From Candidatus Diapherotrites archaeon CG08_land_8_20_14_0_20_30_16 (GTDB lineage: Archaea; Iainarchaeota; Iainarchaeia; Iainarchaeales; 0-14-0-20-30-16), in the NCBI GenBank assembly GCA_002779075.1, contig PEXK01000040.1, forward strand, positions 1 through 31,846: a DNA stretch of 31,846 nucleotides, given 5' to 3'. The notes under the pieces are model-generated. The model ran no database searches, was not told where the DNA came from, and worked only from the letters and a program-made list of their open reading frames with translations. Positions within the stretch are counted from its first letter, which is position 1; every line of letters begins with the position of its first letter. The position numbers and the translations under genes are program-made. This document shows, in pieces, positions 1 through 31,846 of this stretch.

Positions 1-1411
1 ATTTATCTAAAATAGGAATTATTGTTCTATCTAATTTTTGTGTTGTTGCATCTCTAAAACCAGCTAATTGTGTTGATAGATCTTCTATATCTTTTCTTAT
101 TTCTTCAGTATGTGCTCTGCCTTCTTCAGTTAGACCTTTTAATAATTCTTCAATTTCCTTTCCGAATAAATCTTGCGCCCTAGCATTTTGCTTTAATCTG
201 TCTACAATTTCTCCTAATTTCTTTTTGATTCTTACCATCTGTAGACCAAATCTCATTGTTAACCTGTTGTATAAATATTCATTTCCATTATTTACTGCTA
301 ATCTTACAACTTTAGTTAATAATTCTTCAAATTCGCCTTCTTTAAAGAATTTTTGCATTTTTGCTAATGAATCAACAATCCTTGCAACATCTTCTTTAAT
401 AGTAGTTGATGTTATTACTAATTTTTGAATTTCAATAAGTATTTTTTGAATTTCTATTTGAATTTCTGCTTGTCCAATTCTTTCAACTGGCACTTCAGTT
501 TCAACAGCTTCTTTTGGTTTCTTTGCTATTTTTGCTTGTTCAGAAAACAAACTTTCTAATTTGCTTTTCAATAGTTCCAATCTTCCTAAAGCAGGCACTT
601 TTCCTCTATATGGTGATTGTCTGTTTAATAGTCCATTAATTGCATTATATCTTTTTTGCAAAGTTTCTAATGTTTCTCTATCAGAACCGAATCTATCTAT
701 TTCTGTATTTATTCTACCTTCTAATTTAAATGTAATTTCAGATAAAAATCTACTTGCTGCTTCAATATTGCTTGCGTTATCGCCTTTTAATATTTCTGTA
801 ATTGTTTCGTTAATTAGTCGTAATAATTCTTCAGATGAATTCGCTTTTTGCAATTCTAGTCTTTTTTCTGTTAATCTTCTATTTACAGATTCTTGAGTGT
901 ATAATTTATCTGTTCCTCGCGTAGGTTCTGGTTTAACAGGTGTTTTTGCAGCATTAGGAACTGCTGCTGGTTTCTCTGTTCTTTCTTTTGTCTGTTCCTC
1001 TAATACCCTTCTTGCAGCTTCTTTTTCTTTTGCTCTTGCATATTGTTCTCTTGCAACTCTTTCAAAAATCCTTACTCTTTCTTCCAACCCGCTAATTTGT
1101 GCTTTTACAGCTTTTGGGTCTTTTGCTATTTTTAAGCTTCTTCGCAATTTTACTATTCCTTCTTTAGCTTGTTTTATTGATGAATTTAACCTATCGTTGT
1201 CCATGGCTTTTGCCTGTGCTAACAACCCTTCTTTTGCGCCTTCTAAAGCTCTCGCCCCTAATAACCTTCTTGCAACCAATTCTTTTCGTCTAGTTGCTTG
1301 AAAATCAGCTCTAAGTCTATCTGCTCTAGACCTATCAAAAGTGGTGTCCTCTGGACATTGTTTTTTATCTAATCGTTTAGGATCCATCTTTTCGGGACTT
1401 TTTGTTGGCAT
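1..1411 (-). CDS. Coiled-coil protein, N-terminal 470 codons only (C-terminus lies beyond the window start); absent from the supplied ORF track
   Basis: I checked every minus-strand codon in the frame set by the ATG at 1411..1409. There is no stop down to position 2. A GGTGA SD-like motif (complement of 1416..1420) lies 4 nt upstream, and an in-frame TAG lies upstream at 1429..1427. The product MPTKSPEKMDPKRL...LEERVRIFERVAREQYARAKEKEAAR... is Ala/Arg/Lys/Glu-rich and heptad-like. The + strand ORFs at 225..428, 561..896 and 897..1301 are low-complexity shadows of it. Confidence 0.75.
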   Translation of the reverse strand, partial: MPTKSPEKMDPKRLDKKQCPEDTTFDRSRADRLRADFQATRRKELVARRLLGARALEGAKEGLLAQAKAMDNDRLNSSIKQAKEGIVKLRRSLKIAKDPKAVKAQISGLEERVRIFERVAREQYARAKEKEAARRVLEEQTKERTEKPAAVPNAAKTPVKPEPTRGTDKLYTQESVNRRLTEKRLELQKANSSEELLRLINETITEILKGDNASNIEAASRFLSEITFKLEGRINTEIDRFGSDRETLETLQKRYNAINGLLNRQSPYRGKVPALGRLELLKSKLESLFSEQAKIAKKPKEAVETEVPVERIGQAEIQIEIQKILIEIQKLVITSTTIKEDVARIVDSLAKMQKFFKEGEFEELLTKVVRLAVNNGNEYLYNRLTMRFGLQMVRIKKKLGEIVDRLKQNARAQDLFGKEIEELLKGLTEEGRAHTEEIRKDIEDLSTQLAGFRDATTQKLDRTIIPILDK

Positions 1412-1494
1412 AAATTCACCTACTAACTATTTTATGATATGAAAGATATATAAATACTTTGCTTTCTTTATCACCTGTTGAGTTTAAATGTAAA

Positions 1495-2157
1495 TTACGA
1501 AAACAAACTTCCACTTAGGCTTTTTGATTTGCCACCTTTGCCTAAGACCAAAATTATGAAAAACACTGCTAAAATGATAATGTAAGGTGATTTGAGCATT
1601 TGAGTCATTGAACCACGAGTCAAATACAATAATAAAAATGTGCCCAAAATAACAAATAAAATTACTCTCGCTAAAGGGGACTTTAGGAAAAATGAAAAGG
1701 TCCTCCATTTTGATGGTCTTGGAACTATTTGCTGCTTTTCTTCTAAGGTTCTTTCTTCTTCTCTTTGTTGCTCTTTCATAAACCTTTTTTTTTCTTCTAA
1801 TTCTCTTCCTTCTATTAGTGTTAGACTTACACTAGAACTTCTTTGCTCTTCTGTTTTTTCTTGTTTATTTTTCGCAATTCTTTGCCTTTCTTTTTCTAAT
1901 TTTTTGTCTGCTAACTCTTTGTAATAAGTTAAAGTGTCTCTTGATATATTACCATTGTAATTAAGCAATCGTAAATCGCGCATTAAATTTTCATAAAGCC
2001 CTTCTTTATCAACCCTTAATTCATTAATCTTTCTTGTAAGATCTGTATGTAATTCTGGATCTTCAGCAAATTTTGCAGGTTCTGTCTTTATTTTAATAGG
2101 CTCTCGTCTTTCTATTTGGGGCTGCTGAATTTCCTTTCCTTTATTATATATTGGCAT
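1495..2157 (-). CDS. Coiled-coil protein with two C-terminal transmembrane helices (tail-anchored type), function unknown
   Basis: 220-aa ORF with an ATG start. It has a charged K/E/R-rich helical middle (KKLEKERQRIAKNKQEKTEEQR, EEKKRFMKEQQREEERTLEEKQQ). The C-terminus has hydrophobic stretches VILFVILGTFLLLYLT and YIIILAVFFIILVLG. No family recognised. Confidence 0.6.
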   Translation of the reverse strand: MPIYNKGKEIQQPQIERREPIKIKTEPAKFAEDPELHTDLTRKINELRVDKEGLYENLMRDLRLLNYNGNISRDTLTYYKELADKKLEKERQRIAKNKQEKTEEQRSSSVSLTLIEGRELEEKKRFMKEQQREEERTLEEKQQIVPRPSKWRTFSFFLKSPLARVILFVILGTFLLLYLTRGSMTQMLKSPYIIILAVFFIILVLGKGGKSKSLSGSLFS

Positions 2158-2179
2158 ATTACATATAAATACACTATTA

Positions 2180-2187
2180 TTTATATA
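2180..2187. promoter_or_regulatory. Candidate shared TATA box (TTTATATA) between divergent starts at 2157 (-) and 2210 (+)
   Basis: The octamer centre (2183.5) is 26.5 nt from each ATG. That matches the usual archaeal TATA-to-TSS distance if both mRNAs are leaderless. No SD motif precedes either ATG. Confidence 0.4.
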
Positions 2188-2209
2188 CTTTTTGTTATGT
2201 TATATAATC

Positions 2210-2923
2210 ATGGTACACAAATTCCAAGAAATCTTCATATTAAGTTTAAAATACTACTTTCAATTGTTTTATCTAGTACTTGGTTTTGGAATTATTCTAA
2301 TTGCATTGTTAAATACCTTGGCAGACATAAACTTTAGTCTGTATTTTGGCAATTTAACTTATTCGTTTTTGACTTTGTTATCTTTAGTTTACATTATTCC
2401 TACAATTGTTTTGGCTAGCGTAATAAATGCAATTTTTGTAACTCTTTTGATATTTTTAGTAAGAAAACATTTGTTACAAGAACATAGAAAAGTTTATGTT
2501 CTAGAATTTATCAAAAAACATGCAACATATTTGTTTCTTTTCTATTTGGTTTTATATTTTATACTTTTTATTGTTTATTTGGTTTTTGTTGATACTGCTG
2601 TTTCTTTTTTGATTCCTATTTTTACAACAATTATTTTGTTTTTGACATTTTATGCTAGCCAATCAATAATTATTGATGAAAAAAAAGCATTGTCTGGAAT
2701 TTCTTATTCTTTCTATTTCTTGAAACAAAATATAAGCAAAACTATATTTGTTATTTTGGTATTGACTTTAATCTATTTGATTATTGCTTTAATTTGTTTC
2801 TATTTCTCGTGGGGCTTCATAGCATCATTAATACTTTACACTATCTTTTTATATCCTCTTTCAGAAATAATAAAAACAACTATCTATTTAACAAAATTTG
2901 AGATATTTAAAAGTTATTTATAG
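2210..2923 (+). CDS. Polytopic membrane protein, function unknown
   Basis: The ORF track begins at TTG 2192. The first ATG is at 2210 (MVHKFQEIF...). The sequence is almost entirely hydrophobic, with about 6 predicted TM segments rich in F/I/L/Y. Its 3' end overlaps the topA 3' end convergently by 17 nt. Confidence 0.55.
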   Translation: MVHKFQEIFILSLKYYFQLFYLVLGFGIILIALLNTLADINFSLYFGNLTYSFLTLLSLVYIIPTIVLASVINAIFVTLLIFLVRKHLLQEHRKVYVLEFIKKHATYLFLFYLVLYFILFIVYLVFVDTAVSFLIPIFTTIILFLTFYASQSIIIDEKKALSGISYSFYFLKQNISKTIFVILVLTLIYLIIALICFYFSWGFIASLILYTIFLYPLSEIIKTTIYLTKFEIFKSYL

Positions 2924-5099
2924 TTTGGTTTTCTTTTTCTTTCTTTAGTTTTGGTGTTTTAATTGATGCTTTTGGTTTTATTATATTTGCTTTTTGTAAA
3001 TTTATTTCTGTTCCTTTTTTCTCATTTCTTGCTTCTTCTTTGTTCAAAGAAGAATTGGATAGATCTTTTTTTGAAAAAGAATTTTGATAATCTTTATTTG
3101 TGCTACAACTAGGATTAATGCAAAATTCGACAGGATCTTTCTTTAGGGGCTGTTTTAATTGTATTAATGGTGCCTTACACAGTTCGCAAACCTTGTTTGT
3201 GAAGGTGATTTCGCCTTTTTGTGGCAAAGGATAACTTTGTGTACATTTTGGAAATTGAGAACAACCAACAAATATTTTTCCTAACTTTGATGTTCTTTTA
3301 ACTAGGTTTGCATTACATCTCTGACATTTACCGACAACATTTGCCTGTTGGTGTGTTGCTCTTATAGTTGTTGATATTTCTTTTTTATTTTTGTAAAGGG
3401 TATCTAAAATTTCTAATAACATTTTTTTAGAATCTTCAACGACTTTGTCTTTTGTCAGGTCGCCTTCTTCTATCTGATTCATTTCATCTTCTAATTTTGC
3501 AGTCATTTCTGGCGACACAATGTGTTTTGCATAATCTTCTAATGTTTTTACTACTGTTTTTGCCATATTGCTCGGCTTGATTTGCTTTTTCCCAGAAATA
3601 TAATCTCTGCTATATAATTTTTGCAAAATTGCAGGTCTTGTAGATTTCGTTCCCAAATTCAATTTTTCCATTAGTTTGATTAGTGTACCTTGTGAATATC
3701 TTACGGGGGGTTGTGTTTTTTTAGACAACAATTCTTTGTTTGTTATAGGCAAGATCTCGCCAATAACTAATTCTGGCAGAACTGCTTCTTTTTGATTAGT
3801 ATAAGGATAAATATCTAACCAGCCTCTATCAATAAAAATTAGGCCTTTTGAAATAAATACTTCCCCATTAACATCGAACTCCGCGTTTGTTGTTAATGCT
3901 TTTGCATCTTTGTATAAAGTTGCTAAAAAATGACCGACAATTAGTTTGTACACTTTCCAATCTTCTGGATGTAATTTTTCTTTTGGCGCTAAAGTTACTG
4001 GGTGAACTGGCGGATGATCTTTTGTTGTAACTCCTTTGGAAGGAGTTATTTTTTCTTGTTTTAATATTTTGTCAATTGCTTTATCAAATTCTGATCCTCT
4101 CAAATTAACCAATATTTTATCGATGTTTACCCCTACGTATGTTTGATTATCTGTTCTTGGATAACTAATGTATCCCCGCATGTAAAGATTTTCCGCAATT
4201 TCCATTGCTTTCATAGCATCAACATTTAGATTTGCAGCAAAACGCAAAAAATCAGTAGTGTTAAGAGGCACTGGCCTCTTTATTGCCATTTCTTTTTTTT
4301 CTAAATTGATTACTTTTGCTTTCTGCCCTATATTGGAAAATATTTTTTCTGCTTCTGCTTTGTTTAAAATTCTTCTTTTTTTGTATTCTGCTTCAAATTT
4401 TGTTTTTTGTTTTTCTAACTCTAGTTTTATTTCCCAATAAGGGCTTGATTTAAAATTTTCAATTTCTAATTCCCTTTCGACAATTTTTGCCAAAGTTGGG
4501 CTTTGCACTCTTCCAACACTCAAAAAATCTTTGCCAACTAAACCTGTGCTAGTACTTAAAAACCGTGTTAAAATTGCACCCCAGTACAAATCTATTTCTC
4601 TTCTTGAATCTGCAGCGTCAGCAAGTTTTTCATTTAAAGGAATTAATTTGCTGAATGCATTATTCATTTCATCAGAAGTTATTGCTGAAAAATATGCTCT
4701 TTCTACTTTCGTTTTGGATTTTTTAGCTAAAATTATTTTTACTGCTTCTCTTCCTATTGATTCCCCTTCCCTATCAGCATCTGTTGCAATTATTAATCGT
4801 TTAGCTTCTGTTTCATTCAAGCTTCTAACAATTCCTGGTTGTGTTGTTTTGTAAAATAATGCATCGCTTTTAATAATGTTTTTTAAATCAGTATACCAAC
4901 TAGAATATTCCTTTTTGAAATCAACATCTGTTATGTGTCCTTTCAAAGGAATTAAAATACACCTCCCTAAAAAAGAGGTATCAAATTCAAAAGTAGTTTG
5001 CCATTTTTCTCTGTTTGTTTTCATTTTTCCATCAGATAAAATTTGTGCAATGCTTTGTCCAGCAATAGGTTTTTCTGAAATAATTATAGTATCATACAT
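2907..5099 (-). CDS. topA: Type IA DNA topoisomerase (TopA/Topo III-like) with C-terminal zinc ribbons
   Basis: Toprim motif IIATDADREGESIG. Active-site region GYISYPRTDNQ. C-terminal Cys4 ribbons (CQRCNANL...GCSQFPKC; CELCKAPL...CINPSC) followed by a Lys-rich tail. The ORF track starts at GTG 5108, but ATG 5099 (MYDTIIISEKP) fits Toprim N-termini better. Confidence 0.9.
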   Translation of the reverse strand: MYDTIIISEKPIAGQSIAQILSDGKMKTNREKWQTTFEFDTSFLGRCILIPLKGHITDVDFKKEYSSWYTDLKNIIKSDALFYKTTQPGIVRSLNETEAKRLIIATDADREGESIGREAVKIILAKKSKTKVERAYFSAITSDEMNNAFSKLIPLNEKLADAADSRREIDLYWGAILTRFLSTSTGLVGKDFLSVGRVQSPTLAKIVERELEIENFKSSPYWEIKLELEKQKTKFEAEYKKRRILNKAEAEKIFSNIGQKAKVINLEKKEMAIKRPVPLNTTDFLRFAANLNVDAMKAMEIAENLYMRGYISYPRTDNQTYVGVNIDKILVNLRGSEFDKAIDKILKQEKITPSKGVTTKDHPPVHPVTLAPKEKLHPEDWKVYKLIVGHFLATLYKDAKALTTNAEFDVNGEVFISKGLIFIDRGWLDIYPYTNQKEAVLPELVIGEILPITNKELLSKKTQPPVRYSQGTLIKLMEKLNLGTKSTRPAILQKLYSRDYISGKKQIKPSNMAKTVVKTLEDYAKHIVSPEMTAKLEDEMNQIEEGDLTKDKVVEDSKKMLLEILDTLYKNKKEISTTIRATHQQANVVGKCQRCNANLVKRTSKLGKIFVGCSQFPKCTQSYPLPQKGEITFTNKVCELCKAPLIQLKQPLKKDPVEFCINPSCSTNKDYQNSFSKKDLSNSSLNKEEARNEKKGTEINLQKANIIKPKASIKTPKLKKEKENQTINNF

Positions 5100-5117
5100 T
5101 TTAATCACATCTAAAAT
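5091..5117. repeat. Copy 1 of a 27-nt direct repeat (covers the topA start codon)
   Basis: ATCATACATTTTAATCACATCTAAAAT at 5091..5117 matches ATCATACATTTTAATCACATTTAAAAT at 5176..5202 at 26 of 27 positions. Confidence 0.85.
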
Positions 5118-5175
5118 GATGATACATCTATTTGAAGTTTGAACTTTTTATTTGTTCCATAACTTTAAACTGGGC

Positions 5176-5202
5176 ATCATACATTTTAATCACATTTAAA
5201 AT
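5176..5202. repeat. Copy 2 of the 27-nt direct repeat, 85 nt upstream of copy 1 relative to topA
   Basis: See copy 1. On the minus strand this copy supplies an identical ATGTATGAT start context that opens an 18-codon ORF (5128..5184). Confidence 0.85.
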
Positions 5203-5272
5203 AAAGTGGGCAATAGTTTACAACACATAATCAACATATAATTTTGACATATAAATTGTCCTGTTTTGTGTA

Positions 5273-5746
5273 TTAATGATAGTAGATTTGAAGACTTGAT
5301 TTGGGAATTGTATTTTTGTCGAACATTTTTTTTGTAATTATTAATATGTTGAAGTCTGTTACTTCTTGCAGTTTTGCAATTGTTTTATCCAAAACATCAA
5401 ATTGCGAAAAATCTTTCAACAAAAAAGAAAAAACAATATTGTAGTTTCCAACTGTTTTGTATGCTGATTTTACAAAATCATTTTCCTGCAATATACTCAC
5501 ATTTTTATCAACAGCCAAAGGATTACTTTTAAGGAAAACTAATAATTCCCCTTCTATCCCTAAAATTTTGTAATCTAATTCTACACTGATCTTTTTTATT
5601 ATTCCTTTGCCTTGAAGATGTTCAAATCTTTTCTTTACTGCAACATCTGTAATATTCAACTCTCTGGCAATCTCTGAAAAGGAAACTCTTCCATTATCCA
5701 TAAGCTTTGCTAAAATCTTATAATCATATTGATCCAATACTTGCAT
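5273..5746 (-). CDS. Lrp/AsnC-family transcriptional regulator
   Basis: The N-terminal HTH (DQYDYKILAKLMDNGRVSFSEIARELNITDVAVKKRFEHLQGKGIIK) and a C-terminal RAM-like alpha/beta domain are typical of Lrp/AsnC. The ORF track starts at TTG 5776; ATG 5746 (MQVLDQYDYKIL) is preferred. Confidence 0.85.
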   Translation of the reverse strand: MQVLDQYDYKILAKLMDNGRVSFSEIARELNITDVAVKKRFEHLQGKGIIKKISVELDYKILGIEGELLVFLKSNPLAVDKNVSILQENDFVKSAYKTVGNYNIVFSFLLKDFSQFDVLDKTIAKLQEVTDFNILIITKKMFDKNTIPKSSLQIYYH

Positions 5747-5819
5747 AACATCACCACGAGTTAAAAAATCAAACAAAATAAGGGCTAGTATTTAATTAAA
5801 TAAACAAAAAGCATATAAA

Positions 5820-7376
5820 TTAAATGTTTTTGCTAACATAATAATTATCTCTGAAATATCCTAATTTATAATAATATCCTCTTACCCCTAAACCTGCCAG
5901 TACACTTATTTTGTTATAATTATTCTGTTTAGCCACTGTTTCTGCATTTTTTAAAAGAAGTTTTCCTATGCCTTGGTGTTGCCCTTGCCCAATGTTTTGT
6001 GATTTTTTGTTTACTGGCACAATTCTGCCATAAACATGTAATTCTCTAACCAATGCGCTTTCTTTTATTTCTTTAATAAAGGGTTTGTGCGGAAATCTTA
6101 AACGTAAAAACCCTAATATTTGATCTCTATTTTCAGATTCATATGAAATAAAATATTCTATGCCTTTTGATGCTTTGTAATTCTCAATAAAAACCTTGTA
6201 TTTATCTATTTTGCTTTTTGTGAATCCTAGTTGCCTCGATCGTATCTCTTTTAACTTCACATTATTTTTTGTACAGTAATTCAAAACTTGTTCCCGCATA
6301 TTAGATAATTTTGGGCCATCACTTATTCTTGTTATGGGGATATCTCTTTGAATTCGCATAATTCTGTTCCAATATGGGACCTTTGGATAAAATCTTATCA
6401 AAAAATCAAAAAGATCTTTGTCATTATATGGTTTGAATTTATTTTGTTTCCAAAGACTGTACAATTTGGTGTTGGGCATAACTAATGCAGGATATATTTT
6501 TAGCATATCTGGTTTATATTTTTCATCTGTAAATAATTTTGAAAACATCTTCACATCTTTTGAAGGGGTAGAAAAAAGGCCAGGCATTATGTGATATAAA
6601 ACTTTTAACCCTGAATCTTTTAATAATCGTGTTGCTTTTACAACATCATTTAATGTGTGGCATCTATTTGTCAACACATATATTTTATTTGATGGGCTCT
6701 GAACGCCTACCTCTACTCTTGTTGTTCCTAAATTTAACAACTTTTTTATGTCTTTTTCAGCGCACATATCTGGCCTAGTTTCGATTGTCAAACCAACGGG
6801 CCTATATTTACTTTTTTCAACATTTAATTTTGCTTCTCCAAAAGTATTTGATTGTTTATTGCTCAAAGCGTCATAAATCTTTTTTACAAATCTGCATTGA
6901 TAAGAATAAGGTTGTGCGTTAAATGTGCCCCCCATAATAATTAATTCTATTTTTGAAACATCGTGTCCAACATTTTCTAACTGTTCTATACGATTCTTAG
7001 TTTGCTTATAAGGATCAAATTTATTTGCTATTGCTCTCATTGTTGCAGGCTCAAAACCAGTATAGCTTTGGGGCACATTTTGGCCTATACCCCCAGGGCA
7101 ATAAATACATTTTCCGTGGGGACATTTGTTAGGTTTAGCCATAACTGCAACAACATTTACTCCTGATAACGCCCTAACATCTTTAACAGACAGTCGCCCC
7201 ATAATTTGGGGTTTGTCTTTTGGTTTTACATAAGGAAGGATTTCTGAATTCAGAGGTATTTTTTTTATCTTGTATTTTGCTGCGAGTTCTATTTTTTTGT
7301 TATTTATGTTATCTAAAGTAGGGTTCTCTGCTAAAATGTATTTAATTAGTTCTTTTGATAATCTTTTTATAGACAT
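5820..7376 (-). CDS. elp3: Elp3-type tRNA U34 modification enzyme (radical SAM + GNAT acetyltransferase)
   Basis: Radical-SAM Cys triad CPHGKCIYCPGG (C-x4-C-x2-C). Long radical-SAM core. C-terminal GNAT motif QHQGIGKLLL. ATG at 7376; the ORF track TTG is at 7385. Confidence 0.9.
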   Translation of the reverse strand: MSIKRLSKELIKYILAENPTLDNINNKKIELAAKYKIKKIPLNSEILPYVKPKDKPQIMGRLSVKDVRALSGVNVVAVMAKPNKCPHGKCIYCPGGIGQNVPQSYTGFEPATMRAIANKFDPYKQTKNRIEQLENVGHDVSKIELIIMGGTFNAQPYSYQCRFVKKIYDALSNKQSNTFGEAKLNVEKSKYRPVGLTIETRPDMCAEKDIKKLLNLGTTRVEVGVQSPSNKIYVLTNRCHTLNDVVKATRLLKDSGLKVLYHIMPGLFSTPSKDVKMFSKLFTDEKYKPDMLKIYPALVMPNTKLYSLWKQNKFKPYNDKDLFDFLIRFYPKVPYWNRIMRIQRDIPITRISDGPKLSNMREQVLNYCTKNNVKLKEIRSRQLGFTKSKIDKYKVFIENYKASKGIEYFISYESENRDQILGFLRLRFPHKPFIKEIKESALVRELHVYGRIVPVNKKSQNIGQGQHQGIGKLLLKNAETVAKQNNYNKISVLAGLGVRGYYYKLGYFRDNYYVSKNI

Positions 7377-7435
7377 ATTCACCAATTTATTAATATAGAT
7401 CCAAAAATATTAAAATAACTAGTTATTTTATTAAG

Positions 7436-8185
7436 TTAAGCCAAAAGAGAAATAAAATAAACTATTGATGAATACAATCCCAAAAGAGGATTTGTTGGAA
7501 AATAAGATTTTGTTGGCAAAGCAAAAAAGTCCTTTAATTCTCGCTTAATAAAAACTGTTTGTTGTGCAACTTTTCTTGAGTCATCTGTGCCGTCAACACT
7601 TACATAAAAAACCAAATCATAATACCCTGGATTTTTAGGAAAGAAGTATGTTTCATATTCTGCTTTTGTTTTTGGTTCTAATACAAAATCTATTGGCAAA
7701 AATACATCTTCTGGAAAATTAGTAGTTATTTTGCCCGATAATTTTAAATCGGAATTGTTTACGATCATTATTTTTGCATTTGTTTTTTCAAAGAATTTTG
7801 CTTCTGTTGGCAAAAAGATTAAAACAGACAAAGAATCGTTTGAATTGGATAATATAATTGTGTTTTTCAATTCTTCTACAGATCCTTTCAAATGATAATT
7901 TATTGTTATTTTTCCTGATTTTGAATTGCCAGCAACAACATCAAAAACATAATATGGCCCAGATGTTTTTATTGTACCACAGCTAACATCTTTGCAATCT
8001 AAGGAATCAACAAATACTTGCGTTCCTGATTCCACTTTTAGAAAGCCAACAGTAGTATTTAGACCAGGATATAATGCTAAAACTTTACTATCATATGATC
8101 CTGGTTGAATGATATCAAGACTGGTTACTATCCCTAAAAGTAAAAACAAACCAAAAAAAATGCCAAAAAGCTTACAAATCTGCAT
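7436..8185 (-). CDS. Secreted or surface-anchored protein, function unknown
   Basis: N-terminal signal-like segment MQICKLFGIFFGLFLLLGIVTS. The body looks beta-rich. The C-terminal hydrophobic anchor is LLGLYSSIVYFISLLA, preceded by PTNP. A TTTAAAAA TATA-like element lies about 28 nt upstream of the ATG. Confidence 0.55.
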   Translation of the reverse strand: MQICKLFGIFFGLFLLLGIVTSLDIIQPGSYDSKVLALYPGLNTTVGFLKVESGTQVFVDSLDCKDVSCGTIKTSGPYYVFDVVAGNSKSGKITINYHLKGSVEELKNTIILSNSNDSLSVLIFLPTEAKFFEKTNAKIMIVNNSDLKLSGKITTNFPEDVFLPIDFVLEPKTKAEYETYFFPKNPGYYDLVFYVSVDGTDDSRKVAQQTVFIKRELKDFFALPTKSYFPTNPLLGLYSSIVYFISLLA

Positions 8186-8263
8186 ATTTATATAATACTG
8201 GTTGTGTTTTTAAACTTTTGGTTATACATATATTATATATAATATCTATTAAGGTGAATTTAT

Positions 8264-8614
8264 ATGGTCACATTAATTTGTAGTTTAAGTAGGGGTAAAG
8301 GAAGTTGGGGCCACGTTACAAGAATGATTACTGATTACAATTGGGACAAAATTGTTTTGATAACCAATGAATGGTGTAAGCAAAATTTCGCCCCAACTAA
8401 AGAAATCTCATGGATTATGATAAACAGAAACATGGGTTATGAACTAATGAAAAAAACAATTAAAGATGGTTTGCCTGAAGCAAAAGAAGTAGCATTTAAT
8501 ATGATTTCTGGTGACGGCAAAGAACATATGGCATCAATGCAAGCAATTAGAGAAACGTATCCAGACCATTACAAATTAGCAATATTAACAAAAGATGGTT
8601 TGAAATATTATTAA
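8264..8614 (+). CDS. Small hypothetical protein (116 aa)
   Basis: AGGTGA SD at 8252..8257, 6 nt before the ATG. The alternating beta/alpha pattern with an early Gly loop (LICSLSRGKGSWGHV) suggests a small Rossmann-like fold. No family recognised. Confidence 0.5.
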   Translation: MVTLICSLSRGKGSWGHVTRMITDYNWDKIVLITNEWCKQNFAPTKEISWIMINRNMGYELMKKTIKDGLPEAKEVAFNMISGDGKEHMASMQAIRETYPDHYKLAILTKDGLKYY

Positions 8615-8678
8615 ATTTAATTTGGTTCAAAAAATAATATTTTAGGGCAGTGAATTCTTTTCTATTTTAGTTATATAA

Positions 8679-9515
8679 TTATATTTTACTTAAAATATCT
8701 TTCATTTGCAAAGCGCCAATATCTTGACTGTTATGTGATTCTGATATTAATACTGGTTTCATATTAAATTCTTTTATTATTGACGCAAAATGAATAAATT
8801 TGGGCAAAGCATCGTCTTCCATTACTGCTCTATGAACTTTTTCGCCCTTATCAGTATATGCTACAGGATAAAAATGACAATGCAGATTCTTTATTGATTC
8901 ATTTCCTAATTCTTTTTCTAATTTTATTATTACATTTTGAAAATCAATTTCATTATTTAAACAACCTAAATCTCGTGCATGTAAATGCCCAAAATCAATA
9001 GATGGTTTTATTCCTGTTTCCTGGCATATGGCAATTATATCTTCTAATGATCCTAACTGTGATTTTTTGCCCATTGTTTCAGGAACAATATATTTTCCAT
9101 ATTCGTGATTGTTTATTACTTCTTTAATGTTTTTTATAAAACTAGCTAATGCATTTGAATTATTTGTAAAACCAGGGTGCAAAACAATTCTTTTACAATT
9201 AAAATATTTTGCTGCGTCCAATGTTTTTATTAATTCTTTTTGTGAATTCTCAATCGTTTCTTTTTTATCACTTGTTAAAACAATATAATAAGGCGAATGC
9301 AAAGATAACATCATGTTATACTCATTAATCTTTTGTTTAATATATTGATTCTTTTCATCAGATCCTCTTACACCATAGGTATACAAATGTTCGTAGGCAT
9401 TTAATCCTAAATCAAGAAGCCAATCAACAATATTCTTTCTATTTTTTTTATATCTTGTTTTGAAATAATTATCTGGAACACCAGATGTTCCAAAATAAAT
9501 ATTATTAATATCCAT
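8679..9515 (-). CDS. AP endonuclease family 2 / xylose-isomerase-like TIM-barrel protein (endonuclease IV-related)
   Basis: The motif series matches the metal-binding His/Asp/Glu pattern of this fold: YFGTSGVP, SLHSPYY, RIVLHPGF, VPETMGKKSQLGSLEDI, IDFGHLHAR, LHCHF. It starts 4 nt after the upstream DHH gene ends. Confidence 0.6.
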   Translation of the reverse strand: MDINNIYFGTSGVPDNYFKTRYKKNRKNIVDWLLDLGLNAYEHLYTYGVRGSDEKNQYIKQKINEYNMMLSLHSPYYIVLTSDKKETIENSQKELIKTLDAAKYFNCKRIVLHPGFTNNSNALASFIKNIKEVINNHEYGKYIVPETMGKKSQLGSLEDIIAICQETGIKPSIDFGHLHARDLGCLNNEIDFQNVIIKLEKELGNESIKNLHCHFYPVAYTDKGEKVHRAVMEDDALPKFIHFASIIKEFNMKPVLISESHNSQDIGALQMKDILSKI

Positions 9516-9519
9516 AAAT

Positions 9520-10626
9520 TCACTTTCTAAACTTATCTATATTTTCAATTATTAGTTTTTTGCATTTTTCAAATTCTTTTTTCTTAACAAAGAATCCTAC
9601 AGCAACAGAATGTCCGCCACCAAAAAGGGTTTTGCATTCTGTTTTTAAAAATTCGATCAGTTTAACTAAGTCATAATCTTTTGATCTGCAAGATGCTTGA
9701 TACCCTTTTTCTTTTTTGTTTTCAAAAAATACAAATCTTGTTGAGGAGGAATAAATTACTTCTAAATTATCTTGAATTGCTGGTTTGAATTTTCTATCTT
9801 TAGATGTTAATTCTAAAATAATTGTGTTATTAAATATTTCCGCATTATCAAAAATTGTTTGCATTCTTTTTATTAATCTTTTTTTGTATTTGTTATATTC
9901 TTTGTAAAATTCTTCTGGCAAAATAACTATTGCCTTCAAATCAATTTTTACATTATTCAACATTCTTTCTAATACCCAATCTGCACCAAATTTTTCTGTA
10001 CTTAAATTAGAATATATTGGCAATAAAATTGATAATGGTGGTAAAATTTGACCACTATTTACAAAATATTCTTCATTGTTGATATCAACATTTAAATAAG
10101 GTAAAGAACCAATAACAAACCAGTCTGCTAGTGCTCCAGAAAAAGCTATTTTTTGTAATAATTTGTCATTGCCAAAAATATATCTATATGCACAATAAAC
10201 CAAAGCACTTGCCGAACAATTTGGTTTACTTTTCAAGTCATCATCATACATAGGGTTTATCAATAAATTTACTTCTTGATCTGCCTTGTGATGATCAATA
10301 ACACAAATATAGCTATCTTGCAAAAAAGAATAATCATCCATCGACATATCTAATAGAAAAATGTATTTGTGTTGTGCAATTTGTTTTTGTGTTTCTGGTT
10401 GATTTTTTATTTGCCCTCGAAAATCGTGTTCAGTAAACATACAAAAGAACTCTTTTTTGTATTCAAAACCAAATTTTTCCAATAATCTGCAGAAAATAAA
10501 AGCAGAAGTTACGCCGTCAGGATCATTATCTGCAATTATCAATATTTTTTCTCCTTTCTTAATGTTTTGTAATACTTTTTTTAGTTCTTCAAATTTTTCT
10601 AACATAGGAATATAATTCTCAACCAT
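9520..10626 (-). CDS. DHH/DHHA1-family phosphoesterase (RecJ/NrnA-like nuclease)
   Basis: DHH motifs ILIIADNDPDGVTSA and VIDHHK. DHHA1 motif GGGHSVAVGF. The ORF track GTG is at 10635; ATG 10626 is preferred. It lies 6-15 nt downstream of the pelota stop. Confidence 0.75.
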   Translation of the reverse strand: MVENYIPMLEKFEELKKVLQNIKKGEKILIIADNDPDGVTSAFIFCRLLEKFGFEYKKEFFCMFTEHDFRGQIKNQPETQKQIAQHKYIFLLDMSMDDYSFLQDSYICVIDHHKADQEVNLLINPMYDDDLKSKPNCSASALVYCAYRYIFGNDKLLQKIAFSGALADWFVIGSLPYLNVDINNEEYFVNSGQILPPLSILLPIYSNLSTEKFGADWVLERMLNNVKIDLKAIVILPEEFYKEYNKYKKRLIKRMQTIFDNAEIFNNTIILELTSKDRKFKPAIQDNLEVIYSSSTRFVFFENKKEKGYQASCRSKDYDLVKLIEFLKTECKTLFGGGHSVAVGFFVKKKEFEKCKKLIIENIDKFRK

Positions 10627-10641
10627 AATTATCACTAAAAA

Positions 10642-11685
10642 TCAATAGTAAAGGAAAGCTGCAATACCAGATATGTTATCTAATATTCTGCCAGATTCTG
10701 TTTCTGAATTTACAATGTGATATTCTATCTTATTATCTTCTAACATCAATAAAAGGTTTTTAATTTCTGTGAAGTTTTCATGAAAGAATTTGTCACTAAT
10801 TAATACTGATTGCAATGCATTTCTATCAAGAGCTTCTTTAATTTGTACTAAACCATAAGTAACGGGTTTGTCTTTGGCCAAATGTAACAAGAAGGTATCT
10901 ATTAATTCCGAATCTTTTTGAACATTTATATTGCCCAATACTTTTTTTACTTGCCCACCTTTTATTAACTCGTTAATTCCTGAAATTCCAGGGCTTGATG
11001 CTTGTGTAAAAATAAACCTATCCAAAAATTTTTTATCAGAAAATTTAGTTTGAATATATTTGTGCAGGTTTTCTTTTTCAAAACCAGGACCGCCAACAAT
11101 GCACTTATCAAAATCGCTGTTAGTCAATACTTTTAAAATAGAATCAAAATAGCTTTGCCTAGAAATCTCTTTTGCGTGAGGATCTCTTTTGCCCGAACCC
11201 TTAAAAAAGATCTCTACAACAACATCATATCTTGTTTCATTTAAAGTAGCTATAACACAAGAATCATCATCTAAAACAGCCAAATAAATCCTAGCATTTA
11301 ATTTTTCTTGAAGGGCTTTGTCCAAAATCTTTTTCTGTATTGCAAGTAAAGACTGTTTATTTATTGATAATCTATCACCAACATGAAAATCAAAAGAATG
11401 GTGTTGCCCAACAACAACATATTCTGGAGGCGAACCAGAATCTATAATGCCTATTACTTTTAAACACTGTAAATTTAAATCTAATTTTGTGTTTTTTGCG
11501 TCTAATTTGATAAAAACAGACTTTTTTTCAGAATCGTCAGAATCTTGTGCTCTAAATCTTCTTGTCGTACGACTTCCTACTTTGTCGCCTTCAGAAATGA
11601 ACAAACTTAAGGCCCAAAGATCATCAATATTTTCAATTCCTAATTCGAAAAACAAGTCTTTAAAATTCTTTTTATATACTTTCAT
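10642..11685 (-). CDS. pelA: Pelota (Dom34 homologue), ribosome rescue / mRNA surveillance factor
   Basis: The N-terminus IENIDDLWALSLFISEGDKVGSRTTRR is characteristic. The central and C-terminal eRF1-like domains are present (IVGGPGFEKENL, SSPGISGINELI). Length 347 aa. Confidence 0.9.
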   Translation of the reverse strand: MKVYKKNFKDLFFELGIENIDDLWALSLFISEGDKVGSRTTRRFRAQDSDDSEKKSVFIKLDAKNTKLDLNLQCLKVIGIIDSGSPPEYVVVGQHHSFDFHVGDRLSINKQSLLAIQKKILDKALQEKLNARIYLAVLDDDSCVIATLNETRYDVVVEIFFKGSGKRDPHAKEISRQSYFDSILKVLTNSDFDKCIVGGPGFEKENLHKYIQTKFSDKKFLDRFIFTQASSPGISGINELIKGGQVKKVLGNINVQKDSELIDTFLLHLAKDKPVTYGLVQIKEALDRNALQSVLISDKFFHENFTEIKNLLLMLEDNKIEYHIVNSETESGRILDNISGIAAFLYY

Positions 11686-11707
11686 ATTATATATATATTA
11701 TTGAAAT

Positions 11708-11715
11708 CTATATAA
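11708..11715. promoter_or_regulatory. Candidate shared TATA box (CTATATAA) between pelota (ATG 11685, -) and ABCE1 (ATG 11737, +)
   Basis: The intergenic spacer is only 51 nt. The octamer centre (11711.5) is 26.5 nt from the pelota ATG and 25.5 nt from the ABCE1 ATG. Neither gene has an SD motif. Confidence 0.4.
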
Positions 11716-11736
11716 GACTATTTATTGAGATTATTT

Positions 11737-13518
11737 ATGTATAAAAGAAGAATTGCAATTATTGATTCAAAAAAGTGTAGACCTAAACTCTGTGGCGAAG
11801 TTTGTATTAAAGTTTGTCCTATGAATAGAATGGCGAAAAATGTAGTATACTATGAAGGTGAAGCAATAAAAATAGACGAAACATTATGTTCTGGTTGCGG
11901 AATTTGTGTTATAAAATGCCCTTTTGACGCAATAAAAATAATAAATCTAGAACTAATACTGGACGACCCTTTACATCAATATGGTGAAAATAGATTTAGA
12001 TTGTTTAGATTTATAGACCTCCCTAAAAAACAGAATATCGGCGTTATTGGTCAAAATGGTATAGGAAAATCAACAATAATTAAAATTCTTGCAGGCCAAA
12101 TAATTCCTAATCTTGGAAAGTATAAAGAAAAAGCAGATTATAAAAAAGTTGTTGAAAATTTTAAAGGTAAAGAAATACAAAAAACATTTATCAATTTAAA
12201 TAAGAGCTTGTTTGAGTTTGCATATAAGCCACAAAATATTGAACTTATTCCCGAGGTTTTTAATGGCAAAGTTGTTGATCTGTTGAAAAAATCAGATAAA
12301 AACAATAAATTAAATGAAATAGTTGAATTATGGGATTTAAAAAACCTATTGCAAAAGGATATTAATATACTGTCTGGTGGCGAACTGCAAAAAGTAGCAA
12401 TAGTCTCAACAGTATTGAAAAATGCAAATGTTTCTTTTTTTGATGAGCCTAGTTCATTTTTAGATATTAAACAAAGATTCTTGTTTGCTACAAATCTTCA
12501 AAATTCTTCTAAAGAAGAAACAAGAAATGAAAAGAAAAATCAAGAAACTAAGGAAAAGACAAATATTATTGTTGAACATGATTTAGCAATTTTAGATTAT
12601 ATTGTTGATTATTGTCACATTCTTTTTGGTCAACCACATGCATACGGAATTTGTTCGCACATTAAAAATACAAATGTGGCTATAAACGAATTTTTATTTG
12701 GCTTTATTAAGGATGAAAACCTAAGGTTTAGGGATTATGAATTAAATATAAATTATACTCCTAGCAATATAAAAACAGGAGATGTTTTGTTTGATTATTC
12801 TGAAAACAAAGTTAAATTAGGAAAATTTACATTAGAATATCCACAAGACGAAATACATAATAATCAAATTATTGGAATAATTGGAGAAAATGGCACAGGA
12901 AAAACAACCTTTATAAAAAATATTTTAGAAAAATCCAATAACTATGACAATTTGAAGTTTGCGTACAAACCACAAAGTCTTTTACTTCGAAAACAAGAAA
13001 TGGAATTGCCAGTTATGTTTTATTTGAAAGATTGTGATCAAGATCTTTTAAAAGATCTTTGGAATAAATTAAACATTGAAAGAATAAAGATGTATAAGTT
13101 GGGTGAGTTAAATGGTGGAGATTTGCAAAAGGTAATTACAACAAAGGTTTTGGCCACTAATGCAAATGTTTATTTAATTGATGAGCCTAGTGCTTTTTTA
13201 GATGTTGAAGAACGATTGAATATTGGAAAAGCAATCAGAAATATAATTTTAGAAAAAAACAAAGTTGCATTTGTTGTTGACCACGACATTTTATTTTTGG
13301 ATTTTATATCAGATGCTATTCTGATGTTCTCAGGAACACCTGGCCAACAATGTCACGCATCAAATATTATGAACAAAAAAGAAGGCATGAACAAATTTTT
13401 GAAAATATTAAATATAACGTATAGAAAAGATCCAATAACTAAAAGACCTAGAATAAATAAACAAAATTCCAGCAAAGACAAAGACCAAAAACTTGCAGGA
13501 AACTATTATTCTTTTTAG
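11737..13518 (+). CDS. abce1: ABCE1 / RNase L inhibitor (Rli1), ribosome recycling ATPase
   Basis: N-terminal twin 4Fe-4S motifs CRPKLCGEVCIKVCP and CSGCGICVIKCP. Two ABC cassettes are present. Cassette 1: GQNGIGKST, LSGGELQKV, FFDEPSSFLD. Cassette 2: GENGTGKTT, LNGGDLQKV, YLIDEPSAFLD. A K/E-rich insert (SSKEETRNEKKNQETKEKTN) sits in NBD1. The ORF track TTG is at 11725; ATG 11737 (MYKRRIAIID) is preferred. Confidence 0.93.
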   Translation: MYKRRIAIIDSKKCRPKLCGEVCIKVCPMNRMAKNVVYYEGEAIKIDETLCSGCGICVIKCPFDAIKIINLELILDDPLHQYGENRFRLFRFIDLPKKQNIGVIGQNGIGKSTIIKILAGQIIPNLGKYKEKADYKKVVENFKGKEIQKTFINLNKSLFEFAYKPQNIELIPEVFNGKVVDLLKKSDKNNKLNEIVELWDLKNLLQKDINILSGGELQKVAIVSTVLKNANVSFFDEPSSFLDIKQRFLFATNLQNSSKEETRNEKKNQETKEKTNIIVEHDLAILDYIVDYCHILFGQPHAYGICSHIKNTNVAINEFLFGFIKDENLRFRDYELNINYTPSNIKTGDVLFDYSENKVKLGKFTLEYPQDEIHNNQIIGIIGENGTGKTTFIKNILEKSNNYDNLKFAYKPQSLLLRKQEMELPVMFYLKDCDQDLLKDLWNKLNIERIKMYKLGELNGGDLQKVITTKVLATNANVYLIDEPSAFLDVEERLNIGKAIRNIILEKNKVAFVVDHDILFLDFISDAILMFSGTPGQQCHASNIMNKKEGMNKFLKILNITYRKDPITKRPRINKQNSSKDKDQKLAGNYYSF

Positions 13519-13536
13519 TTAGGTTGTCCATTTCTT

Positions 13537-13545
13537 TTTTAAATA
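13537..13545 (+). promoter_or_regulatory. Candidate TATA box (TTTTAAATA) for tfe
   Basis: Centred about 24 nt upstream of ATG 13565 in the 46-nt ABCE1-tfe spacer. No SD motif, so the mRNA is probably leaderless or has a very short leader. Confidence 0.4.
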
Positions 13546-13564
13546 CTTTGTAAGATATTTATAT

Positions 13565-14092
13565 ATGCACCGAATTCTTGAACTTGATGTCACAAAAGAG
13601 TTTTTATCAAAAATAGATAAAAACGCATACGATATTTTAACAAAGTGGAACGATGCTAAAAGTATTACAAACGACGAAAAGATTGCAGAATTGGTTGGCC
13701 AAAAGGTTACTACTGTTAGATCGACATTAAATAAATTGAGCTTTAGAGGGGTTGTAAAATATGAAAAAGAAAAAGATCAAAAATCAGGATGGTATAATTT
13801 TTATTGGGGAATAGATTTCAAAAAATTAGCAACTTTAATTTGTCAAGAACATATAGACAGAAAAACTAAACTATCTGAAAAACAAAGGCAATTAAACGAA
13901 TATGATTATTTCACTTGTAAAAACATTTGTAGTGAGGAGCCATTTGAAATTGCTGCAGAATATGATTTTGTTTGTCCTCATTGTAACCAAAGTTTGGCAT
14001 TAATGGACAAAAAGGCACAAAGCAATAAAATATTATCAGAAATTCAAAACATAGAAAAAGATCTGGAATTTATTAAAAATATATACAGCTAA
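13565..14092 (+). CDS. tfe: Transcription factor E (TFE alpha, TFIIE-alpha homologue)
   Basis: Winged helix with DEKIAELVGQKVTTVRSTLNKLSFRGVVKYEKEKDQKSGWYNFYW. Zn-ribbon FTCKNIC...FVCPHCNQSL. Confidence 0.85.
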   Translation: MHRILELDVTKEFLSKIDKNAYDILTKWNDAKSITNDEKIAELVGQKVTTVRSTLNKLSFRGVVKYEKEKDQKSGWYNFYWGIDFKKLATLICQEHIDRKTKLSEKQRQLNEYDYFTCKNICSEEPFEIAAEYDFVCPHCNQSLALMDKKAQSNKILSEIQNIEKDLEFIKNIYS

Positions 14093-14167
14093 AGCGAGGT
14101 GGGGCAGCCTGGAGTGCCCGCTGGGCTCATAACCCAGAGGTCGTTGGTTCAAATCCAACCCTCGCTA
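14093..14167 (+). tRNA. Initiator tRNA-Met (anticodon CAT), no encoded CCA
   Basis: Hand-folded cloverleaf of 75 nt. Acceptor stem AGCGAGG/CCTCGCT, D stem GGGC/GCCC, anticodon stem CTGGG/CCCAG. The anticodon loop is CTCATAA, the variable loop AGGTC, and the T arm GTTGG-TTCAAAT-CCAAC, with discriminator A. The A1:U72 pair and three G:C pairs closing the anticodon stem are archaeal initiator hallmarks. It is GC-rich against an AT-rich background. Confidence 0.9.
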
Positions 14168-15310
14168 TCTTCTTTGTCTGTCATAAACATTTCTGCCTAT
14201 AAATTTACATAAACTTGTTTTATAAGTATAGTAAGAGCTTGCAACAATACCTAACCACGATAAAATACAAATAGGATACAAAAAAAAGTATCTTTGTTTT
14301 ATTTTAAAACTTGAAAAAATAATCCTATAAATTAAATAAATTAGAATAAAAGAAACTAAAGAAAGTGAAAAATAATAAATATTAAAATTGAAAATAGAGT
14401 ATATCAAAATTATAATAGGACCAAAGAAAAAAGCAACACAAAAACATAGGACAAGAATGAATATTAAAAAATGTCCATTAAAAAAAGCGTATGCATTTTT
14501 GCTAAATCCAAACAACACCTCTTCAAAATTATGATACATTCTACAACGTAATAACTTAGCTCCATTATATAATCTCCAGTTTAATCCATATCTTGTAAAC
14601 ATTCTTGCAAAAGTAACATCATCTAAAAGCTCGGTTCTTATTCCTTCAAAACCACTTATTTTTTTATACGTTTCTCTTCTAAAAAATAACACTTGGCCAA
14701 CAGCCATTGCAAAGTATTCCTGTTTGAATATGTATGCAATATATATTGGGGTTAAACAAAAAATCCATATTGGCACTAAAGGTAAAATTATTTTTTCAAA
14801 CCATGTGCCTGTAATTTCTTCAGGTAACAAAGATATAAAATCTAGGTTTTTTTGTTCTGCTGCAGAAACCAAGCTTATCAATAAATTTGAGTTATGTATA
14901 GTGTCCGCATCTACAAAGAAAAAGTATTTCCCTTTCGCTTTTTTTGATAATTGGTGACACGCCCAATATTTTCCAACCCAACCAAATGGCAATCTTTTTC
15001 CTAATAATATTTGTAATTTTGAATATTTTTGTTTCAGTTCTAAGAGTATTTTTTGTGTATTATCTGTAGATTTGTCATTCAAAACTAATACTTCAAAGTT
15101 TGGGTATTTTTGTTCCATCGTCGAGACTATACAAGCCCTTATATTCTTTTCTTCATTTCTAACTGGAACAAGTACTGACACTAAAGGCAAATTGCCCTTA
15201 ATTTTTGAAATCGAATATATTTCGTTATAGAAAAATTTGTTAATGTAAGTATTTAATAGAAAAATCAACCACACAAAACAAATTATTATACTGAAAATGA
15301 CAATAAACAT
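14165..15310 (-). CDS. Membrane-bound family-2 glycosyltransferase
   Basis: GT-A motifs VSVLVPVRNEEKNIRACI...VLVLNDKSTDNT and FFFVDADT, flanked by N- and C-terminal TM helices. Its stop codon overlaps the tRNA 3' end by 3 nt on the opposite strand. The ORF track GTG is at 15316; the ATG is at 15310. Confidence 0.85.
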   Translation of the reverse strand: MFIVIFSIIICFVWLIFLLNTYINKFFYNEIYSISKIKGNLPLVSVLVPVRNEEKNIRACIVSTMEQKYPNFEVLVLNDKSTDNTQKILLELKQKYSKLQILLGKRLPFGWVGKYWACHQLSKKAKGKYFFFVDADTIHNSNLLISLVSAAEQKNLDFISLLPEEITGTWFEKIILPLVPIWIFCLTPIYIAYIFKQEYFAMAVGQVLFFRRETYKKISGFEGIRTELLDDVTFARMFTRYGLNWRLYNGAKLLRCRMYHNFEEVLFGFSKNAYAFFNGHFLIFILVLCFCVAFFFGPIIILIYSIFNFNIYYFSLSLVSFILIYLIYRIIFSSFKIKQRYFFLYPICILSWLGIVASSYYTYKTSLCKFIGRNVYDRQRR

Positions 15311-15394
15311 AACCACCCTAAAAAGAAAGACTATAAGAATTTATAAATTGATCTCTTTGATCGGGTTGTACATAATGGATGGGGTGAAGTAAAG

Positions 15395-15459
15395 ATAGTA
15401 ATTACCGTAAAAACAATGGTTTTAAAGCATTGGTTTTTAATAATTATGGTAATTACTAT
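15395..15459. repeat. Inverted repeat or hairpin carrying two GTAATTAC palindromes
   Basis: ATAGTAATTACCGTAA (15395..15410) pairs with TTATGGTAATTACTAT (15444..15459), giving 15 Watson-Crick pairs plus one G:T. The element lies in the 245-nt GT2/dus divergent spacer. Confidence 0.6.
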
Positions 15460-15561
15460 AATTATTTATTGTTTTTAGCACAATTTGTAGGCATTTGAAT
15501 AATTTAAACAAATTACAAAAACTAGGACAAGTAAAAAATTTAAATTCCTAATGGGGACTGT

Positions 15562-16506
15562 ATGAAAAGTATAAAAAATATTAAAATAGGGGGAGGAGGT
15601 CTGAAAAACAACCTTTTCTTAGCACCTATGTTAGGATTTACAAATTTTGCTTTCAGAGAATTAATTCAAAAAAATGCAAAAATAGCTGTATTTACAGAGA
15701 TGATTCCTATAAATGCACTAAGTAAAGACAGTAATTACTGTAAAGATTTAATAATAAGGGGTTCCTCCGAAAGAAATGTGTTTTATCAATTTTTTGGCAA
15801 TAACGAAAAAAAGTTAGTTAAAAGTATTCAAAATATATTAGACTTAAACATAAAAATAGATTTCATAGATTTAAACTGTGGTTGTCCTGCACAAGACATT
15901 GTTTTGCAAGGGGCTGGGTGTGCTTTGCTAAAAAGAGAATCTAAGATCAAATCTATGATTCAAGCATCAAAGAAAGCATTTGATATCCCTTTTACAATAA
16001 AAATAAGGACAGGATATGATAAACCAAAACATCTTGATTATAAAGCATTGGAAGATTCTGGTTGTGATGCTTTATTTGTTCATGGAAGAACCAAAAAACA
16101 GCAATATTCCGGAAATATAGATTTAAAATTCATAAAAGAGGCAAAAGAAAGAACTGACCTCCCAATAATTGCAAATGGAAATATCAAAGATTTGAAGGAT
16201 ATTCAAAAAGTATATTTTCAAACAGATTGTGATGGTTATATGATTGGGCGACAGGCATTGACAAATCCTTTTGTTTTTAGAGAAATTATAAATGGTAATT
16301 ACAGTACTTTCTATGAAAGAATTGATTTTTTAGATAAATATTATAAAAAAATGTTAGACAATAATATAAACTGTGCATTTCAAAATGCAAAATTGTTGAG
16401 TTTATTTTTGGTTAGAGAGATAAAAGATGCATCAAAAATAAGAGAAAGAATATCAAAAACAAAAGAGTTTGAAGAACTCTTACAAATCGTTGAAAGTATA
16501 AAATAA
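15562..16506 (+). CDS. dus: tRNA-dihydrouridine synthase (Dus family)
   Basis: FMN TIM-barrel motifs LAPMLGFTNFAFREL, FIDLNCGCPA (catalytic Cys region), IKIRTGYD and FVHGRTKKQQYSG. Confidence 0.85.
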   Translation: MKSIKNIKIGGGGLKNNLFLAPMLGFTNFAFRELIQKNAKIAVFTEMIPINALSKDSNYCKDLIIRGSSERNVFYQFFGNNEKKLVKSIQNILDLNIKIDFIDLNCGCPAQDIVLQGAGCALLKRESKIKSMIQASKKAFDIPFTIKIRTGYDKPKHLDYKALEDSGCDALFVHGRTKKQQYSGNIDLKFIKEAKERTDLPIIANGNIKDLKDIQKVYFQTDCDGYMIGRQALTNPFVFREIINGNYSTFYERIDFLDKYYKKMLDNNINCAFQNAKLLSLFLVREIKDASKIRERISKTKEFEELLQIVESIK

Positions 16507-16922
16507 TGGTTATTGGTGATAAGATGGGGTTATTTGCAAAAATAAAATCTTTGTTTGTTAAAAAAAGTGTGCCAGAAATTATAACAACGACAGCAAAAAC
16601 AACAGATATTATAGATAGAGATCAGTTTGTATTCAATTATGGAAATGTATGGCAATATATTAAGCCAAAAGAAAATACACAAGCTGAACATGTTTTGAGT
16701 GTAATAAGTTTTGATGATTGGCAAAATATGGATGAAATAAGAAAAAGAATTAAAGATCTTTTTTGTATAGAATATAAACACGAAAAAAGTTTGTATCCAT
16801 ACATAAAAACTCTAGTGGACATAGGATTGCTAGAAACTAATTCAGTTGGTGGAAAAAGAAAATGGAGAAAAAAAGAATTACCAATTAAATATCCTCCAAT
16901 TGTAAATTCTTCTGAAAAATAA
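16506..16922 (+). CDS. Hypothetical protein, possible C-terminal winged-helix domain
   Basis: Its ATG overlaps the dus stop (TAATG); an alternative ATG at 16524 follows GGTGAT. The C-terminal segment WQNMDEIRKRIKDLF...YPYIKTLVDIGLLETNSVGGKRKW resembles a wHTH recognition helix plus wing. No family recognised. Confidence 0.45.
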   Translation: MVIGDKMGLFAKIKSLFVKKSVPEIITTTAKTTDIIDRDQFVFNYGNVWQYIKPKENTQAEHVLSVISFDDWQNMDEIRKRIKDLFCIEYKHEKSLYPYIKTLVDIGLLETNSVGGKRKWRKKELPIKYPPIVNSSEK

Positions 16923-16924
16923 GT

Positions 16925-17527
16925 TTAATTTGTTTGTGTTTGATATGTTGATTTATATTTAAAGATTAATGTTTCAAATTTTTTGATGATTGGTGTCTTT
17001 TCTGAAACTATGTTGTACCATTCTAAAGATTGAATTTTTTTTGCTTCTGAAAAAATAGTATTTCTTAATGGTACAGATGAAACTTTGTTTTCTGAAAATA
17101 ATTCTTCTAATAAAGATAAAAATCTTTTTGTGTTTCCTTCGTCATCAACAATAAATGTTGAATTTATTACTTTATCTATTGCTTTTTTTGCTTGTAATTC
17201 AGAAATGTCTATATCATAAAGGGTATATGTCGCTGACCAGTTTCCTTTTTCTGTCCATTTGTGTGCCGGATTTTCTCCTGTTTTAAAAAAGTCCAATAAA
17301 GGAGTTAAACATTCCTTTGGAACTATAACCTCGTTTTTGCCTTTTTTAATATAAGGTGTTTTTGATAAAACTCCTGGCCTATGATAAATATATACTTTGC
17401 CAGATCCTTTGGTAACGTTTTGTGTATAACCATATATAGCCCTAAATATTTTTTGATAACCATAATCAGAATGATTATAATCCCCAATCATTTTTACTTT
17501 ATATTTTATCATATATGCTTTAGCCAT
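16925..17527 (-). CDS. Hypothetical protein (200 aa)
   Basis: Clean ATG ORF, convergent with the previous gene with only 2 nt between the stops. No motif I can assign. Confidence 0.45.
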   Translation of the reverse strand: MAKAYMIKYKVKMIGDYNHSDYGYQKIFRAIYGYTQNVTKGSGKVYIYHRPGVLSKTPYIKKGKNEVIVPKECLTPLLDFFKTGENPAHKWTEKGNWSATYTLYDIDISELQAKKAIDKVINSTFIVDDEGNTKRFLSLLEELFSENKVSSVPLRNTIFSEAKKIQSLEWYNIVSEKTPIIKKFETLIFKYKSTYQTQTN

Positions 17528-17670
17528 AACAAGATAAGTAGATAAAAATATATAAAGGTTATTATTATATCAGCATAACACCACTCAGGTACCCCTATAG
17601 TTCCTATATTAAAGTATAATAAAGAAAGAGAATTATGTAGTTCTAAAAAATAAAAAGAAAATATAGGATT

Positions 17671-17991
17671 TTACCTATATTTTACTAAAGCACCAGAACT
17701 TACTTTTGCAGGTTCTGTTCTTGTTTCTCTTATTGTATCTTTTCCTCTAGGATTTACTATTATGATATCCTTTACAGCTATTACTGTCTTATAAGGTATA
17801 CTTTTTTCAGTAATAATTTTCTTTGCCTCCTGTTTTGTTCTAACCTTTAAAGGAGCAGTGGTAATAGTTTCCATACTGCCATTTTCTAAATTTACAACAA
17901 TATCATAAACCTTTCCTTTATACTCACCAGATTGTGTGAATATATCTCTACCAAACAACTCAGATAATCTAAGCATTAACAATCCCCCCAT
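17671..17991 (-). CDS. PRC-barrel domain protein
   Basis: LSELFGRDIFTQSGEYKGKVYDIVVNLENGSMETI matches the PRC-barrel pattern (G..V....G..lG.v.d...d...g.i). An alternative ATG is at 17976. Confidence 0.7.
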   Translation of the reverse strand: MGGLLMLRLSELFGRDIFTQSGEYKGKVYDIVVNLENGSMETITTAPLKVRTKQEAKKIITEKSIPYKTVIAVKDIIIVNPRGKDTIRETRTEPAKVSSGALVKYR

Positions 17992-18193
17992 TTAAGAAAA
18001 CATCACAATTATATAAAATCCAACCCATTTATATACCTTTCCTTTTATCCTTTTTTCTTTGAAAACAAAAAATAGTAGAATAGAAGGGTGTCCCAAAGGG
18101 TTTGCCTCAAAGAAAGATTTAAATATCTTGCTGTTTTCTATAATCTATAAAATATTAAGTTCGAATATTTGTAAGAAGGACGAAGGTGATTAT

Positions 18194-18478
18194 ATGTATA
18201 AATATTCTATTGCAAAACAGTTAGCATCCAAAAGGGTAATCACCAACAGAGGGGACGAAGTTGGAAAAGTGTTAGATATCTTAGTGGACGAACTGTCAGG
18301 TACTTTGGAATATCTTCTAGTAGAGATAGATATTGATTCAAAAGTAACAAGAACATTAAAATTAGATCAGAAAAACAGAATAGTTAAAATACCTTATTCT
18401 GCAGTATCTGCTGTTAGTGATGTGTTTATTGTTGATGAAAAACAAATTATTATCGATAACGAAGAACTTATTCAATAA
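18194..18478 (+). CDS. PRC-barrel domain protein
   Basis: LASKRVITNRGDEVGKVLDILVDELSGTLEYLLVEI is a PRC-barrel pattern. ATG 18194 is preceded by GGTGAT (18185..18190). The ORF-track TTG start at 18059 adds 45 non-conserved-looking residues. Confidence 0.7.
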   Translation: MYKYSIAKQLASKRVITNRGDEVGKVLDILVDELSGTLEYLLVEIDIDSKVTRTLKLDQKNRIVKIPYSAVSAVSDVFIVDEKQIIIDNEELIQ

Positions 18479-19604
18479 GAAAAACAATCTTTTGTTTTTC
18501 TTTTTCTATTTTTTTTAATTTTATTTTTCTTCCTTTTTCATAGTCTTTTATCTCTTTTTCAATACTTTCAATATTCTTTTTTTCTTCTAATCCGTTTTTA
18601 ACAATTATTTTAATTTGATTCAAATAATCAAAGTTTTGGTAAATACAATCACCAATAATTTTATATTTTGCTGTTTTTTCATTCAGTTTTTCTTTTGCTC
18701 CTTTTTGTTGGTTTAAAGTATATTCAATATTTTGTTTTTCTTTTTCAAAATCTTTTTTATTTTTATTTTTGGACTGTAAAAATTCAGGTTTTAAGATCAA
18801 TTCTTCATATATTTGATTTAAATTATAATTTATTTCCTGCAAAAAGGGAAGATTTAAATTATAAAAAGTAACTTTCTTCTCCAGAATTATTATTTTTGTT
18901 TTTTCATAAAAAAGCAATGAAAATATTTTTTTAATTCCCACAACAACTTTTTTATAAGTCTTAAAATCAAATACGTTTTTGTCATTTTTTTCACTTTCTA
19001 AATATTTTTCAATTAGTATTGGACTTATGTTACAATTTTTAACAATATTTGACACCATATTTTTTTTAGAATTTATATCATCCTCTTTAGGAACATAAGA
19101 CAATACATTTTTTACATTTGTTGGAGGAATATATTTTTCTCCTCTTGCGATAGTTCTATCTTTCCACTTTTCTTTATATAAACAAAGAACAATCTTGTCA
19201 GAACCATCAGTTAAAATAATATTATTACTAGAAAAGAATTCAAAATATAGTTTGTAATCTTGAAAAATGAACAAAATAAGTTTTTCTAAATTTAGTTGGA
19301 GTATATTCATTATTTGTTTATTTTCTAAAATCCCATTCATTTCCTTTAAAAAGCCCTTAGTTTCACTAGTTTCAACAATAAGATTGGTAATTCCTGCAAA
19401 ACCACCACCAACAATTAAATCTTTATTTTCTTTGTCTTTCCTTATTCGTATTTTTATAAATAAGTTATCCGCATTTACTTTTTGTATCTTTTGTGGACGC
19501 CCAAACACCAATTCTTTTTTTAAAAACCATTCCAAATACATGAAATTTGTGTTATTAAATTCTATTTCTTTGCCTTTAAATTCCTCTAGATTTATATTAG
19601 ACAT
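18468..19604 (-). CDS. N-terminal half of an NFACT protein (Rqc2/NEMF/RqcH/FbpA family): NFACT-N domain plus first coiled-coil arm
   Basis: The NFACT-N signature runs FLKEMNGILENKQIMNILQLNLEKLILFIFQDYKLYFEFFSSNNIILTDGSDKIVLCLYKEKWKDRTIARGEKYIPP (compare the family pattern F..LRK.L.g..i..i.Q...dRi..f.f....L..ElF..GNiiL.d....I......R.i..g..Y.pP). A K/E-rich helical region follows. The ORF ends at 378 aa with no NFACT-R/DUF814 domain. Its start overlaps the HAD gene stop by 13 nt. Confidence 0.8.
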   Translation of the reverse strand: MSNINLEEFKGKEIEFNNTNFMYLEWFLKKELVFGRPQKIQKVNADNLFIKIRIRKDKENKDLIVGGGFAGITNLIVETSETKGFLKEMNGILENKQIMNILQLNLEKLILFIFQDYKLYFEFFSSNNIILTDGSDKIVLCLYKEKWKDRTIARGEKYIPPTNVKNVLSYVPKEDDINSKKNMVSNIVKNCNISPILIEKYLESEKNDKNVFDFKTYKKVVVGIKKIFSLLFYEKTKIIILEKKVTFYNLNLPFLQEINYNLNQIYEELILKPEFLQSKNKNKKDFEKEKQNIEYTLNQQKGAKEKLNEKTAKYKIIGDCIYQNFDYLNQIKIIVKNGLEEKKNIESIEKEIKDYEKGRKIKLKKIEKEKQKIVFLIE

Positions 19605-20197
19605 TTTAATTCCTTAAAATCTTTAATTATTGCATCAGGATTATATTTGATCAAATTATTTTTCGAATACAAAACATCTATCTTTCCAATGGTTTTTGTT
19701 TTTGCATTTTTGCCAAATAAAATATCATTAATATTATCTCCAATGTATATTATATTTTTTGGTCTTAATTTATATTGTTTAATAATTTTATTTAAACTTT
19801 CGGGATTTGGTTTTGGATGATTATAATCTTTTGGGGTAAGCACAAAATCAAACAAACACAAGCTATCTTTTAAAGTCAAAATTGCAACTCTTTGTATTGA
19901 ACTAGTAATAATTCCCAAAATATACTTCTTTTTTAATTTTTTTAACAAATCTTTTGTGTCTTGAGTTACTACTTCTCTTCTTTTGATTTCTTTTTGGTAT
20001 TTCTTTTCCCAAAGGTGATTGTACAACACAATTTTCCTTTCAGACAAATTAGGAAAAGCATTTTTGATTAAAATTTTTGAAGGCGGTCCGAAAAACTGCA
20101 CAAAGAACCTTTTTGGTTTGTGAAATAGTTTTGCAAACAAATCAAGTTCTATATTTGTGACATTTACTATTGTACCATCCATATCAAAAACAAGCAT
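19592..20197 (-). CDS. HAD-superfamily phosphatase (PGP/beta-PGM-like subfamily)
   Basis: Motif I FDMDGTIVN, motif II LGIITSS, motif III KPNP, motif IV GDNINDILFGKNA. ATG 20197 avoids the overlap with aRF1 that the ORF-track start at 20269 creates. Confidence 0.8.
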   Translation of the reverse strand: MLVFDMDGTIVNVTNIELDLFAKLFHKPKRFFVQFFGPPSKILIKNAFPNLSERKIVLYNHLWEKKYQKEIKRREVVTQDTKDLLKKLKKKYILGIITSSIQRVAILTLKDSLCLFDFVLTPKDYNHPKPNPESLNKIIKQYKLRPKNIIYIGDNINDILFGKNAKTKTIGKIDVLYSKNNLIKYNPDAIIKDFKELKCLI

Positions 20198-20231
20198 TTT
20201 TGTATCTTTCTTCAGCTTTGCCAAATTGTCT

Positions 20232-21443
20232 TTAATATCGTAGGATTGCACCAACACCACCAAAAGCATTATAAAATTGTTGACCTTCGCTTGTATCTCT
20301 AGATATAAACATAACTTCTGTACCTGTTTTTTTTGCTAATTCATAAAAATATTCGCCAGCATCCAATTCTTCAATTTCTTCTATATCTTTTGAATTACAG
20401 CTAGGACAAACAGAGGTGTCAGTATTTGCAAAGAAGCTTTTGTTACAGGAATTACATTCAAAGCTCGCTTGATCTATTTTTAGGTCTTCTGACACCAGAA
20501 CTTTGGACGCTCTACCTTCTTTTATTGCTTGTACAACTTCATTAAGCCCATAAGTCGCTAAGCTGGTTTTTACAACTTTTTCAAAAAAATTAGCAATCTC
20601 TTGTTTCTCTTTCACCAATTCGCTCTCTTTTAACATATCCTCTGACAAATCTATAATTTCTTTTATACCTGATTCATCTGTGTAGGTATTATCTAAAAAA
20701 CCAATAATTTTATCTTTTAATCTATAATCTAATAATCCTCTTTCTACCATTTTCTTTTTTGTCGATCCTGGGCCCCCAAAAACAAATCCCTTAAATTTGC
20801 CCTCTTGAACTAAAGGCACAAAAATTTCATTTATTTTTTCAGATATTCGCGTATAAAACTCTTGTGCTGCTTCTTCTCTTAAATGCTCGAACCGGGTAGC
20901 TGATTGTCCTCCCGCTTTAATCTTTCCTGGTACATTAGAATTTAACCTGGCAACGATTCTATATGCTTTACCTATCAAAGTAGCCAAGGTAGCTTCTCTA
21001 TTATCTATTGCAACAATACCATAAATATTGTTTGGAGCTAACATTTCTAACAGAGGGTCCAAATAAAAATCAGAATCACACCTATATAATTTTACCCTCA
21101 GATCTTTAACAGGAATAACATGAAACATTTGAATGTCTGTTCTTCCTTCAAATTCAGATACATTTCCACAAAACAATGCTAGACCTGTTTTTGGTATTGT
21201 GAAATCAGTAACTTTCAAATACTGAATCAATTTTCTTAAAGCGCCTTGGACATTCTTTCTTGTAATTGCAGATTTTATGTTTGAAGATTGACTTACTTCA
21301 TTTGTCAATTGATTCATAACTCCTGAGCGATCAGTATTGTTAGGGATATACAAAGATATTAACTCAGTATGTTTTCCTTTGTAATTTCGCAATTCTTTCA
21401 ACTTGCGCTTAAAAATCTCTGTTTCTGCATCCACAAAATTCAC
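20232..21443 (-). CDS. prf1: Peptide chain release factor aRF1
   Basis: NIKS stop-codon recognition motif (SSNIKSAITRKN). YxCxxxF motif (LYRCDSDFY). GGQ motif (KAGGQSATRFEHLREE). A Cys4 insertion sits in domain C (CNSCNK...CPSCNS). There is no ATG near the 5' end. Candidate starts are GTG 21443 or GTG 21434; the latter lies 5 nt after GGTGA. Confidence 0.92.
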   Translation of the reverse strand: MNFVDAETEIFKRKLKELRNYKGKHTELISLYIPNNTDRSGVMNQLTNEVSQSSNIKSAITRKNVQGALRKLIQYLKVTDFTIPKTGLALFCGNVSEFEGRTDIQMFHVIPVKDLRVKLYRCDSDFYLDPLLEMLAPNNIYGIVAIDNREATLATLIGKAYRIVARLNSNVPGKIKAGGQSATRFEHLREEAAQEFYTRISEKINEIFVPLVQEGKFKGFVFGGPGSTKKKMVERGLLDYRLKDKIIGFLDNTYTDESGIKEIIDLSEDMLKESELVKEKQEIANFFEKVVKTSLATYGLNEVVQAIKEGRASKVLVSEDLKIDQASFECNSCNKSFFANTDTSVCPSCNSKDIEEIEELDAGEYFYELAKKTGTEVMFISRDTSEGQQFYNAFGGVGAILRY

Positions 21444-21551
21444 CCAAGTATTTTTTTTGTATTAGCACAAAAAATAATAAAAATCAAATCTTTTAAGTAT
21501 ATAATTATTGGTTATGTTTTTAATCTCTCCTACTACTTTTAGATTTTTTTA

Positions 21552-22493
21552 TCAATAATGTCTCTTGCACAGAACTAAGAATTCAGAATAATTTATAATA
21601 GGAAAATAATAGTTTTTATAATCATCAAAAATTCTAGGGCAGGCGGTATTAATCAAGAAGTTTATGCCTAGGCCAATTAATTTATTGCTATTTATTTCAT
21701 TTCCATAAAGCAAAATAGGCTCTTTTTTTATTTTTTTTATTTTTTGTGCCAATTCTTGAGCAAGTTTTATTCTATTTTGTCCTAATTTTGAACTAACATA
21801 TATACCAATAACTTTAGCTTCTAAAAACAAAGCAGAATAATTAGGTTTTTTAATATCTTCGATCAATTCAAATTGCCCTTTAAAGTTGTACTTGTATGCT
21901 TTAGTGTTTTGTAGAGCATTAAAATGAAAGTTCCCATCTCCCAAATAAATAACAGTATATAATTTATTTATTATATTTTGAATTGATGAACAATCGCAAC
22001 CCAAAATTTGATTTGTTTTTAATCTATTTGTTTGTTTTCCCAAAATAATGTCCAGCTTTTTGTGTCTCTTTAATTCTTTTATAATCTTCAATATAAATTT
22101 CTCATATTGTATTGGTCCGACAATAGTAATTTTCTTTTTTGAAAAATATTTTTCAATATCTTTAACTATCTTTTCAATATCTTGAATGTCAAAAGAATAA
22201 TAACAAGGCCAATATATCACTCTTTCTTTAATTTTGTTCAAAACAAATTTGGTGTGGCCAAAATGAATAATTGCCTGACAATCTGCTTTTTTCAAATCAT
22301 TTTCATAAATATCGCATGCGCCAAAAGTAGTATCAATATTCAAAACAAATTCTTTTTTAGTATCTTTTAACTCGTCAACAATTTGTAGACATTTGTGCTT
22401 TAGGCCTTCGGGGAGTTCTAACATAAATCGCTTAGCCTTGTTTTTAATTAATATTTTTTTTAATTCATTTAGATTTAAATCTAGTTTTAACAT
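21552..22493 (-). CDS. dph2: Diphthamide synthesis protein Dph2 (2-(3-amino-3-carboxypropyl)histidine synthase)
   Basis: The N-terminus is typical (FMLELPEGLKHKCLQIVDELK). Three spaced Cys residues (GACDI, LGCDCS, NTACPR) fit the noncanonical radical-SAM 4Fe-4S ligands. Length 313 aa. Confidence 0.8.
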   Translation of the reverse strand: MLKLDLNLNELKKILIKNKAKRFMLELPEGLKHKCLQIVDELKDTKKEFVLNIDTTFGACDIYENDLKKADCQAIIHFGHTKFVLNKIKERVIYWPCYYSFDIQDIEKIVKDIEKYFSKKKITIVGPIQYEKFILKIIKELKRHKKLDIILGKQTNRLKTNQILGCDCSSIQNIINKLYTVIYLGDGNFHFNALQNTKAYKYNFKGQFELIEDIKKPNYSALFLEAKVIGIYVSSKLGQNRIKLAQELAQKIKKIKKEPILLYGNEINSNKLIGLGINFLINTACPRIFDDYKNYYFPIINYSEFLVLCKRHY

Positions 22494-22557
22494 AATATAT
22501 ATTGAGTTTTAAAAGTATAAATAGTTATTGTTTGTAAAAAATAGGAACGGAAAATGG

Positions 22558-25500
22558 TTATAATTTAGCCCTTTTCTTTAGGTTTGATGCTTTGATTTGG
22601 TCTAGTAGCATTTCTTTTTCTGTATTGTATACAACCTCTTTTATTTTGTCAACACTATCAATGTTTGCAGAAATAGAGTCTATGCCAATTTTAACTAATT
22701 CTTTAACCATTTCCGGGTTAGATCCTGCCTGGCCACAAATTGATGTTCTTACCTTCGCAGGCTTACAAAATGAAATAACGTGCGCAATTTGTTTCAATAT
22801 GCTTGGGTGTAGTTCAGTAAACCATTTTTGGATCTTTTCATTATTTCTATCCAATCCTAGAGTTAATTGAGTTAAATCATTTGTTCCAAAACTTACAAAA
22901 TCTATTTTTGCATCAATATAATCCTCAATTGTTAATGAACAACCAGGAGTTTCAACCATAATTCCAAAGAAACAATCTTTGTGAGGTTTCAATCCAACAC
23001 TTTCTGCAATCCTTTTTGCTTCTATATATTCTTTAACGTGCTGTGTAAAAGGAATCATAATGCCAATGTTTCTGTATCCCTTAGCAATAATATTTTTTAT
23101 TGCTCTGAATTGTGTTTTTAATATTTCTGGTTCATCAATATCTCTTCTTATGCCATGCCAACCTAGCATTGGATTGTCCTCTTTAGGTTCTGTTTCTCCA
23201 CCTTTCAAATTTCTATATTCGTCTGTTCGAGCATCAAAAGTTCTATAATAAACAGGTTTGTTTTTGAACAATTTCATAATTTTTTCTAATTCTGTTTCTA
23301 AAAGTTTTTGTAATTCTTTTGATTTTCCTTTATGAACCATATAATAAGGATGTTCTTTTGCAGCAGTTAAAATATGTTCTGCACGCATTAATCCAATACC
23401 ATCAGGATTTGTTTCAAATGCTCTTTGTGCAGCATCACTAAATGCTAAATTTACTTTTACTTTTGTTGTTGTTACAAAATCAAAAGATTTTAAATTCAAC
23501 TCATTATGTTTTTCAACAATATTGTCTTTATGAACAACTACTCCTTTGTAAATCTTTCCTTTATTTGCATCAACAGTAATAATTTCTTTGTCCCTTAACA
23601 CCTTTGTTGCAGTTTCTGTTCCAACAATGCAAGGAATTCCTAATTCACGAGAAACAATAGAAGCATGACAGGTTATTCCTCCTTCATCAGTAACAATAGC
23701 AATTGCTTTTTTCATTTGTGGTACCATATCAGGAGTTGTCATTTTAGTTACCATAACATCTCCTGTTTTTACTTTATCCAGTTCTTTAATCGAATGAACA
23801 ACAATTACAGGGCCTGATTTTATTCCAAAACTTGCACCTAACCCTGATAAAATTGCTTTTGCATCAATTGTTTCTGAACTTTTTTGTTTATTATCTGTAG
23901 TTAAAGTAGTTATAGGTCTTGATTGAACAACATATAATTTATTTTTTTCGATCGCCCATTCAATATCTTGTGGTTTATCATAATGTTTTTCAATTGCATT
24001 GCCGATTTTTGCATATTGCAGAACAACATTATCTGAGATTTTTTGCTTTGCTTGCAAAGCAATTGGTACATTCACTTTTTTTGTTGTTCCTTTTATATCT
24101 CGAATCAGTTTCCAAGATTGTTTGCTTATTATCTTTGATTTTATTTTCATTGTTTTTTTATCAATAATAAAAGTATCTGGTGTTACACTTCCCGAAACTA
24201 TAGCCTCTCCTAAGCCATAACAAGCTTCAATTACAATTTCTGATAGATTGTTGTTTGTAGGATTTGCAGTAAACATTATTCCTGAAATTTCTGAAGCTAC
24301 TTGTTTTTGAACAACAACTGCTAGTTTTACCTTTTCTATTGGAAAGCCTTGCTTGCGCCTATAAAATATAGCCCTTGGATTAAATAAAGAGGCCCAACAT
24401 TTTTTTACATTCTCCAGTAACTTTTCTTTACCCAAAATATTTAAATAAGTATCTTGTTGTCCCGCGAAACTCGCACTATTGTGGGTTATAATCCCTCCTA
24501 TTCCTGATGCGAAATTTTCTACTTCGGGGACAGTGAAATCATACACTTGCCCAGTGTATTGTACTTCTTCTATACTTTTGATTTTATCCCATCTTACACT
24601 TCCGGTAAAAAAATCTTTATAATCAGTTATTCCCAGTTGATTCATTTCTTTGGAAAAAGATTTCTGGCTGAGTGTTCCGCTAATTAAACCTTTGTTCCAA
24701 GGGATTTGATATTTTTTAAATTTTCCCATTATATCATAATAAACATATCGTTCTACCTCTTTACTAGGCAATTCTTGTTCATAATATGCACGGTGGCATG
24801 AATTGCAATAATATCTTTCTTTTTTCTTATATTTACTAGATTTATTTACAACTGCTTTACATTGTGGGCACAACCTAACTTTTATGGCTGTTTTTGGTAG
24901 GGTAGAATCATATTGTGCTTTAATTTTAGTTGTAAGCTCAGGGGTTATAGAAATACAATGCATAAATTCAGGATGGCTACTTTTTTGTTCTTGACTATTA
25001 ATTAATTTATTCAAGTTTTTTAATTTATTTTTATCAACAAACCCTATTAGATTTTTAAATTTTTCCCCTTCGCGGGCGGGAATAAGGATTCGGTAATGGT
25101 CATGCCATTTTAAATTTTTGCTTTTATATTTTTTAAGGGAAAATTCTATATTTAAAATTTCCAATAATTTTATAAGTCCCCCCGTTAACAATAAAGAAGT
25201 TGAAGAATATCCAATTCCATTTGGTTCTATTCCACCATCTTCATCAAAAGCGCCTTTAAGAAATTCTCCAATTAGTTCTTTTTTCCAACCAAATACAAAC
25301 TCTGGCACCCTCTTTACTAAACTTAATTTGCCTTTCCCTTTTTGTTTAAGAGGCACCCCAGCAACAGTATGTAAGAATTTAACTAAGGCTTTACAATATA
25401 CTTGCAAACTATATTTATTGATTTTTACATTTGTGTTTATGCCTAAGTGTTTAATGAATTTTATTGATTTGCTTCTTATTTTTGAATTTGAGTTAGTAAT

Positions 25501-26427
25501 TGTTATACAATTATTTTTGTAAGTCGAGCCTTCTGCACAATATATTCCTAAAAAATAGGCTAAATCTTTTGTAAATTTTATTTTTTGTGGTAAAGGTTGT
25601 TGTGTCTTCCAATTATTAGCATTGTTTTTAATATATATTTTGTTGTTTTGTTCTACTATATCCTTTCCTGTAATGATATTTAATACGTCAATTTCTGTAT
25701 TTTTACAATTTAATTCTGGAAGGTGGTTGATTGTAGGAACTTTTTCTCCGCCTTTAAGATCAGAAACTTTAACTGTCTTTTGCGTTAAATTATTTTCATC
25801 TAAAATTATAAGAGAATGATTTGGAGAAATTGTTACTTCTCTACCACTTACTGTTTTGATTTTATATAATTTATCAGAATTTGCTGGGTGTTTATATATT
25901 GCGCTTACTTTTTTCCATACTATCTCATTGTTATATAAAGAAGGTATTTCAACTACGTTTTTGTTTGGATTGAGACCATCAAACTCTTTCATTAAACGAT
26001 AAAATGGGTTGCCATTTATCTTTGTTAGTATATGCTCATTTTCTGAGATGCTTGGCAAGTCTTCAGCTGTTGCTGAACTTCTTACCGCTACCAAACAATC
26101 TCCGCCTAATTTTATATATGCTTCAACAATTTTCTTTTTCAAATCTGGTTTTATTGGTTCATTCAGAATAATTTTTTTTATTTCTGCAGCTTTTTCATTC
26201 AATTTAGTTATATTGTTGACATCAATATTTTTTTCAATATCTTCTATTTTTTTAAGAATTCTGGTTTCTAATGCATTTTTTTTATAAGTATATGCAGTTA
26301 TAACAAAACCCCCAGGTATGGGAAAATTGTGGTTGTACATTTCCCCTAAATTAGCGCCTTTTCCGCCAACTTCTGGTATTTGATTTTTATTTATTTCGTT
26401 AAACCACAAGATCTCTTTATTTTGCAT
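22558..26427 (-). CDS. ppsA: Phosphoenolpyruvate synthase (PpsA), interrupted by an in-frame intein
   Basis: ATP-grasp motif EVGGKGANLGEM. VAVRSSATAEDLP and SASFAGQQDTYLN are separated by 525 aa. Phosphohistidine domain GGITCHASIVSRELGIPCIVG. PEP-utilising barrel FVSFGTNDLTQLTLGLDR. The extein totals 764 aa. An AGGTG lies 5 nt upstream of the ATG and overlaps the upstream stop codon. Confidence 0.93.
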   Translation of the reverse strand: MQNKEILWFNEINKNQIPEVGGKGANLGEMYNHNFPIPGGFVITAYTYKKNALETRILKKIEDIEKNIDVNNITKLNEKAAEIKKIILNEPIKPDLKKKIVEAYIKLGGDCLVAVRSSATAEDLPSISENEHILTKINGNPFYRLMKEFDGLNPNKNVVEIPSLYNNEIVWKKVSAIYKHPANSDKLYKIKTVSGREVTISPNHSLIILDENNLTQKTVKVSDLKGGEKVPTINHLPELNCKNTEIDVLNIITGKDIVEQNNKIYIKNNANNWKTQQPLPQKIKFTKDLAYFLGIYCAEGSTYKNNCITITNSNSKIRSKSIKFIKHLGINTNVKINKYSLQVYCKALVKFLHTVAGVPLKQKGKGKLSLVKRVPEFVFGWKKELIGEFLKGAFDEDGGIEPNGIGYSSTSLLLTGGLIKLLEILNIEFSLKKYKSKNLKWHDHYRILIPAREGEKFKNLIGFVDKNKLKNLNKLINSQEQKSSHPEFMHCISITPELTTKIKAQYDSTLPKTAIKVRLCPQCKAVVNKSSKYKKKERYYCNSCHRAYYEQELPSKEVERYVYYDIMGKFKKYQIPWNKGLISGTLSQKSFSKEMNQLGITDYKDFFTGSVRWDKIKSIEEVQYTGQVYDFTVPEVENFASGIGGIITHNSASFAGQQDTYLNILGKEKLLENVKKCWASLFNPRAIFYRRKQGFPIEKVKLAVVVQKQVASEISGIMFTANPTNNNLSEIVIEACYGLGEAIVSGSVTPDTFIIDKKTMKIKSKIISKQSWKLIRDIKGTTKKVNVPIALQAKQKISDNVVLQYAKIGNAIEKHYDKPQDIEWAIEKNKLYVVQSRPITTLTTDNKQKSSETIDAKAILSGLGASFGIKSGPVIVVHSIKELDKVKTGDVMVTKMTTPDMVPQMKKAIAIVTDEGGITCHASIVSRELGIPCIVGTETATKVLRDKEIITVDANKGKIYKGVVVHKDNIVEKHNELNLKSFDFVTTTKVKVNLAFSDAAQRAFETNPDGIGLMRAEHILTAAKEHPYYMVHKGKSKELQKLLETELEKIMKLFKNKPVYYRTFDARTDEYRNLKGGETEPKEDNPMLGWHGIRRDIDEPEILKTQFRAIKNIIAKGYRNIGIMIPFTQHVKEYIEAKRIAESVGLKPHKDCFFGIMVETPGCSLTIEDYIDAKIDFVSFGTNDLTQLTLGLDRNNEKIQKWFTELHPSILKQIAHVISFCKPAKVRTSICGQAGSNPEMVKELVKIGIDSISANIDSVDKIKEVVYNTEKEMLLDQIKASNLKKRAKL
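24478..26052 (-). mobile_element. Intein (525 aa) with a LAGLIDADG homing endonuclease domain, inserted in ppsA
   Basis: N-terminal splice junction EDLP/SISENEH (Ser1). Block B is TISPNHSLII. The LAGLIDADG motifs are LAYFLGIYCAEGS and IGEFLKGAFDEDGG. Block F is QVYDFTVPEVENFASGIGG. Block G and the +1 residue are IITHN/S. Removing the element restores EDLPSASFAGQQ, which matches the conserved PpsA motif. Confidence 0.9.
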
Positions 26428-26435
26428 AGAAACAC

Positions 26436-27182
26436 CTACAAATTATAATCATCAATATTTTTTACGACAATCCCATTGTCTGTTATTTCCATTGGGTGAA
26501 TCTCGCTAGAATGTTTTGTTGCACGCATTTTTCTTATCAACAAAGTTCTATTAATTCCTTGTATTCCGGTATCCAAATATTTTAAAACAAAAACTCCGTC
26601 TGCAACATACTCTTCTACACCATATTTGCTATATTTGTTTGTTGATGATTCCAATTCTGAAACCAATAACGCAGTTAGACCTAATTTAGAAAAAACATAT
26701 ATCATTTCAAGTATTGCTTCTCTTATGTGATCTGAACCATCAAAATATATTCCCAAAGTTGCAATAGAATCTATGACTATTCTTTTAGCATTAGTTTCTT
26801 TTACTGCTCTAATTATTTCTAAAAGCAGTTTTTTGTAGTCAAAAGTATTTTCAGAATATGCAGTAGTTTCACCACTATCTATTCCTAATCTACTTACTGT
26901 AGCATCAAACAAAACTACCTTTTTTTCATCTTCCATTCTTTTGATATTCCAACCAAATTTTAACATATCTTCTCTTATTAATTCTGGTCTTTCATCCAAA
27001 GTAACATATATTCCTGGTTCGCCGTACAAATATGCTCCTTGATACAAAAATTGCATTGAAAAAATAGTTTTTCCCGAGCCTGTTGCACCAGAAACTAAAA
27101 AAGACCTTTTTTTTGGCAAACCGTTTTCGATTAATTCATCCAAACCAGGAACTCCTGTAGGAATTCTGTTTATAATATTCAT
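26436..27182 (-). CDS. KaiC/RadA-like RecA-superfamily ATPase (single domain)
   Basis: IPTGVPGLDELIENGLPKKRSFLVSGATGSGKTIFSMQFLYQG contains the Walker A motif. RIVIDSIATL is Walker B-like. Start at ATG 27182 (MNIINRIPTG), preceded by GGAGATGGTG. Alternative starts are ATG 27233 and GTG 27299. Its stop codon overlaps the ppsA SD. Confidence 0.8.
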   Translation of the reverse strand: MNIINRIPTGVPGLDELIENGLPKKRSFLVSGATGSGKTIFSMQFLYQGAYLYGEPGIYVTLDERPELIREDMLKFGWNIKRMEDEKKVVLFDATVSRLGIDSGETTAYSENTFDYKKLLLEIIRAVKETNAKRIVIDSIATLGIYFDGSDHIREAILEMIYVFSKLGLTALLVSELESSTNKYSKYGVEEYVADGVFVLKYLDTGIQGINRTLLIRKMRATKHSSEIHPMEITDNGIVVKNIDDYNL

Positions 27183-27409
27183 AACACCATCTCCAAAAAT
27201 ATTATTTTCAATAATATATTTTCTCGAAGTCATCAAAAGCCCATCTTTGCAGTTTAAATATACAAAACTTAAAAAAAGTTTTGATATTTTAACAGACACT
27301 TTACAAGTTCTTCAACCTTTGTAAAGCCAGATGCCATTTTGATGCCGGCAATAACCTATAAATATATAGTTAAGACATATATGTTATATAAATATAAAAA
27401 GGTTTTGTT

Positions 27410-28255
27410 ATGTTTCCTAAAAAAGAAGGGTCTATTGAATTTGAGATTAATATTAAGGACTCCATAAACGCATCTGCACAAAGATATTTTGATGATTATA
27501 AAAAAATAAAGAAAAAGCTCATAGGGTTGGATGTAGCAATAACAAATACTGAAAAGAGATTATCTGAATTGAATAATAAGAAAATCGAGGTTAAAGAAGT
27601 AATGGAAAAGAAAAAGCTTGCATGGTATGAAAAATATCATTGGGGTTATACTAGGGCTGGTTTTTTAATAATTGCTGGCAAAGATGCTCAAAGCAACGAA
27701 TACATTGTAAAGAATCATTTAGAGAAAGATGATTTGTTATTTCATAGTACAATTCAAGGGTCCGCGCATGTTATTTTGAAGAATGGGCAAAAAGCAGAGA
27801 AAGACGATTTAGAAGATTGCGCTTTGTTTGCTGCAATATTTTCAAAAGCATGGAATCTAGGGTTTGCATCTGTTGATGTTTATTTTGTTTATCCTGATCA
27901 AGTATCAAAAACACCAGAAACTGGAGAATATTTATCACAAGGCGCCTTTGTTATTAGGGGTGAGAAGAATTTCTTTAAAAAAGTACAAATGATTCTTTGT
28001 TTAGGAATTATAGATATCGAAACCCTAGACAAAAATACCAAAGGAAAAAGAGTTTTTATAGGCTCAGAGAAATTATTGTTGCAAAAAGGAATAAAAATAA
28101 TTGCAGAAATAATTCCTGGTAAAGACAAAAAAGGAGATATTGCAAAACAGATACACAATAGATTGGACAAAGAACAGAAAAAAGAAATTTCATTAGATGA
28201 GGTTATTCAATGTTTGCCCCCTGGAACCTTGGATTTCGTAAAAAAGAGAAAGTAA
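27410..28255 (+). CDS. C-terminal half of an NFACT protein: second coiled-coil arm plus NFACT-R (DUF814) domain and C-terminal region
   Basis: SINASAQRYFDDYKKIKKK matches the family pattern eNA..yf.kYKK.K. The DUF814 core is WYEKYHWGYTRAGFLIIAGKDAQSNEYIVKNHLEKDDLLFHSTIQGSAHVILKNG, continuing AALFAAIFSKAWNLGFASVDVYFVYPDQVSKTPETGEYLSQGAFVIRGEKNF. There is no NFACT-N domain. At 281 aa, it sums with the 378-aa N-half to 659 aa, the size of full-length archaeal NFACT proteins. Confidence 0.85.
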   Translation: MFPKKEGSIEFEINIKDSINASAQRYFDDYKKIKKKLIGLDVAITNTEKRLSELNNKKIEVKEVMEKKKLAWYEKYHWGYTRAGFLIIAGKDAQSNEYIVKNHLEKDDLLFHSTIQGSAHVILKNGQKAEKDDLEDCALFAAIFSKAWNLGFASVDVYFVYPDQVSKTPETGEYLSQGAFVIRGEKNFFKKVQMILCLGIIDIETLDKNTKGKRVFIGSEKLLLQKGIKIIAEIIPGKDKKGDIAKQIHNRLDKEQKKEISLDEVIQCLPPGTLDFVKKRK

Positions 28256-28259
28256 GAAT

Positions 28260-28934
28260 TTATTTCTTCTTTTCTTTTGTTTTCTTTGTTTTTGCTTTTT
28301 TAAATTTGTTTTTCTCTACTTTTGAATTTGATTCTTTTTTTAAAAAAGAGTTGTTAAGATCTTTTAATAATCCTTTTAAATCAATACCATAAGCATTTGA
28401 AATATCCTGCAAAGTTAATTGGTCTAATTCTTGACTTGCAAAATGGCAGCCTAAACAAGGAACATGATACTTTCCTAATAACTCTGGTCCCTTTTTTGCA
28501 TTCAAAACTTTTCCTAGTGTAGTTTTTTTTGTGAAATTCATTTTATCATCTCCATTATCCTTTTTGTTTTTGTGCGATTCTCGATAATTCAAAATCGCAT
28601 TGTGCAGGGCTTCTGTGCCCATAATCGAACAATGATACTTTATTTTGGGCATTTGACCCAACTCGTCAATTATGTTTTTGTATGTTAATTTTTCTGCTTT
28701 TTCTAAGGTTTTTCCTTTAACAAGTTTACACATGGTATCGCTTGCACTGATAGCTGCAGGGCACCCATATGTTTGAAATTTTATATCTTCAATTTTATTA
28801 TTTTTTACTTTGAGAAAAACTTGAATTTTATCGCCACACTTAATGTTCCCAACACACCCAATAGCATCAGCATCTTTTATTTTTCCTGCGTGTTTTGGAT
28901 TTTTGAAAGTTTCAATCACTTTTTTTGAGTACAC
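28260..28934 (-). CDS. iscU: IscU/NifU-like Fe-S scaffold fused to a DUF1858-like domain and a Lys-rich tail
   Basis: The IscU part carries three conserved Cys residues: NPKHAGKIKDADAIGCVGNIKCGDKI, FQTYGCPAAISASD, KYHCSIMGTEAL. The C-terminal part TTLGKVLNAKKGPELLGKYHVPCLGCHFASQELDQLTLQDISNAYGIDLKGLLKDLN fits the DUF1858 pattern. The tail is KKAKTKKTKEKKK. Confidence 0.8.
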   Translation of the reverse strand: MYSKKVIETFKNPKHAGKIKDADAIGCVGNIKCGDKIQVFLKVKNNKIEDIKFQTYGCPAAISASDTMCKLVKGKTLEKAEKLTYKNIIDELGQMPKIKYHCSIMGTEALHNAILNYRESHKNKKDNGDDKMNFTKKTTLGKVLNAKKGPELLGKYHVPCLGCHFASQELDQLTLQDISNAYGIDLKGLLKDLNNSFLKKESNSKVEKNKFKKAKTKKTKEKKK

Positions 28935-30096
28935 GATTAATCACCTTATAAATTGGAGAAAAGGACCTTAATTTATCTGTAATATATGGGAGTTTTTCTA
29001 AGACAAAATCTATTTCTTCTTCGGTTGTAAACCTGCTTAAAGTTAGTCTTAAACTTCCATTTGCTTCTTCATTGTTTCTGCCTATTGCTTTTAGAACATG
29101 ACTAGGCTCTAATTTAAGTGATGAACAAGCGGAACCTGTTGATGAACAAACACCATAAGAATCTAAATAACCACCAATCGCTTCTCCTTCAATACCTTTA
29201 AATGAGAAATTAGCATTATTACACAATCTGTTGTTCCCTATAGGCCCATTTAAAATAACATCAGGAATCCTCAATATATTTGAGATTAATTTATCTCTTA
29301 ATTTTATCATATATTCAACGTGCTTTTTATTTTGTGCTAATTCAACTGCTTTTGCAAATCCAGTTACTCCAGGAATATTTTCTGTACCTGCACGCAAATT
29401 AAATTCATGTGCCCCGCCATGTTGCCATTGCTTTATTTTTGTACCTTTTTTAATAAATAATGCTCCAACTCCTTTTGGGCCATGAATTTTATGTGCATTT
29501 ATTGTTACTAAATCTAAATTCATTTTCTTTATATCCAATTCTGTTTTAGTATAACTTTGGCAAGCATCAGTATGAAAACAGAGATCCTGTTTTTTACATA
29601 TTTGCCCAATAGAATAAAGATCATTTATTGTACCAATTTCATTATTGCCATGTATTATGCTTACTAAAATAGTTTTTGGAGTAATTGCTTTTTTCAATTC
29701 ATCAAGATTGACGAATCCCTCTTTGTTTACTCCTAAGTATGTTGTTGTAAAACCTTGGGTTTCCAACCATTTACAGCTTTCTGAGACACATTTGTGCTCT
29801 ACGTTTGTTGTAATAATGTGATTGCCCTTATCTTTGTTGTTAAAAGCAATACCCTTTATGGCTAAATTATTGGCTTCTGTTCCGCCAGAAGTAAAAATGA
29901 TTTCTTCTGATTCAGCATTAATACTTTTAGCAATTACTTTTCTTGCTTTTTCTAAAGCGTCTTTGGCTTCTATTCCTTTAGCATGCAGAGATGCTGCATT
30001 ACCATATGCTTCTGTGAAGTAAGGCCACATAGCCTTTAATACTTCTGGATCAACCCGTGTTGTTGCACCATTATCCAAATATATTATTTTAGTCAT
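28912..30096 (-). CDS. iscS: Cysteine desulfurase (IscS/NifS class)
   Basis: IYLDNGATTRVDPEV, GNAASLH, HGNNEIGT, HTDACQ, the PLP lysine in TINAHKIHGPKGVGALF, and the active-site Cys in SSTGSACSS. It overlaps the iscU start by 23 nt. Confidence 0.92.
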   Translation of the reverse strand: MTKIIYLDNGATTRVDPEVLKAMWPYFTEAYGNAASLHAKGIEAKDALEKARKVIAKSINAESEEIIFTSGGTEANNLAIKGIAFNNKDKGNHIITTNVEHKCVSESCKWLETQGFTTTYLGVNKEGFVNLDELKKAITPKTILVSIIHGNNEIGTINDLYSIGQICKKQDLCFHTDACQSYTKTELDIKKMNLDLVTINAHKIHGPKGVGALFIKKGTKIKQWQHGGAHEFNLRAGTENIPGVTGFAKAVELAQNKKHVEYMIKLRDKLISNILRIPDVILNGPIGNNRLCNNANFSFKGIEGEAIGGYLDSYGVCSSTGSACSSLKLEPSHVLKAIGRNNEEANGSLRLTLSRFTTEEEIDFVLEKLPYITDKLRSFSPIYKVINRVLKKSD

Positions 30097-30152
30097 AAAA
30101 ATACCCTTTTATTTTTATGAACCTGTCAAAAATTTGTAATTTCTGACATAGT

Positions 30153-30190
30153 TGTAAAAGATTTCACATATAGAATAGAAATCTTCTACA
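30153..30190. repeat. Imperfect inverted repeat between the arsR-like gene and iscS
   Basis: TGTAAAAGATTTC (30153..30165) and GAAATCTTCTACA (30178..30190) are complementary at 12 of 13 positions, with a 12-nt loop. The element lies 57-94 nt upstream of the iscS ATG. Confidence 0.5.
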
Positions 30191-30233
30191 CCCTGTTGTA
30201 AATTTTTATAGATATTAAAATTTATCAACTGGT

Positions 30234-30536
30234 TCATTTTTTCACCTTACACCCACTACAGCAATTCCTCAAAATATTTTTTCCATAAATATTTAAAATA
30301 GGCAAAGCAATTTTCCTGTTTAAACTATATACTTTATTCTTGCCCCGTCGTTTTACTTGTACTAAATTACAAGACAATAGTTTTCTCATATTATGTGAAA
30401 CCAAACTTTGTTCTATTTTCAATTGTTTACTTATAGTGGTAACATCACAAGCCCTATTCTTTAATAAGAGTAGAATATTAAGCCTAGCTTTATTACTAAA
30501 ATTTACAAAAAACGAGTCACATGAACAATTGGTCAT
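30234..30536 (-). CDS. ArsR/SmtB-family metal-sensing transcriptional regulator
   Basis: wHTH segment FSNKARLNILLLLKNRACDVTTISKQLKIEQSLVSHNMRKLLSCNLVQVKRRGKNKVYSLN. Cys clusters occur at both termini (NCSCD; NCCSGCK). Confidence 0.8.
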   Translation of the reverse strand: MTNCSCDSFFVNFSNKARLNILLLLKNRACDVTTISKQLKIEQSLVSHNMRKLLSCNLVQVKRRGKNKVYSLNRKIALPILNIYGKNILRNCCSGCKVKK

Positions 30537-30555
30537 ATGAAATATAATTCATATG
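30534..30555. promoter_or_regulatory. Candidate operator: perfect 8-bp inverted repeat CATATGAA-N6-TTCATATG covering the arsR-like start codon
   Basis: Arms at 30534..30541 and 30548..30555. It sits immediately downstream (in the gene's direction) of a TATA-like CTTTAAATATA (complement of 30556..30566), which is centred about 25 nt from ATG 30536. Confidence 0.4.
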
Positions 30556-30596
30556 TATATTTAAAGCCTTTGATTAAAAATAAAAAAAGAAAAGGT

Positions 30597-31700
30597 TTAA
30601 GATGCAAAAGCATCTATAACACTTTTAATCTTTGCAAATTCAGGACTTGCGATCATTACATATTTTGTATTGTCGCTAGTGGGTCCAACTTTATAGCCCT
30701 GTGTTTTAGCAACACTTTCTATTTTTTCTTTTCCTAAACTAGCATCCAAAACAATGTAAAATGTAGGAGTTCCAAATGTATTTACATTAGCATATGATGC
30801 TTGTTCAGCATCTTGAGTCATTGCTTTTACTTTTGTTACGTAAGTATCTTTGTCAACACATTCATTAAACAGGTTTATGTCAAGGCCTGCTATTTCTTGT
30901 CCTAATATCTTTAATTTGGGTTTTGCATATTTCCCAGTATATTCATCTTTTGAAGTCTGTGCTTCAAATAAAGCAGTATGCATTTCCCAGTATTTATTTT
31001 GATCTCCAGCGCATAAGGCCGCATTAGAGGCATCTATTGATTCTGTACTTCCATTAACAGTATTTATAGCTACTGGAAATTGTTTAAAAGCAATTTTATT
31101 TTCTTTTGCCCATTCTTCTACTTTTTGTGTTGTTCCTATCATAGGTCCATACTGTGTTTTAAATTCGTTTGCCCAAGGACTGCCATAGGCCAAACCACAA
31201 AAAGGGCATTGATAATCTGAGAATTCATAAACTTGAATCTTTGCATCCTCTTTCCCTATGCTCGGGATACCTATTATACTTGGCAAAGTATAGATTTTAC
31301 TTTCAGCAGGAGTATTTGTGTCTTCTTTAGGATTGTTTTTTAAAGTTGCAACATCAATAACTCCAGGGATTATAAACTTTCCATCTTTGGTTACGTAAAT
31401 TTCGCCATTTTGATCCTTTACACTTACTGTTATTTTGTATAATCCACTAACTTCTTCTGACTTTAATAATATTGCATTTGAATCTGGTTGAGTTGTATTT
31501 ATTAAATTTACAAGGCTAATACCTGCTTGTTCAGCAGTACCGCCAACAACATCTTTTGGGACTACTGCATTAGTTATTGCAAAAATCAATGCAATAATAA
31601 ACGCAACCCCCAAGCCTATTGAAACATACATCCAAACATTGTCTGGACAACATATTTTGTGTTCTTTAGTTGTTTCTACTTTTGTTTCTTTTTTTACCAT
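30597..31700 (-). CDS. Membrane-anchored DsbA-like thioredoxin-fold thiol:disulfide oxidoreductase
   Basis: N-terminal TM helix VWMYVSIGLGVAFIIALIFAI. CPFC active site in YEFSDYQCPFCG. C-terminal GTPTFYIV (cis-Pro loop region). An AGGTGGTG SD precedes the ATG. Confidence 0.8.
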   Translation of the reverse strand: MVKKETKVETTKEHKICCPDNVWMYVSIGLGVAFIIALIFAITNAVVPKDVVGGTAEQAGISLVNLINTTQPDSNAILLKSEEVSGLYKITVSVKDQNGEIYVTKDGKFIIPGVIDVATLKNNPKEDTNTPAESKIYTLPSIIGIPSIGKEDAKIQVYEFSDYQCPFCGLAYGSPWANEFKTQYGPMIGTTQKVEEWAKENKIAFKQFPVAINTVNGSTESIDASNAALCAGDQNKYWEMHTALFEAQTSKDEYTGKYAKPKLKILGQEIAGLDINLFNECVDKDTYVTKVKAMTQDAEQASYANVNTFGTPTFYIVLDASLGKEKIESVAKTQGYKVGPTSDNTKYVMIASPEFAKIKSVIDAFAS

Positions 31701-31756
31701 TACACCACCTTTAATATAAAATTAGTAATATAAATAAATGCTAAGAACTTAAAAGC

Positions 31757-31846
31757 TTATTGTTTTAAAAAGCGTTTCATTGAGAGTGCATTTAATACAA
31801 CACTTACAGAACTAAATGTCATTGCAATTCCTGCAATTATAGGATT
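31757..31846 (-). CDS. C-terminal 29 codons of a heavy-metal (P1B-type, CopA-like) P-type ATPase; N-terminus lies beyond the window end; not in the ORF track
   Basis: The minus-strand translation is NPIIAGIAMTFSSVSVVLNALSMKRFLKQ*. This matches the conserved last TM helix and terminus of P1B ATPases (pattern P..AA.AMA.SSVSVV.NaLRLk). The fragment is very short. Confidence 0.55.
   Translation of the reverse strand, partial: NPIIAGIAMTFSSVSVVLNALSMKRFLKQ

Follow-up and report, generated by a model that had tools for sequence, protein, structure and literature searches.

An RqcH homologue encoded by two separate genes in a Diapherotrites archaeon

Results

One protein in two open reading frames

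The window (the whole stretch of 31,846 nucleotides that was analysed, contig PEXK01000040.1 of Candidatus Diapherotrites archaeon CG08_land_8_20_14_0_20_30_16) carries two separate genes which together cover the length of one RqcH, the archaeal homologue of Rqc2/NEMF. We consider it probable (roughly 0.8) that their products are two subunits of a single RqcH which reassemble non-covalently. The N-half gene lies at 18468..19604 on the minus strand (378 aa, ATG start; PIU22197.1, COT14_02475) and the C-half gene at 27410..28255 on the plus strand (281 aa, ATG start; PIU22203.1, COT14_02505); NCBI labels each of them "hypothetical protein". Both frames are present exactly as an earlier note on this DNA had described them. 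The note had also proposed that the part missing from the first frame is a separate gene about 7.8 kb away on the other strand, and this is what we find: the C-half contains the NFACT-R_1 domain, and 7,806 bp separate the two genes, which lie on opposite strands. Their products sum to 378 + 281 = 659 aa, which is, as had been said, the size of an intact protein (590-720 aa in fused homologues).

We compared each half with the NCBIfam profile NF041120 (RqcH_arch, 645 positions). Residues 32-374 of the N-half align with model positions 16-373 (E 7e-31, 107.7 bits) and residues 10-276 of the C-half with positions 380-644 (E 8.5e-88, 295.7 bits). Since the coverage is 16-373 plus 380-644 of 645, the halves abut without overlapping, and the alignment that the earlier note had proposed as a check thus gives contiguous coverage. 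The whole-protein cut-off of this profile is about 400 bits, a score which neither half attains alone; the summed score of the halves is 107.7 + 295.7 = 403.4. The pair does contain the NFACT-N, CC-M and NFACT-R domains that define an RqcH. It is also a split gene in the sense in which the term is used for DPANN archaea, that is, two non-adjacent frames, each with its own start and stop, which jointly cover one protein.

The N-half comprises NFACT-N, a helix-hairpin-helix (HhH) region, coiled-coil helix 1 and the initial portion of the M domain. The NFACT-N domain (19125..19604, minus strand; aa 1-160, with strands at 36-141 in the structural model; alignments A3 and A4) had been called clear in the earlier note. 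Its identity stands, as it is backed by the NCBIfam profile, by homologues carrying PF05833 and by a fold match, the model reaching a target-normalised TM-score of 0.72 against the N-terminal crystal structures 3doa and 5h3x. The word "clear" does not stand: in a Pfam search the N-half remains below every threshold, that of NFACT_N included, and a PDB sequence search with the N-half gave no match. The motifs of this domain read E107-K108 at the D/E-R ("DR") position, E122-F-F at "EIM", and N127. The HhH region (18861..19067, minus strand; aa 180-248) is modelled as helices 180-191, 195-204 and 214-230 with a small sheet at 237-248, and was assigned from the domain order of the family (bioRxiv 10.1101/2020.09.03.281279). 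Coiled-coil helix 1, or CC1 (18585..18821, minus strand; aa 262-340), corresponds to the long K/E-rich helix noticed earlier; it is modelled as helices 262-323 and 325-340 with a pLDDT of 93-98. The share of the M domain found in the N-half (18471..18572, minus strand; aa 345-378) consists in the model of a helix, 345-355, and two strands, 361-367 and 372-378. The stop codon comes directly after the last of these strands, KIVFLIE, as seen both in the 3' end sequence and in the junction alignment.

The C-half contains the third M strand, coiled-coil helix 2, NFACT-R and the C-terminal domain, and it also matches residues 453-651 of human NEMF (E 3.9e-28). The third M strand, IEFEINI (27431..27451, plus strand; aa 8-14, strand 386-392 in the fused model), is preceded by MFPKKEGS, the E-G of which aligns with the D-G turn of fused proteins. 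It is followed by coiled-coil helix 2, or CC2 (27464..27577, plus strand; aa 19-56, helix 397-434 in the fused model); the tail of the Pfam NFACT_N model (positions 367-430) matches aa 7-70 of this half. The RNA-binding domain NFACT-R, or DUF814 (27632..27961, plus strand; aa 75-184), is matched by PF05670 (NFACT-R_1) over the full model, 1-112, with an E-value of 4.5e-33, and its invariant residues are kept. The archaeal RqcH C-terminal domain with its conserved LPPG motif (27962..28252, plus strand) is covered by NF041120 up to position 644 of 645 and is modelled with a pLDDT mostly above 90; the P and G near the C-terminus are invariant in our alignments.

Position of the cut

We aligned the junction with 82 fused archaeal homologues. 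The N-half stops right after the strand KQKIVFLIE, the C-half starts a few residues upstream of the strand IEFEINI, and in the fused proteins the two corresponding strands are joined by a D-G turn. This places the cut in the small M domain, within a hairpin turn where the coiled coil has its tip. In an AlphaFold2 model of the concatenated halves (pLDDT 90.5, pTM 0.79) the CC-M element is formed by CC1 (262-340), the M domain (345-392) and CC2 (397-434), and is divided between the two polypeptides; as the input was an artificially fused single chain together with an alignment of fused homologues, this model speaks to the compatibility of the folds and not to assembly. A fold search with it matched NEMF (E 3.9e-33, query TM 0.63), Rqc2 and RqcH, the matches including 9gy4_Z, 8aaf_a, 7aqc_R and 7as8_0.

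Surroundings of the two genes

The stop end of the N-half gene overlaps the next gene by 11 nt, and its start overlaps the stop of a HAD-hydrolase gene by 13 nt (19592..19604, minus strand), an overlap which recurs in the relatives L001 and L004. The latter overlap suggests that the N-half may be co-transcribed and translationally coupled with the HAD hydrolase and aRF1. Between the halves lies a block of five minus-strand genes (19592..27299), identified with Pfam and NCBIfam as a HAD hydrolase, aRF1, Dph2, a PEP synthase containing an intein, and a KaiC-like ATPase. The C-half gene is separated from the divergent KaiC-like gene by an AT-rich spacer (27300..27409), read directly from the sequence, with TATA-like runs 12-50 nt 5' of its ATG; this spacer is presumed to hold the C-half's own promoter. 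Nothing other than the spacer lies directly 5' of the C-half and there is no gene debris around either half, in agreement with the earlier description of clean frames without remains of a frameshift. The whole layout, N-half on the minus strand, five minus-strand genes, C-half on the plus strand, would fit a single inversion if one of its breakpoints fell within the gene.

Two further genes of the window belong to the same context, namely Pelota (10642..11685, minus strand; TIGR00111, 196 bits for a cut-off of 177.65) and ABCE1/RLI (11725..13518, plus strand; NF009945, 644 bits for a cut-off of 469). RqcH acts on large ribosomal subunits which still bear peptidyl-tRNA after a stalled ribosome has been split by Pelota and ABCE1, so that these two proteins would yield its substrate. 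The topoisomerase IA (733 aa) and Dph2 (313 aa) of the window are unsplit. Archaeal NFACT genes have been reported to neighbour Mut7-C and AMMECR1 (PMC4075521); no match to these two was found among the genes that we scanned near each half.

Conservation of the split

The same two genes with the same layout are found in the relatives L001 and L004/L005/L006, at 45% identity for the N-half and 66-71% for the C-half, and the same five-gene block separates them in L001 and L004/L005. Both halves thus occur on one contig in the window and in three divergent relatives. As the next relatives are at 45% protein identity and synonymous sites are saturated, we used the conservation of frame boundaries across lineages as evidence of selection; a dN/dS estimate has no power here, the strain-level relatives L091 and L092 differing by one nonsynonymous change in the N-half.

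Among more distant sequences, 65 stand-alone C-halves begin with a Met at one shared alignment position and about 89 stand-alone N-halves terminate at one shared strand. All 36 metagenome loci with the N-half pattern are stand-alone frames of 257-397 aa (346-397 aa in 34 of them). The split state was found in 32 of the best 80 loci of GTDB species representatives, scanned with the narrow C-half alignment A2 as query. The names attached to split halves, which are submitters' titles, are Iainarchaeum, Iainarchaeota, Diapherotrites, Woesearchaeota, Nanoarchaeota and Micrarchaeota, while the gene is fused in Nanohaloarchaea, Aenigmatarchaeota and non-DPANN archaea; this is the survey of relatives for which the earlier note had called. 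In a neighbour-joining tree of the C-half region the best clade contains 57 split and 5 fused sequences, by which a clustering is only suggested. Outside the window's clade, no C-half was seen within 10 kb of any N-half at loci with long flanks, and no adjacent N-to-C intermediate was present in the 36 metagenome loci or the best 80 genome loci. The sole adjacent pair, at locus L063 (Bathyarchaeia), is a broken rqcH whose same-strand fragments lack about 100 residues. Judging from these shared boundaries, related genomes have kept the split at one site and it is not a recent lesion; its distribution indicates that it is old and widespread in DPANN archaea.

Divergence of the N-half

In the window's clade the ratio of N-half to C-half identity is 0.62-0.74, against 0.77-1.02 (mostly 0.85-0.95) in fused pairs of equal C-half identity. 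The N-half of this clade thus appears, from sequence comparison, to evolve faster than expected. The residue K108 stands at a column where all 82 fused archaeal homologues and 84 of 89 stand-alone N-halves have Arg, and Asn127 at one where both of these groups have Gly (82/82 of the fused homologues). The acidic residue of the "DR" motif is kept as E107 (D in 47 and E in 35 of the fused homologues), and E122, which is invariant, and R150 are retained. Most stand-alone N-halves keep E-R, E122, G-N and R150. The "DR" and "EIM" motifs have been assigned a role in NFACT-N, on its tRNA-facing side (bioRxiv 10.1101/2020.09.03.281279), and the tRNA-facing function may be altered or weakened in the window's clade.

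Discussion

A proposed two-subunit RqcH

We propose that an ancestral single gene was cut in the beta-hairpin turn of the M domain, where the long antiparallel coiled coil has its far tip. The N-half would bring the tRNA-facing module (NFACT-N and HhH), coiled-coil helix 1, one M helix and two M strands; the third M strand and coiled-coil helix 2 would come from the C-half, together with NFACT-R, which anchors to the ribosome, and the archaeal C-terminal domain. The two proteins would be synthesised separately, the former in an operon-like run with aRF1 and the HAD hydrolase, the latter from its own divergent spacer. Helix 1 would then zip onto helix 2, and the last strand of the N-half would pair with the first strand of the C-half without any covalent link, and the M domain, which docks on the stalk base at uL11, would thereby be rebuilt. 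In RqcH of bacteria, NFACT-N and HhH contact the tRNA only, and the sole contacts with the 50S subunit are made by NFACT-R and the distal tip of CC-M (bioRxiv 10.1101/2020.09.03.281279). Given this pattern of contacts, an N-half that has kept an 80-residue helix and M strands is sensible only if it is paired with the C-half. While the gene structure, the abutting homology, the position of the cut and its conservation across many lineages are shown by the data, reassembly, ribosome binding and tailing activity are inferred.

The most serious alternative, which we nevertheless hold to be improbable, is that the halves no longer cooperate: the C-half would sit alone on the large subunit in the manner of CCDC25/Jlp2 and the N-half would have drifted to another or a reduced role. 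The N-half is indeed accelerated relative to the C-half in the window's clade and has lost the invariant Arg to Lys and Gly127 to Asn, the C-half is highly conserved (60-76% identity), the halves are unlinked in most lineages, CCDC25 is among the fold-search matches, and solo NFACT-R proteins are known (PMC4075521). Against this reading stand the full CC1 and M strands, which end at one shared point in about 89 N-half clusters and for which there is no obvious use without CC2; most N-halves retain the E-R, E122, G-N and R150 positions, and the two half-families are both abundant, with complementary boundaries.

That the frames are decaying pieces of a pseudogene, perhaps of a genome that has an intact paralogue at another place, is very unlikely and largely refuted. 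It could draw on the uninformative NCBI labels, on the sub-threshold Pfam score of the N-half and on the truly broken rqcH of the Bathyarchaeia locus, but identical frame boundaries persist across lineages at only 25-45% identity, and conserved synteny, the two profile E-values, the pLDDT of the fused model and the absence of debris beside either gene also stand against it. The view that this is a functional split gene of the kind known from Nanoarchaeota, already taken in the earlier note, is supported by the contiguous coverage, the boundaries shared with relatives and the agreement of independent assemblies. This agreement also bears on a still less likely explanation, a mis-joined or wrongly inverted contig which would have parted a normal gene. 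The layout is what one inversion would produce and the source is a metagenome-assembled genome, but an identical N-half protein, with its stop codon and the same neighbours, recurs in separate ENA, JGI and Logan assemblies and in a 56.8-kb NCBI contig, which answers the concern about misassembly voiced earlier; the same arrangement occurs in three divergent species, and a start and a stop codon of its own bound each half. Lastly, a post-translational joining of the halves through a split intein, of the kind found in the DNA polymerase of N. equitans, or at the RNA level, is hardly credible despite the split inteins known in Nanoarchaeota and the intein of the window's PEP synthase: the Pfam search which caught that intein finds one in neither half, the N-half ends in FLIE and the C-half begins with MFPKK where intein junction residues are absent, and, 659 aa being already the length of a fused homologue (590-720 aa), there is no room for intein fragments, so that a split intein is rejected on grounds of both length and motif.

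Returning to the two-subunit RqcH, a broader scenario can be entertained, although we regard it as rather doubtful. The M-hairpin cut may have been one ancient event, common to Iainarchaeota, Micrarchaeota and Woesearchaeota/Nanoarchaeota including N. equitans, from which resulted a two-subunit ribosome quality control (RQC) factor whose tRNA-selecting and ribosome-anchoring modules each have an expression, a regulation and an evolution of their own. The window's clade would have made use of this freedom, and its faster N-half and the loss of the Arg would then point to a changed choice of tRNA, hence a different tail composition, or to a role independent of tailing.

Significance

If many lineages have kept a two-piece RqcH for so long, the two arms of the coiled coil can probably do without a covalent link at their tip. 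To our knowledge, archaeal RQC has been little studied, and the pair offers a natural system for separating the tRNA-recruiting from the ribosome-anchoring half, which would be useful for reconstitution and for work on archaeal RQC. As the halves are annotated as "hypothetical protein" or with the generic "NFACT family protein" and neither reaches the RqcH cut-off, pathway surveys would score these DPANN genomes as lacking RqcH. One exact cut site across several phyla, yet a fused gene in Nanohaloarchaea and Aenigmatarchaeota, makes the split a candidate rare genomic change for the study of DPANN relationships.

Comparison with known systems

Split genes are an established trait of DPANN archaea. 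The claim of the earlier note that no split ribosome quality control factor had been described has to be withdrawn: in Table 1 and supplement file 2 of Podar et al. 2013 (PMC3655853) a "Predicted RNA-binding protein", NEQ438-506 and Nst1_176-251, is entered as a split gene for which both nanoarchaea share one site, and both Nst1 genes are assigned to arCOG01695 = COG1293 (PMC3655853), which is the RqcH family (bioRxiv 10.1101/2020.09.03.281279). The NEQ genes are those of Nanoarchaeum equitans, and Podar et al. cite Waters et al. 2003 (PMC3655853). The entry is easy to miss, since it dates from before the RQC function and stands under the former COG name; our literature search gave no matches for NEQ438/NEQ506, for NFACT with "split gene" or for aRqcH, and RqcH is absent from the lists of split genes in the DPANN reviews that we consulted (PMC6349945 among them). 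A split RqcH is hence not new in kind, the family being on the Nanoarchaeota list, while its breadth in DPANN archaea, the structural mapping of the cut and the faster N-half with Lys for Arg in the window's clade appear to be undescribed.

By family identity, our case resembles NEQ438/506 and Nst1_176/251: a COG1293 protein in two non-adjacent genes of a reduced DPANN genome, which the authors interpreted in those organisms as a split gene with post-translational assembly of its products. It differs from that listing, which gives no structural position for the cut, in that the split is found here in Diapherotrites/Iainarchaeota and in many Woesearchaeota, Nanoarchaeota and Micrarchaeota entries. 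It shares with the split reverse gyrase, alanyl-tRNA synthetase, Glu-tRNA amidotransferase and Dph1/2 of DPANN archaea the character of a single-copy information-processing gene, with scattered halves and a site permitting reassembly in trans (PMC3655853; PMC6349945). The solo NFACT-R proteins, eukaryotic CCDC25/Jlp2 (PMC4075521), likewise have a short coiled coil and NFACT-R without NFACT-N, and their fold (7eoe, 8woh) is matched; they arose, however, by partial duplication beside an intact NEMF and carry the coiled coil C-terminal to NFACT-R, whereas our C-half is what remains, as an orthologue, of the only RqcH detected within the window, with CC2 N-terminal and the archaeal C-terminal domain kept. 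With fused aRqcH (NF041120), B. subtilis RqcH, yeast Rqc2 and human NEMF the pair has in common the order NFACT-N, HhH, CC-M, NFACT-R, plus a C-terminal domain. It differs from fused RqcH, Rqc2 and NEMF in being made of two polypeptides, cut in the hairpin of the M domain, and, in the window's clade, in having Lys for the Arg of "DR" and Asn for Gly127.

Two reading frames that together cover one RqcH

The N-half occupies 18468..19604 on the minus strand (378 aa, ATG start; NCBI entry PIU22197.1, COT14_02475) and the C-half 27410..28255 on the plus strand (281 aa, ATG start; PIU22203.1, COT14_02505); both entries, from a Candidatus Diapherotrites archaeon MAG and a 56.8-kb contig, are annotated "hypothetical protein". 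The two ORFs are 7,806 bp apart and make together 659 aa, in agreement with the earlier note, which had read them as a split NFACT-family gene, 7.8 kb apart on opposite strands. The G+C content of the window is 24-33%.

We compared both products with NF041120, the NCBIfam equivalog model of archaeal RqcH (645 positions): the N-half matches positions 16-373 (E 7e-31) and the C-half positions 380-644 (E 8.5e-88), so that the two matches adjoin without overlap, six model positions lying between them, and coverage of the full-length archaeal family is contiguous. In Pfam the C-half holds a full NFACT-R_1 domain (E 4.5e-33) and, at aa 7-70, also matches the end portion of the NFACT_N model; human NEMF residues 453-651 align with it (E 3.9e-28). 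The NFACT-N domain announced for the N-half is recovered by the NCBIfam profile, by homologues and by the fold, but it was called "clear", which does not hold everywhere: the N-half falls below every Pfam threshold and a PDB sequence search returned no match.

Position of the cut

The two halves, joined end to end, were aligned with 82 fused archaeal homologues (590-705 aa). The N-half stops directly after the strand …EKEKQKIVFLIE, while the C-half opens with MFPKKEGS, then has the next strand, IEFEINI, and the start of the conserved S-x-x-x-N-A-x-x-Y-Y helix. In fused proteins a D-G turn links these two strands, as in the homologue P0067 (NKVTLNL-DG-IKVSLDVEKSLEENAELYY).

An AlphaFold2 model of an artificial fusion of both halves, with an alignment made of fused homologues, reached a mean pLDDT of 90.5 and a pTM of 0.79. 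Along this concatenation we find the NFACT-N strands (to about residue 141), the helix-hairpin-helix (HhH) helices (180-230), the first coiled-coil helix CC1 (262-340) and the N-half share of the middle (M) domain at the coiled-coil tip, namely a helix (345-355) and the strands 361-367 and 372-378, the last of which consists of the last N-half residues; then come a loop (379-385), a strand (386-392, aa 8-14 of the C-half), the second coiled-coil helix CC2 (397-434), NFACT-R and a C-terminal domain. Foldseek matched the model in the PDB to NEMF (9gy4_Z, E 3.9e-33, query TM 0.63), yeast Rqc2 and B. subtilis RqcH, and also to the N-terminal crystal structures 3doa and 5h3x (target TM 0.72). The model, of a single artificially fused chain and not of two, shows that both sequences are compatible with the RqcH fold and that the cut falls in a surface turn.

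A genuine and old gene structure

The split is real, neither an assembly artefact nor recent damage to a gene. Separate ENA and JGI assemblies (loci L091 and L092) contain the identical N-half gene together with its stop codon and neighbours, and the identical gene is found again in Logan. No gene remnants were found in the flanking sequence beside either ORF, and three more distant relatives (loci L001, L004/L005 and L006) have the two genes arranged likewise: N-half (minus), HAD hydrolase, aRF1, in some cases radical SAM, Dph2, PEP synthase, KaiC-like ATPase, C-half (plus), NifU, cysteine desulfurase. Sequence identity among these genomes is 45-48% for the N-halves and 65-71% for the C-halves, yet both frames remain intact with the same ends. 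The earlier note's reading of a split gene free of frameshift debris, as opposed to a pseudogene, is therefore borne out by the abutting coverage, the relatives and the separate assemblies.

Two records look different. In a Bathyarchaeia contig (CAYGBS010000011.1, L063 8825-10855), rqcH lies in two adjacent same-strand pieces, the N-terminal one of 395 aa and the C-terminal one of 184 aa; the latter begins at profile position 98, and about 100 residues are absent. This resembles a gene that has been broken, or a frameshift from sequencing, and not the DPANN split. The protein P0010 (418 aa, 5.6-kb JGI contig) probably comes from a truncated fused gene: it continues past the junction (…KTVTINVDGKEIELSINDSAGENSENYFSKAKHLKNKLKGLEEAI…) and diverges after some 45 residues, before its stop.

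Distribution of the split

With the C-half as query, the representative library at 50% identity yielded 2,556 matches. Among the matches listed and earlier ones, at least 65 are stand-alone C-halves, almost all of 257-303 aa and beginning with Met at one alignment position (e.g. MKIELDxxKSxxENAxxYYxKAKK), and at least 90 others are fused, with lengths of roughly 530-720 aa. Split forms mostly cluster in a rough NJ tree, the best clade holding 57 split and 5 fused. In 32 of the best 80 loci from GTDB species representatives the C-half stands alone, under the submitter titles Diapherotrites/Iainarchaeum, Woesearchaeota, Nanoarchaeota, Micrarchaeota, Nanobdellati or plain "archaeon"; the fused gene occurs in Nanohaloarchaea, Aenigmatarchaeota, Bathyarchaeia, Methanoperedens, Thermococci, Thermoplasmata and Stygiolobus. 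DPANN-type stand-alone C-halves also occur under non-DPANN titles: L041, L066 and L081 (Methanosarcinales), L051 (Acidobacteriota) and L070 (Thaumarchaeota), one contig measuring 665 kb. Either these records are mislabelled or misbinned, or the split form has spread beyond DPANN; we lean to the former.

A profile search with N-halves returned 201 matches, about 89 of them stand-alone (335-400 aa, PF05833 only), many named "NFACT family protein" and from Woesearchaeota or Nanoarchaeota; nearly all have the same final strand (…KGHKLIKxVNSKDKxIxIEV, then stop). A search with an N-half pattern yielded 36 metagenome loci, each of them an N-half ORF that stands alone. As a rule the halves are not linked: among loci with long flanks, a C-half less than 10 kb from an N-half was never seen beyond the window's clade. 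One assembly, GCA_030154545.1, appears to be a mixture of two related organisms, since L005 and L087 both come from it and it contains two distinct N-halves, of 366 and 391 aa, that each lie in a separate syntenic aRF1-HAD-N-half-PRC context.

Gene neighbourhood and origin of the layout

In the window, five minus-strand genes lie between the N-half (minus) and the C-half (plus). If the stretch that begins with the N-half and ends with the KaiC-like gene is turned round, the order becomes KaiC-like, PEP synthase, Dph2, aRF1, HAD, N and C on one strand; hence one inversion, with its breakpoint in the hairpin turn, would suffice to yield the layout, as far as gene order tells. The split is far older than the window's clade, so the linkage of the halves may be ancestral or coincidental.

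The neighbourhood is rich in translation and rescue genes: aRF1 and Dph2 between the halves, a Dus tRNA-modification gene close by and, 7 kb from the N-half, the divergent pair Pelota (10642-11685, minus) and ABCE1/RLI (11725-13518, plus). ABCE1, TFIIE and Dus lie near the N-half in L087 and L091 too. Immediately downstream of the N-half are two PRC-barrel genes (17671-17991, minus; 18059-18478, plus, listed as 139 aa), one overlapping its 3' end by 11 nt. Such a pair also occurs in L001, L004, L087 and L091, and a single gene in L090; this adjacency, kept where N-halves are only 29-33% identical, is a conserved synteny without known RqcH link. Relatives have PRC-barrel proteins of 93-94 aa and KaiC-like ATPases of 247-248 aa, the latter an ORF of 287 aa here (26436-27299, minus); the true starts of this ATPase and of one PRC-barrel gene are probably at later codons, in which case the spacer upstream of the C-half measures about 230 nt rather than 110 nt. 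PEP synthase (22558-26427, minus, 1,289 aa) contains an intein (24478-25962, minus, about aa 156-650) that includes a LAGLIDADG homing-endonuclease domain, the Pfam matches being Intein_splicing and LAGLIDADG_3; the orthologues of L001 and L004 (761-764 aa) lack it.

The N-half in the window's clade

Fused pairs with C-part identities of 64-73% have N-parts 55-69% identical (ratio 0.77-1.02, mostly 0.85-0.95), against a ratio of 0.62-0.74 for the three split pairs compared here. These identities point to a faster-evolving N-half in this clade. All 82 fused archaeal homologues have both the Arg of the D/E-R motif and Gly127, and each of the two residues recurs in 84 of the 89 stand-alone N-halves. 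The remaining five, namely the window sequence and its four closest relatives, have Lys for the former (E107-K108, codons 19281-19286) and Asn (four) or Ser (one) for the latter (N127, codon 19224-19226, minus). E122, N128 and R150 are retained, and the replacements are conservative.

Proposed working of the two-piece protein

In bacterial RqcH, NFACT-N and HhH touch the tRNA anticodon stem-loop only; the 50S subunit is contacted solely by NFACT-R, at the A-site finger, and by the distal CC-M tip, at uL11/H44; and both coiled-coil helices undergo a scissor-like movement during the cycle (bioRxiv 10.1101/2020.09.03.281279). By this contact map, the cut would part a tRNA-facing from a ribosome-anchoring module, at the single place where the chain reverses direction. 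Everywhere the N-half keeps its helix of about 80 residues and two M-domain strands, which make sense only as partners of CC2 and of the third strand; we therefore infer, with a probability of roughly 0.8, that the halves rejoin non-covalently, by coiled coil and strand pairing. A split intein is ruled out by the length of the halves and the absence of intein motifs in them in Pfam, which did pick up the intein of the adjacent PEP synthase.

The N-half start overlaps the HAD stop by 13 nt, aRF1 preceding, and an AT-rich spacer with TATA-like runs lies in front of the C-half; judging from sequence, both halves are presumably expressed. Pelota and ABCE1 generate the RqcH substrate. Both are encoded in the window (196 bits, above its cut-off, and 644 bits), so the factors that generate this substrate are present.

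Comparison with known split genes

The earlier note was not aware of any split ribosome-quality-control factor having been described. A lack of precedent is not supported: a "predicted RNA-binding protein" is listed as split in N. equitans (NEQ438-506) and Nst1 (176-251), at one site common to these two nanoarchaea (Podar et al. 2013, PMC3655853) and, as COG1293 is the RqcH family (bioRxiv 10.1101/2020.09.03.281279), a split member has been known from the time of the Nanoarchaeum genome papers, although the name it went by conceals the link to ribosome quality control. The NFACT family paper (PMC4075521), the DPANN reviews consulted and full-text literature searches yielded no mention of a split. 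How widely the split extends through DPANN, where exactly in the structure the cut lies, and the fast evolution of the N-half in the window's lineage are possibly undescribed. Some DPANN are reported to have split topoisomerase I (N. equitans) or Dph1/2 (several phyla) (PMC3655853, PMC6349945), whereas in the window both genes are intact: topoisomerase IA (2907-5108, minus, 733 aa), in which Toprim, core and Zn ribbon are all present, and Dph2 (21552-22493, minus, 313 aa).

Follow-up and report, generated by a model that had tools for sequence, protein, structure and literature searches.

An archaeal RqcH/NEMF homolog encoded in two unlinked parts in a Diapherotrites archaeon, with a break site shared across several DPANN groups

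Two open reading frames in the window, the whole 31,846-nt archaeal segment analyzed here (G+C, 30%), were confirmed by profile comparison as the N- and C-parts of one archaeal RqcH/NEMF protein, their match to the RqcH_arch family being far beyond chance. We infer, with fairly high confidence, that the two products associate as the subunits of a heterodimeric RqcH and are active in ribosome quality control (RQC). RqcH/NEMF is universal: it binds large ribosomal subunits on which a peptidyl-tRNA is stuck, and it drives C-terminal tailing, with NFACT-N and HhH binding the tRNA and NFACT-R contacting the A-site finger. Its CC-M arm is thought to be a hinged lever to the stalk base that opens in a scissor-like manner in translocation.

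Two genes for one RqcH-family protein

The N-half gene (18468..19604, minus strand) encodes 378 aa spanning NFACT-N, HhH, CC1, and most of the M domain; the C-half gene (27410..28255, plus strand) encodes 281 aa comprising the last M-domain strand, CC2, NFACT-R, and the C-terminal domain. The two genes are on opposite strands and separated by 7.8 kb; each has a start and a stop codon of its own, and tblastn found one copy of each half in the window. The C-half ORF, with the N terminus MFPKKEGSIEFEINIK, had been described with these same coordinates and length in a preliminary description of this DNA, which had also correctly recognized in it the stretch that runs into CC2, the whole NFACT-R domain, and the C-terminal region. 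A database copy of the C-half protein stems from a MAG labeled "Candidatus Diapherotrites archaeon CG08_land." The protein opens MFPKKEG; because the ORF was opened at the first start codon past the upstream stop, it has no possible 5' extension. The N-half protein ends in KIKLKKIEKEKQKIVFLIE, its last residues being KIVFLIE. Within the 32-kb window, the C-half is the sole NFACT-R copy seen, and a full-length paralog may exist elsewhere in the genome.

The claim that these genes represent a split NFACT/RqcH gene was upheld by the complementary coverage of NCBIfam model NF041120 (RqcH_arch, 645 positions): the N-half matched positions 16-373 (E value, 7e-31; 107.7 bits) and the C-half positions 380-644 (E value, 8.5e-88; 295.7 bits), with zero overlap and a gap of a few loop positions only. 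Neither half alone reaches the equivalog cutoff of 400 bits, which their summed score of 403.4 would just pass, and it is because the halves score below this cutoff separately that they carry the database labels "hypothetical" or "DUF814 domain-containing." Such subcutoff halves make RQC look absent in many DPANN genomes in which it is probably present. In Pfam, the C-half contained a complete NFACT-R_1 domain (PF05670; aa 75-184; E value, 4.5e-33; profile positions 1-112 of 112), preceded at aa 7-70 by the tail of the NFACT_N model (profile positions 367-430 of 456), and it could be aligned to residues 453-651 of human NEMF. The N-half had no Pfam NFACT_N match at an E value of ≤0.1 and is thus divergent in sequence.

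Motif positions were located by profile alignment to Bacillus subtilis RqcH. The DR motif (D97-R98 in B. subtilis) corresponded to E107-K108 in the N-half, and EK at this position was conserved in the N-halves of the clade (P0034, P0035, and P0037). The EIM motif (E121-I122-M123) corresponded to E122-F123-F124, with the Glu kept. In the C-half, D108 and H112 are kept as the equivalents of D482 and H486 of the DWH motif; the W484 position is a Leu and is variable in archaea. These positions, either kept or conservatively changed, provide evidence that RqcH function may have been retained. A point against the proposed heterodimeric RqcH is that the near-invariant Arg of the DR motif is replaced by Lys in the window's clade.

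The gene order of the window is N-half (minus), HAD hydrolase (minus), aRF1 (minus), Dph2 (minus), ppsA (minus), KaiC-like (minus), C-half (plus), NifU (minus), and NifS (minus); the ppsA gene carries an intein. The aRF1 and HAD hydrolase genes (19592..21443, minus strand; identified from ORFs and Pfam) lie directly upstream of the N-half and are codirectional with it. A 13-nt overlap between the stop of the HAD hydrolase gene and the start of the N-half makes it probable that the N-half closes an aRF1-HAD transcript. The C-half gene, divergent from the KaiC-like gene, is monocistronic. This layout agrees with the earlier proposal of separate transcription units, one behind aRF1-HAD and the other diverging from KaiC-like/ppsA. 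The accompanying proposal of an AT-rich promoter for the C-half held only for the AT-rich block itself, an element of about 55 nt directly upstream (27355..27409, plus strand; two TATA-like elements, AAAGGTTTTGTT, and ATG) that the window shares with L001, L003, and L008 as a conserved block and that lies in a region shared with the divergent KaiC-like gene; its role is a candidate one, plausibly that of an archaeal promoter or leader of the C-half.

Predicted fold and position of the break

The fold was predicted with AlphaFold (AF2) for a re-joined chain, in which the N-half is directly fused to the C-half, from an alignment that combined stand-alone halves with full-length homologs. The model had a mean pLDDT of 93.3 and a pTM of 0.81, a high confidence owed largely to the full-length homologs in its alignment. 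It contained the full NFACT-N/HhH/CC1/M/CC2/NFACT-R set, with the CC-M element divided between the two genes. The NFACT-N and HhH region occupies N-half aa 1-261 (18822..19604, minus strand), with AF2 strands within residues 13-141 and helices within residues 183-229, and is followed by CC1, the first long coiled-coil helix (aa 262-323; 18636..18821, minus strand; block pLDDT, 94-98). The N-half was claimed in the preliminary description to end right after this first helix, which proved incorrect: by DSSP, two more helices (aa 325-340 and 345-356) and two M-domain strands (aa 361-367 and 372-378) follow CC1 as the N-half share of the M domain (18471..18632, minus strand), and the second of these strands constitutes the last seven residues of the N-half, up to the stop codon. 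The junction loop, MFPKKEG (re-joined residues 379-385), was the sole dip in confidence (block pLDDT, 78). The C-half then contributes the third strand of the M sheet, SIEFEIN (aa 8-14; 27431..27451, plus strand; re-joined strand 386-392), whose NEMF counterpart is LLVDVDL, and CC2, the second coiled-coil helix (aa 19-56; 27464..27577, plus strand; re-joined helix 397-434). Beyond these lie the NFACT-R (DUF814) RNA-binding domain (aa 75-184 by Pfam; 27632..27961, plus strand; 450-580 in the re-joined model) and the archaeal C-terminal domain (aa 213-276; 28046..28237, plus strand; re-joined residues 591-654), which is built of strands and helices (pLDDT, 94-97) and falls within the RqcH_arch coverage, up to position 644.

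Foldseek searches placed this predicted fold among known RqcH, Rqc2, and NEMF structures. The whole re-joined model matched 60S-bound human NEMF (9gy4_Z; E value, 6.6e-33; TM score, 0.65) as well as yeast Rqc2 (8aaf_a) and B. subtilis RqcH (8s1u_H and 7aqc_R), and its N-terminal part matched the crystal structures 3doa, 5h3x, and 6pon. CCDC25 structures were matched by the NFACT-R part of the model.

On this model, the break falls at the far end of the CC-M arm, where it interrupts a β-hairpin loop of the small M domain. A multiple alignment, which is model-free, revealed the same position: full-length homologs run at the junction from a strand through an x-L-D-G turn into a second strand and then KS..ENA..YY..AKK, and all of the stand-alone N-halves in the alignment stop just past the first strand and the C-halves start just before the second, with no segment missing between them. 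The equivalent of the break lies between I361 and P362 in B. subtilis RqcH, at the tip of the vestigial M hairpin (profile-to-PDB alignment), and near residues 450-457 in human NEMF. The distal end of the coiled-coil/middle element had been proposed as the site of the break, and the re-joined model, the junction alignment, and the placement on RqcH/Rqc2/NEMF structures all locate it there, in the M-domain hairpin; profile, alignment, and model likewise agree that no essential element is missing between the halves. In RqcH cryo-EM work, the tip of CC-M touches uL11/H44 at the stalk base, a contact needed for 50S binding.

Distribution and origin of the split

The whole gene order of the window was shared by L001/L002 and L003, which are independent assemblies. 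Relative to the halves in the window, their N-halves were 43% identical and their C-halves 67-72% identical; the N-half evolves much faster than the C-half. The order aRF1-HAD-N-half was found in L001, L002, L003, and L006; the last of these, with an N-half identity of 33%, kept aRF1-HAD-N-half-PRC and had no C-half within 10 kb. Both halves were found together in the window, L001/L002, and L003 only; in the other lineages examined, the partner half was not within 10 kb and the neighborhoods were unrelated.

Stand-alone orthologs of the C-half had lengths of 269-302 aa and identities down to 41%, and those of the N-half had lengths of 351-391 aa and identities down to 27%. Of the best 150 clusters in an exhaustive search against 50%-identity representatives, about 40 were stand-alone C-halves, in which residue 2-5 aligned to query residue 10-13, and the remaining clusters were proteins of 600-690 aa matched from around residue 355-400. 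When the ends of all collected proteins were scored on a full-length profile of 649 positions, 151 of the 159 Met-initiated stand-alone C-halves began at positions 377-383 (mode, 382), and the 7 stand-alone N-halves ended at positions 376-383. The split forms were labeled by source as Diapherotrites, Woesearchaeota, Nanoarchaeota, and Altiarchaeales, on contigs of up to 1.39 Mb, and two proteins labeled "Nanoarchaeota archaeon" (P0205 and P0261) were stand-alone C-halves of 255 aa. Among 80 loci from species-representative genomes, 5 were split (1 Diapherotrites labeled, 3 Altiarchaeota, and 1 unclassified); the gene was full length in Methanobacteriota, Halobacteriota, Thermoplasmatota, Thermoproteota, and Asgard wherever it was not cut by a contig end, and it was also full length in one Woesearchaeota locus. 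These comparisons indicate that the split is a conserved state, kept under selection, rather than damage or a recent pseudogene, and that it is widespread rather than local, and probably ancient.

A few proteins stood apart from this pattern. A second break site was considered for P0074, P0075, and P0157, which extend about 40 residues further upstream than C-halves usually do, and was rejected; P0074, whose start is 25 nt from a contig end, and P0075, which is on a frameshift-ridden contig with several fragmented genes, look artifactual. On contig L089, which is full of frameshifts, NFACT_N was cut into adjoining pieces on one strand, and other genes there are fragmented as well. In L090, L091, and L092, the small genes directly adjoining the C-half were considered as cryptic N-half fragments; these were likewise rejected, as none matched the full-length profile.

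As to origin, the geometry of the window is what would remain after a single inversion that had one of its breakpoints inside rqcH. Undoing that inversion on paper yields a codirectional KaiC-ppsA-Dph2-aRF1-HAD-rqcH array, and we infer such an inversion as the origin of the split in the window's lineage; a flanking-gene search of 87 loci recovered no full-length rqcH with KaiC-ppsA-Dph2-aRF1-HAD flanks. In a neighbor-joining tree of 178 C-regions, the split forms clustered (13 parsimony steps versus a mean of 54 for shuffled labels) and were not cleanly monophyletic, with 10-21 parsimony steps across bootstraps. A few ancient splitting events would fit this pattern, as would one splitting event blurred by weak deep resolution, refusion, or transfer; recurrent cutting at a single structurally permissive loop is a further possibility. 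The most far-reaching version, a single ancient cut inherited by much of DPANN (among them the lineages labeled Diapherotrites, Woesearchaeota, Nanoarchaeota, and Altiarchaeales) together with an obligate two-subunit RqcH for RQC, we regard as tentative and, on balance, doubtful.

Two subunits, alternatives, and known systems

In the mechanism that we propose, the cut in an ancestral single rqcH would have fallen in the loop that joins the second and third M-domain strands. The N-subunit would take the tRNA-binding NFACT-N/HhH, CC1, two M helices, and two M strands, and the C-subunit would take the third M strand, CC2, NFACT-R, and the C-terminal domain. The subunits would join as CC1 and CC2 pair in antiparallel orientation, and the three-stranded M sheet would be completed in trans, restoring the full-length architecture. 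A second prediction used a permuted chain (the C-half and then the N-half, with no covalent junction and with alignment rows from unpaired stand-alone halves only) and yielded a pLDDT of 75 and a pTM of 0.42. In it, the C-half strand, CC2, CC1, and the two terminal strands of the N-half kept their state (block pLDDT, 81-89), the C-half strand spanning residues 9-14 (block pLDDT, ~88) and CC2 being helical over residues 19-56. Because the assignment of a strand needs a pairing partner, this result is consistent with sheet formation in trans, and the permuted model weakly suggests that the halves reassemble.

Alternatively, the halves could have become independent proteins that no longer associate, the C-half being like CCDC25/Jlp2 and the N-half being a separate tRNA- or RNA-binding factor. 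That would suit genes in separate transcription units that are unlinked in most lineages, the unequal rates of change (43% for N-halves versus 67-72% for C-halves when the same genomes are paired), the fact that solo NFACT-R proteins are known, with CCDC25 structures matched by the model, and the low pTM (0.42) of the permuted model. It is harder to square with a cut that crosses a three-stranded sheet and so leaves neither half with a complete M domain, and each half on its own would expose a long amphipathic helix of 38 or 62 residues. The complementary terminal strands are moreover conserved on both sides of the break in all lineages, and both halves are kept wherever both are searchable, plus in both Nanoarchaeota. 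We therefore consider independent proteins unlikely. Covalent re-joining after expression, whether by a split intein, as in Nanoarchaeum equitans PolB, or by RNA trans-splicing, has precedent in the split inteins and trans-spliced tRNAs used by DPANN archaea, and an intein does reside in the neighboring ppsA. The halves themselves, however, have no intein domain or junction motifs (Pfam gives NFACT domains only), and their termini match the hairpin of full-length proteins residue for residue with no extra sequence, so that this route seems extremely improbable.

True artifactual splits of rqcH do exist in public data, as P0074 and L089 illustrate, and a frameshift, a misassembly, a contig-end truncation, or decay into a pseudogene might in principle have produced the pair seen here. 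Such origins are effectively refuted, and we assign them a negligible probability: the halves are on opposite strands, 7.8 kb apart, with their own start and stop codons; the arrangement recurs in independent assemblies; 159 Met-start stand-alone C-halves share a start position on contigs of up to 1.39 Mb; and both ORFs are intact across divergence down to 27-41% identity.

The preferred reading, a heterodimeric RqcH, has several implications. A natural RqcH cut at the tip would mean that covalent continuity at the CC-M tip is dispensable, and the split protein would offer a ready-made two-piece system for studies of assembly and mechanism. The sharp conservation of the break site in several DPANN groups makes it a candidate rare genomic change; if it did stem from a single ancient cut, that change would bear on DPANN monophyly and on the placement of Altiarchaeota. 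An obligate two-subunit RqcH would have its free termini at the CC-M tip, where the uL11 stalk base is contacted, and the supply of its subunits would be separately controllable, since the N-subunit would be cotranscribed with aRF1.

What is new here is the exact position of the break and the breadth of its distribution; the split of COG1293 itself has been known since 2013. Podar et al. (2013, PMC3655853) described the arCOG01695/COG1293 "predicted RNA-binding protein" as split into NEQ438 and NEQ506 in N. equitans and into Nst1_176 and Nst1_251 in Nst1, at a site shared by the two, and as intact in all other archaea then known. COG1293 is the RqcH family, and Nst1_176 and Nst1_251 both belong to arCOG01695 (COG01293); the name used in 2013 is older than the discovery that the family acts in ribosome quality control. 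As in the window, the nanoarchaeal split involves two unlinked genes for N- and C-parts in a reduced DPANN genome. The lineage of the window is, however, "Candidatus Diapherotrites"; the nanoarchaeal break is known here by its published description only, and that account made no link to ribosome quality control and gave no structural position for the break. In the searchable literature, we found no description of the structural break position, of a spread well beyond Nanoarchaeales, or of the RQC link, and an archaeal fusion/fission survey (PMC11237513) does not mention the RqcH family.

Other split genes of DPANN archaea (reverse gyrase, GatE, Lhr helicase, AlaRS, and Dph2) resemble rqcH in forming unlinked pairs for which reconstitution in trans is plausible, and such splits have been interpreted as a side effect of genome reduction and rearrangement. 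The rqcH case differs in that the cut runs through a small domain capping a coiled-coil hairpin, not between domains, and in that its site is common to several DPANN phyla, not confined to one lineage. Domain order is shared with full-length archaeal RqcH (NF041120), B. subtilis RqcH (7aqc and 7as8), and NEMF/Rqc2 (9gy4 and 8aaf), and the globular M domain makes the window's RqcH like archaeal and eukaryotic forms; in contrast to these full-length proteins, it consists of two polypeptides, each below the family cutoff, and has EK at the DR motif. A stand-alone analog of the C-half is known from eukaryotes: CCDC25/Jlp2 likewise combines a short coiled coil with NFACT-R. CCDC25 arose from a partial duplication and coexists with an intact NEMF, whereas the C-half keeps an M-domain strand and a full CC2 that are predicted to pair with the N-half.

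Annotation of the split RqcH halves

When scored separately against the NCBIfam model for archaeal RqcH (RqcH_arch, NF041120), the two halves of the split gene reached 107.7 and 295.7 bits, so that either one alone fell below the curated cutoff of 400 bits, while their summed score of 403.4 bits lay above it. This accounts for the labels "hypothetical" and "DUF814/NFACT RNA-binding domain-containing" that these proteins carry in public records, and the annotation of DPANN genomes may understate ribosome quality control (RQC). The NCBI assembly GCA_030154545.1 contains a pair of distinct N-half loci that resemble each other in synteny: L002, which shares the gene order of the window, and L006, a more distant relative. 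Their N-half proteins (P0035 and P0037) are only ~35% identical, pointing to a mixed bin or to the presence of two related organisms within one record.

Gene surroundings of the N-half

Factors for ribosome splitting, termination, and rescue were clustered around the rqcH N-half (18468..19604, minus strand): Pelota (10642..11685, minus strand) and ABCE1 (11725..13518, plus strand) form a divergent pair 5 to 8 kb away, and aRF1 (region 20232..21443) lies two genes upstream. ABCE1 was also found ~5 kb or less from the N-half in L006. The N-half and a PRC-barrel gene (18059..18478, plus strand) converge, with an 11-nt overlap of their 3' ends, an adjacency that reaches further than the remaining synteny, being kept in L001, L003, L006, and L007.

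Upstream region of the C-half and its divergent neighbors

An AT-rich block of ~55 nt, comprising two TATA-like elements followed by AAAGGTTTTGTT, was kept 5' of the C-half (27410..28255, plus strand) in the window (27355..27409), L001 (about 9945..10000), L003 (about 9913..9967), and L008 (about 3420..3480). It directly adjoins the C-half ATG in the window and L001 and lies 33 to 66 nt further upstream in L003 and L008. On the other side of this region, the KaiC-like ORF (26436..27299, minus strand) has a Pfam KaiC match at amino acids 46 to 281, and its orthologs are 247 to 248 amino acids long; its listed GTG start is probably too far upstream, in which case the intergenic region common with the C-half would be ~230 nt rather than 110 nt. 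The nearby ppsA (PEP synthase; 22558..26427, minus strand) owes its length of 1,289 amino acids to an intein that contains a LAGLIDADG endonuclease (Pfam matches: Intein_splicing, amino acids 156 to 650; LAGLIDADG_3, amino acids 386 to 462); the orthologs of L001 and L003, at 761 to 764 amino acids, are without it.

Comparison with a described NFACT neighborhood

The NFACT-Mut7-C-AMMECR1 gene neighborhood of Burroughs and Aravind was not found beside the N-half or the C-half in the window. It is carried by the ENA contig L089 (4950..8780), where frameshifts throughout break NFACT_N into three pieces, AdoMet synthase into four, and Mut7-C into two.
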